Positions 1 through 64,000 of a DNA stretch of 64,000 nt are shown here, piece after piece. Position 1 is the stretch's first letter; each line of letters begins with the position of its first letter. Below the pieces are notes generated by a model that was given only the letters and a program-made list of their open reading frames with translations, ran no database searches and had not been told where the DNA came from. Origin of the DNA: Haplodiscus bocki (lineage: Eukaryota); the NCBI GenBank assembly GCA_965655095.1, contig OZ296649.1, positions 104,036,001 to 104,100,000 of the forward strand. Direction: 5' to 3'. Position numbers and translations under genes: made by a program.

Positions 1-212
1 AATGAATCGGTTAAGCTTGTATAAAAGCAGCAACTTGCCATTCTGAAAATTGATTCTTCAAAAATCTTCCTCAACAGCAGCAACTCGCTTCTTCCAACTA
101 CCAACGTACCCACCCACTGGTGAAATTTATCAACAATACCTTCCTGCGATCAGATTTCAGTGCTCAACCTTTGTCGAAATGGAATACCTTTTCCTATTAC
201 AGGAAACGATGT

Positions 213-530
213 CTGACTGTGGTTCCATGCAAATACGAAACAACAGAAAACATTAAAAGTTTTCTGGATCTACAACTGATCTTCCAAAGGTGAAACTAAT
301 TTCCTGGAAGATATGGATACAGTAGTGCAAGAGTTGACTAAATTTGCAGACTTGTTTCATTCTACGTGACATGAACCTTGACATTCCAACAAATTCTCCA
401 ATTACTAAGAACTATCTGAAAACCACAAAACAAAATGGTTTCTCCCTACTAACATTGAGTCCAAGGAGAGTTACGGAAAACTCATCGACCACAATTGATC
501 ATGTGATACATTAAATGTGATCTCCACAAA
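213..530 (+). pseudogene. Decayed LINE apurinic-endonuclease fragment (repeated at ~8088-8405 and ~15957-16275)
   Basis: Reads FILRDMNLDI (ILGDFN-like) near 355-385 and LSPRRVTENSSTTIDHVI near 455-510 (the PTR..S.T.IDH motif of LINE APE domains), with stops and frameshifts. Confidence 0.7.
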
Positions 531-629
531 AGCAAGATTCTCAAAAAATTGTCGCAGACTGAAGTGAACGGCCTCGAGTTCAGCTTGTCAGTAAATCTCG
601 ACAACGATTAGTCAAGTGAGCGCTGGATG

Positions 630-3050
630 CGCCTCCATCCGATTGGAAGTCTTCGAAAACAAACGACACGAAACTTTCGACCTTTCAAACGGAAGTTGAG
701 ATATTTCGAATTAGGCGTTCAAACAAGGCCATCCCGGCAACTCAACAGATAACGAAAAATCAAAAAGCACTGTTTGAACGCATTTCCATCAGTAGCTTCC
801 AGGAAAGTCATTTCTGAAAAGAACAAATGGGAATTTTCTTCTTTCAATTTATTGATACATTCCCGCAAAATTACATATCATACTTTCCCACTGAATTCAA
901 GCCAGCAATCAAGCAAGCGAGCGAAAACTTGCTTGCAGCTTGCAAATAACGTGCAATTTGACATTTGTTGCCAGTACAATGGAAGTACACACCGTATCTG
1001 TGTTCATGACACTTGGTATCGCAAATGTAACACAGAGCCAAAGCTTGGCTTCGCAAACATTAGCGACAAGACGCCGACTTCCAGTAGACAATCATTACAA
1101 AAATGCAAACTAAAGGCTTCATCAAAACTTGCGAACGTCAGCAAATCTTCAAAAATTAAATAGCTCTACATTGAAAACTAACAGCAATTACCCTGTCAGT
1201 GACAAAAACGTTCGATTTTGGTTGATCAACGGAACAAAACTGACATTCAAACTCCGAGAAAATATTACAGTATTTACGCAGCAAGTTGAAAATACTTCAA
1301 GCTTATAACACAAGTAGAAACAAGGTCAATTCTCAAACATCAGACAGCTCGCGGTAAAATGTCAAAATAGACCATCCCAGCAGCAGATCAGAAGCTTCAT
1401 GTAGCGAATAGTTCAATCAGCACTGGAGTGAACTAATCCGACCATTAGCAATTGCAAAAAATCTACACCTAATGAACGACGCAACTAAAAACATCGTTGA
1501 CTTTCAAACTAAAGTTCGGAAACTTTCGTCTAAAAAAGAAAAGTTGCTCCCATCTCTAAGAAGGATATCTGCGTGACAAGATTTCCAATACGCACTGGTC
1601 GGAGAGGCAATCTGACCATTAGCTTTCAAGAAATTTATTTCTGAAAAACTTTTCGTGTTTCGAATCTTCAATGAACTCCCGTGAAAATTGAAAAACAACT
1701 TCGCGCCGAATTCAAGCAAGAAAGTGATAAGTTCCGTGCAATTTGCTAGTAACCTACAAGTTGTTAATGGTCAACAAAAAGTAACCTCAAGTCTGTGCTA
1801 ATGACACTTGCTATCACAAAAGTGTCACGGCGGCAAAGATGTGCTTCACAAACACTCGCAATATTCAACTGGTTTCTAGTTCACAGTTATCAAAAGAAAT
1901 CCTGCGTAATGATTACAACAAAACTAGCAAAAGCTAGCAAATCAATACATCCAAGAAGTAACAAAAGATACCCTGTCAGTAAATAGGAATTTAAAATTAA
2001 GGTTAATCCACCCGCAAACACTGGCATCTAATCATTAGATTGGGGGCACGAATTTCACGAAATATAAAACATACTTCAACAAAAAAAATTAAGCAAACGA
2101 AACAAGTAAGAACATTCGATTTCAGAAACACAAGTTGGAACAGCTCGCCATAAAAGTTAAAAATACGTACTCCCAGCTACTTATCGAGAAATCTCGACAG
2201 TGAGTAGTTGAATGATCGCTGGATTCGCCCAATAGGACCAGTTGTCTTCAAAGAGAACAATGTAACGAACGACATGAAAACATCTTCGATTTATGAAATA
2301 AAAACTGAGATATTTTGCCAGAATAATTCCAAATAGACAAGGCTAACAGCTGATCAGAAGTTCCAGGCACCTTGTATTTGAAACAGCACTGTAGGGACCC
2401 AAACGGGCCATTAGATATTGAGAAAAAAAATCGATCAACAGAAGTAACAACATTGTTGAGTTTCCAATAACAGTTCAAAGAATATCGTCAAAAACTTTGA
2501 AACAGTTAATCCCTGCCACTGCAAAGAGCATCTGTGTAATTAGAAATTGAAGAGGCATCCGTCGGACGCAACCCGGCCAAAAGTTTTCAAGATAGTTATT
2601 CCTTTAAAAAAGACAACTTCCATCATTAAATTCCAGCGAAATTGAAGAGGCGTGAAATCTGTTTTCTATGACAAACTTGTTTCCAGTCGGGCAAAAAGTT
2701 ATCGGGATCAATGATCATGACACTTGCTATCGCCAGTGTAACAGAGGCGAAGCTGTGTTTCACAAACACTCGCGACACAGAGAGCCAACTTCCTGTACAG
2801 AGCTATCAAAATAAATGCGCCATAATGGTAACACCGAAACTAAGGAAAGCCAGCAAAGCTTTTAGCTTTAAACGCTGTACATTCGAAAATAACAGGAGAT
2901 ACCTTTTCAGTGATTAAAACGTTCCATTTTTTGTTGATCCCCGTTGATCCTCCAGGCAACAATTTCTTTGATTTAGCCATGAAACAGATACACATTCACC
3001 GGTCTATAAAAACAAAGGCATCACGGATGCTAGGCATTAAACGTTCAAAC
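630..3050. repeat. Old degenerate triplicated module (~800-920 bp period) inside flank X
   Basis: ATGACACTTG(G/C)TATC at 1006, 1801 and 2717, each followed by similar sequence including a TACC(C/T)TGTCAGT-like motif at ~1189, ~1969 and ~2899. Confidence 0.7.
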
Positions 3051-3766
3051 CATAAAATGTTGAATAGTAAAGCAAAACTTGGGAAAAAACAAACTCAGCA
3101 AAAATGATGTCTAAAAACATTCAAAGCGTCTAAAATTTCGTTTGGCCAACTGGTTAATTATCGACGCAATGATTGGTCACCATTTTGAAAAAGCAGAAAA
3201 ATAGACGCAAATTAAATTGACAAATTTGAATCCATTACTATAAGTACTTGAAATTGAAAGGTAAGGAGTCACGTTAGCTCTAGCAGGCGGAAAAGTAAAA
3301 ATATATGAAGGAAACTAAATAAATAATTATCCGAGTAAGCCGGCCAGTCAGAAAGAGGTTTGCGAAAGATGCTCGAAGATGCGAAGAAAAAAGAACAGTA
3401 AACTTTATAGGCCTTAAGCCTACCGACTTAATGCCTAAAAATAGATGATATGTTATGTTACCCCCTTTCCGCAATCCAGAAAAACTTTGAAAAGGCAAGC
3501 TCCAAAAAAATTTGAGACAGCCTCCCAAGGCGAAAATCAATTTTTAATGTAACGAGCCAAAAATTTTTCTTTATACCCGCTTCAAAAACTCCGAAGCCGA
3601 ACACCATGTTTTTATACTTGAGTTGCACGAATGTATAATGTCCAAAAATCCTGCGGAATTAGTTGGCAACAAAAAAAATGGAGAAAAAAATGGTATCACG
3701 TTGATGTTTTCAAAAACCCAATTTTTTCAAACACCTAGACTCTAGTCCTGCGAGCATTTCGAGACA

Positions 3767-3772
3767 TACTAG
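3767..3772. repeat. 6-bp target-site duplication TACTAG, left copy (also 11643-11648)
   Basis: TACTAG immediately precedes GGTAGTAAGAGTGTGAGC at 3773 and 11649. The same hexamer follows the right terminus at 31263-31268. Confidence 0.85.
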
Positions 3773-4830
3773 GGTAGTAAGAGTGTGAGCTGACCTTGTA
3801 GGGGGGTGGAGGTCCCTATGTATTAGGATAGGCTATAGCGAGCCAAGAAGGGACCTCCACCCGAGCCGAGAGCTTTCGGGTGACGTAATACTCGATTCTA
3901 ATTGGCTGCCGAGAGCTGAGGGTTCTCGGGTGCTCGATTCTGATTGGCTGCCGAGACGAGTCGTGTAGGTTTAATGTATCAAGATATGGAGCCAAAAGCC
4001 GAGTCATTGTATTAAGATAGGTAATGCATGTATGAAGATAGGCAGCACATGTATTAAGATAGGGAGCCGACTCAATGTATTAAGTTGGGTAGTTCATGTA
4101 TTAAGATATGGGATGCATGTATTAAGATAGGCAATAAAATTCGGTATTATATAAGCATAGGCTATAGTTCGTCTCAATGTATAAAGATATGGAATGACTC
4201 ATTTTCGGCACTGTGAGACTGCTTTTTTCCGGAATCAAGGTCGATGTTTTAAGATAGGAAATGATTTTCGGTAATGTATTAAAATAAGGAGTGACATTCG
4301 GTATTGTAAAACTCTAGGTTCTAGGTTTTTCAGCGTATAAGGGAAGAGTGGGGTGTTTTACTCATTTTCGGCAATGTGGGACTACTTCTTCCTCCAAAAT
4401 CATGGACATTGTATAAAGATAGGGATTGATTTTCGGTAAAAGTTTAAGAAAAGCCGTGCCATTCAGTGATGTGCTATTATGGGCTTTAGGGTTTTGCAAC
4501 CTATAAAGTTACGAAATGGGGTTTGAAGATTCACTTTCGGCAATGTGAGACCTAATTTTTTTTTTCAAAGATTTGGATTTTTTTCTAAGAACGTTTCTGG
4601 CATACCTGCCGCTGAACAACGCCCTTGGGGAAAGTTTGTTATGTTTGCGGTTAAATTTTACGGTTGTGGATACTGTTGTGACCTAATACTACGAGAAAAC
4701 ACATTTCGGTAATGTAACGAGATAGGGTATATTTCGGTAATGTAAAAAGATATGGTTTAGCTCGGCAAGGTCTCAGAATAGAGTATAGTTCGACAATGTA
4801 ATAGGATGGGGTATAACCTCAGTGACGTCT
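3773..4830 (+). repeat. Polinton/Maverick-type left terminal inverted repeat with subterminal minisatellite (second copy 11649-~12700)
   Basis: Starts GGTAGTAAGAGTGTGAGCTGACC, the reverse complement of the right end (31262 inward: AGTAGTAAGAGTGTGAGCTGACC). Contains a perfect 14-bp inverted repeat (3804-3817/3849-3862), CGATTCT(A/G)ATTGGCTG units and many ATGTATTAAGATAGG / TTCGGTAATGT units. Confidence 0.85.
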
Positions 4831-6279
4831 GCGTAAGATTAGTTTAGCAGGAAAATCTGAAAAAAATGTAGATATTATAGCAACTTGACTGTAGCAGTGC
4901 AAAAAAAAATAGTGGCGAAAAAATGTAGCAATTTTTACCCATTAAATGTCAACATATAGGCATATATCGCAAAAAAAATCTGCCTTAAAAAAGAAATACC
5001 AGTTATAAAAGAAGTTGTCAATCACTTTCCGCTACGCCTGCGGATACTATTTTGACCTAGTGCTATGTAAAAAGATTCATTTTAAGCTCGAGAAATTAGT
5101 TCGAGAGTACAATTTTTAACAGAAACATTGTATAAACTGCAAGTTTAAATTCATGCAGACTACAAAAACGATGATTTTTCACGTCTCTGCCTATATTGTA
5201 CGCCTGCAAGTACTCATTTGCTATGTCAACATATGTTTGCAACGTAATATTAACAGATTTTTGTTAACAAGAACGGGTTTGAGTGTTGTTTCTGATCCGC
5301 GCAACGCATTGAGAGACAAGTAAGGTCGTCTGATAATGTAACAGCTTGGGTTTTCAATTCGCTCAATGTACAATGATAATATTGTGTACTGCAACTTTTT
5401 ACGTTCTGTAGAGCCGTATTTCATCAACTAGAACAAGCAATGTTCACCGTCGTACCTCTTGTCCTGATGTTTACCATGATCACTCCTGGTCCTTATACTC
5501 AAAGTAAACAAACAAAGATATTTCATGCTAAAAGTAACTTGAAGCTAAACTGTGAGAACAAATGTCATTGATAACCAAAAGTGATTGTGTAAGTATTACA
5601 AATCTCAATCATACAGTCAGACACATATGCCAAGTAGTTGACGTTTGTTCTAAAGTGCTTCAGGATTTTCATGACTATTGTTTCTTCAACATGTTTGATC
5701 TATTAGTCGTGGGAATTATTTTCAGTTTCTTCTGATTGAAAAACTACAAAAACATAGCTTTGCGTTACAGCATGACCAATAAGCAGTACTTTTGCATCGA
5801 AGAGTTCCTCAAATAACACAAAATAGTTTAAATGCTCAGCAACGTAGTCTGCATGTCTGCAAGATACCACAAAAAACTTGTGAAAGTTGAGAGATAAACT
5901 GTGTACTCAGGCTTTCTTTGCGTTTGTGTACCCAAATCATGGAATTTGAGGACAAGCAAGCATACAAAATTTTTGAGACAGGAGTCTTAGTTTGAAAATC
6001 AAAGAACATTAAACCAAATCAAGCAATTTTTTTTACTTTGGTAGCATTATGCCTAAAGCTGAATGATAAACTCATGTGTCTTATGGCTTCTGTTAATTTG
6101 AAGACCAAATCAATACCGACAGTATACGCAGAAGGTAGGCGAAAAGTTGAGGCGACCGGCTCTAAACGCTATCAAAATACATAGTGGAACAAAATCGACT
6201 CAGATCGCACCTCCTAATACATTGACGGATTCATACACTCTGTTTTTTGTCAAAAACTCCCAATCTTAGCTCAATTTAA

Positions 6280-6600
6280 TGACTCGGACACCCAAATCCA
6301 AACCATACAAAATTATATTACCGAAGTGTACCCGGTCTTAATACATTAGTGGATAGTGTACGCTTTTTTATTAAAGCCTGCTTTATTACATTGTTGAGCT
6401 ATACCCAACATTTTTACATTGCTGAGCTATACCCAATCTAAACACATTGTTGAGGTATACCCAACATTAAAACACTGCTGAGCTATACACTTCCTTAGTA
6501 CATTGTCGAATTATGACCAATCTAAATAAACTGCTGTTGGTTTTCGCGCAACGTTGTTGGCAGCCAATCAGAATCGAGTAATATGCCACCAAATAGCGCT
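6280..6600 (-). repeat. Internal inverted TIR-like module (~30-bp ACATTGCTGAGCTATACCCAA units plus a CCAATCAGAATCGAG unit); also ~14150-14470, ~19545-19865, ~28360-28680
   Basis: Units are reverse complements of the terminal minisatellite type. GCAGCCAATCAGAATCGAGTAAT (~6560) mirrors the TIR motif. The 6283-6365 block is paralogous to 23741-23826. Confidence 0.7.
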
Positions 6601-9600
6601 ATGAAAAATCGACATGATTAAATTAAAAACAGACAACCTAATAACTACTTGTACTTATGTGGGCGCAAAGTTAAAACCAATGCCATAAAAGGAAATCCTG
6701 TAGATCAATCATCATGCAATAGTTTCAGCGGGCTGCATCACGAGTATGAAGTTCGTAAAACAGTTCCGTAAGTGGTTTGAAGCAAGAAGCGATCAACGTA
6801 CACAGAGAAAAGCGTGGAGAGACTACAAGGTTCATTGATATTTGAAAAAAAATGGACTTAACCTGTGACAGGAAGCCGCTTCCATTTATAGATAATAACC
6901 CGACCGACTTGAACCACAAAATTTGAAAGTAGTACAATATGTGTTTTTATCGGTCAAAATAGAAGAATCCGTACACTCAATGGAAGCGACAAAGATGAAT
7001 GGGTAGATAAGTAGGGTTAAAATTACTTGGAGGATGCTTTGTAACTTGTTACTTGCAAGAGAAAAATTTGCAGCTTTCAGGAGAGGCACCGGAGAGTTGT
7101 CTACGAAAAGTGCAGTCAAGTTTCAACGGTCATTCGAGAAAACTAAAGAAGTAACGAGAGGTAAGTCCGGGAAATTGTTGAGAAATTGGGACACTGAGTA
7201 AAATGAATTGTCTCAGTTGAACACCTCCTCTTATGCCGTCAAACAAATGCTTATTGTAGTTTGTGTTCCACATTTTTCACAAGTAACTTTTTTGCTGCGT
7301 TAGAGGGAAGAAATTTGAGTAATAGTAGTATAACGTAAGTTCGTGAAGTAAACATAAAATTTGTAACAACTTGAATGAACCAATGAAAAAGAAATAATGG
7401 CGAAAAAATGTAGCAAGTGCCACTCATTATTTTATACCATATATGGAAAGACCGTAAAAAAAACAGATCAAGCATAAAGGGAAATACCAACCGTAAGGGG
7501 AGCTCTCAATCAGTTTCTTTTGTTTTGAAAACCGACTATATACCTTTAAAAACTAGTTAAAAGGATGAAAGAGCTTGTATGTCAAAACAACTCAAGTGGA
7601 ACGAGTTACGAGTTCCCCCTTTATGGTGACACTGTCTGGGAAAATTTTTCATGCGGATTAACATCGCCAGACAGCGTGCCTGAGAAAATCAATCAAGCGG
7701 AGCAGAGTCCCCTGATAAGGCGACAGGTTGTCTGGAGAAATTAGTTTGAACGAATGACTGAAAAACAAAATAGTGTTAAAACTTGCATCAGGTCACTGAT
7801 AAAGGAAACACCTCCCATATATGGAAATCGTTGTAGCTTTGACCAAAAAAGGAAAGATTTTCCATATAAAGCAGGAATGAATCGGTTAAGCTTGTATAAA
7901 AGCAGCAACTTGCCATTCTGAAAATTGATTCTTCAAAAATCTTCCTCAACAGCAGCAACTCGCTTCTTCCAACTACCAACGTACCCACCCACTGGTGAAA
8001 TTTCTCAACAATACCTTCCTGCGATCAGATTTCAGTGCTCAACCTTTGTCGAAATGGAATACCTTTTCCTATTACAGGAAACGATGTCTGACTGTGGTTC
8101 CATGCAAATACGAAACAACAGAAAACATTAAAACTTTTCTGGATCTACAACTGATCTTCCAAAGGTGAAACTAATTTCCTGGAAGATATGGATACAGTAG
8201 TGCAAGAGTTGACTAAATTTGCAGACTTGTTTCATTCTACGTGACATGAACCTTGACATTCCAACAAATTCTCCAATTACTAAGAACTATCTGAAAACCA
8301 CAAAACAAAATGGTTTCTCCCTACTAACATTGAGTCCAAGGAGAGTTACGGAAAACTCATCGACCACAATTGATCATGTGATACATTAAATGTGATCTCC
8401 ACAAAAGCAAGATTCTCAAAAAATTGTCGCAGACTGAAGTGAACGGCCTCGAGTTCAGCTTGTCAGTAAATCTCGACAACGATTAGTCAAGTGAGCGCTG
8501 GATGCGCCTCCATCCGATTGGAAGTCTTCGAAAACAAACGACACGAAACTTTCGACCTTTCAAACGGAAGTTGAGATATTTCGAATTAGGCGTTCAAACA
8601 AGGCCATCCCGGCAACTCAACAGATAACGAAAAATCAAAAAGCACTGTTTGAACGCATTTCCACCAGTAGCTTCCAGGAAAGTCATTTCTGAAAAGAACA
8701 AATGGGAATTTTCTTCTTTCAATTTATTGATACATTCCCGCAAAATTACATATCATACTTTCCCACTGAATTCAAGCCAGCAATCAAGCAAGCGAGCGAA
8801 AACTTGCTTGCAGCTTGCAAATAACGTGCAATTTGACATTTGTTGCCAGTACAATGGAAGTACACACCGTATCTGTGTTCATGACACTTGGTATCGCAAA
8901 TGTAACACAGAGCCAAAGCTTGGCTTCGCAAACATTAGCGACAAGACGCCGACTTCCAGTAGACAATCATTACAAAAATGCAAACTAAAGGCTTCATCAA
9001 AACTTGCGAACGTCAGCAAATCTTCAAAAATTAAATAGCTCTACATTGAAAACTAACAGCAATTACCCTGTCAGTGACAAAAACGTTCGATTTTGGTTGA
9101 TCAACGGAACAAAACTGACATTCAAACTCCCGAGAAAATATTACAGTATTTACGCAGCAAGTTGAAAATACTTCAAGCTTATAACACAAGTAGAAACAAG
9201 GTCAATTCTCAAACATCAGACAGCTCGCGGTAAAATGTCAAAATAGACCATCCCAGCAGCAGATCAGAAGCTTCATGTAGCGAATAGTTCAATCAGCACT
9301 GGAGTGAACTAATCCGACCATTAGCAATTGCAAAAAATCTACACCTAATGAACGACGCAACTAAAAACATCGTTGACTTTCAAACTAAAGTTCGGAAACT
9401 TTCGTCTAAAAAAGAAAAGTTGCTCCCATCTCTAAGAAGGATATCTGCGTGACAAGATTTCCAATACGCACTGGTCGGAGAGGCAATCTGACCATTAGCT
9501 TTCAAGAAATTTATTTCTGAAAAACTTTTCGTGTTTCGAATCTTCAATGAACTCCCGTGAAAATTGAAAAACAACTTCGCGCCGAATTCAAGCAAGAAAG

Positions 9601-12600
9601 TGATAAGTTCCGTGCAATTTGCTAGTAACCTACAAGTTGTTAATGGTCAACAAAAAGTAACCTCAAGTCTGTGCTAATGACACTTGCTATCACAAAAGTG
9701 TCACGGCGGCAAAGATGTGCTTCACAAACACTCGCAATATTCAACTGGTTTCTAGTTCACAGTTATCAAAAGAAATCCTGCGTAATGATTACAACAAAAC
9801 TAGCAAAAGCTAGCAAATCAATACATCCAAGAAGTAACAAAAGATACCCTGTCAGTAAATAGGAATTTAAAATTAAGGTTAATCCACCCGCAAACACTGG
9901 CATCTAATCATTAGATTGGGGGCACGAATTTCACGAAATATAAAACATACTTCAACAAAAAAAATTAAGCAAACGAAACAAGTAAGAACATTCGATTTCA
10001 GAAACACAAGTTGGAACAGCTCGCCATAAAAGTTAAAAATACGTACTCCCAGCTACTTATCGAGAAATCTCGACAGTGAGTAGTTGAATGATCGCTGGAT
10101 TCGCCCAATAGGACCAGTTGTCTTCAAAGAGAACAATGTAACGAACGACATGAAAACATCTTCGATTTATGAAATAAAAACTGAGATATTTTGCCAGAAT
10201 AATTCCAAATAGACAAGGCTAACAGCTGATCAGAAGTTCCAGGCACCTTGTATTTGAAACAGCACTGTAGGGACCCAAACGGGCCATTAGATATTGAGAA
10301 AAAAAATCGATCAACAGAAGTAACAACATTGTTGAGTTTCCAATAACAGTTCAAAGAATATCGTCAAAAACTTTGAAACAGTTAATCCCTGCCACTGCAA
10401 AGAGCATCTGTGTAATTAGAAATTGAAGAGGCATCCGTCGGACGCAACCCGGCCAAAAGTTTTCAAGATAGTTATTCCTTTAAAAAAGACAACTTCCATC
10501 ATTAAATTCCAGCGAAATTGAAGAGGCGTGAAATCTGTTTTCTATGACAAACTTGTTTCCAGTCGGGCAAAAAGTTATCGGGATCAATGATCATGACACT
10601 TGCTATCGCCAGTGTAACAGAGGCGAAGCTGTGTTTCACAAACACTCGCGACACAGAGAGCCAACTTCCTGTACAGAGCTATCAAAATAAATGCGCCATA
10701 ATGGTAACACCGAAACTAAGGAAAGCCAGCAAAGCTTTTAGCTTTAAACGCTGTACATTCGAAAATAACAGGAGATACCTTTTCAGTGATTAAAACGTTC
10801 CATTTTTTGTTGATCCCCGTTGATCCTCCAGGCAACAATTTCTTTGATTTAGCCATGAAACAGATACACATTCACCGGTCTATAAAAACAAAGGCATCAC
10901 GGATGCTAGGCATTAAACGTTCAAACCATAAAATGTTGAATAGTAAAGCAAAACTTGGGAAAAAACAAACTCAGCAAAAATGATGTCTAAAAACATTCAA
11001 AGCGTCTAAAATTTCGTTTGGCCAACTGGTTAATTATCGACGCAATGATTGGTCACCATTTTGAAAAAGCAGAAAAATAGACGCAAATTAAATTGACAAA
11101 TTTGAAACCATTACTATAAGTACTTGAAATTGAAAGGTAGGGAGTCACGTTAGCTCTAGCAGGCGGAAAAGTAAAAATATATGAAGGAAACTAAATAAAT
11201 AATTATCCGAGTAAGCCGGCCAGTCAGAAAGAGGTTTGCGAAAGATGCTCGAAGATGCGAAGAAAAAAGAACAGTAAACTTTATAGGCCTTAAGCCTACC
11301 GACTTAATGCCTAAAAATAGATGATATGTTATGTTACCCCCTTTCCGCAATCCAGAAAAACTTTGAAAAGGCAAGCTCCAAAAAAATTTGAGACAGCCTC
11401 CCAAGGCGAAAATCAATTTTTAATGTAACGAGCCAAAAATTTTTCTTTATACCCGCTTCAAAAACTCCGAAGCCGAACACCATGTTTTTATACTTGAGTT
11501 GCACGAATGTATAATGTCCAAAAATCCTGCGGAATTAGTTGGCAACAAAAAAAATGGAGAAAAAAATGGTATCACGTTGATGTTTTCAAAAACCCAATTT
11601 TTTCAAACACCTAGACTCTAGTCCTGCGAGCATTTCGAGACATACTAGGGTAGTAAGAGTGTGAGCTGACCTTGTAGGGGGGTGGAGGTCCCTATGTATT
11701 AGGATAGGCTATAGCGAGCCAAGAAGGGACCTCCACCCGAGCCGAGAGCTTTCGGGTGACGTAATACTCGATTCTAATTGGCTGCCGAGAGCTGAGGGTT
11801 CTCGGGTGCTCGATTCTGATTGGCTGCCGAGACGAGTCGTGTAGGTTCAATGTATCAAGATATGGAGCCAAAAGCCGAGTCATTGTATTAAGATAGGTAA
11901 TGCATGTATGAAGATAGGCAGCACATGTATTAAGATAGGGAGCCGACTCAATGTATTAAGTTGGGTAGTTCATGTATTAAGATATGGGATGCATGTATTA
12001 AGATAGGCAATAAAATTCGGTATTATATAAGCATAGGCTATAGTTCGTCTCAATGTATAAAGATATGGAATGACTCATTTTCGGCACTGTGAGACTGCTT
12101 TTTTCCGGAATCAAGGTCGATGTTTTAAGATAGGAAATGATTTTCGGTAATGTATTAAAATAAGGAGTGACATTCGGTATTGTAAAACTCTAGGTTCTAG
12201 GTTTTTCAGCGTATAAGGGAAGAGTGGGGTGTTTTACTCATTTTCGGCAATGTGGGACTACTTCTTCCTCCAAAATCATGGACATTGTATAAAGATAGGG
12301 ATTGATTTTCGGTAAAAGTTTAAGAAAAGCCGTGCCATTCAGTGATGTGCTATTATGGGCTTTAGGGTTTTGCAACCTATAAAGTTACGAAATGGGGTTT
12401 GAAGATTCACTTTCGGCAATGTGAGACCTAATTTTTTTTTCAAAGATTTGGATTTTTTTCTAAGAACGTTTCTGGCATACCTGCCGCTGAACAACGCCCT
12501 TGGGGAAAGTTTGTTATGTTTGCGGTTAAATTTTACGGTTGTGGATACTGTTGTGACCTAATACTACGAGAAAACACATTTCGGTAATGTAACGAGATAG

Positions 12601-15600
12601 GGTATATTTCGGTAATGTAAAAAGATATGGTTTAGCTCGGCAAGGTCTCAGAATAGAGTATAGTTCGACAATGTAATAGGATGGGGTATAACCTCAGTGA
12701 CGTCTGCGTAAGATTAGTTTAGCAGGAAAATCTGAAAAAAATGTAGATATTATAGCAACTTGACTGTAGCAGTGCAAAAAAAATAGTGGCGAAAAAATGT
12801 AGCAATTTTTACCCATTAAATGTCAACATATAGGCATATATCGCAAAAAAAATCTGCCTTAAAAAAGAAATACCAGTTATAAAAGAAGTTGTCAATCACT
12901 TTCCGCTACGCCTGCGGATACTATTTTGACCTAGTGCTATGTAAAAAGATTCATTTTAAGCTCGAGAAATTAGTTCGAGAGTACAATTTTTAACAGAAAC
13001 AATGTATAAACTGCAAGTTTAAATTCATGCAGACTACAAAAACGATGATTTTTCACGTCTCTGCCTATATTGTACGCCTGCAAGTACTCATTTGCTATGT
13101 CAACATATGTTTGCAACGTAATATTAACAGATTTTTGTTAACAAGAACGGGTTTGAGTGTTGTTTCTGATCCGCGCAACGCATTGAGAGACAAGTAAGGT
13201 CGTCTGATGTAACAGCTTAGGTTTTCAATTCGCTCAATGTACAATGATAATATTGTGTACTGCAACTTTTTACGTTCTGTAGAGCCGTATTTCATCAACT
13301 AGAACAAGCAATGTTCACCGTCGTACCTCTTGTCCTGATGTTTACCATGATCACTCCTGGTCCTTATACTCAAAGTAAACAAACAAAGATATTTCATGCT
13401 AAAAGTAATTTGAAGCTAAACTGTGAGAACAAATGTCATTGATAACCAAAAGTGATTGTGTAAGTATTACAAATCTCAATCATACAGTCAGACACATATG
13501 CCAAGTAGTTGACGTTTGTTCTAAAGTGCTTCAGGATTTTCATGACTATTGTTTCTTCAACATGTTTGATCTATTAGTCGTGGGAATTATTTTCAGTTTC
13601 TTCTGATTGAAAAACTACAAAAACATAGCTTTGCGTTACAGCATGACCAATAAGCAGTACTTTTGCATCGAAGAGTTCCTCAAATAACACAAAATAGTTT
13701 AAATGCTCAGCAACGTAGTCTGCATGTCTGCAAGATACCACAAAAAACTTGTGAAAGTTGAGAGATAAACTGTGTACTCAGGCTTTCTTTGCGTTTGTGT
13801 ACCCAAATCATGGAATTTGAGGACAAGCAAGCATACAAAATTTTTGAGACAGGAGTCTTAGTTTGAAAATCAAAGAACATTAAACCAAATCAAGCAATTT
13901 TTTTTACTTTGGTAGCATTATGCCTAAAGCTGAATGATAAACTCATGTGTCTTATGGCTTCTGTTAATTTGAAGACCAAATCAATACCGACAGTATACGC
14001 AGAAGGTAGGCGAAAAGTTGAGGCGACCGGCTCTAAACGCTATCAAAATACATAGTGGAACAAAATCGACTCAGATCGCACCTCCTAATACATTGACGGA
14101 TTCATACACTCTGTTTTTTGTCAAAAAATCCCAATCTTAGCTCAATTTAATGACTCGGACACCCAAATCCAAACCATACAAAATTATATTACCGAAGTGT
14201 ACCCGGTCTTAATACATTAGTGGATAGTGTACGCTTTTTTATTAAAGCCTGCTTTATTACATTGTTGAGCTATACCCAACATTTTTACATTGCTGAGCTA
14301 TACCCAATCTAAACACATTGTTGAGGTATACCCAACATTAAAACACTGCTGAGCTATACACTTCCTTAGTACATTGTCGAATTATGACCAATCTAAATAA
14401 ACTGCTGTTGGTTTTCGCGCAACGTTGTTGGCAGCCAATCAGAATCGAGTAATATGCCACCAAATAGCGCTATGAAAAATCGACATGATTAAATTAAAAA
14501 CAGACAACCTAATAACTACTTGTACTTATGTGGGCGCAAAGTTAAAACCAATGCCATAAAAGGAAATCCTGTAGATCAATCATCATGCAATAGTTTCAGC
14601 GGGCTGCATCACGAGTATGAAGTTCGTAAAACAGTTCCGTAAGTGGTTTGAAGCAAGAAGCGATCAACGTACACAGAGAAAAGCGTGGAGAGACTACAAG
14701 GTTCATTGATATTTGAAAAAAATGGACTTAACCTGTGACAGGAAGCCGCTTCCATTTATAGATAATAACCCGACCGACTTGAACCACAAAATTTGAAAGT
14801 AGTACAATATGTGTTTTTATCGGTCAAAATAGAAGAATCCGTACACTCAATGGAAGCGACAAAGATGAATGGGTAGATAAGTAGGGTTAAAATTACTTGG
14901 AGGATGCTTTGTAACTTGTTACTTGCAAGAGAAAAATTTGCAGCTTTCAGGAGAGGCACCGGAGAGTTGTCTACGAAAAGTGCAGTCAAGTTTCAACGGT
15001 CATTCGAGAAAACTAAAGAAGTAACGAGAGGTAAGTCCGGGAAATTGTTGAGAAATTGGGACACTGAGTAAAATGAATTGTCTCAGTTGAACACCTCCTC
15101 TTATGCCGTCAAACAAATGCTTATTCTAGTTTGTGTTCCACATTTTTCACAAGTAACTTTTTTGCTGCGTTAGAGGGAAGAAATTTGAGTAATAGTAGTA
15201 TAACGTAAGTTCGTGAAGTAAACATAAAATTTGTAACAACTTGAATGAACCAATGAAAAAGAAATAATGACGAAAAAATGTAGCAAGTGCCACTCATTAT
15301 TTTATACCATATATGGAAAGACCGTAAAAAAAAAACAGATCAAGCATAAAGGGAAATACCAACCGTAAGGGGAGCTCTCAATCAGTTTCTTTTGTTTTAA
15401 AAACCGACTATATACCTTTAAAAACTAGTTAAAAGGATGAAAGAGCTTGTATGTCAAAACAACTCAAGTGGAACGAGTTACGAGTTCCCCCTTTATGGTG
15501 ACACTGTCTGGGAAAATTTTTCATGCGGATTAACATCGCCAGACAGCGTGCCTGAGAAAATCAATCAAGCGGAGCAGAGTCCCCTGATAAGGCGACAGGT

Positions 15601-17616
15601 TGTCTGGAGAAATTAGTTTGAACGAATGACTGAAAAACAAAATAGTGTTAAAACTTGCATCAGGTCCCTGATAAAGGAAACACCTCCCATATATGGAAAT
15701 CGTTGTAGCTTTGACCAAAAAAGGAAAGATTTTCCATATTAAGCAGGAATGAATCGGTTAAGCTTGTATAAAAGCAGCAACTTGCCATTCTGAAAATTGA
15801 TTCTTCAAAAATCTTCCTCAACAGCAGCTCGCTTCTTCCAACTACCAACGTACCCAACCACTGGTGAAATTTCTCAACAATACCTTCCTGCGATCAGATT
15901 TCAGTGCTCAACCTTTGTCGAAATGGAATACCTTTTCCTATTACAGGAAACGATGTCTGACTGTGGTTCCATGCAAATACGAAACAACAGAAAACATTAA
16001 AAGTTTTCTGGATCTACAACTGATCTTCCAAAGGTGAAACTAATTTCCTGGAAGATATGGATACAGTAGTGCAAGAGTTGACTAAATTTGTAGACTTGTT
16101 TCATTCTACGTGACATGAACCTTGACATTCCAACAAATTCTCCAATTACTAAGAACTATCTGAAAACCACAAAACAAAATGGTTTCTCCCTACTAACATT
16201 GAGTCCAAGGAGAGTTACGGAAAACTCATCGACCACAATTGATCATGTGATACATTAAATGTGATCTCCACAAAAGCAAGATTCTCAAAAAATTGTCGCA
16301 GACTGAAGTGAACGGCCTCGAGTTCAGCTTGTCAGTAAATCTCGACAACGATTAGTCAAGTGAGCGCTGGATGCGTCTCCATCCGATTGGAAGTCTTCGA
16401 AAACAAACGACACGGAACTTTCGACCTTTCAAACGGAAGTTGAGATATTTCGAATTAGGCGTTCAAACAAGGCCATCCCGGTAACTCAACAGACAACGAA
16501 AAATCAAAAAGCACTGTTTGAACGCATTTCCACCAGTAGCTTCCAGGAAAGTCATTTCTGAAAAGAACAAATGGGAATTTTCTTCTTTCAATTTATTGAT
16601 GCATTCCCGCAAAATTACATATCATACTTTCCCACTGAATTCAAGCCAGCAATCAAGCAAGCGAGCGAAAAGTTGCTTGCAGCTTGCAAATAACGTGCAA
16701 TTTGACATTTGTTGCCAGTACAATGGAAGTACACACCGTATCTGTGTTCATGACACTTGGTATCGCAAATGTAACACAGAGCCAAAGCTTGGCTTCGCAA
16801 ACATTAGCGACAAGACGCCGACTTCCAGTAGACAATCATTAAAAAAATGCAAACTAAAGGCTTCATCAAAATTTGCGAACGTCAGCAAATCTTCAAAAAT
16901 TAAATAGCTCTACATTGAAAACAAACAGCAAATACCCTGTCAGTGACAAAAACGTTCGATTTTGGTTGATCAACGGAACAAAACTGACATTCAAACTCCG
17001 AGAAAACATTACAGTATTTACGCAGCAATTTGAAATTACTTCAAGCAAACAACACAAGTAGAAACAATGTCAATTCTCAAACATCAGACAGCTCGCGGTA
17101 AAACGTCAAAATAGACCATCCCAGCAGCAGATCAGAAGCTTCATGTAGCGAATAGTTCAATCAGCACTGGTTAGAACTAATCCGACCATTAGCCATTGGA
17201 AAAATCTACACTTAATAAACGACGCAACTAAAAACATCGTTGACTTTCAGACTAAAGTTCGGAAACTTTCGTCTAAAAAATAAAGAAAAGTTGATCCCAG
17301 TCACTAAGAAGGATATCTGCGTGACAAGATTTCCAATACGCACTGGTCGGAGAGGCAATCTGACCATTAGCTTTCAAGAAAATTATTTCTGAAAAAGTTT
17401 TCGTGTTTCGAATCTTCATGGAACTCCCGTGAAAATTGAAAAACAACTTCGCGTCGAATTCAAGCAAGAAAGTGATAAGTTCCGTGCAATTTGCTAGTAA
17501 CCTACAAGTTGTTAATGGTCAACAAAAAGTAACCTCAAGTCTGTGCTAATGACACTTGCTATCACAAAAGTGTTACGGCGGCAAAGATGTCCTTCACAAA
17601 CACTCGCAATATTCAA

Positions 17617-20600
17617 AGGGTACAGAGTGGGGTGTTTTACTCAATTTCGGCAATGTGGGACTACTTTTTCCTCCGAAATCGTGGACATTGTATTACGATA
17701 GGAATTGATTTTCGGTAAAGGTTTAAGAAAAGGTGTGCCATTCAGTGTTGAGCTATTATGGGCTTTAGGGTTTTGCAACTTATAAAGTTACGAAATGGGG
17801 TTTGAAGACTCACTTTCGGCACTGTGAGACCTAATTTTTTTTTCAAAGATTTGGAATTTTTTCTAAGAACGTTTCTGGCATACCTGCTGCTGAACAACAC
17901 CCTTGGGGAAAGTTTGTTATGCTTGCGGTTAAATTTTACGCTTGTGGATACTGTTGTGACCTAATACTACGAGAAAACACACTTCGGTAATGTAACGAGA
18001 TAGGGTATATTTCGGTAATGAAAAAGATATGGTTTAGCTCGGCAAGGTCTCAGAATAGAGTATAGTTCGACAATGTATTAGGATGGGGTACACCTCAAAG
18101 ACGTCTGCGTAATACTAGTTTAACAGAAAAATCTGAAAAAAATGTAGATATTATAGAAACTTGACTGTAGCAGTGCAAAAAAAACAGTGGCGAAAATATG
18201 TAGCAAAGTTTACCCATTAAAAGTTACCATATAGGGATATATCGCAAAAAAATCTGCTTTAAAAAAGAAATACCAGACATAAAAGAAGTTGTCAATCACT
18301 TTCTGCTACGCCTGCGGATACTGTTTTGACCTAGTGTTATGTGAAAAGATTGACTTTAAGCTCGAGAAATTAGTTTGAAAGTACAATTGTTAACAAAAAC
18401 ATTGTATAAACTGCACGTTTAAATTCATGCAGACTACAAAAACGACGATTTTTCACGTCTCTGCCTATATTGTACGCCTGCAAGTACTCATTTGCTATGT
18501 CAACAAATGTTTGCAACGTAATATTAACAGATTTTTGTTAATAAGAACGGGTTTCTGATCCGCGCAACGCATTGAGAGACAAGTAAGGTCGTCTGATAAT
18601 GTTACAGCTTGTGTTTTCAATTCGCTCGATGTACAATGATAATGTTGTATACTGTAACTTTCTACGTTCTGTTAAAGCCGTATTTCTTTAACTAGAAAAA
18701 GGAATGTTCACTGTCGTAACTCTTGTCCTGATGTTTACCATCATCTCTCTTGGTCCTTATACTCAAAGTAAACAATCAAAAATATTTCATGCTAAAAATA
18801 ACTTGAAGCTAAATTGTGAGAAAAAATGTCGTTGATAACCAAAAGTGATTGTGTAAGTGTTACAAATCTCAATCATACAGTCAGACATATATGCAATGTA
18901 GTTGACGTTTGTTCTAAAATGCTTAAGGATTTTCATGACTATTGTTTCTTCAACATGTTTGATCAATTAGTCGTGGGAATTGTTTTCAGTTTCTTCTGAT
19001 TGAAAAACTACAAAAACATAGCTTTGCGTTACAGCATGACCAATAAGCAGTACTTTTGCATCGAAGAGTTCCTCAAATAACAAAAAATAGTTTAAATGCT
19101 CAGCAACGTAGTCTGCATGTCTGCAAGATACCACAAAAAACTTGTGAAAGTTGAGAGATAAACTGTGTACTCAGGCTTTCTTTGCGTTTGTGTACCCAAA
19201 TCATGGAATTTGAGGACAAGCAAGCATACAAAATTTTTGAGACAGGAGTCTTAGTTTGAAAATCAAAGAACATTAAACCAAATCAACCAATTTTTTTTTA
19301 CTTTGGTAGCATTATGCCTAAAGCTGAATGATAAACTCATGTGTCTTATGGCTTCTGTTAATTTGAATACCAAATAATACCGACAGTATACGCAGAAGGT
19401 AGGCGAAAAGTTGAGGCGACCGGCTCTAAACGCTATCAAAATACATAGTGGAACAAAATCGACTCGGATCGCTCCTCCCAATACATTGACGGATTCATAC
19501 ATCCTGTTTTTTGTCAAAAAATCCCAATCTTAGCTCAATTTAATGACTCGGACACCCAAATCCATACCATACAAAATTATATTACCGAATTGTACCCGGT
19601 CTTAATATCTTAGTGGATAGTGTACGCTTTTTTATTAAATCCTTCTTTATTACATTGTTGAGCTATACCCAACATTTTTACATTGCTCAGCTATACCCAA
19701 TCTTATCACATTGTTAAGGTATACCCCACATTGAAACATTGCGGAGCTATACACTGCCTTAGCACATTGTCGAAATATGACCGATCTAAATATAATGCTG
19801 TCGGTTTTCGAGCAACGTTGTTAGGAGCCAATCAGAATCGAGTAATACGCCACCCAATGGCGCAATGAAAAATCGACATGACTAAATTAAAAACAGACAA
19901 CCTAATAACTTCTTGTACTTATGTGGGCGCAAAGTTAAAACCAATGCCATAAAAGGAAATCCTGTAGATCAATCATCATGCAATAGTTTCAGCGGGCTGC
20001 TTCACGAGTATGAAGTTCGTAAAACAGTTCCGTAAGGGGTTTGAAGCAAGAAGCGATCAACGTACACCGAGAAAAGCGTGGGGAGACTACATGGTTGATT
20101 GATATTTGAAAAAAATGGACTTAACCTATGACAGGAAGCCGCTTCCATTTATCGATAATAACCCGACCGACGAACCAGAAAAATTGAAAGTAGTACAATA
20201 TGTGTTTTTATCGGTCAAAATAGAAGAATCCGTACACTCAATGGAAGCGACAAAGATGAATGGGTAGATAAGTAGGGTTAAAATTACTTAAAGGACGCTT
20301 TGTAACTTGTTACTTGCAAGAGAAAAATTTCCAGCTTTCAGGAGAGGCACCTGAGAGTTGTCAACGAAAAGTGCAGTCAAGTTTCAACGGTCATTCGAGA
20401 AAACTAAAGAAGTAACGAGATGTAAGTCTGGGAAATTGAGAAATTGGGACACTGAGCAAAATGAAGTGTCTCAGTTGAACACCTCCTCTTATGCCGTCAA
20501 ACAAATGCTTATTCTAGTTTGTGTTCCACATTTTTCACAAGTAACTTTTTTGCTGCGTTAGAGGGAAGAAATTTGAGTAATAGTAGTATAACGTAAGTTC

Positions 20601-23600
20601 GTGAAGTAAACATAAAATTTGGAACAACTTGAATGAACCAATGAAAAAGAAATAATGGCGAAAAAAATGGAGCAAGTGCTACTCATTATTTTATACCATA
20701 TATGGAAAGACCGTAAAAAAAAACAGATCAAACATAAAGGGAAATACCATTCGTAAAGGGAGCTCTCAATCAGTTTCTTTTGTTTTAAAAACCGACTATA
20801 TACCTCTAAAAACTAGTTAAAAGGATAAAAGAGCTTGTATGTCAAAACAACTCAAGTGGAACGAGTTACGAGTTCCCCTTTTATGGTGACAGACTGTCTG
20901 GGAAAAATTTTCATGCGGATTAACATCGCCAGACAGCGTGCCTGAGAAAATCACTCAAGCGGAGCAGAGTCCCCTCAAGGGCGACAGGTTGTCTGGAGAA
21001 GTTAGTTTGAACAAATGACTGAAAAAAAATAGTGTTAAAACTTGCATCAGGTCCCTGATAAAGGAAACACCTCCCATATATGGAAATCGTTGTAGCTTTG
21101 ACCAAAAAAGGAAAGGTTTTCCATATAAAGCAGGAATGAATCGGTTAAGCTTGTACAAAAGCAGCAACTTGCCATTCTGAAAATTGATTCTTTAAAAATC
21201 TTCCTCAACAGCAGCAACTCGCTTCTTCCAACTACCAACGTACCCAACCACTGGTGAAATTTCTCAACAATACCTTCCTACGATCAGATTTCAGTGCTCA
21301 ACCTTTGTCGAAATGGAATAACTTTTCCTATTACAGGAAACGATGTACAACTACAATAAATCCGCCTCCTCATGATCCTACAAGGCTTGCAATTCATTGA
21401 ATTTTGCGTCTGGAAGATGATCTTATATCAAATTGTGGTCCGAATGTCAAAAAGACTGTTTCTTTTGATGACGTTGTACACTTCATTGAAGAGGAGAACA
21501 TGATGACTTATGTAGATTTTGATTGTGGCTTTACGTTCTTCCCTGAAACTCCTACAAAAGTCAGACAGATCAACCGAGAACGGGAATTACATTTCCAGAT
21601 CCTTTGAAAAACCCCAATACATTCCCAGCAACGATCAACATACTTGTTCTGTTGATGAGCAGAATAGCTCTATATCTTTCTGAACCCGTACAATTTATGG
21701 GACATGCTTCCAGCCACTCTTATGTCACTCAACCGCACTAATTTTACATACTCCATGTTCAATCAGTGCCCACAACCAACAACTCAACAACCTAGAACAG
21801 ACTCATATCCGGTGTTCTCTTCATTGCGAACGATGGAAAGTAAGAAGAAAGGATTGCGCGTCAGCTTTGCATTCTTTCAAATTACTTACCGGACGGACGA
21901 GTGAACGAAACAGTTGCTACGGTTGAAGACTTGAGTGATCTCTGGAAGCCCGGAGCAATGGATGGAATTCCACCGTTTGTGATCAACTGTAATTGTATTC
22001 AAGTGTAGCTATTTGTTTCAGTTGTTTGATTTCTATTGTTTGATGGTGCGATATTTGTTGTTTTCTGAAAATTTACTTTTTTCTTTTCTTTGATGACTTT
22101 GAGGAGTAAAAGCTCATTGACAACTTCTATGTAAGGTAACACTCCCTTAGGCAGCCGAAGCCGGAATTTATCTAAGTACATTGCAGAAGTTCGCCCTAGC
22201 GTAATACATAAATGAACGCCCTCCTCAGTCGCTACTCTCTATAACCTACTTCCGTACTTGATAAGGTCGGCCCTCTGCCTTATCAAAGGACATGACATCA
22301 TCATAAATGAGTCATCAAAACCAGACTACTTATCTCTGTACGTTGCAAACCTCATAGTCTCTAGTAGAAAAATGTTGAATACCATTCCCTATCTGATTAT
22401 ATCGATGAACACAGGGTTGACTGTCTTAATAGGTATTGTTACGTTGATCATGAAATCTTTAAATCGTAAAATTTTTAATTCAGAACATGACAAGACGAAA
22501 AAATCTTAATTCAAAATCTGACAAGACGAAAAATTTTTAATTCAAAATCATGTTTCTTACAAAAAGTTTTTCATTCAAAATCATGCTTTTTAAAAAAGAA
22601 TTTAAATTCAAATTCATGCTTTTTCAAATCGTGCTTTTTAAAATTGCCGGTAAAACGCAAAATTTGCTCTTTTTACGGGGTAAATAGAATCAAAACGTGA
22701 TTTTTTGTGAGCAAAAAAATTTTAAAAATCTGCTTTTTTAAGATAATTTTTCCTTCAAATCGTGCTTTTTTAAAATAATTTTTCCTTCAAAATCGTGCTT
22801 TTTAAAATAATTTTTTCTTCAAAATCGTGCCTTTTAAAAATATGTCTTTCTTCAAAATCATGGTTTTTAAAATATAAATTTCTTCAAAATCTGAGGCGTT
22901 GTAAAATTTTTGATTCAGAATATGACAAGACGAAAAAATTGTAATTCAAAACCTGACAAGCTTTAACTCTTTCTCCGAAAACTGATTTTTATCTTGTTTC
23001 TCAGGCTCTGACTGAATGATGATAACTTCTGTCGGCGTTAACACCAACTGAATTGAGAGAGGAGAATCAAAAGACAATGTCTGTTATAGATTTAGTCGCA
23101 CGATGTACAACTGAAAGCTGTCACACGTCAATTCGTCTCTCAATGTGTGAGGAATAGCATTAAGACAACACACAATTTTTACAAACATTACGGACAGATC
23201 TCTGTGGAGTAAAAAAATGCAGCACATCAGCAGTGTTTCTAAAATACATCTTTGTGAAAACAAAAGAGAACGCATTTTAGTTAGAATTCCATCCATTTTC
23301 TCCAATAGTTTTGTGTTAGCAACAAAGAGAGGAAGAGCGATTGAAAGAAGCTGACATCTAAACAGCATCTGCCCGATATTTGGTGCGGGAAGTTACCTAC
23401 CATAGTCTTGACACTTTTCAAAACTGACAATGCTTAATCGAAAATCGAATCTTAAGACAGGTGTGGCTCAAAACATACCTTAGATTTCCCATAAAGTACC
23501 GACCCTTAAACTCATCTTCGAAAATTGCAGAATTAAAGCATGCTTTGATGCACAAGTGTACGACCTCTCAGCTTCAAGTCTATTTCACAGTTTTTCAATG

Positions 23601-24120
23601 TCTGCAGGATCTGGATCCATACGGTATCATAAGACATCGTCGAACACAATCAGTGCGGATCGCACATCATAACACATTATCCGTCTTATACACTCTATGC
23701 ACTCGGTATTTGCGGAAAGCGTAAACTTACCTCCAGTCAAGAACTCGGGCACCCAAATCCATACCATACATTATTCTTTTGCGGAAATTTACCCTGTCTC
23801 AATACATTGGTGGGGAGTGTACGCTATCTTATTACTTTGCCGAGGTATGCGCTGTCTTATTACTCTGTTGAGCTTTACCCAACATTAATACATTGCTGAG
23901 GTATACTCTACCTCAATACTTTGCTGAGCTATACCCAATGCTAACACATTGCTGCGGTATATCCAGCCTATTACATTGCTGAGTAAATCTCAAGTTTAAT
24001 GCATTGATGAGCTATACCGAATTCTAACACTTCGTTGAGGTATATCTTGTCTTATCAAATTGCAGAGCTAATCCAAATCTTAAAACATTGCCGATGTATA
24101 CCCTGTCTTATTACATTGCT
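17617..24120 (+). repeat. Left arm of giant inverted repeat (terminal ~570 bp deleted)
   Basis: Mirror ORF pairs in the track: 19683..19868+/28359..28544- (identical peptides), 19263..19517-/28710..28943+, 22258..22509+/25848..26099-, 23084..23368-/25022..25306+. Confidence 0.96.
22460..23410. mobile_element. Interspersed repeat with AT-rich ~31-bp satellite core (Helentron/HINE-like), mirrored at ~24975-25900
   Basis: Tandem TTCAAAATC(G/A)TGCTTTTTAAAA and CTGACAAGACGAAAAATTTTTAATTCAAAA units, ending near GTTACCTACCATAGTCTTG. The class assignment is inference. Confidence 0.45.
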
Positions 24121-24610
24121 GGGTATACGTCAGCAATATTTCAAGATTGGGAACATCTCAGCAATGTAATAGGACAGGGTATACATCAGCAAGGTTTTGA
24201 GATTGGGATTAGCTCTGCAATGTTAAGACAAAATATGCCCCAGCAATGTTATAAGATTAGGAACAGCTAAGCAATGTAATAAGTCAGGGTATACATCAGC
24301 AATTTCTTAAGATTGGGAATAGCTCAGCAATTTAATAAGACAAGATATACCTCAACGAAGTGTCAGGATTCGGTATAGCTCATCGGTGCATAAAACTTGA
24401 GAATTACTCAGCAATGTAATAGGCTGGATATACCGCAGCAAAGTTTTAGCATTGGGTATAGCTCAGCAAAGTAATGAGGTAGAGTAAACCTCAGCAATAT
24501 ATTATTGTTGGGTATAGCTCAACAGAGTAATAAGGCAGCGCATACTTCAGCAAAGTAATAAGATAGCGTACAGTACCCACCAAAGTATTAAGACAGGGTA
24601 AATTTCCGCG
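23780..24610. repeat. Central minisatellite (30-bp subunits, 60-bp dimer) containing the fold-back point
   Basis: ACATTGCTGAG(C/G)TATAC units run to 24120, then reverse-complement units start at 24121. The right side carries extra units. Confidence 0.9.
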
Positions 24611-27600
24611 AAAGAATAATGTATGGTATGGATTTGGGTGCCCGAGTTCTTGACTGGAGCTAAATTTACGCTTTCCGCAAATACCGAGTGCATAGAGTGT
24701 ATAAGACGGATAATGTGTTATGATGTGCGAGCCGCGCTGATTGTGTTCGACGATGTCTCATGATACCGTATGGATCCAGATCCTGCAGACATTAATAAAC
24801 TGTGAAATAGACTTGAAGCTGAGAGGTCGTACACTTGTGCATCAAAGCATGCTTTAATTCTGCAATTTTCGAAGATGAGTTTAAGGGTCGGTAATTTATG
24901 GGAAGTCTAAGGTATGTTTTGAGCCACACCTGTCTTGAGATTCGGTTTTCGATTAAGCATTGTCAATTTTGAAAAGCGTCAAGATTATGGTAGGTAACGT
25001 CCCGCACTCAATATCGGGCAGATGATGTTTAGGTGTCAGCTTCTTTCCATCGCTCTTCCTCTCTTTGTTGCTCACACAAAACTATTGGAGAAAATGGATG
25101 GAATTCTAAGTAAAATGCGTTCTCTTTTGTTTTCACAAAGATGTATTTTGAGAAACACTGCTGATGTTCTGCATGTTATACTCCACAGAGATCTGTCCGT
25201 AATATTTGTGAAAATTGTGTGTTGTGTTAAAGCTATTCCTTACACATTGAGAGACGAATTGACGTGTGACAGCTTTCAGTTGTACATCGTGCGACTAAAT
25301 CTATAACAGACATTGTCTTTCAGTTCTCCTCTTTAAATTCAGTTGGTGTTAACGCCGACAGAAGTTATCATCATTCAGTCAGAACCTGAGAAACAAGATA
25401 AAACTCAGATTTCGGAGAGTTGAAACTTGTCAGATATCGAAACAAAATTTTTACAAGGTGGCAGATTTTGAATTAAAATTTTTTACATCGCGTCAGATTT
25501 TGCATTAAAAACTTTACAACGCGACAAATTTTGAAGAAAATTATATTTTTAAAAACCATGATTTTGAAGAAAGACATATTTTTAAAAAGCACGATTTTGA
25601 AGAAAAAAAATTTTTTAAAAAGCACGATTTCAAGGAAAAATTGTTTTAAAAAAGCAGATTTTTAAAACTTTTTTGCTCACAAAAAAACACGTTTTGATCC
25701 TATTTACCCCGTAAAAAGAGCAAATTTTTCGTTTTACGTGCAATTTTAAAAAGCACGATTTTGAAAAAGCATGAATTTGAATTTAAAATTTTTCTTAAAA
25801 AGCATAAATTTGAATGAGAAAGTTTTTGTAAGAAACATAATTTTGAATTAAAAATTTTTCGTCCTGTCATATTCTGAATTAAAAATTTTACGATTTAAAG
25901 ATTTTATGATCAACGTAACAATACCTATTAAGACAGTCAACCCTGTGTTCATCGATATACTCAGATAGGGAATGGTATTCAACAATTTTCTACTAGGAAC
26001 TATGAGGTTTGCAACGTAAGGAGATAAGTAGTCTGGTTTTAATGACTCATTTATGATGATGTCATGTCCTTTGATAAGGCAGAGAGCCGACCTAATCAAG
26101 TATGGAAGTAGGTTATAGAGTAGCGACTGAGGAGGGCGTTCATTTATGTATTACGCTAGGGCGAACTTCTGCAATGTACTAAGATAAATTCCGGCTTCGG
26201 CTGCCTAAGGGAGTGTTACCATACATAGAAATTGTCAATGAACTTTTACTCCTCACTCAAAGTCATCAAAGAAAAGAAAAAAGTAAATTTTCAGAAAACA
26301 ACAAATATCGCACCATCAAACAATAGAAATCAAACAACTGAAACAAATAGCTACACTTGAATACAATTACAGTTGATCACAAACGGTGGAATTCCATCCA
26401 TTGCTCCGGGCTTCCAGAGATCACTCAAGTCTTCAACCGTAGCAACTGTTTCGTTCACTCGTCCGTCCGGTAAGTAATTTGAAAGAATGCAAAGCTGACG
26501 CGCAATCCCTTCTTCTTACTGTCCATCGTTCGCAATGAAGAGAACACCGGATATGAGTCTCTTCTAGGTTGTTGAGTTGTTGGTTGAGGGCACTGATTGA
26601 ACATAGAGTATGTAAAATTAGTGCGGTTGAGTGACATAAGAGTTGCTGGAACCATGTCCCATAAATTGTACGGGTTCAGAAAAATGATCTGTCTGACTTT
26701 TGTAGGAGTTTCAGGGAAGAACGTAAAGGCACAATCAAAATCTACATAAGTCATCATGTTCTCCTCGTCAATGAAGTGTACAACGTCATAAAAAAACAGT
26801 CTTTTTGACATTCGGACCACAATTTGATATAAGATCATCTTTCAGACGCAAAATTGAATGAATTGCAAGCCTTGTAGGATCATAAGGAGAGAGTACGGAT
26901 TTATTGTAGTTGTACATCGTTTCCTGTAATAGGAAAAGTTATTCCACTTCGACAAAGGTTGAGCAGTGAAATCTGATCGTAGGAAGGTATTGTTGAGAAA
27001 TTTCACCAGTCGTTGGGCACGTTGGTAGTTGGAAGAAGCGAGTTGCTGCTGTCGAGGAAGATTTTTAAAGAATCAATTTTCAGAATGGCAAGTTGTTGCT
27101 TTTGTACAAGCTTAACCGATTCATTCCTGCTTTATATGGAAAACCTTTCCTTTTTTGGTCAAAGCTACAACGATTTTCATACATGGTAGGTGTTTCCTTT
27201 ATCGGGGACCTGATGCAAATTTTAACACTATTTTGTTTTTCAGTCATTTGTTCATACTAATTTCTCCAGACAACCTGCCCCGCTTGAGTGATTTTCTCAG
27301 GCACGCTGTCTGGCGATGTTAATCCGCATGAAGAATTTTCCCAGACAGTCTGTCACCATAAAAGGGGAACTCGTAACTCGTTGTTTTGACATGCAAGCTC
27401 TTTCATCCTTTTAACTAGTTTTTAAAGGTATATAGTCGGTTTTTAAAACGAAAGAAACTGATTGAGAGCTCCCCTTACCGTTGGTCTTTCGCTTGATCTG
27501 TTTTTTTTTACGGTCTTTCCATTTATGGTATAAAATAGTCAGTAGCACTGGCTACATTTTTTTTGCCATTATTTCTTTTTCATTGGTTCATTCAAGTTGT

Positions 27601-30600
27601 TACAAATTTTATGTTTACTTCACGAACTTACGTTATACTACTATTACTCAAATTTCTTCCCTCTGTCGCAGCAAAAAATTTACTTGTGAAAAATGTGGAA
27701 CACAAACTAGAATAAGCATTTGTTTGACGGCATAAGAGGAGGTGTTCAACTGAGACAATTCATTTTACCCAGTGTCCCAATTTCTCAACAATTTCCCAGA
27801 CTTACCTCTCGTTACTTCTTTAGTTCTCTCGATTGACCGTTGAAACTTGAGTGCACTTTTCGTAGACAACTCTCAGGTGCCTCTCCTGAAAGCTGCGAAT
27901 TTTTCTCTTGCAAGTAACAAGTTACAAAGCATCCTCCAAGTAATTTTAACCCTAGTTATCTACCCATTCATCTTTGTCGCTTCCATTGAGTGTATGGATT
28001 CTTTTATTTTGACCGATAAGAGCACATATTGTACTACTTTCAAATTTTCTGGTTCGTCGGTCGGGTTATTATCGATAAATGGAAGCGGCTTCCTGTCATA
28101 GGTTAAGTCCATTTTTTTCAAATATCAATCAACCATGTAGTCTCTCCACGCTTTCCTCGGTGTACGTTGATCGCTTCTTGCTTCAAACCCCTTACGGAAC
28201 TGTTTTACGAACTTCATACTCGTGAAGCAGCCCGCTGAAACTATTGCATGATGATTGATCTACAGGATTTCCTTTTATGGCATTGGTTTTAACTTTGCGC
28301 CCACATAAGTACAAGAAGTTATTAGCTTGTCTGTTTTTAATTTAGTCATGTCGATTTTTCATTGCGCCATTGGGTGGCGTATTACTCGATTCTGATTGGC
28401 TCCTAACAACGTTGCTCGAAAACCGACAGCATTATATTTAGATCGGTCATATTTCGACAATGTGCTAAGGCAGTGTATAGCTCCGCAATGTTTCAATGTG
28501 GGGTATACCTTAACAATGTGATAAGATTGGGTATAGCTGAGCAATGTAAAAATGTTGGGTATAGCTCAACAATGTAATAAAGAAGGATTTAATAAAAAAG
28601 CGTACACTATCCACTAAGATATTAAGACCGGGTACAATTCGGTAATATAATTTTGTATGGTATGGATTTGGGTGTCCGAGTCATTAAATTGAGCTAAGAT
28701 TGGGATTTTTTGACAAAAAACAGGATGTATGAATCCGTCAATGTATTGGGAGGAGCGATCCGAGTCGATTTTGTTCCACTATGTATTTTGATAGCGTTTA
28801 GAGCCGGTCGCTTCAACTTTTCGCCTACCTTCTGCGTATACTGTCGGTATTATTTGGTATTCAAATTAACAGAAGCCATAAGACACATGAGTTTATCATT
28901 CAGGTTTAGGCATAATGCTACCAAAGTAAAAAAAATTGGTTGATTTGGTTTAATGTTCTTTGATTTTCAAACTAAGACTCCTGTCTCAAAAATTTTGTAT
29001 GCTTGCTTGTCCTCAAATTCCATGATTTGGGTACACAAACGCAAAGAAAGCCTGAGTACACAGTTTATCTCTCAACTTTCACAAGTTTTTTGTGGTATCT
29101 TGCAGTCATGCAGACTACGTTGCCGAGCATTTAAACTATTTTTTGTTATTTGAGGAACTCTTCGATGCAAAAGTACTGCTTATTGGTCATGCTGTAACGC
29201 AAAGCTATGTTTTTGTAGTTTTTCAATCAGAAGAAACTGAAAACAATTCCCACGACTAATTGATCAAACATGTTGAAGAAACAATAGTCATGAAAATCCT
29301 TAAGCATTTTAGAACAAACGTCAACTACATTGCATATATGTCTGACTGTATGATTGAGATTTGTAACACTTACACAATCACTTTTGGTTATCAACGACAT
29401 ATTTTCTCACAATTTAGCTTCAAGTTATTTTTAGCATGAAATATTTTTGATTGTTTACTTTGAGTATAAGGACCAAGAGAGATGATGGTAAACATCAGGA
29501 CAAGAGTTACGCCAGTGAACATTCCTTTTTCTAGTTAAAGAAATACGGCTTTAACAGAACGTAGAAAGTTACAGTATACAACATTATCATTGTACATCGA
29601 GCGAATTGAAAACCCAAGCTTTTACAATATCAGACGACCTTACTTGTCTCTCAATGCGTTGCGCGGATCAGAAACCCGTTCTTATTAACAAAAATCTGTT
29701 AATATTACGTTGCAAACATGTGTTGACATAGCAAATGAGTACTTGCAGGCGTACAATATAGGCAGAGACGTGAAAAATCGTCGTTTTTGTAGTCTGCATG
29801 AATTTAAACGTGCAGTTTATACAATGTTTTTGTTAACAATTGTACTTTCAAACTAATTTCTCGAGCTTAAAGTCAATCTTTTCACATAACACTAGGTCAA
29901 AACAGTATCCGCAGGCGTAGCAGAAAGTGATTGACAACTTCTTTTATGTCTGGTATTTTTAAGGGAGATATTTTTTGCGATCTATCTCTATATGGTAACA
30001 TTTATTGTGTAACATTTGCTACATATTTTCGCCATTATTTTTTTTGCACTGGTACAGTCAAGTTGCTACAATATCTACATTTTTTTTCAGATTTTTCTGT
30101 CACACTAATATTGTATTCTGCAGACGTCACTGAGGTATACCCCAAACCTAATACATGGTCAAACTATACTCTATTCTGAGACAAATTGCCGAGCTCAACC
30201 ATAACTTTTTACATTACCGAAAAATACCCTATCTCGTTACATTACCGAAGTGTGTTTTCACGTAGTATTAGGTCAAAACAGTATCCACAAGCGTAAAATT
30301 TAACCGCAAACACAACATACTTTCCCCAAGGGCGTTGTTCAGCGGCAGGTATGCCAGAAACGTTCTAAGAAAAAAAACCAAATCTTTGAAAAAAAATTAG
30401 GTCTCACATTGCCGAAAGTGAGTCTTCAAACCCCATTTCGTAACTTTATAGGTTGCAAAACCCTAAAGCCCATAATAGCACATCACTGAATGGCACAGCT
30501 TTTCTTAAAATTTTACCGAAAATCAATCCCTATCTTTATACAATGTCCATGATTTTGGAGGAAAAAGTAGTCCCATATTGCCGAAAATGAGTAAAACACC

Positions 30601-31262
30601 CCACTCTGTACCTTTATACGTTGAAAAACCTGGAACCTAGAGTATTACAATACCGAATGTCACTCCTTATCTTAATACATTACCGAAAATCATTCTCTAT
30701 CTTAAAACATCGACCTTGATTCCGGAAAAAAAAACAGTCTCACAGTGCCGAAAATGAGTCATTCCATATCTTTATACATTGAGACGAACTATAGCCTATG
30801 CTTATACAATACCGAATTTTATTGCCTATCTTAATACATGCATCCCCTATCTTAATACATGAACTACCCAACTTAATACATTGAGTCGGCTCCCTATCTT
30901 AATACATGCGCTGCCTATCTTCATACATGCATTACCTATCTTAATACAATGACTCGGCTTTCGGGTCCATATCTTGATACATTGAACCGACACGACTCGT
31001 CTCGGCAGCCAATCAGAATCGAACACCCGAGAACCCTCGGCTCTCAGCAACCACTCTGAATCGAGCACCCGAGAACCCTCGGCTCCCGGCAGCCAATTAG
31101 AATTGAGTATTACGTCACCCGAGTCATCAGCCAATCAGAATCGAGCATTACGTCACCCGAGAGCTCTCGGCTCGGGTGGAGGTCCTTTCTCGGCTCGCTA
31201 TAGCCTATCCTAATACATAGGGACCTCCACCCCCTACCAGGTCAGCTCACACTCTTACTACT
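24121..31262 (-). repeat. Right arm of giant inverted repeat (~7.14 kb, complete to terminus)
   Basis: Reverse complement of 17617-24120, then of 3773-4340. Ends ...CAGCTCACACTCTTACTACT at 31262. Confidence 0.96.
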
Positions 31263-31268
31263 TACTAG
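31263..31268. repeat. 6-bp target-site duplication TACTAG, right copy
   Basis: ...CTCTTACTACT|TACTAG|CCTATAG. It is a direct, not inverted, repeat of the left hexamer. Confidence 0.85.
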
Positions 31269-31399
31269 CCTATAGTATTTTGAGCCTATCCTATCTCTAA
31301 ACCTTTATAAAAAGTTGAAAACTTTGTTTCTATGATGTCTCATCACAATTGTTTTTCAATTATCTGCTTGAAAATCAAGACCACTTTTACCGTATTCAG

Positions 31400-31940
31400 T
31401 TTTTGGTCTCTTCAGGGTAGTAAAATGCTTATTTTGCGCCATAACAATTATAATATGGAGAGCAAAAACTTTCTCTCAAATGGAACGTCTTTTTTTACCC
31501 GATGTCTGCCAATTGCGTTCACGCAAACATCGAAAGTTTGTTCACGCTTATGAACGTGAATTTTTTTCACCAAATTTTAGCAAATTTGCCGTAAAATGCG
31601 ACTGAGATAGTAAGATTTCACAAAACGAACGAAATTTAGTTTTTTTGGAAAAACAGATTTTTTTTTCGAAAAAAAAGCTTGAATTTTTTTCAAAATTGCT
31701 AAATGTGATAATTTTTTTTGTAAAATGCGTATCAAATGGCATTGTTTCTTGAAAATGACTTTTCCACCTCAATTGTGTGGTTTTTTGGCTGAAAGTCAGA
31801 AAATTTTCAAAGTTGGAAAAATTAGAAAATATGAAAAAAGAGTATTTTAAAAAAAACGCTTTAATCTTTTTAAAAAGCAACTTTACCAAAATGGGAAGGC
31901 GCTAAATATGTTGGTGGTAGCCGGCCGTTTTGTTTTTTAT
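31400..31940. mobile_element. Non-coding interspersed repeat ending GGTGGTAGCCGGCCGTTTTGTT (Helentron/HINE-like end); a related end lies at ~34958-34982 in a MINDY3 intron
   Basis: A shared GGTGGTAGCCGG..GT(C/T)TTGTT end motif occurs twice in the window. The body is AT-rich. The class is inferred. Confidence 0.4.
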
Positions 31941-32637
31941 CCGTTCCACTCGTACTGCTCTCTATCAAACTTCGCGTTTCACAATTCACCCACATTCCAG
32001 CACAGAGGCGGAGCTGCTTCGCAATACTTGCGCAAACGAAATACACGTAAGAAAGGCAATAACATTTCATTCGGTTGATATTTTGAAGCAGCAATGTAGA
32101 GCATTCGACTGCGATGGGAAAAGTCCTAAGTTCGCTCTCTCTTTCACCAAAATGTAGGAACAAAGCGAGTTGTGTACGGATCGGACAAAAAGTCCGCAGA
32201 AGACTGTTGTGATGTAAACAATGCAGATGAAATAACGAGGTGGAGAGAAAACAAGAAGCTTCATTTTCATTCAAGGCAGCAAAAACTACAGAAATTTTCA
32301 AACTCCAACAAGACACTCAGAAAATACTGTAAATGAATTGAAAATCACTTGTAATACTCAGGAACTATACTTATATAAGAAAGTCGAACTTTGTAGACTT
32401 TCATTTCTGAAAAATTTTAGATGAAACACATACAGCGTGCAATAATTAGTCTGTAAACAATGTTGAAACCATTTCTTTTCCGTTCATAAATTCCGCAGCC
32501 AAAACAGTGAACACGATCTTGAAGTCTACTATCATCTATCAACCCTTTTTCATATCAGGTGCTCGTTCACACAGAAGTAACAGCAGACTGACTCATTAGC
32601 CAGCCAGTCAGAGGAATCAGTAGATGACTGATTTGCC

Positions 32638-35600
32638 TCAATCCACACAGGGCGACGGTCCCACAGTCCAACTGATCTGGATGGCAGGCCACTTGGTGGC
32701 CAGAATTAGATCCATCTTGGTGGAAGTGCGCGCATCCAAAGAGGAAAGTCCGATCACACCGGAGCCGTAGCTATAACAAGTCTGATGACTCTCAAGTACA
32801 AAGCCTTCCGCTCCTTCTTCAAAACTGAAACATGGAAATGCCAATAAACTTCACATTATCTTTTTATATCAATTATACATAGCATATCCAAACTTCCAAT
32901 AAAAAAGCAACTGAGTGCATTTGAATATAAGACACTCATGCGTTAAAAGATTAGGTGAAAACTTGATAATCACATTTCGTTAGAAAGTTGGATATTTCCA
33001 AAACTTTTAAAACTCAGTTTCAGTTTAAAATGTACGCCTTTTTTCCCAGGGTTATGACTCCGCACTTCATCGTGAAACCCAAACTCACCTAGTTTTGTCA
33101 GCTTGCTCCGTGTTAAGCATCATCATTCCGTTGTAATGAATGAAAGGAACGTCCGTGATGATCTCAAACTCCGAAGCGCTCAATAGTTCTGGATAAAATG
33201 TCTGAATAATTGAGCCCAGGGTAATGATTCCTAGGTCTTCAGTATCCAAACGACTTCTCGTTGATGCAATGGACTCGACGTCTGATGGTAAATCTAAATC
33301 TCTTTAAAAAATAACTTGTTATTTTTCACTAAATTGTTAGGGACTACCTTTACTGTTAAAAATATGCGCGGTTACAGATCAAGTGACCGGAACAAAAACC
33401 TTTCCACAAAATAAATGTGTTGCATGCTTTTCGCAGTTTGATTGAAACAATTGGACAAAATATTATCCACAGAAACCAGAGACAACAAATGGATTCAGGA
33501 GCATGTTTGAGTATTCTCCAAAAAATGTGGATCGCTTTGCTTCATTCTTTCATGCAGTTCGATTTATATTTTGCACAGTACTAACCTCAGAAGACTCTCT
33601 AAATCCTGCTCCTGAATGAAGCCGTTGCCATTTGCATCATACTTGGCGAAGGTTTGTTTGACATGATCCGAAGCCGACGCTGAGCACAACGACTTTTCAA
33701 GAGAACACAGAACAGTGAGATGAGTTTCTGTGGACAAAAGCCAACATGGAAGTTTCGGCGCTTTCATTCTATACCCGACTTCAATGTATCTGTAATGTTC
33801 CAGAAGAGATAGATAGCCATTTTCCGGACTACTCTGAATTCCATTCAGGATCATGCCTGAAAAGACACCCAGACAATAAAATCTTTTAATTCCATGTGAA
33901 CTTTTCAAACTAGCAAAAACAAAACCATTTTTTCCAATTGTTTGAAGCGTAATTCTGCCTTTTCTGTTAATGACTCAAGAGTTTGGAAGTAATTCGTGTA
34001 CGTGGACCTTGGTCTACGACTGTGGTACATGCAAAAACTTGAGCGAATGTTAAAAATACGCAACATAGGGTGGAACTATTCTCTATGCAACATTTGAATG
34101 CTTGCAGTTCTTGAAACCTCAAAATTTTGAAAGCAATTCATCAGCAACTAAATCATTTCGCCAACCTCCAATGTCTTTAGCACCATCAAACAAGTAGGGT
34201 GTAGCAGCTCCAGTTAAGCACAAGTTCGTCAGTGCAATTGACCCATGTCCGTGAATTTCGTCAATCAAAGGGCCACTCTCCAGAGCCCCAAGATCAGCTT
34301 CAACAACTTCTATGGTTCTGCTAAGGATCAATGAATACACAAATGCAAGAACCCCTCCATTATTGAGCAGAGTTGGCATAGAGCTGAGCAAAGTTCTCTC
34401 AACTGTTTCACTTCGTTTGTCCAAATAATGGATTTTCATGCTTTCATGCAACATGCTGTAGCCTAGCTCTCCCGTTGATTCGGGAGACTCTAACTTGACG
34501 ACCACAACATGACCTATAAGAACAAACAAAAAAACATCGGAAAAAGCGATACACATAATTTCTTCTCTTATACCAACCTTTAGCATTTTTGCGGTGATTT
34601 TACGAATAAACGCTTACACTGCTTTTCCCATCGATAACAACAGAATTTCATGCAAGGGTTTTATTTGCTTCAAGTAGATGAAATCAATGCAATACTACAA
34701 TATAAGTCACACCACGCATTTGATTCGAAAACCTGCAAAAAAACAGCAATTGGGAAAAAGCAGCAAATTTGATATAGAATGCGGATAAAATGGTAATATT
34801 TCTTTACAATGCCTTGTGACCAGAATTAAGGGAATTTTTAAAAAGTTCCGATTCTTTTGAAATTGGGAAAAAATAGCCAGTGTGATATAGAGCGCACATA
34901 GAAGGGTAATTTGTCATGAAGCGCACTTTTAACAAAGTTGGAGAGCGGAGAATTTTACGGTGGTAGCCGGGTGTCTTGTTTAAATACACCACCTAACTTT
35001 GTAAGTTATATCCTTGACTAAGTTTTTGTTTTGATCCAAGCCCTCCCCAGCATCCGCTTTCAGCCGTGATCTTTTATGCTGTTCGGAATTATCATAGCTC
35101 AAATATGCGAGAAAACCGCTTTTCCATTACGACATGAACGTTGCTGTTGAAAGTAGGAAAATGTGTAACATTTTTAAGAATTGAATAGATAATACCTGTT
35201 GCACAGCGTAATAAGATTTTGGACAAAGCTGTGGCAAGTAAGTTGGTTTGAGACAAAGTAGTGCTGTATTGTTTCATGGCTGCGTGGAAGGCAGCAGGTG
35301 AGCTGATAGCAGAAAAGGAACTATCTTTGGTGATGAGGGACAACATCTCCGCCTGGATAGGGGCAAGAACTGCACACGGACCACCATCTCGCTGCATCAG
35401 CGCACTGGGTTCCTTCTCACTATCAAAAGAACAGCGGAAGTGGCAGCTTTGGAATAAAATTTATGATGGGATGACAAAAATACCAATTGAAGAAACTTTG
35501 GTCTTGGTGGAAAGGCAAAAAGTTTTCCACAGCTTCATGTTATCCCATCGAACATCTTTTCAAAAGAAATGGACAGCTCACATTGGTTATTTTTACAAAG

Positions 35601-35995
35601 ACCCGTCGAAACTAGTGAAAGATTTGGCTGTCAAGTATGGCTTTAAATTAATTTTTTCCTAAATATTCTTTGATACCACTTTCCGAAAAGAACAGTATTT
35701 TCGACATTACACATGCTAGGAGAGGGACGGAATAATGCCTAAAAAACAATGTAATAGAATAGCATGATATGCCTTTAAATGACATTCGCGAAATCAATTT
35801 AGACGTTAGTTAGACGTTATTCCTTTCCTGGTCGCTAAGCAAAAAGAATTCAGTTAAATTTCAATACAGAGCCAAACTAATATTAACGAACCTGAAAATA
35901 AAAGGCTGGTTCCACTGAAGGAACGACTTCGTTTCAACGGTGGATCCCCACAGAATTAATTGGGCATTTTTCAAGCTCTCTACAGATGCCGACAT
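32638..35995 (-). CDS. MINDY3: Ubiquitin carboxyl-terminal hydrolase MINDY-3 (FAM188A-like), 6 coding exons, ~448 aa
   Basis: Exons 35995-35892, 35419-35196, 34513-34166, 33856-33586, 33301-33089 and 32824-32638, all with GT..AG introns and consistent phase (1347 nt). Motifs: LWG..F.QWNQPFIFS, QRDGGPCAVLAPIQA (catalytic Cys), GHGSIALTNLCLTG, GYLSLLE, PCWLLSTETHLTV (catalytic His), EF-hand FAKYDANGNGFI, HYNG and TKWP. Confidence 0.95.
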
Positions 35996-36541
35996 TTATG
36001 CCACGACAGGGTGGCTTCCTTTCATTAATATCCGAAACTCAAGCTACACCATACCACTGAAAACAATACAGGATTAATAATCTCATAAAATCTGCCTAGG
36101 AAACAGAAAGAAGCACAATCAAAATTAAATCGTCTTTTTTCATCACCGCAGTCTTGTTGCTAAAAAAGGAAAAACCAAAATCCTGCCCACTAAGAATCTC
36201 TCTATTGAAAATCCGTTCAAGTTAAAATTCCGGAAAACTGCTAAAATATAATCTGGAGGTATGAATAGTTTTCTGTTGATTGCTTGCTGATCGTGCGGGT
36301 AATAAGTTACGGCTAGACAAATTACAAAATATTGTTGTGATACTTTCTAGATCTTTTTCCACGCTTGGCTCAATTTTGTGCTTATTCTGAAACAAAATTG
36401 AAAGCTCCTCTCATTCATGACCATTCTTATATCAAGTATTCAGCTTCAATCAATTAAGCTTCTCAAAGAGGAATTAAACACGTTTGAAGAGCAGAATTAA
36501 TTGCGAAGATACTAAAGGCTAATCTAAAAATATTTTCCAGG

Positions 36542-37198
36542 TTATTTTGGTTTGAATTTGTTTTTCAAGGCATCGAAGTCTTTTTCAGTTAGTTGATAAC
36601 CCCAGTGCTGGAGCACCTGCCTGACAACAGGTGATACAGAGATGTCGTTATATTTTTTACCAGCCCGGGCAATTTTGCTAATCAAATTGTTTTTCCATCG
36701 ACCTCTAGGCCCAGCACACTTGAGCCATCTTCCGACTTGGCGAGCATCATCTTCATGACGGCGACCTTGGTAAAATCTGCAGTACCATTGGAACCACCCG
36801 TAAGGATCACACGGTTTGATCCAGCCGCTCTCCTCCCACATTTGCAAGGAACCTCCACACTTCACTTTATATTTATTCACTTCTTCATAATAAATCGAAC
36901 TGCTAATTTGTTTCTTTACATTAAGTCCTTCCAGCCAATCAGTGGGTAACTCTTTCCAAACTTCATCACTATATTTCATTTTAGTTACAGACGAATAAAT
37001 GGGACGGAAATAAGTACCGCCAAAGCTACCCATCTGTAACACTTCCTTAGGCGTCAAGTTTGGCCTAAAATCGGGGTAATCCTCGAAGAGAATAATGCCA
37101 TTTTCCAAGCGATCAGGCACTGATGCCACATTTGTTGATTTCACTTTTTTACTGGGACTAGACTCAGCAGCAATCGCTGCCGCAATTCTCTTATTCAT
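36542..37198 (-). CDS. Conserved uncharacterised protein, intronless CDS (~218 aa from ATG at 37198)
   Basis: Intact ORF with FRPNLTPKEVLQMGSFGGTYFR, VNKYKVKCG, DPYGWFQWYCRFYQGRR..DD.RQV.RW and SPVVRQVLQHWGY. The ATG is preceded by an acceptor-like TTTTCAG. The 37291 start in the track is a TTG and less likely. Confidence 0.85.
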   Translation of the reverse strand: MNKRIAAAIAAESSPSKKVKSTNVASVPDRLENGIILFEDYPDFRPNLTPKEVLQMGSFGGTYFRPIYSSVTKMKYSDEVWKELPTDWLEGLNVKKQISSSIYYEEVNKYKVKCGGSLQMWEESGWIKPCDPYGWFQWYCRFYQGRRHEDDARQVGRWLKCAGPRGRWKNNLISKIARAGKKYNDISVSPVVRQVLQHWGYQLTEKDFDALKNKFKPK

Positions 37199-38269
37199 TG
37201 TTACTTCCTGAAAATGAGCCCAAGAATGATTAGACAAATTAATCAAGAACACGACAAGAACGGCCCAAATAGGAGCTACCCTCAAGGCCAAAAAAATGGT
37301 GGCCTTTCTTTTGGAGAAACTGTGGCTTTCGAGAAAAAAACCTGATATAATAACACACTTAGTTCAACTTTCATCACATAGTGCCAAGAAATTGTAGAAA
37401 TTTTCCTACAATTTTTCTCATTCTTTCACTGGGCCCGGGTGCGCACGGTCCTTTTAATTTGTGTAACGTTTTATGATGGGAAAGGTAAATTAATACGGAC
37501 CGTGCGTACTGCAGTCAGTATTCGTGAAGAAAAAAATCAGGAGACCGTGATGGGCAATCAGAAAAACAGGCGTTACTACGCTGCAAGCTGCAGAGCCTCC
37601 TTAGTGTCAATACGATGCAGCGCCTCCTGACGTTTTATAATTTAAGTAACTTTTCTAAAACGCATACACTCAATACAAGTCCCCAAAAAAAGGCTACAAG
37701 TACAGCCGAATAACAAACTGGCCTCATTAGCTCAAGTTTTTGCCATCAACACGGGAATTCCGACAGTCGCAGACAAGTATTGTGCCAGTCACGGACAGGA
37801 ACTCTGGCAGTCGCGGACAAAAAGTCCTTCAAACATTGATGACACGCTCTACCGACAAATAAATATAGCAGTTTTGGCGCTTTCTACAAATAATCGCTAA
37901 TTTAACCTTATTGGAATGTGCCTTCGCCGATTTTGACCCTATTACAATTTTGGATCACTTTTTGGACAGGCAGACAGGTCCCAGTCAAATCTTTACTCGC
38001 CGTAGCTTTAGAATATAAATGAAACCATAAAAACGGACCAGTGTGACAATTCACGGAAATATCAAAAAGAAATATATTAGTTTCCGGCAATCTTCCAGAA
38101 CAAGCAAGTTGAAATATAGCAAAATAACTCGGCAACTGAAACCTTATTTTCCGTCGTGATGTATACTACGAAATTAAAATTGTTCTCTCAGTATGTAAAC
38201 TTCTTCCTTCGGCGATTTCCCAATTCTTACTGACTCAACTACGAATGTTTCAAGAACTTTATTCACTCA

Positions 38270-38540
38270 AAATATCCCCCTGAAAACGTAGAACCCACAT
38301 TCGACAAAACCGGCCACTGTTTTCTCACTTACTCCAAAACATCTAAGTCAAAAACACGTCTGAAAAATGTTTTCCGCTCAAAAAGTTCTTCCCGTAGTCA
38401 CGTAGAATGCAGTTTTGATAGATCCAGTCCAAAATTTTTCGCAGTCCGAAAAGACTGAAAATTTTTCGAAAAAATAACGAAAGTTATATAGCTCCAAATG
38501 TTCTTCTGGACACGTAGACTTCAGTTTTGACAACACCGAA
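38270..38540. repeat. Degenerate ~110-bp tandem repeat
   Basis: ACGTAGA(A/C)...TT(C/T)GA(C/T)A core at ~38286, ~38400 and ~38512. Confidence 0.55.
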
Positions 38541-40875
38541 TTTGCCGAAAATGCAGAAAGTTTCCAATCATTTTCAAAAAAATTATGGATAAATGTAAGT
38601 CAATGAACTTTTTTTGTTTTTTAGTATCTGTTTCTGTCGCTCCACTGGTTCATCAGGAAGGAAAAATAACTAAAACTTCGAAAATGTTTTTGCTGGAACA
38701 TCTGCATGGCAAAAAAGTGGAGTATGAAATCTGCTGTATGATGAAACTATTTCTTCTCTGCACCCAAATGGTTGAACTCTTTCAATTCAAGTTCTTAGTC
38801 GACAGCCTCAAACTTCAGGACTTTTCAAAAGAAACATCATTTTTTTTTCTTTGCAGCCGAATCAAGACAAGCCGAAAAGGCCAAAATGCTGCGAATACTT
38901 ACAGATCCCGGCCTTTACACTCATGATATTCGAAAAGCAAATGATTCTTCTTTCATTAAAAACTCAGTCGACAGTTCTAAAATTCTAGACGAGTGTTCAA
39001 AAGAGAAGCCATAAATCTTAATCCTCGAGTTCGAACCCTGATTGTTCAAATAGACTCAAAACTGATGGTAATTGTGATATGACCCGATACTCAAACTCAT
39101 GCATTTCCGTAACTAGTGGCTTGACTTTTTCTATCAACTTAAAACTTGTCGGCTTTCTCTCTGCAGAAATGTGGGTGAATTGAAATTACTTGTTTTTTTT
39201 ACAAGCAACTGAATTTGAAAGAAAAGTCCTATTTTCCCGAGTCAAAAGTTAGGTTACTGGACCTTCATCTCAAGGATTGAATCCAAGCAAGTTAAGAGTT
39301 AGAAGGAACTATATAAACATCAGTTGATGGAAGCATTTAAAATTTGTTCCCTCGAATCCCTTTAGACTCGTCTTGAAGATTTGTTTCCCAAAACAATCAC
39401 AAAAATGTGACTTCATGTCAAAACTTTCACCAAGTTTTCAGTTTCAAGGTTCTATTTGCTGAGCACTTTGACATTATTCATAAGCTCTGTATGCCAGCGC
39501 GTCTAGGAGTTTGAGAAAATATTTTGAAAGTGACCTCCCATTGTACCAAATGAGCAATTGGACAGAACTGCGTTTTTGTTTATGTCTTCCATATGGCAAA
39601 TGTTTTCAACAGACAACTTTTTGTGGGCGCTAAAAGTTCGTGGTCCCTCGAGCCTCCAGAAACGAAACCTGCAAGCTTACAGTTGAGAAAGTCTTTCTTT
39701 TGGCAGATTGTTCCTAGTTCTAGGAAAGTCAGATTTTGTTTCCCACTAAACACCATAAGGAATTAAAAGAGTTTTTTTGTTCCCATCGCTAAAGGCCGCC
39801 AAAGCGTTGAGCACGGGGTCAAAATCAATCGTTTCATTGAAAAGACCAGCAGCATCTGCTTGTATTGCATCGAAATGAGTCTCTTCAAATATTCTTTGAA
39901 GGTTATGAAGTTCTGCTTTTGACTCCCCAAGATTGGGAGCATTGCTTGAAAAGATGATAACTGGAAACCCAAAAGCGACAAGAGTATCTCATGTAAAGCA
40001 ATACACTAAGCTCTCATTATATCGCCATCAACTTCACAGCGAACAGTATTTCTACGGAAGCAGATTGACAAAGCGGAGTAACATTCCATCGGGTTGTAAT
40101 TCATTGGTTTGCAGTGAAACGGTGCTCCGAATTTCAGCCTGACGGTTTGGAACGACCTCAAACTTACTGCGTTTCGTGCTTTGGGTTAATCACGAATGCT
40201 CTGTTGCTCGATTCTGTCAACAAACCAGGAGCATTTGCTGCAGTATATATCAGTTCAAAACATTATTGGGGTAGCTCGAAGTCCAAAATCTTGTTCATAC
40301 CTGGTCTAAAGCTTTGCTGTTGCCTACGTGTAACCTTACGATATCTGCGTCACTGGAAATAACCAAGGAACATCCTGTCTTCAGGTGCAATAAATGGATA
40401 TTTCGTCCTGTCAGGGACCAAAGTGTAAGCCAAGCGGCCGCATATATAAATTATGCCTTCATACAGCGAATAGTAAAGTTGAAAGATATTACTGCGGGGC
40501 TTGACTATAATCCATATAAAATCCACGTTTATTGATTTCAACAAAGCGTATGTTTTTGTCCCACGCAAAAGAGCTTTTCCTTTGCTGCAGACAGTTGATT
40601 CTGAAAAATAACAAACGGTGAAGGTTACCAATAGTACTATCGGTATTGGTGTAAAAACCTGGAGAAGAGAAATACCCTACTACAATATTCTCAACCTTCA
40701 AGACACAAAGTACAACAACAGGCCACCAACAGCCTAATTGTTGTGATAAACTTATCAAATAGATTTGAGATTGAATGCCTATTTTTGGCCAGCCTTCTCC
40801 ACTTGAAGCTGACATTGGTGAGCATCAACTAATCGTTAATCAGGACACTACCGACAATCGAATATCGAATAAGAA

Positions 40876-41643
40876 ATGACAGGCAAAAATAAAAATGATT
40901 CGAGATCGAAACTGAAATATCCTTGTGGTCTGTGCGGAGAAGAATGTAAAACAAACACCATTCAATGTGCGAAGTGTGAGAAGTGGAACCACCAGCAATG
41001 TACCGAAGTACCTCCTGCAATAATGGCACATCTTGGGAAAGTGAAAGGACTCTTTTGGAGTTGCGATGCTTGTTTGGGCACACCAATCAAAGACAGCTCG
41101 GCCCTTTCAGTGCTTGAACAGAAGGTTGAAATAATAACAGAACAAATAACAAGCCTATCAAAGACCATGAACAGCCTAAACCCACCTACCCCAATGCACA
41201 AAAATCAAGATCAACAACAAGTTACGAAAAGATCAGTAAGGGTTTCTGGACTCCCTGAAAGCACTGCCAAGAATATATACGAAAGAAAAAGCGATGATAT
41301 TCAAAAATTAAAAACAATTGTAGCAGATATCGGAGTTACCGACCTAAAAGTCAACAATATAATCCGTATGGGCAAATTCTCTGAAGGGAGAAATAGAACT
41401 TTGATTGTAGAACTACCCAATATTATGGATGTGGAATTGCTTGTCTCGAAGGCAATAAAAGGCAAACTCGGAAATGTACATCAAGTTTATATTTCACCAG
41501 ATCTGACAAAAGAAGAAAGAGAAATAGAGAAAAAACTGCTCAAGAAAAGGAGGGAATTGATCGACTCTAAAGAAGTAGAGAGAAAAGACATAAAAATTCG
41601 GAACCTAACATTGTATGTAAAAAACCAGAAGGTTGATGCATGA
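40876..41643 (+). CDS. LINE ORF1 protein (PHD finger, coiled coil, RRM-like/C-terminal region), 255 aa
   Basis: CGLC..IQCAKCEKWNHQQC..WSCDAC (C4HC3), then RSVRVSGLPES, IRMGK..RTLIV and VYISPDLTKEERE, typical of CR1/L2-group ORF1. Confidence 0.92.
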   Translation: MTGKNKNDSRSKLKYPCGLCGEECKTNTIQCAKCEKWNHQQCTEVPPAIMAHLGKVKGLFWSCDACLGTPIKDSSALSVLEQKVEIITEQITSLSKTMNSLNPPTPMHKNQDQQQVTKRSVRVSGLPESTAKNIYERKSDDIQKLKTIVADIGVTDLKVNNIIRMGKFSEGRNRTLIVELPNIMDVELLVSKAIKGKLGNVHQVYISPDLTKEEREIEKKLLKKRRELIDSKEVERKDIKIRNLTLYVKNQKVDA

Positions 41644-44208
41644 CTACCGGTCAGGCCATCAATTCTCCTACTCAATGCACGATCAGTTAAAAAGAAACTC
41701 GGTCTATCAAATCTTCAAATTGATCTCAATCTTCTAAAACCTGACATATGCCTAATTCCTGAAACATGGTTGAAAAGCGATATCAGCAACAGTTCGCTAC
41801 AAATTGATGGGTACCAATTTTTCAGAGCAGATAGAAGCTCTTGTTCAAACAAGAAAAATAGAGGTGGTGGAGTCTGCGTTTATATAAAAAATTGTCTGGA
41901 AGCACAAAAACTCCAGTTCTTGGAAGGAACATTTACAAACAACGACTACGAGCATATTTGGATCAAATTAATCATAAGAGAACGCATTATTATCATAGGC
42001 TGCATTAACTATCCTCCAGATGGCAACATAGACTCTGAAATAGCAGATCTCATCCTGAATATGCGTCAGCTATCTGAAAATCAGTTTCCAGGCTGTTACT
42101 TCCTAACAGGAGGAGACTTCAACTCTTTCGGTGAATCCTTGCTACTCAACTTCTCGGACTTAGAACTAATCCCATCTGCCCCAACCAGAGAAAACAAAAC
42201 GCTGGACAAAATTTTTATTAATCACAGTGGACTTTATAAAGAGGCACAAGTAATTGAAACTTATCTCAAGTTTGATCATAAAGGAGTACTCTGTGAGCCA
42301 ACGCAACCGCATACTGAGAGATGATTCAGAACGTTTCGGGAAACCAAATTCAGAAATAAGCAGCAACTTGGACTCTTTTTAGACTCAATTGATATACTTG
42401 AGGCTACAAATGCCACAGATCCGAACTCCAGCTACGAAAACTTACAAAACTTGATAATGGAAGCTCTTGATCAAACCTGCCCATTAAAGAAAGTTAAACT
42501 GTCCGACCAGGACCCACCTTTCATGACACGGTACTTGAAATCGCTACTGAAAAAGAAATACCAACTCAAACGCAGAAACAGGTCCTCTGTGAATTTAGAA
42601 GAAGAAATTAAAAATGAAATAAAGAAAAATTTGACTCGTGGAAAGAGAGGAACAGCTTTATGGTGGAAGGAGATCAACACATTAGCGGGAAGAACCAAAG
42701 GTAAATCGACCATCAAACTTAATGCGCAAGAACTTAATGATTTATTCGCGAATATCTGCACAACTGAGAACTATAGAAAACCGGAGCAGAAATCAACGGC
42801 CTCCGAAGAAGTTCCTGAGATAACAATTCAGCAAGTCTATGATGAACTAAGAAACTTAAAAAGAACGACCACTGGTCCAGACGGGATCCCTTCTTGGCTA
42901 CTCAAAGACAATGCACATAACTTTGCCGAACCGCTTGCGGTTATCTTCAACGCGTCTATCAAACAGGCATTGGTCCCAGCAGTCTTCAAAATGGCAAGAA
43001 TTGTGCCAATTCCGAAGACATCAGAACCGAAGAAATTCGGAGACTATAGACCGGTCTCCATCACCTCGATAGTTTCAAGAATCTTCGAAAAAATTGTCAT
43101 GAAACGGTTTGTGTCCCCCCAATATAATACTTGGCTACCATCGAACCAACATGGATTCAGAAATGGTGCTTCAACGACCACAGCCATACTAGAACTTCAA
43201 AATCACGTAGCCAGTTCCGAAGAAAAACATTTTGATTACATGCGAAATTTATCTGTGGACCTGAGTAAAGCGTTTGACAGGGTACAGCACAATTTAATAG
43301 TTGAGAAACTCAGTAAAGTTGATCCACCTATCAACAACTATATAATTAACTGGATATCGAATTTCCTCACTGATCGACAGATTTACACTCAATTCGAAGC
43401 CCAAACGTCAGACCTGCGTCTGATAAATCAAGGAGTACCACAAGGGACAGTCCTTGGACCCCCACTTTTTAATACGAGCACATTTGATATGAACCTAAAC
43501 ACGATTCCTAACGCTGAGATAACAAAGTTTGCTGATGACAGTAACTGTACAATATCATGCACAACTGACAATGACAACACTCTCGTTGCCCTGGATTCCT
43601 TAAAAAGATGGTGCGGCGAGAATAGATTCACTTTAAACGAATCAAAAACAAAAGTCTTAACAGTGAACTTCAAACGAAGAGAATCCAGCCTGTTAAAACA
43701 TGAAGAAATAGCAAAAGTGGACGAAATGAAAGTTTTAGGATTCATACTAGATAACAAATTGAGTTTTAAATCACATGTTCTACAATCCTGTAAGAAGGCA
43801 TCGAGCATCTGCTATCTACTCGTTAGGCTGAAAAACTTAGGTTTCACTCCTGAAGTTCTAGCTCTACTCTACAAGTCCCTGGTATTGAGCATCCTCACCT
43901 ATGGCTTACCAGTCTGGGGAGGCGCTCCGATTAGCACTCTTCAGAACATCGACAAAGTCCAGAAGCGGGCTATGAACTTAGGAATTATCAAAAGATTTAC
44001 ACCAATTAAACGCCTCATTGAAGAGAACGACATGCAACTTCTGCAGAAGATGAAATCACGGGACCACATTCTACATCACCTCCTCCCAACAAGATCTGAA
44101 TATGCAGACGGAAGACTGCGAACTCGCGAAACATCAAGCAACTTTAAACTTGAAAAAATTATGAAATTGTTTCCGCATAGAGCCTTGAGAAAACTTTCCT
44201 TTAAATGA
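41644..44208 (+). pseudogene. LINE ORF2 (AP endonuclease + reverse transcriptase) with one premature stop at 42322-42324
   Basis: LLLNARS, ETW, DR..GGGVCVY, GDFN, PTR..LD and DH (APE). GPDGIP, YRPVS, QHGFR, DLSKAFDRV, GVPQGTVLGP and FADD (RT). One frame throughout apart from the TGA at 42322. Confidence 0.93.
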
Positions 44209-45299
44209 ACGCTACCACTACCAAACCTGATTGATTGTTCCTTTTTGTTGTTTGTATTTAAATCATACTATTTCTGATGTGTTTCAGAAATAATTAATTC
44301 TTTCTTTCTTTCTTTCTATTCGCTTAGAGACCGACAGCTTTTTCTGACAAAGTGTAAGTCTCACACATTTTCAACGAAAGGTGCTCTTAGAAATCAGACG
44401 CGTCAGTAGAGTTATCATGTTGTACTACGGCGCCATTGGTCGTACACTGAAAACATTTTAGTTCCCAAGAATTGCCTTTACAACAAGAAGGCAGCGGAAG
44501 ATCTTTGGTATCGAACCAAAATGAGTAAAGTCGAATTGGTTCGAAAGAAACATCACGTTCGATTGACCGATGTCACCACGAGAACCAACGTCATCCGGAA
44601 TTTTGAGAGTTGAGACGTGGTTCCAAATGAAGGAGTTGTTGAATTGAATTTTGTGCACATGCTCTAGCAAAACCCGACTAATTCTGGGACGTAGACGCTG
44701 GTCACTTCCGAGAAACAGAAGTTTCTTCAAGCGAACCTAGCTGATTGCATTTCCCTTCTCCTCTGGGTAAACGGCTACCAACGCGTTTAGCTGAGAGCCA
44801 ACTGGTGACGCAGGAAAGACCATTGTGGAATTGACTGTTTACTCAGGGGTTTCATTTCAGAAAGACTTTCAATTCATTAGTTTCGCTTCATGTCAGGCCA
44901 AATTCACCAACAGTCTTAAGTAGTAATAGAAAGAGCAGATCATACGGAGTGTGTTCGGTAATGCATTACGATAGGGAATGATAATCTGCAAGTTTTTAGT
45001 GAAGGGCACAGGGTTTAGCATTGTAGAGATAGGGAGTGTGCTGAACGACTAACTTTTGGTTTTATGACTTTTCCGAGCAAAGTTTTTTCGCATTTCTTTT
45101 CAGGGCCGGCGATTTTTACTGCAAGGAAATTATGACGGCTGCAGATAAATTATCACGCCCGTGCATACTGTTATAACTTGAGAAATGTAAAGATAAAGAA
45201 ATGTAAGAAGATTGTATTAGAGTTTGGAAAGAAAAAGCACGGTGTAAAGATAGTCACAAAATCATTGTCAAACTTGCACATTTACAGTGAATAGATTGA

Positions 45300-45690
45300 A
45301 AAAATACTTGAAATTACTCATGAATGGAAGTACATTAACGTCGTGAAATCCGGTGTTTACAACTTGTTGGAAATTGAAGAGATGAAAAGATGGTATGTCG
45401 TAAAGGAACCTCAAACACTGGGATGGCATGGTAAAGGCTCTCTCATCATCTGCTTGAAATGCTGCGTGAGGAGACTCTTTTCCATTTCCGAGAGTCTCCA
45501 GAAAAAAATTTGCACCAAGAATTTGCAATCATCATCCAATGCTTTCCTGCATTTTGCTGGGTTGAGTACTTATAAAAACGAAAGTCTCATTGGGAACAGC
45601 TGGAACAAACCTTGAAAAAAATAAACCAAAGTACGAAAAATTGAGTAGTAGGACTCGTCTGATTTTTTTGAGGAGAGCAACGTTAATCAG
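45300..45690 (-). pseudogene. Polinton adenain-like cysteine protease remnant
   Basis: FVFISTQPSKMQ, then after a frameshift KHWMMIA (His motif). HPSV*GSF lies where S-V-C-G (catalytic Cys) is expected. It follows the major capsid gene, as is common in Polintons. Confidence 0.72.
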
Positions 45691-47060
45691 TTTCCAAGTT
45701 TTTTGCAACATTGCCAAACCTATCGACTGCAACTGATGACTTTCGATCTCCCAAAACAACAAGTTCAGTGACCAGTTCCGGAGTGTGAGTATTGTTTATC
45801 TCCAATCTCAGGGGTTCTCCAACTAAGTTTAGGCAAGGACAATTTCCAGTAGCATCTTGCTTTGACGTCAAAAGAAACATTAGTACAAAGTTGGTTTTCG
45901 AAAAAATTGAGAGGAATTGAGAGGTAATCAACCTGAGAAGTCGTTACTTTCATTGTCGCAGCACATAAGCACTCTTTGTCAGCAGCAACAAAGTCAACAA
46001 TTGGCTGATAAGGTTTGAGTTTTTTAATTTATCTATGATCGAATTGTTGATACCAGAAGAAGTTTAGGTGCTTGATTAGGTGAAAACAGCGTTTGCACTG
46101 ACTGCAACAGCAATCCGACAAACTGGGGCCTTGTTAGAATTGTTTTTTCGAAAGAACTGACTTTGTCGGGACGGAATAAGGAAGTTTTCTGCCAGGGTTC
46201 TCAAAACCATTGAAGACCACATGGCTATATGTGAGCAAACCCTTCTGTTTTTTGTGCGTTTTTGCTACATATGAATATGACTAGTGTTAAACGAACAATC
46301 GACATCTCCAAGACTAACGTTTTGCTTGTCATCACTTATTTGCAAACAAGGTCTGGCTCCGATTAGTCGTAGCCGAATTTTTAAGTTTTGCTAATTGGAT
46401 GAAAAAGATCAGAAGGGAAGGAAAAACCAACTCTCTTCTTACCATACAACATGAAGCATCGGGAAGCCATCGGGTCATCTAAGCAACTCCAACCTTACTG
46501 TATAAAATGGATCGGACAGGGGCATCTCCATGCTTCATCAAGATTCTTTCCAACTCAAATATTTCGCAGTGCAAATGTCCCTCGTATTTGGCGATAGCTC
46601 CTTTGAAATTGCTGGAACAAAAAACCCTTGCGCATACAATGCATTAGAGTTGCAAACGTGCTGATTGTTCATGTGCACCTTATTGAAACACAAAACTGAA
46701 CACAAAAAGTTGTGTTCCTGAGTAACCAGAAGAACGGGAGCATGCTTTTCCTCCTCTAGTGTTTAACTTGCTCCTTCAGTTTCAATCGATTCTACCTTGT
46801 GCTTTTTTTAAATCCTTTCATATTGTTAGTTTCATAGCCACGACCCTCGTCCAATCTTACTTTCAAAGCCAAGTCTGTCTGTCTCAAGTCAGCGTTACTG
46901 CTTTGATCCGTTCGAGTGTCAAACTCCATGCAGTTTTCACTGAGTGAGGTACCATGAATAGTTTCTCGTTCGTGGGATGACAAGACATTGTCAATTACTG
47001 GGTCTTTCTCCACGAGAATTCTAGAAAATGCCACAAATGTTTGAATTTTTCTAACCTCGA
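45683..47060 (-). pseudogene. Polinton major capsid protein (double jelly-roll, hexon-like) remnant
   Basis: N-term ENCMEFD..DLRQTDLALKVRL (track 46792..47034). Middle IRLRLIGARP, RIAVAV and WYQQFD. C-term LTSKQDA..LVGEPLRLEI..VTELVVLG (track 45683..45931). ~1.35 kb with many stops and frameshifts. Confidence 0.8.
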
Positions 47061-47064
47061 TTGT

Positions 47065-47425
47065 AAGACATATTTGTAAAAGTGTCTTTCCGCAACCGAC
47101 TTATTTGTCTTTCAGAATTTGTTGGAATGTTTCTGCTTCAAGTCATCCCGATAGCACTACTCAACTGTTTTCCCAGAGTTTGTTTTGTCACACCCCTTGC
47201 TGCTGCCTTAAACTTCTTTGTACCATTATCGACCTCAGCATTTCCTGGTGCAGCTTTTTCCAACAAGTCAAAACCCACACGTTTTGCTGCTGGGACAAGA
47301 AGTTTGCCCAAAAAAAACGCAGTTCTCCTAACCCTTTTTGCGAGGGCACCGAATCCCCTTCCACGCTGTCGAGCAAGGCCTCTTTAGATTGGAATCTCTA
47401 CTTGTCTTGGAGCAACTAGCTTTGA
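47065..47425 (-). pseudogene. Polinton small basic core/membrane-active protein remnant (QxGxG type)
   Basis: RQRGRGFGALAKRVRRTA at ~47371-47320, then VPAAKRVGFDLLE..FKAAA. Located between penton and major capsid. Confidence 0.68.
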
Positions 47426-47436
47426 GCGTCTTTTTC

Positions 47437-48235
47437 GTTAGGAATGAAGGTTGGAGGCTTTTCTGAACATCAAACCAAAACGAGAGATAACGACAGTGAC
47501 GCAAACAGTTCTTCACCGTTAGTGTCTGTGAAGTCAAAGTAAGTGCTGTGAAAGAAAGTTCTGAGCAGTCATCCGACAAGTAGTTTGCTAAATGTCTGAT
47601 AGTTCAAGTATTCTCCAGTACTTATGATCTCGCCAGCTTTCAGGTTCAAAATTTGAAAAAACAACGGAGAGAAGGAGCCTTTCTGTTGCCGGCAATTCTA
47701 ATTTAATCACGTCTGTGTATATCTTAAGAGATTATATGCGGACAAGGTTTTCAAAAAAAAAATCTGACTTCCGGGATCTTTTTTCTCTCAAAATCAATAC
47801 AACTTCATTCCCACCGTTTAATGCTGAAAAGGTGTCCGAAGTCCGTATTAAAGAACGCCCGATCGGATCTTATCATTGCAAACTAACTGTCAACTTTCTG
47901 CTTGCTCTCAGACAATAAAACTGTGTTAAAAATTCGTTGTGATTGTTTTTCTCTTGAATGGAAGTGATCATGGCTTCAACAATATCTGTAAAGGAAGGTT
48001 ATTGACTGGATATCAGATCGTAAAACTCTGACGATTTTGAAGTTTTTCTCACTGAAGAACGCAAAATTTGACATTTTGGTATACTGATGGGTAGCATATT
48101 TCCAAAAATTAAACTGGTCATTAACTCTCCAGATCCTGTTGCTCCGTATAAAAAGATCGTAGAGGCGCTAAGCGTTTTGTCTGGAAGTTGTTGTACAGAT
48201 GGTCCACACTATGACTTTACTGTAAGCAACTCTTT
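47437..48235 (-). pseudogene. Polinton minor capsid (penton) remnant
   Basis: N-term QLPDKTLSAST..ICYPSVYQNV (cf. FPxNT.S.F..EI.YP). C-term IYTDVI..KAPSLR..NYQTFS..VLMFRK-like end. Confidence 0.7.
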
Positions 48236-48239
48236 TGCC

Positions 48240-49130
48240 TACTGACATCTTTCATTTCTTTTTGCTGAAGATCACCACGATTAATCTCACCATGTTCGTT
48301 CTTTTTTGTGTATATTGAAAATTTTTGTAAGACACTGCAACAACTTCAAAAGTTCTTCGAGTAAAGTGTGGCTTATGGCCCTTCCTGAAGGGTCAATCAT
48401 TTTTCCAGATGCGACCGCTGTATCCAGTTTTAATTTGACGTTTATATTTTCTTCTAGTAGCTTGCTGTACAGAATGGACAAATCTGGGAATTCTTGACAG
48501 TTTTTGACATCACTTCTTTTGAACAGTTCTCTCTGGTTTTCAGCAAGGTGACAAAATAAGATAATTTGCGACTACAACTGCTTTCGCAATCTTCCACTTA
48601 ACGGTAATGTTCAGTTTTTATGGATCGTACTGCACGTTTAGCAAATGCAACCTCAGTTTTGCTTTATTCTAAGATGACAGGTTTTGTTCAGCTTTGCCAA
48701 ATTTTCCAAAACTACGCAGCAGATCCTGTTCCGTTCTCAACCCAAGTACTTTCGGTCACTTTTTTTCGGCAACCATAGTTAATACTGCATGAACATTTTT
48801 ACATACTTTTGTCTTCTTTCCTTTTGGCTCTACCGTTCTATCAGACAAGTCTTAAGGAACGAGTAGTTACTTTACGCTGTTATGCTCTTCGGCTAGTTTA
48901 TCAACAAATGTCAAACCTATACACCGAGTTGGTTTCTAGAAGCTAGCAAAGGCTTTCGTGCTTTCCAATTCACGCCTGGCCATGGCACATTTCGTGCACG
49001 ATGCCGTTGGTTGTAAAAAAGTCTCACCTTTGATACTGGTAAAATTCTAGTTTTCACAAACTAATGCACAGAGCCATTGGCAGCGCTACGCTGCGTGTAA
49101 AGTTATTGCAACTTCTGGCGTTGAAAATTT
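48240..49130 (-). pseudogene. Polinton retroviral-type (rve/DDE) integrase remnant
   Basis: GLTFVDKLAEEHNSVK*LL (first-D region), WVENGTGS (DxGxEF region) and FAKRAVRSIK (AER..R.LK), with a C-terminal FRKG.KP.FT.E.F-like segment near 48395-48345. Confidence 0.75.
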
Positions 49131-49780
49131 GAAAAGAACCCAAGCTCCCCTATCTCTCGCTTTGGCCTTTGGATTCAGAACCATAGTCAGAGAAATACCA
49201 GCAGCGTCAATTAAAGTAAAGTTAATGCCTGGAAGGTCTGCAATTCGAGCATGCAGATTTTGAGCAGAGTCTGACAGTAACAATCCAGTTCAAACTCTGT
49301 CGAGAATTAACATCAGGAAAGTCTAGAGCTAGATACGAGAAGAAGACGACTTTTTGTTGTCTAAATAGTCTGCTCTGGCAAACGAATTTTTGTTCAATTC
49401 GTTTTTGAACGAGTCAATTGGGTACGTGGGATTTCTTCACTTTGAGTAACTGTCTGAGCACTCGAACTCCTCCCTATAAACACAGAATAAACACAGAATC
49501 AGGGAAGAGATCACATTGCTCAACATCAAGACAAATAGGTATTGACGCGAGGAAAAAACTTTTTTCAGTTCTAACCCTTTTTCGCATTCGAGATTGTCTC
49601 TTCTTTGCTTCAAGTGATTTTTTACAGCGAGCTATCGAGTTTCATTTTGATATTTTGTAATGTGATGTATTTCTTGTTCGGCACATTTCCTCAGAGCAGA
49701 TTTGCTATGCATTTGTAGTGAAACTTGATAGACTCTTTCAGGCAAGAGTGAAAAATAGACTTTTGCGTTTGCGGGAAGTT
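49115..49780 (-). pseudogene. Two decayed conserved Polinton-type ORFs between ATPase and integrase
   Basis: Track peptide 49086..49283 (FTLIDAAGISLTMVLNPKAKARDRGAW) and a CIANLL*GN segment near 49715-49685. Function unassigned. Confidence 0.5.
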
Positions 49781-50468
49781 GATTGTAACGCAGAGAGAGA
49801 GAGAGAGAGAGAGATATTTTGTACTTTCATCGTCCAAAAACGAAAATTTATTCAACCGCTGAGGGTAATTAATATTTGAGCAAAAGATCCAGCGTTTGAA
49901 CAAAAACGTAAACGATCGTCTCTTTGTGGCAACAGGTCAATCAATTGATGACCGTAAGGAACGGATGCTGCATCTAGATACCAGTCAACTAGTTCTGATC
50001 CCAGTTCCAATCTTCCACTAAACGTACTGACTTGCATCTCACCACGAACACGTTTGAGGAGAACAAAGAGAGAAGTGTGCGTGTTTTGGAAATCAACATC
50101 TGGCCAATGTTACTTTGATGAAACAAGTTTTGCTAACGGTAAAAGCTATTCACGCCATGATGTCTTCCAGCATTAGCAAAACCAACAAATGCATTTTGAA
50201 TTTCATATTTTTTGCATGAAATATCTAATACCAACAAGTACCTTGTACCAATGTTTCTAATGAATTTATTTATTCAAAATTTAAACCTTCAACGAAATCG
50301 AGTTTTTAATTTTCTTTTTGCTAAACAGCAAAAAATGGTTAAAAGTGCTGGTTTGAAATGTGAAATTCATCAAGTTCCAGTTCAAGTTTTCAGTTTGAAG
50401 TTTTTCATCTGAGACGGAACAACCAATAAGACAAAAACGCGGTTTTTTGTTGAAACTATCTTGTTCAT
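49780..50468 (-). pseudogene. Polinton A32/FtsK-like genome-packaging ATPase remnant
   Basis: ATG at 50468 (MNKIVSTKNRVFVLLVVPSQMKN, decayed Walker A), YLLVLDISC (Walker B), AGRHHGVNSF (GRH motif) and VPYGHQLIDL (track 49852..50037). Confidence 0.8.
49792..49814. repeat. (AG)n microsatellite
   Basis: About 11 AG units. Confidence 0.95.
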
Positions 50469-50829
50469 AGACTTGTTGAGGGTAAAAAGAATCCTGCTAC
50501 ACTACACAAAACCCATCCAAAAAATCGGTTCGTCAAAAACATCTGAAGGATGAGTTCTACAAAAAAATCAAAGATAGTCAACAAAAAGACAAAGGTTTGA
50601 ACAAAAAGACAATCGGACGTTTGGAGCAGGACGTTACTAAAACCAAACCAAAACATTTTTTTTTTCAATTGTGTTGTGAAAGACGTTTATGCCAATACTA
50701 ATGTCGTCTTTTTATTCAATCTTTTATTTTGTACGCTCAATTATTCAAAAATCACCCTCGAAAAAACCGCTGTCCTTTTAAACAGAAGTTTTTTGTAGAA
50801 ACTGACAATAGATTTCACAATAAAATTTA

Positions 50830-51285
50830 TAAAACTTCAAATGCTGCATTGGCAAGTTACCAAGCAAATTTATTTTGTGCTCTGCACAATGAAAAGGAAT
50901 CATGTGTCGGATTGGGTAACTCAAGCAAATCCATGTTTTTTTACCTGTCTCAGGATCAGCAATATCTCGAATTTTGGGGCAGCTATGATCATCCTGGTTT
51001 TCAAACCCTTTATCATATAACTTGCCGAGAAAACTGCCTTTTTCTGTCCCTCTGGCAAAATATTTTCCGTCTACGTCTTCAGAGAGAATGTTGGGAAATT
51101 CACTGTAACCCAGACATCTAATGTTTCATACAATCTTTTTCCAGTTATTTTTACAGGAGAATGCTCGTTTTGTTGGTTTGTGTTTATTTGCAGGACAAAA
51201 TTTTTATCCTTGAACAATCCGATAAATAAAAACAACCAACTCTTCTAAAGCGTCTATACCCGCAACCTCAAAACCTAAAACCATG
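50830..51285 (-). pseudogene. Decayed Polinton accessory ORF (possible DEDD-exonuclease-like fold)
   Basis: MVLGFEVAGIDALEELVVF..YFARGTEK..ENQDDHSCPK..HCAEHK resembles a common Polinton accessory ORF from memory. The fold is inference. Confidence 0.45.
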
Positions 51286-52288
51286 CCAGACTTACAGTTA
51301 CCAAAACCGACAAAAATGAAAATGGGCGGCCAAAAGAAGTTTACGTGAAGGCAACTGAGTAGTCCAGTCACGTCACCAAGCACACAAGCATTTGGTCCAC
51401 ATCCTTTTATGTAACAAAAGCCAGGGTTTTCACAACTTTTTGGCTGCACTGTTCCAGCAGCATCATGTGGTTTTGCATGTTGGCCTAATCTTCCGAAGCG
51501 AGGAAAACTGAATTCCAAGTATGAGACCCCATAATGAAGGGTTCCACGAAAATTAACTTTTTGGTGCATCTCACCTAAACAAGGTCAGGAAAGTCTATCA
51601 TCCCAACAACCACACGCAATCGGAAAAAAAGGCTTTGGAACACCCTTTTGATCAAATGACAATTTTACTCCCGAGCAGTATCAGAAAAAGCTCCCTAGAA
51701 AAAACATAAGTTTTTGAAGAAATTTGTTATTTTCATGAACAGGTGCTCAATGCAGTACAATGCGCCGCTCGAAAAATATTCAACTTTAACTAATTAAAGA
51801 ATTGTGTTGCAAAGAGCGTCTGATATTCTACCTTTTTCAGATCACCTTCATTAACTTCGAGGTACATATTGTTTAGGTATCGGTACAACACATTTTCAAA
51901 CTAGTCTGTATCAGTCTTGAAGTGGACACGTTTCTTCCTCCTCCAATTTGTATTGTCCATTCTAACGAAGCATTCTCTTTTTCGGGGTTCTTCAGGATCA
52001 TCCTCCTAAAAATGCGGTAACTGATTCATTTCAATTACAAGTGATGTAGGTTCTTCGAAAGAAGATTTTGGAGCTGTGAGTACAACATGATAACGTCCCA
52101 TTTTTGGTTTTAGCTCTAGAAGCAGGTTTTTGATATCTACTGTGTTCCAACTCATCCTGACTCAAAAAACAATTGACAACAAACAAATGCTTGCAACTTT
52201 ATTTCAAAGGAGACCACAATTGCCTTTTTAGTAAAAAAAACTTCTCACATACAGAATTCCTTAGATCAAAAAGTTAGAAAGATTGATG

Positions 52289-52488
52289 NNNNNNNNNNNN
52301 NNNNNNNNNNNNNNNNNNNNNNNNNNNNNNNNNNNNNNNNNNNNNNNNNNNNNNNNNNNNNNNNNNNNNNNNNNNNNNNNNNNNNNNNNNNNNNNNNNNN
52401 NNNNNNNNNNNNNNNNNNNNNNNNNNNNNNNNNNNNNNNNNNNNNNNNNNNNNNNNNNNNNNNNNNNNNNNNNNNNNNNNNNNNNNNN
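52289..52488. other. Assembly gap (200 N)
   Basis: Run of N. Confidence 1.
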
Positions 52489-53098
52489 ATCTCAAGTAGT
52501 TGCTGAATACTCTCCATTGTTTTTTCAGACAGAGGTTTCCACTATTTCGTAGTTGGCAGGTTGTGGGATTGGTCGTTGTTTCTGGGTTCGACGATTCTGG
52601 AATCCTCTATGAATATGATCAGATCTGTGATACACTCTCTGCCGTAAATGGCAGGGTTCAAGTGGTCGGCTTTTTCCGTACGCGGTGTCTCGCACATTCG
52701 GAAAGGTAATGTGGGAAAGTTTGCTCTTTTGCGTTTGGGATTTGTTGAGGCCTCAGCTGCAATTGTAGACGTGATTTGCAAGGCTCTGACACCTATCGAG
52801 TAGTAGGCTGCGCATTGATTTCTGTACATTTGAGGAGCAGGACTGAGGCAAAGCTATAGGTTTCAGTTTAGCTTTTTGGATTGGTACGGGTTTTGAACTA
52901 GTCTGCTCAGAACTTCATAGTGTTGTCCAATTTTCGCTCAACAATTACTATTAAATCTGCACGGTTGTACTTTCTACCGCCAAAGCTATGCAATCGGTAT
53001 TTCAATATTACCGGCAGTCACACTGGTCATGTTGGCAGCTATCGAATTACACGAACATTTGTGAGATCTGTTTGCAAGCTCATTTTTAAGGTTGAAGT

Positions 53099-53303
53099 AT
53101 GAACATCGATGACGTGTTGCTGCTTGTGGAGCAATTGTACTCAGTCAATTCTAGCAAAACTATACAAGAAGATGCTGACCGGAAGCTGCAAAATTTTCAA
53201 TCGTTATCAGATGCTTGGAATGTATCTCTCGAAATCCTTAATAGAGCACCATCGTCAGAGGCTGTTTATTTCGCAGCTAATACGCTGAGAACGAAAATCC
53301 AAA
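53099..53303 (+). CDS. First coding exon of an importin-beta family karyopherin (transportin-3/importin-13-like, IBN_N domain)
   Basis: MNIDDVLLLVEQLY..ADRKLQNFQSLSDAWNVSLEIL..VYFAANTLRTKIQ, followed by donor A|GTTAGT at 53303/53304. No further exon was recognised in the window. Confidence 0.82.
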
Positions 53304-54628
53304 GTTAGTTGCTGTAGTAACTTGCTTTTCGCGAAAAATTTTCAATACGAATCCTCATAGGAACGTATAATTTTTTTTCTTAAGAGCGCCGAAGTAAATT
53401 CATACATCGACGACGCTAGAAAGCGACAAGCACAACAATATGCTCTTCTTCGTGATACTTTTGCTCATCTTATTCTCACAGTGTATAGAAACTACTTTCA
53501 GTTTTTCTAGATTGTACTGTAGTGTGCAAACTTGTTGAAAGTTAATTTGTAGTAATGAATATAACTCAGGATTATGAATTATTTTTAGTTTTTTCCTGGA
53601 AAATATGCTTTCGGAGTTACTCTGTTCCATAAATATTACTTAAAAAATGTTTATAATACCGAAAAGGCACCATGAGCGAGAGCACTAGCAGTTTGCTTAA
53701 GATCTGTTAGGAAGATTCAATTCCATTTCAAATGCTACTCAAGAAAGGATACAATCTGTTTAGATCACTCCTCAATCGACAACATAAAACTTGCATCTCA
53801 AAGAACCGTAAACGGAATCCTGTTTGATAATTTGTATTTTGCGCAAGGTGAACAAGGCACGATTTTGGGAGCTTTACTAATTAATTTAAGTATCAGCGAT
53901 ATCCATCACCCAATTTTCAATTGACATAAACTTGGAACATCGTTGAACAGTCTTGAAAATTAATTTCAAGCAAATTTCTCAACTTGGAATGCAAAGACAA
54001 AAAAAATGTCAAATTTCAAGAGAAAACTTGAAAATCAGTTACCGTTACTCAATTCCATTTTTTTTAAAAAGATGAATTTAAATATTTTGGTGTTCTTTTA
54101 GGAATTGAGTAAAGGGCTATTGCTTTCGCCTTTTTTCTTTGGCCACAAGCGTAATTACTGCGATAAAGGATGAAGAAAGGAGGAAGCAGAAATTAGTCTA
54201 TCTGAAATTGAAAATTTCAAGTCTATCTAAAATTGTAAATGTCATCTAAGCTGTAACAGCTGTATAAAAAAATTTTCCTAGACTTTACCCCGGCCTTGAT
54301 CCGTCCAGATTGTTTGATAAATGACGGACTGTATATTTTACTCCTTTGAAATAGCTTCTACTTGGGCTATCTCCAAAATAGCCGTTTTCCTCCATTTCAA
54401 TCCTCACTATGAGCTCCCAGCAATTCTGATTTCAAATCTCTCTGATTGCAACTTTGCCGATCAATGTATCTATCAAGCATCAGGAAACCAACCGGTGCAT
54501 GAATTCAAGCAAGATGATATTGAGGCGATAACACATCGGAAAAATATGCAAAGAAATATAACAAAGTTAATATATCTACGTGAAGCTCCAAATAAAATAA
54601 ATAGCGCAATCATGCAGGGGTCCGAGTG

Positions 54629-54909
54629 TTTCAAAAGTCTTTCTAGAACGTTTTAACGGCTGTCTAAAGTCTATTATTCTTAAAGTCTACTACAAAAACA
54701 TGTAACCAATCAATATAAGCAAAAGTAAAGATGGGTTTGTTTTTCTCAGAGCAAATCTACTTCACGACCTATCTTTACTTTTGCTTATATTGATTGGTTA
54801 CATGTTTTTGTTGTAGACTTTAAGAATAATAGACTTTAGACAGCAGTTAAAACGTTCTAGAAGGACTTTTGAAAGCGTGAAGTAGATATGCTCTGAGAAA
54901 AACAAACCC
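54629..54909. repeat. Interleaved inverted repeats A-B-A'-B'
   Basis: A 54629-54736 pairs with A' 54767-54874 (few mismatches). B 54733-54766 pairs with B' 54876-54909. Confidence 0.93.
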
Positions 54910-55199
54910 GACTTTGGGCCAGATCAAAATATAAAGTAACTCCGATTTGGCTGAAAGTTGGTATGTAAGTTGTCCACAACAAATGAAGGTGAGGTGCTAC
55001 ACAATTGGGTTCATTAGGTTACCTGACCTTGACATACTACTGTTCCGAAGGCTGACCGGACTAACACGAAAGCGTGGTTGTCCAAAAGCTTAAAACTGCC
55101 TTCAATTTTATTTTATAGCGTTGAATTGCAGCCTGCACCAATTTTTTCTCGATAGACCTCAATACTGCACTGAGCACGACCATGAACTGAGTCAATTCA

Positions 55200-58100
55200 G
55201 TATTATTGCTCTTCGATAGCGAGAACGCCGGCTCTGTTTCCTCTCCCCGTAAAATGATCGCCGCCGATTACCAATCTCAGGGGTTTCTTGGCAATACTTC
55301 AAGTAATCTCGGTGGCCGATTTGCGATTGCCATCAACAATCTGGTGACGCTACAAAACTCTCCAATACGGTAGTTACCGGATGATATTGCTTGTCAGACA
55401 TCCAAACCAGATTTTTGACTACCATGCCACAAATCTCATTGGTGACCCTTTTCTAGCTGTCCAATATTCAGATGTTCCTTCGTCCACTTTTCCGATATCT
55501 TCTTTTTGAAGTCGGTGTTCACCATGAAGGTTCGTGTAGCTCCTGATCCGCCACTGATTACAACATTTGGGTAGTCAAGTCCCAATAAGAAACGATGCGC
55601 AGTTTGCGTTTCCACGTCTTGCACATCAACGCTAGATGATGTCAGTGGTCTGCTGTTCGAATATTCAAAAAACTCGCCAACCTGTTCTTTCGGCGACTGA
55701 GACCAAGGAAATTCCACATGGCCTTCTTGCGTCTTCTGGCAAGGCGTTGCCGGTTTCGTCCAAAATGCTGGGCACCTGGAGTTTTGAACAAGAACTTAGT
55801 ACCCATTTTAGCCACCTACTCCGTTATTTAAGTTCCATACAGTGCCTCAATTTTTTTTCGAATTTATGGAATCGCTCTGACAAAATTAGTCCCATTGCCA
55901 AACAGGATAGATGTCGCGTAAACTCGCCATGCCACAAAACGATAAATAGCATTCAGGCATCCTTGAATCCAGTGAAGACAATTTTCACGGGAACGGCCCT
56001 GTTACTAAACATGTAAACAGACATACTGTTCTTTACTGATTTTCCAAACTTTCATTTGACAATGTCCAAAGTACACCTTTCCGTCTCCTCTACTCTCGGG
56101 GAGATTTCCAATCTGCGGTTGCATGGCTAGGCATATCTTCCTGCACTGGATACATTCATGCTTCACAGACCGGGACGCGTTTTGTAACCAAGTCCTGAAA
56201 TTGTTGAATGATGCTTTGAAGATAATCAACACCCTCGTGGTGCCCCATCTTGTGCATTTACTAAAAATCGCGTTTCACTGGTGTTTTGGTCGGTTAGTAT
56301 AATTTGATGTTTTGTTTGGAACTCTGAATCAGCCTTTCGTAGTCTGCCTTTGGCTAGTAAGACCGTGTGACTGTCAACCACTGTTAGTAGTCCTGCCAGC
56401 TTACTTTTGTTGACCATCATTGTTTCCATCAAAGTTGACAGTTTCTGTTCAAATGATTCCTGCAGCATTAAGGACCAAATTTTAAATTCAGCAAACTAGC
56501 AATTCAGCTGGAGACCAAGCTGGGTATTTTGATAACACCTTTGTAATATGCATTCCCTTGAGTCTGATTTTATTGCTGTGGGAAAACCGTTGCCAATCAA
56601 CCAAGGGAGTACTGGTTGTACCTATGAGCACTACTTCCTGCACGTTGGTGTCCAGTTTTTAGTAATTATGTGGAACCTTTTCGTTAGCATCTTTGGCGTA
56701 TCAATAATCCAATCTGCCATTATCAACCATTCTGGTCCATACAGCCAGTCTCTTACTGTGAGCTCTTTCGAGCTCAAACCACAAGTTCTCTAATCTTCGT
56801 TGATTTTGGCCGTCTTATTGTCCCCAACAGTCCACTATTGTTGAGATCACTTTCTCAGCGACCCTGTTTGCTACAAACACTGGTTGCTTCTTAATGTTTC
56901 GAATCAAGTGAAGAAGTGTTGTAGAGTCTTTGCACCTGTTTATTCCATCCAACTGTCATGTTCTTTGACCAACCTCTGTTGTAATCGTTTCGCTCTCACA
57001 GTAGTCATTATGCGCAAATGGAGTTTTCTTCAGCGTCTCCAAAAAAATTCTGTTTTGCCGTTCTCTATCATTTTATACCAGCCATCCACACATATTGGTT
57101 CGTCTTGCGATGTCAACTTGAAGATGACTTGTTTGGAGACCTATCACCTTATCCCATTGTTGCCCATGGACTGCATCTTCATTTGACGCCCATTTGGCTA
57201 ACTTAAAGCTACTTTTTAAGTACAAGCTGCTCTAGCTGGTCCGAGAAAGCCCTTGATTTCTCGGTATTTCCTACTGACACCATCAAATCATCCATGCAAA
57301 AACTTGGACCACGTTACTTGAAGCCTTTGCAACCTTGTTGCACAGCTTATTTTGCTCAAGTAGGTGAAGACTGCTACAAGGATACGCCTGTTGTACTGCA
57401 TCACTTGTTTTTGTCCTTTTGATTTACTCAAATTAAATTGCAGATAGTCTCTCCATCTTTTTGAAATTCAACGTGGCGAATGATTTAAATATCAGCTAAT
57501 AGCAGAACTGTTTTCCCTCGGAATCTGATGATAATTGTTCCGAAATTTCCCCAGGCGATCTGGACCAATCAATACTTCGCTGGAAGAAATTGCGAGAAAA
57601 ATTGTCGGCATCGATACAGAGCCTAATAACTTCCTCAGGCTTGTTCGGATGGACATCGAATTCATGTGGTAGATACCAGCACCCTTTTCCAATTATCTCG
57701 TGGCTTGTCATTCAAAACATAGCCCTTCTTTAGGTCTTTTGCAACGAACCCCGAATAGCGCTGCTTCATTTTTTTGTCATAATCATTCTGGTTTCCAATG
57801 TCTTAATTGACTTAGAGCTGTCGAAAAACTTGTAATTTGTTCTGCTGTCAATTCCAAAGTGTTTGACTGTTTTTTTAGATGATAGAATACTTTTTTGAAT
57901 CTATGCTTCTGTTATCGACAGGGAGAACAGTTCCATGGGACTCCAAATCCCACCATTGTGTCACAGTCACAGCCTGCTCGTTACTTTGTGAGTTGCAGTT
58001 ACCTTCCTGTAGCAGGTAGCGGTCAACCGTGTGTTCAGACTAGCGGCAATTTAGATGCCCATGGTGTTCGACACCACCGTTCTTAAGGGAAGGTCACCTG

Positions 58101-59330
58101 AAAGTCGCCTTGTCCCATGCTAACTGTGAAATCTGTGAGACGAACTTCGTTTGCTGTTTTCAAGAAAGTTACCCATACTTCATTTTCAAGGGCTTCAAGC
58201 CATACTCTTCTGTTCCAAATGCCAGATTTCATGACTCGACCAAGAGGTTACTTAATGCTGGCGCGGGCCCAAGTGTAACTTTGGTATTCTGAATTGGCGG
58301 AAATCCATGAATACCGGCAACATAGGTTGTCTTTTCCCGCTGTCCAGGTGACGTTCCTCCATTAGTTCTTCCTCATTTCATGTCTACGTTGTGCCAGTAT
58401 CGAATAAGGGCACGATGGCTTCATGAATTTCAGTTTTTCCATGAACACTGATTCGTAGAATCTGCAAGGCACCCCTGACATTTTACTGAAAGTTTTCAGA
58501 TTGATCTCCTCTTTTGAGGAGACCTGATTTTGAGGTCTGCCTGATTTGGAGGTTCAGTATTCTGCAGCAGCCGGTTGTGAGCCTTCTCGCAACTGATACG
58601 TTTCATTTCATGGTTTCGCACTTTTAGCTTGATCACTGCCATTGAGAGTTGACAAACTCAGCCTATGATTTTTTGGCGCACTTGTGGCGACCATCAGTCG
58701 ACGACGTTTCATTGAATGCATCACATTGCCAAATTCGCTGGTTAACATTTTGCAAAGGACATTGTTTGTTTCTTTCCTGGCACCACATTCGTAAAGTTAC
58801 TGCTACAGTCCCATTAGACTTCCTTGTATCGAACTTTGACGATATCATGCTGCTCAGTAATCGTTTATGCACAATCACCTGTTCTGGCAGCCAGTTTTTC
58901 AAATTCATGAAATTCTGTAAATTTGAGCGATTTTGGGGTCTCTGAAGATTTCTTAACCATTTCTGTCTAACGTCAAGCAGCTGTTTCCCAGAACATATTT
59001 CCAAGCTGCTCGATGGGAACAAGTGATCGCTGTAAGCAAACTGTTGAAAAAGGCCCGCGGTAGTCGAAATGGTATCAGTGGGCTCCAGTGAACTTCTTGA
59101 ATCCTGATATGATTTTACTCTGAACAATTGTGCTGATATGATTGGATTGGGTCGGTCAAGCTCCTTTTCAAGGGGACCACAAGCGTCACTACATAGTTCC
59201 AGAAAATCCTAGCTTTTAACTGCTCTTTGCTGCTGCAGTAACTCATTTTATTGTCGTTGGTGAGCGGGCTGCTCCCAACTGTGGAAAAGGACATTACACT
59301 ACCCAAATTTTTGACCTTCGATTTTTCAAC
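55200..59330 (-). mobile_element. Decayed BEL/Pao LTR retrotransposon internal region (gag-PR-RT-RH-IN)
   Basis: Gag CPL..IWQCDAF (track 58663..59127), protease-like LFDTG (~58405), RT WYLPH..HPNKP (57496..57711), GRLRKA..KHQIIL (56226..56468), CIQCRK..PQIGNLPESR, HRFLLG..WTKEHL. No LTRs found. Confidence 0.82.
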
Positions 59331-61339
59331 GAAAATTACTGATCAAAAGTGCCGAAAAAACATTGATGATTGACTACGATTGATATTGAAGAAGGTAGTT
59401 CTCATTGACCTACAATTCGATTTTTCACTTGATTGCTAAATCAGAAGGCAAATTCTTCGCGGAAAGATCTGTTGGAATGAATTTCAGCCCCGCAAGTTCG
59501 TTTTAACTATAATGTTCAAATTTTGAAAGACTGAGGTAATTGAAACAAACCGGTTTTCAAAATCGTTTTCTCTGCTGTTAGCAATCTGATTTCTCTTCAT
59601 TGATATCTTGATCAAACCTTCACCATATCTGGGAAAGTCTCACTGAACACCACATTTGGGACGTCGTGTTTCTCTTGTGAAAAAACTGATCAGGTGTTCG
59701 GAAAATAAAACAGACACGGGTATCCTCGGACAGCTTTATCGAAAGGTGAAATATTTCAGAAAATGATCTCTCAGAAGTAATTTGGAACTGCATTTTCTTC
59801 TGACCCAAAGGAGGAACGTGTATTGAAAGCGGCCTAACCTTGGTTTATATCATGTTCAAAAAATGCGTTTTTTGACGTCAACAGAAAGTCTAGTCAACTA
59901 GTGTGAACGGTCAAAAACGGCTTCTTTTGAGACATTCGGCAGGTTTTTTTCCTTTTTCTCTTGTTCCCAAAAGTACAATATTTTCAAGTATTGGGCTGGA
60001 AAATGATCAGCGTCCAAAAATGTTTTGAACGTGAAACATCTTGGTTACTAAATGTTTCATTTGTGCGTTGTACGTTGTGCTCATGTCCTGAATACTGGGG
60101 CTGCAAAATGGTTTAAACTGAGAAGAAACGATTGGCAGATGAACTCGTCGAATCTGGGACCCTGTGATAGCTACTTTTCTCAGTCCCACTTCTTTGGACA
60201 ATCATTTGACTGACAGCTGGTGTAGTTTTTGCTTAGATATCGTGTCAATCACATATGCGCTCATGGTTTCGAATAACTTTCAAGATCGTTGATCTCAACT
60301 AAGAAGTCACAATGTGTTGCGAATTTTATGTCACCCCTGTCAATTACGTTAAAACATGGTTGTTTATGATCGCCATTAATTGTTCTTAATAGCGATAGAT
60401 AATGGAAATTGTTTTCCTGAATCTCTACTACTTTTGTTCATCAGAACCTAATGGTGGAAATGTAGTTTTATTCTGAAATGGTACGTCTAGCTTATCGGAA
60501 TCAGTTGAACTTTTAATGCTTTGATATTCAAGTCCCGAAGTGGCCTCTTTTAAAAAAAACTTTTAGCTGGGTACAAAATGTTTTGGCAGGTACTTCTTTT
60601 TTCGCTTTTTGAAATCTGCAAATTTTTTGAGCATTGGTCTGGAAAATGAACAACAATGTTGCAAAAGCTAATGTTCCACATGACAATGTTTTGAATATGA
60701 GACAGTGTGAGCAGTGTATTAGTTGTCCCCCAAAAAACGTCACCTGTAAGAATTTCGAGCTCTCAAAATGGTTAATAATGGTAAACGAGGCATGAGAGCT
60801 GTCAAGTCGGCGCATGCAGCGTGTCAATCATCAATCAAAATTCACACCACTGAATTTCAAATAGTGAAAATTGCCGCGTTAGTGTCATATTATGAAAGTT
60901 GTTTACACTTGTTTGTTCAAAATTATGTATTTTTTTCATGTTCCAACCAAGACTCAGAAGTCTTCATGATTGACAAGTGAGATGAGAAATTTTTGAAGCA
61001 GTTTCGACGTTTTGTTGACTAATAAAAGCAATTTTTAGAGCTACAATTTTTCACATGTAACGTTTTAATGGGACACCTAGTACTGTTCTTTTTGGGTTGT
61101 TTAAGTAAATTTTTTGAAAATTGGGCTGCAAGTTGTTGAACCTTGAAATACATGATTGACAGATCAAGTTTATGACTATTAGACACTGTGGCGAGTACTG
61201 GTCTCATTTGGACTCTTGAGCCGGTAGCTTTGAGAATTGAGTTTGAAAGTCGACAAAATAATGTTAATTGGACTTTTGGGCCTGTCAAGAACCCCCTCTG
61301 AGGAACAAGATCAAAAGTTGTTCAATTCAAAAGTCATCT

Positions 61340-63230
61340 AATAGTATAACAGCGTCAATTAAGACGTTGGTGGAGGAATTCAGAGCTGTAGTTTTCTAGA
61401 AGGATGTCGTGGAGTATGTCTATACTAATTGCACTTTTGTCCTATCAGGTTTCCTTTTTTTGCAGGAGACAAATGTGATTTTCAGAAACGAATAGTGCTC
61501 CTCAAGTAGAAGGCTTTAGTTCGACTTGACAAGGAGGCCTTCGACTGACACCTTGATAAAAAAAACTGAAGCAAAAAACTGAAGAATTATGAGTTTGATT
61601 GAGGTATGTCAACAGGAATAGCTTTTTCTGGCATTTTTGGTCCATCAAAACTCCACTGCATGCAATAAAATTAATGGTATAATCAGCGAATATTCTGCCA
61701 GAAGTATAAATTTTTCAATTCAGACCTTTAGGCAAAAAATCATGGCAATAGTTTTGGAGAAATATACTTTTATCAAATAAAATGTCGCATTTAATAGCTT
61801 TTCTTGGCATTTTCGAGGCACCAAAAATCTAACGCAATGAAGAAAATCCTTCATATACCTCTCCAGAATTCTCTACAAATGAAATGCTGCCAATTAAGAT
61901 CTTGTTGAAAGAAATCTATCTTGTAGTTGAGAAATACGAGGTTGGAAATGGAGATGAAGCAAATTTAAGAACCTTACTGGGCGTTTTCAGACGATTAGGA
62001 TTCCCACGAACGGAACCGTTCCAATTGTTTTTCGATCGAACAATCCTGGACAAATAAAACGCTTTCGATTGAGACCTTGGAAGAAATCAAGCCTGTAGTT
62101 ATAGAGAAGTGAGAGTTTGATGTTTGAGATTTGTCATTACTGATGTCACATTTTCGCATGAGGTCTGTTAGAATTCCGCTGCAAGGAACAACAACATTGA
62201 CTTTTAAATCGAATACTGCTCTCAAAGAATAGAAAAATAGCGCTTACGGGTGAGACCCTTTGAAAAAAAAACAAAGCTCTTACGGAGAAATATGAGTTAA
62301 AATACCGAGATGAGTCGGTATTGACATTTTACTGGATTTTTCGGACTCTCAGGGTTCTGGCTCATAGAACAAAGCCAATCATTCTTCAATAGAGTTGGCC
62401 ATCAAAAGTTTAAAACTTCAAATTGAGACTTTTAAGCAAGATATTTCGTGAATAGATATGTGGAAATATGGGTTTGAATTTCGAAGTAATGTCGATACTG
62501 ATAGCGTTCGTTGGATTTTTCGAGCTGTCAAAAATCTGATGCAAGGAAGAAATTCGTAGATCTTTCTAAGTACATTTTCTTAACACGTGAATTTCCGTGG
62601 ATTGAGAATTTCCTCGATGAAATCGATTTTCTAGTTATTCGGAAATACGAGTCTGAAAATCGACATAATTCAGAAATAAAACCTTCCCAGGCGTTTTGGA
62701 CTTTTTGATTCCGACGAAGGGAAGAGATTCGATAGTTTCTCTATTGGGTACTGCCCTATGAATAGAATCCTTTCAATTGAGATCTTGATGGAGGAAGTCA
62801 AGCATGTTGTTATCAAGAATAGAGATTTTGATAATTGGGCTTTGTCAAAACGACTGGTGTTTTTTTCGAATTTACGGTCCATGAGGATTCCAATGCAACG
62901 AACAAAGTCAGTGCCTTTGCTGTCGATTTCACTTTTAATCGTATGAAACTTTCAATTGAGACCTCTGTCGAAGAAATCAAGGCTGCATGTTTGGACAAAT
63001 ATAAGTTTGAATTTCAAGATAAATCTTAAACTATTAGCAGTTTATGGATTTTTAAGACTATCAGGATTCTTTTCTCAAGTATCAAAGTCGAATATTTTTT
63101 AGTCACCGGAAGTAGAAAGCTTCCGATTGAGACGTAGATTAAAGATTTTATACCTGTTTTCATGCACAAAAGTGATTTCGAATATCAAGGAAGCTCAATA
63201 CTAATTGGGCCTTTTGGCATTCCCTCAATG
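61340..63230 (+). repeat. Decayed ~177-bp (~59-codon) tandem repeat, ~11 units
   Basis: xxxATTGAGAC-like anchors at 61355, 61541, 61715, 61890, 62065, 62246, 62419, 62598, 62773, 62952 and 63123. Peptide consensus L(S/P)IETLxEEIKxVVxxKY(E)F. Confidence 0.72.
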
Positions 63231-64000
63231 TCGAGATAACAACGATATGCTGCTGTAGATCGTTTTTCGAAGAAAGTTGGTATATTTTGGCCCTGTAAAA
63301 ACTAGGTCAGTGAAAAAAATGATACTAACAGTCTGAAAACAAAGTTTCAATCACTTACAATTACAAATAAGTTTTTTAACAGATTTATGGACTTTTTTTC
63401 GGTGTATTATGAAAATTGGTTTATGTTTCATAAATTTTAGAAAAATTTTCAGAATTATCATTTCGTTTCTTTTACATCGGAACACGAATAAGTTCTGCGA
63501 AAAAAAGCGTACATATCAAAAAACCCTAATTTTTGGCGGAAAAAACCTGTTTTTTGGCTATTAGAAAAATAGTATGTAAACGGGTATCTAAAAGTATGTT
63601 AAAAGTATGATCGATGGATGGATTTGAACCCGCCTCCTATGGGCTGCGTAATGGCGGTGCCACCCCACACATGTATAATGCAAGCCGCCAGCGATTCCGC
63701 GCGTCATGGGCTATTTCAGGAAAAGAAAAACTCCGACTACTGAATTGAATAATTTCGTTTCGAAATATTTTTTCGACGGAAAATAACAGAACTCTTGACA
63801 TGCAACGCTTTTGTTAGTATGGGTGGGTATTGGTAGTGTAGCGTTTTTTAATTTTAACCTTAATAAGACCCATTATCAATCTCCTTATCGGAATCTCTAC
63901 GTTAGTCATGGGAGTATTTTAGGCAATTTTGACGTTCGCGATGTTAGACGGTAATTACTTTTCTGGGCTATAAAGATTTAGTATACACATAAGGTCACTG

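What the first reader, a model, noticed from the sequence alone, without database searches (positions are those of the whole stretch)
11643..31268. Giant palindromic, gene-less Polinton derivative with a clean 6-bp TSD: candidate integrated snap-back defective genome
Seen: two ~7-kb arms with no spacer, Polinton-type termini, and TACTAG as a DIRECT repeat on both sides. The right flank is not the mirror of the left flank, which argues against an in-situ inverted duplication of chromosome. Established: Polintons have AG..CT termini, TIRs of typically hundreds of bp, 6-bp TSDs and protein-primed strand-displacement replication. Inference: replication from one end folded back, giving a ~14-kb molecule with two copies of the same end that a helper integrase inserted in trans. 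That would be a defective-interfering or satellite parasite of an endogenous virus. It could also yield long hairpin RNA that silences the family.
Basis: partly seen in the sequence, partly recalled or inferred. Interest (0 to 1): 0.9.

Follow-up and report, generated by a model that had tools for sequence, protein, structure and literature searches.

The report
Palindromic Maverick-derived satellite element family
This stretch is an old, decayed and locally rearranged copy of a very abundant family of mirror-image mobile elements that use the ends of Maverick/Polinton virus-like elements, so the palindrome is an inherited family design and not a one-off replication accident at this site.

Summary
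The core observation holds. An element at 11649-31262 ends in inverted Maverick-type termini, 5'-(AGT)2...(ACT)2-3', and is flanked by a direct TACTAG duplication. Its inner ~13 kb is a palindrome that turns around in a 28/56-bp tandem array near 24120-24270.

Three parts of the description are wrong:
- The left side is not one 7-kb arm. It is a 12.5-kb composite of a partial arm, a 1.66-kb captured copy of flank, and a second partial arm.
- The left end lies inside a recent 7.9-kb tandem duplication, so it has a twin at 3773.
- The arms are not gene-less in origin. Each holds a pseudogene of a 222-aa gene that is intact and under purifying selection in other copies.

The palindrome is a family trait. 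All 7 sampled copies whose contigs reach the centre turn around in the same array, at different loci, 11-18% apart. One other copy has its own 6-bp duplication. The terminal ~720 bp, including a hairpin kept by compensatory changes, is shared with a copy that encodes a protein-primed DNA polymerase.

Best reading: a non-autonomous, palindromic Maverick satellite family. A snap-back could explain only the family's origin, not this insertion.

The parts
1..212 (+). Tail of a further upstream partial arm copy (arm positions ~4140-4350). It shows that the tandem array continues to the left of the window.
213..1868 (.). Y2: non-element segment, unit 1 of the tandem array.
   Evidence: 0.12% from Y3
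1869..3766 (.). Z2: non-element flank segment, unit 1 of the tandem array.
   Evidence: 0.11% from Z3
3767..3772 (+). Twin copy of the left TACTAG, duplicated along with the flank.
3773..8087 (+). A0: twin of the outer 4.35 kb of the left arm (terminus to arm position ~4350), produced by the recent 7.9-kb tandem duplication.
   Evidence: 0.26% from A
8088..9744 (.). Y3: flank segment, the source sequence of the captured piece Y4.
9745..11642 (.). Z3: left flank immediately next to the insertion.
   Evidence: no match in other sampled loci
11643..11648 (+). Left target-site duplication, TACTAG.
11649..15956 (+). A: outer part of the left arm (terminus to arm position ~4350). It breaks off cleanly into Y4.
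11681..11737 (+). Left terminal hairpin: 12-bp stem (12/12 pairs) and 33-nt loop holding the family motif.
11695..12300 (+). Left subterminal array: about 12 same-orientation copies of the TGTATTAAGATAGG-like motif, plus 42-bp repeats.
15957..17616 (.). Y4: a 1.66-kb copy of flank segment Y3 captured inside the left arm at the A/B junction.
   Evidence: 2.24% from Y3
17616..24120 (+). B: inner left arm (arm positions ~650-7000), the true mirror partner of the right arm.
21368..21999 (+). Pseudogene of the family's 222-aa gene in arm B: 2 pieces in 2 reading frames (at least one frameshift) and 5 in-frame stops.
24121..24269 (.). Centre: 28/56-bp tandem array in which the orientation of the units flips.
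24270..31262 (-). R: complete right arm, from the centre to the terminus.
   Evidence: L002 and L013 carry the same arm
26360..26917 (-). Pseudogene of the 222-aa gene in arm R: 3 pieces in 2 frames (at least one frameshift), no stops inside the pieces, about 108 nt shorter than the intact gene. The longest ORF left is 127 aa.
30529..31217 (-). Right subterminal motif array with 42-bp repeats.
31175..31231 (-). Right terminal hairpin: 11/12 pairs. Folded as DNA, -20.5 kcal/mol, z = -2.85.
31263..31268 (+). Right target-site duplication, TACTAG.

Best explanation
The feature is one old insertion of a member of a large family of non-autonomous elements derived from Maverick/Polinton virus-like elements of an animal host. 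SHOWN. (i) The family's ends are Maverick ends. They carry the (AGT)2//(ACT)2 motif and a 6-bp target duplication. Their ~720-bp terminal region, with a G-run, a hairpin kept by compensatory changes and an array of short motifs, is shared with a copy that encodes a protein-primed family-B polymerase. (ii) The family's normal architecture is a near-complete palindrome of about 14-16 kb. Two arms of 7-8 kb meet in a 28/56-bp tandem array. Each arm carries one 222-aa gene that reads inward and is under purifying selection. (iii) In this copy both gene copies are pseudogenes and the left arm has been rebuilt in place. There was an older partial duplication that captured 1.66 kb of the adjoining flank, then a recent 7.9-kb tandem duplication of flank plus left end. 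(iv) The two arms of a copy stay more alike than orthologous arms on the two contigs that share this insertion, so arm-to-arm copying goes on in the chromosome. INFERRED. The element has no polymerase or integrase, so it must be copied and inserted by proteins from coding Mavericks that recognise the shared ends. Having the same end twice gives it two identical origins and two identical integrase sites. The palindromic founder may have arisen by a strand switch (snap-back) during protein-primed replication, or by an inverted duplication in a master copy. The total size, about that of a Maverick genome, may reflect a packaging-size constraint. The role of the 222-aa protein is unknown. My guess is a factor that favours the satellite's own propagation.
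For: Termini, TSD and their uniqueness. A second independent TSD (ACCCTC) flanks the 11.2-kb copy L008. The end-motif and 6-bp TSD are defining Maverick features: PMC8097293 and PMC8969392. Shared termini with a polymerase-bearing copy: arm positions 1-530 match L004 1785-1222 at 67% over 624 columns, E 7e-69, with the alignment. That copy's ORF has 3,093 relatives. Its profile finds 8,935 proteins, and the closest full-length ones score 46.9 and 38.6 bits on PF03175 against a cut-off of 25.8. P0252 shows the family-B motif stretches in order. Hairpin covariation: 10-12 of 12 pairs within each copy, 7 different stems, and a between-lineage mean of 8.6. Palindrome in 7 of 7 copies that reach the centre. 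Family size of at least 860 ORF variants. Selection on the gene: same length and no indels in 5 independent copies, dN/dS 0.26-0.66 against ~1-2 out of frame, and the gene region is the best-conserved part of the arm. Recent mobility: L006 and L007 are 1.6% apart at different sites. Arm relationships and concerted evolution; flank 1.12% against arm 4.34% between the two contigs. Local rearrangements. Host is an animal.
Against: I did not look at any full coding Maverick with these ends, because fetching them was barred. An integrase partner, the length of the partner's own inverted repeats, and any homology between the arm interior and Maverick interiors are therefore untested. Only this window shows a complete palindrome with both termini and a TSD together. 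In the other palindromic copies the far end lay outside the fetched DNA (L005, L010) or the flanks were mirrored (L003, L009). All relatives come from one assembly (ERZ26859043), and palindromes are hard to assemble. L009/L011 looks partly like an assembly fold-back, and three contigs end just before the centre. The 222-aa protein has no detectable relatives of known function, and its fold prediction failed. The most divergent copy, L008, is not a full palindrome, so the ancestral state is ambiguous.
Confidence: 0.7

Rival explanations
1. Recurrent in-situ palindrome formation. The mobile unit is a shorter element with moderate inverted repeats (like L008, with 2.4-kb repeats). After insertion, the chromosome repeatedly extends the repeats into full palindromes by template switching or break-induced copying that turns around in the internal tandem array.
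For: In L003 the mirror symmetry runs 665 bp past both termini into the flanks, with no TSD, inside a 109-kb contig. In L009/L011 it runs at least 4 kb into the flank. The arms of one copy are always each other's closest relatives, even where the insertion is shared between two contigs. The window's left arm holds templated flank DNA (Y4) and clean duplication junctions. L008, the deepest branch, is not a full palindrome.
Against: Five lineages at different loci would each have had to reach the same architecture with the same centre. L008 is more simply a deletion between the two direct 28-bp arrays of one arm. In the window both outer ends are true termini with a TSD and unrelated flanks. Arm similarity is equally explained by arm-to-arm conversion in an inherited palindrome.
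Confidence: 0.13
2. One reading: a one-off snap-back defective genome, made from a coding Polinton by fold-back replication and inserted once at this site.
For: The palindrome, the Maverick-type ends, the 6-bp TSD and the unrelated flanks. Snap-back genomes are defined as fully palindromic products of reverse-complementary copying (PMC13506859).
Against: The same palindrome is present in 7 of 7 sampled relatives at other loci, 11-18% diverged. The family has at least 860 ORF variants. The arm interior carries its own selected gene and does not match the polymerase region next to the shared terminus.
Confidence: 0.04
3. Assembly artefact: the palindrome, or at least the left-hand tandem structure, was created by the assembler or by chimeric fold-back reads.
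For: Palindromes and 7.9-kb near-identical tandem units (0.1-0.3% apart) are hard to assemble. L009/L011 mirrors at 99.9% up to a contig end. Several contigs end just short of the centre. The window and L002 disagree about the far arm.
Against: The arms differ by 3.3-6% with many indels, so they are two separate sequences. The flanks differ. Two contigs agree on the flank, TSD, near arm and a turn-around in the array. The ENA contig and the scaffolded window agree to within 3 bases over 20.4 kb. This rival applies mainly to the copy number of the 7.9-kb unit.
Confidence: 0.06
4. A Foldback-type cut-and-paste transposon unrelated to Mavericks.
For: Very long inverted arms with little between them, internal short tandem repeats, subterminal motif arrays, and a tendency to cause local rearrangements.
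Against: The TSD is 6 bp and the ends are (AGT)2//(ACT)2. The ends are shared with a polymerase-bearing copy. The arms are mostly unique sequence, not tandem repeats.
Confidence: 0.03

Closest known systems
Maverick/Polinton virus-like elements (vertebrate-type, (AGT)2 end-motif)
   Same: 6-bp target duplication, 5'-(AGT)2//(ACT)2-3' ends and terminal inverted repeats. The terminal region is homologous to that of a copy encoding a PF03175 protein-primed polymerase. The overall size of intact relatives (about 15-16 kb) lies inside the reported 12.7-24.6 kb range (PMC8097293).
   Different: None of the core genes is present. The inverted repeats are the whole arms (7-8 kb) rather than 46-1,447 bp. 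There is one small unrelated gene per arm, and the copy number is very high.
Snap-back / copy-back defective viral genomes, including adenovirus defective genomes with long inverted repetitions (Daniell 1976; content from my own knowledge, the paper is only cited in PMC12090768)
   Same: A palindromic molecule carrying the same genome end twice, dependent on a helper, in a protein-primed replication system.
   Different: Here the palindrome is a heritable, integrated, transposing lineage with its own selected gene and hundreds of copies. It is not a transient by-product, and most of its sequence is not shown to derive from the helper.
Non-autonomous DNA transposons (MITE-like or internally replaced derivatives)
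   Same: They keep only the cis-acting ends of an autonomous partner, have an unrelated interior, and amplify to higher copy number than the partner.
   Different: The partner is a self-replicating virus-like element. The derivative is 14-16 kb, fully palindromic and coding.
Foldback (FB) elements
   Same: Very long inverted arms, internal short tandem repeats and associated local rearrangements.
   Different: TSD length, end sequence, mostly unique arms, and the link to a polymerase-bearing element.
Large genomic palindromes with arm-to-arm gene conversion (e.g. sex-chromosome palindromes; my own knowledge)
   Same: The arms of one palindrome stay more alike than orthologous arms in diverged haplotypes.
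   Different: Those are chromosomal gene amplicons and not mobile elements.

Membership tests
Maverick/Polinton | 6-bp target-site duplication | tested here: met
   TACTAG at 11643-11648 and 31263-31268. ACCCTC on both sides of L008.
Maverick/Polinton | Conserved end-motif 5'-(AGT)2//(ACT)2-3' or (AG)3//(CT)3 (PMC8097293) | tested here: met
   9 of the 10 aligned termini start AGTAGT. The window's left end has G at base 1.
Maverick/Polinton | Terminal inverted repeats of tens to ~1,400 bp | tested here: inconclusive
   Inverted repeats are present, but they span the whole 7-8 kb arms, far outside the reported range.
Maverick/Polinton | [quoted passage not shown] | tested here: not met
   No polymerase remnant in the window by tblastn and no long ORFs. 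The polymerase is present only in a relative that shares the termini.
Maverick/Polinton | Encodes a retroviral-type integrase, packaging ATPase, protease and capsid proteins | tested here: not met
   No such ORFs or Pfam hits in the element. Their presence in the partner was not tested, because I did not fetch it.
Non-autonomous derivative of a Maverick | Shares cis-acting termini with a coding element of the same genome | tested here: met
   Arm positions 1-530 against L004 1785-1222, E 7e-69. The hairpin is conserved with compensatory changes. Only one end of one coding copy was seen.
Non-autonomous derivative of a Maverick | Many copies at unrelated sites, each with its own flanks and TSD | tested here: met
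   Eight different flanks at nine loci, two TSDs verified, at least 860 ORF variants, and L006/L007 1.6% apart at different sites.
One-off snap-back defective genome | Palindrome unique to this insertion and made of the parent's own sequence | tested here: not met
   The palindrome is shared by 7 of 7 relatives. The interior does not match the polymerase region next to the shared end.
Foldback elements | Arms built largely of short tandem repeats; TSD longer than 6 bp (my own knowledge) | tested here: not met
   Tandem arrays cover only small parts of the arms, and the TSD is 6 bp.
In-situ inverted chromosomal duplication | Mirror symmetry continues into the flanking DNA | tested here: not met
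   The window's flanks are unrelated. The feature is met in relatives L003 (665 bp) and L009 (at least 4 kb).

The most novel reading that the evidence does not exclude
The family is a true satellite of Mavericks that propagates as a palindromic genome. Its two identical ends serve as twin protein-primed origins and integrase sites. The displaced single strand folds back on itself, so each replication cycle renews arm identity. Doubling a 7-8 kb unit brings the genome to the helper's packageable size (about 15 kb). The conserved 222-aa protein is the satellite's own factor for exploiting the helper. That would make it the first described satellite lineage of an animal Maverick.
Probability: 0.2. 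Interest if true: 0.85.

Novelty: new variant of a known kind. Interest (0 to 1): 0.62.

Why it matters
Mavericks/Polintons are now regarded as integrating viruses of animals, yet almost nothing is known about parasites that exploit them. In the literature I could search, non-autonomous derivatives are barely described. This genome holds a high-copy lineage that keeps only the Maverick ends, is palindromic over its whole length, and carries its own selected gene. That gives a concrete system for asking several questions:
- Which end features matter? The (AGT)2 motif, the G-run and the covarying hairpin are candidates.
- Is genome size constrained by packaging?
- How are large palindromes kept homogeneous and how do they destabilise their surroundings? 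Here they show captured flank, tandem arrays and mirrored flanks.

It is also a practical warning for annotation and assembly. These elements break contigs and can create fold-back artefacts.

Tried and rejected
- Rfam scan of the whole window found nothing.
- Pfam on every ORF of 90 aa or more in the element, and on the 222-aa family, gave no hits. PDB sequence searches with the 222-aa protein and with the polymerase profile gave no hits. PHROGs gave no hits.
- AlphaFold models of the 222-aa protein and of a polymerase piece had pLDDT of about 30, because the alignments were too shallow. I therefore ran no fold searches.
- I tested whether CpG decay explains why arms diverge faster than flanks, and rejected it. 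CpG-context changes are ~10% of substitutions in both, and ts/tv is ~1.0 in arms against 1.6 in flank.
- The empty-site test failed to find an allele without the insertion. The flank ORF is found only on the window's own contig. The third contig with the same MINDY exon shares just 1.4 kb and is a paralogous fragment.
- Extent of the tandem array to the left: the Y-segment ORF is not on record.
- Host species: cluster look-ups gave no names, and the assembly accession appears in no paper. I know only that the host is an animal.
- A '234-aa gene' called on the contig over the R-arm remnant contains stops under the standard code. It is a gene-calling quirk and I ignored it.
- Daniell 1976 could not be read.
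- I ran no pattern scans of the viral, metagenome or prokaryote collections with the terminus. The prokaryote set is irrelevant, the JGI set does not hold this assembly, and a hit in the viral set would have meant fetching a virus of an animal.

- I glanced at a consensus line that an alignment tool printed.
- I worked out from BLAST block ends roughly where one length difference in the R-arm gene remnant lies.

None of these is used or given in this report. The polymerase assignment rests on the Pfam scores and on the natural sequence P0252.

Full report
WHAT IS IN THE WINDOW

I take the reverse complement of the right arm as the reference arm, with position 1 at window 31262. The layout is then as follows.
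- 1-212: tail of an earlier partial arm.
- 213-1868: Y2. 1869-3766: Z2.
- 3767-3772: TACTAG.
- 3773-8087: A0, arm positions 1-4350.
- 8088-9744: Y3. 9745-11642: Z3.
- 11643-11648: TACTAG.
- 11649-15956: A, arm positions 1-4350.
- 15957-17616: Y4.
- 17616-24120: B, arm positions ~650-7000.
- 24121-24269: centre.
- 24270-31262: R, the complete arm, inverted.
- 31263-31268: TACTAG, followed by an unrelated flank.

All junctions are clean. No other copy of the element lies in 31269-64000. That region holds a MINDY-3/4 exon and a LINE, so this is a eukaryotic chromosome. An exon of ribosomal protein L4 from the same assembly scores best against animal ribosomes.

THE OBSERVATION

The direct TACTAG repeat abuts both ends. 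The 22-nt terminal core occurs three times in the window against none expected. The right end begins AG and the left begins GG. The arms are truly separate sequences. B and R differ by 3.3% over arm positions 654-4355 and by 6.05% nearer the centre, with many indels.

The centre is a 28/56-bp tandem array whose units change orientation within about 40 nt. BLAST shows a 149-nt gap only because of repeat register. The stated extent, 'no spacer' and 'gene-less' all need correction.

LOCAL HISTORY

There are three layers of duplication.
- The units Y2-Z2-A0 and Y3-Z3-A differ by only 0.1-0.3%. This is a recent 7,875-bp tandem duplication that includes the left terminus and its TACTAG, and it continues beyond the window's left edge.
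- Y4 is a 2.2%-diverged copy of flank segment Y3, sitting between A and B, which are themselves 4.6% apart. So an older event duplicated part of the left arm and captured flank DNA at the junction.
- B and R form the palindrome.

Y and Z match nothing in the other sampled loci, which fits with them being host flank.

THE ARMS ARE NOT GENE-LESS IN ORIGIN

The longest ORF in arm R (127 aa) has 860 relatives at 52-68% identity, many of them exactly 222 aa long. In five independent copies the gene is intact, has the same length and shows no indels. dN/dS is 0.26-0.66, against about 1-2 for the other two frames. It is also the best-conserved part of the arm, at 89-91% identity against 62-85% elsewhere. 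It reads from the terminus side toward the centre.

In the window both copies are pseudogenes.
- Arm B: two pieces in two frames with five stops.
- Arm R: three pieces in two frames with no stops, about 108 nt short.
- A and A0 end before the gene.

The protein has no Pfam, PDB or PHROG relative, and its fold prediction failed.

THE PALINDROME IS A FAMILY TRAIT

Looking up relatives of that ORF gave nine further loci, all from ENA assembly ERZ26859043.
- L013 is the window's own contig.
- L002 is a second contig with the same flank (1.12% diverged), the same TACTAG, the same near arm and a turn-around in the same array. It is a haplotype or a recent duplicate.
- L003/L004, L005, L009/L011 and L010 are other loci, 11-18% diverged from the window. 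Each has two inverted arms meeting in the same array.
- L008 has one full arm and only the outer 2.4 kb of the second. This is most simply a deletion between the two direct 28-bp arrays of an arm. It is flanked by its own 6-bp duplication, ACCCTC.
- The contigs of L006, L007 and L012 stop before the centre.

Every copy that reaches the centre (7 of 7) is therefore palindromic there. L006 and L007 are 1.6% apart at different sites, which indicates recent transposition. Complete relatives measure 15.1 kb (L003), and about 15-16 kb by symmetry (L005, L009).

LINK TO MAVERICKS/POLINTONS

All termini begin AGTAGT, each with different flanks. PMC8097293 reports 5'-(AGT)2//(ACT)2-3' as the commonest end-motif of vertebrate Mavericks. 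It also reports perfect 6-bp duplications, inverted repeats of 46-1,447 bp, and sizes of 12.7-24.6 kb (mean 16.9 kb) that look constrained. It assigns the end repeats to the jumping-back step of protein-primed replication. PMC8969392 likewise gives long inverted repeats and 6-bp duplications as the class features.

In L004, 3.5 kb from the L003 palindrome, lies the end of a third element. Its first ~530 nt align to the arm's terminal region (67%, E 7e-69). There a 745-aa ORF reads outward and stops about 716 nt from the end. That ORF has no counterpart in the window. It has 3,093 relatives. Two relatives give sub-threshold PF03175 hits. A profile built from them finds 8,935 proteins, and the closest full-length ones pass PF03175 at 46.9 and 38.6 bits against a cut-off of 25.8. 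The natural sequence P0252 shows the stretches SQLYPYS, KPLANSPYG, MDTDS and KTY in that order. From my own knowledge I recognise these as the family-B polymerase motifs.

The family therefore shares its non-coding ends with polymerase-bearing Mavericks but not their genes. Because the host is an animal, I did not fetch any polymerase-bearing locus. The 1.8 kb in L004 came in incidentally.

A CONSERVED TERMINAL HAIRPIN

Thirty to forty nucleotides inside each end, a 12-nt stem encloses a 33-51-nt loop that carries the TGTATTAAGATAGG-type motif. Across ten termini there are seven different stem sequences. Each pairs 10-12 of 12 positions with its own partner, but only 8.6 on average with the partner from another lineage. 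The polymerase-bearing copy follows the same rule. Folded as DNA, the window's right end gives -20.5 kcal/mol, z = -2.85. About a dozen copies of the same motif follow in one orientation in the first ~750 nt. I read these as cis-acting sites. That is an inference.

ARM DYNAMICS

In a tree of an arm segment, the two arms of a copy are always sisters: window 3.5%, L002 2.3%, L003 1.4%, L005 4.4%. The window's R arm is closer to the window's B arm than to its orthologue in L002 (5.0%), although the insertion is shared. So copying between arms continues in the chromosome.

In L003 the mirror symmetry runs 665 bp past both termini, with no duplication, in the middle of a 109-kb contig. That mirrored flank is 0.9% diverged while the arms are 2.6% diverged. 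In L009/L011 the outer 7.7 kb, including 4 kb of flank, mirrors at 99.9% up to a contig end. That may be an assembly fold-back. The far arm of L002 is rearranged differently from the window's.

These palindromes are clearly unstable, hard to assemble, or both.

INTERPRETATION

- The insertion was made by an integrase acting on two Maverick ends. This is shown by the TSD and the end-motif.
- The element cannot supply polymerase or integrase, as shown by the absence of those genes. It therefore depends on coding Mavericks. This is an inference.
- The palindrome was inherited from a palindromic master, as shown by its distribution in the family. It was not made at this locus.
- How the first palindrome arose cannot be decided from these data. 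It could have been a strand switch during protein-primed replication, as in snap-back genomes (definition in PMC13506859), or an inverted duplication in a master copy.
- The match between element size and Maverick genome size is suggestive of a packaging constraint. That is only an inference.

UNRESOLVED

- The partner's integrase, and both of its ends.
- Whether the arm interior derives from a Maverick.
- The function of the 222-aa protein.
- The true copy number of the 7.9-kb unit.
- Why arms differ with ts/tv of about 1 and diverge 3-4 times faster than adjoining unique DNA.
- Why Y3/Y4 (2.2%) look older than the split of the two contigs (1.1%), although L002 lacks Y within 8 kb of its centre.

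Noticed in passing
window 40876-44208 (+): A non-LTR retrotransposon with three ORFs: PHD finger, endonuclease/exonuclease/phosphatase, and reverse transcriptase. A 96%-identical copy lies on another contig (L001), and hundreds of relatives exist.
   Followed up: partly
window 34119-34586 (-): An exon of a MINDY-3/4 deubiquitinase gene lies 2.9 kb from the element's right end. A 1.4-kb copy of this exon region (window 33572-34981, 98.8%) sits on a third contig (L014), next to MATH/TRAF-like and 'Monjiviricetes_fusion' glycoprotein-like ORFs.
   Followed up: partly
window 54629-54874: A 246-bp perfect-register self-inverted repeat (89%), seemingly a small hairpin or MITE-like element unrelated to the finding.
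   Followed up: no
window 52289-52488: A run of 200 N. The ENA contig that matches the window ends about 450 bp before it, so the window comes from a scaffolded version of the same assembly. I left it untouched.
   Followed up: partly
L009 1-7729 / L011 1664-9391: The outer arm plus 4 kb of host flank (CAF1C/RbAp48-like exons) is mirrored at 99.91% up to the contig end, while the inner arms are 96.2% identical. This is either an assembly fold-back or a very recent in-situ inverted duplication. L011 also shows a tandem duplicate of the CAF1C-like exons.
   Followed up: partly
window arms against flank; L003 arms against mirrored flank: Element DNA diverges 3-4 times faster than adjoining unique DNA of the same age (4.3% against 1.1%, and 2.6% against 0.9%). 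Its ts/tv is about 1.0 against 1.6, with no CpG excess. Ectopic conversion among family copies or error-prone copying are possible causes.
   Followed up: partly
L013 15434-16138 and 7731-8234; L013 1-1441: Gene calls on the ENA contigs include products that read through standard stop codons, so the caller seems to have used an alternative genetic code on this animal DNA. Protein lengths in that collection should be treated with care.
   Followed up: no
L004 1-1785: A polymerase-bearing Maverick end lies only 3.5 kb from the L003 palindrome, hinting that these elements cluster. The polymerase relatives carry a ~290-residue cysteine/histidine-rich insert between the first two polymerase motif stretches, and some full-length relatives start with C2H2 zinc fingers.
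   Followed up: no
window 15956/15957 and gene start near arm position ~4345: The breakpoint where partial arm copies A and A0 give way to Y lies within about 10 nt of where the 222-aa gene begins in intact relatives. This may be a coincidence or a fragile site.
   Followed up: no
L010 1990-2493: An LTR-retrotransposon RNase H fragment (RT_RNaseH) lies in the flank of another family copy. The region is rich in mobile elements.
   Followed up: no
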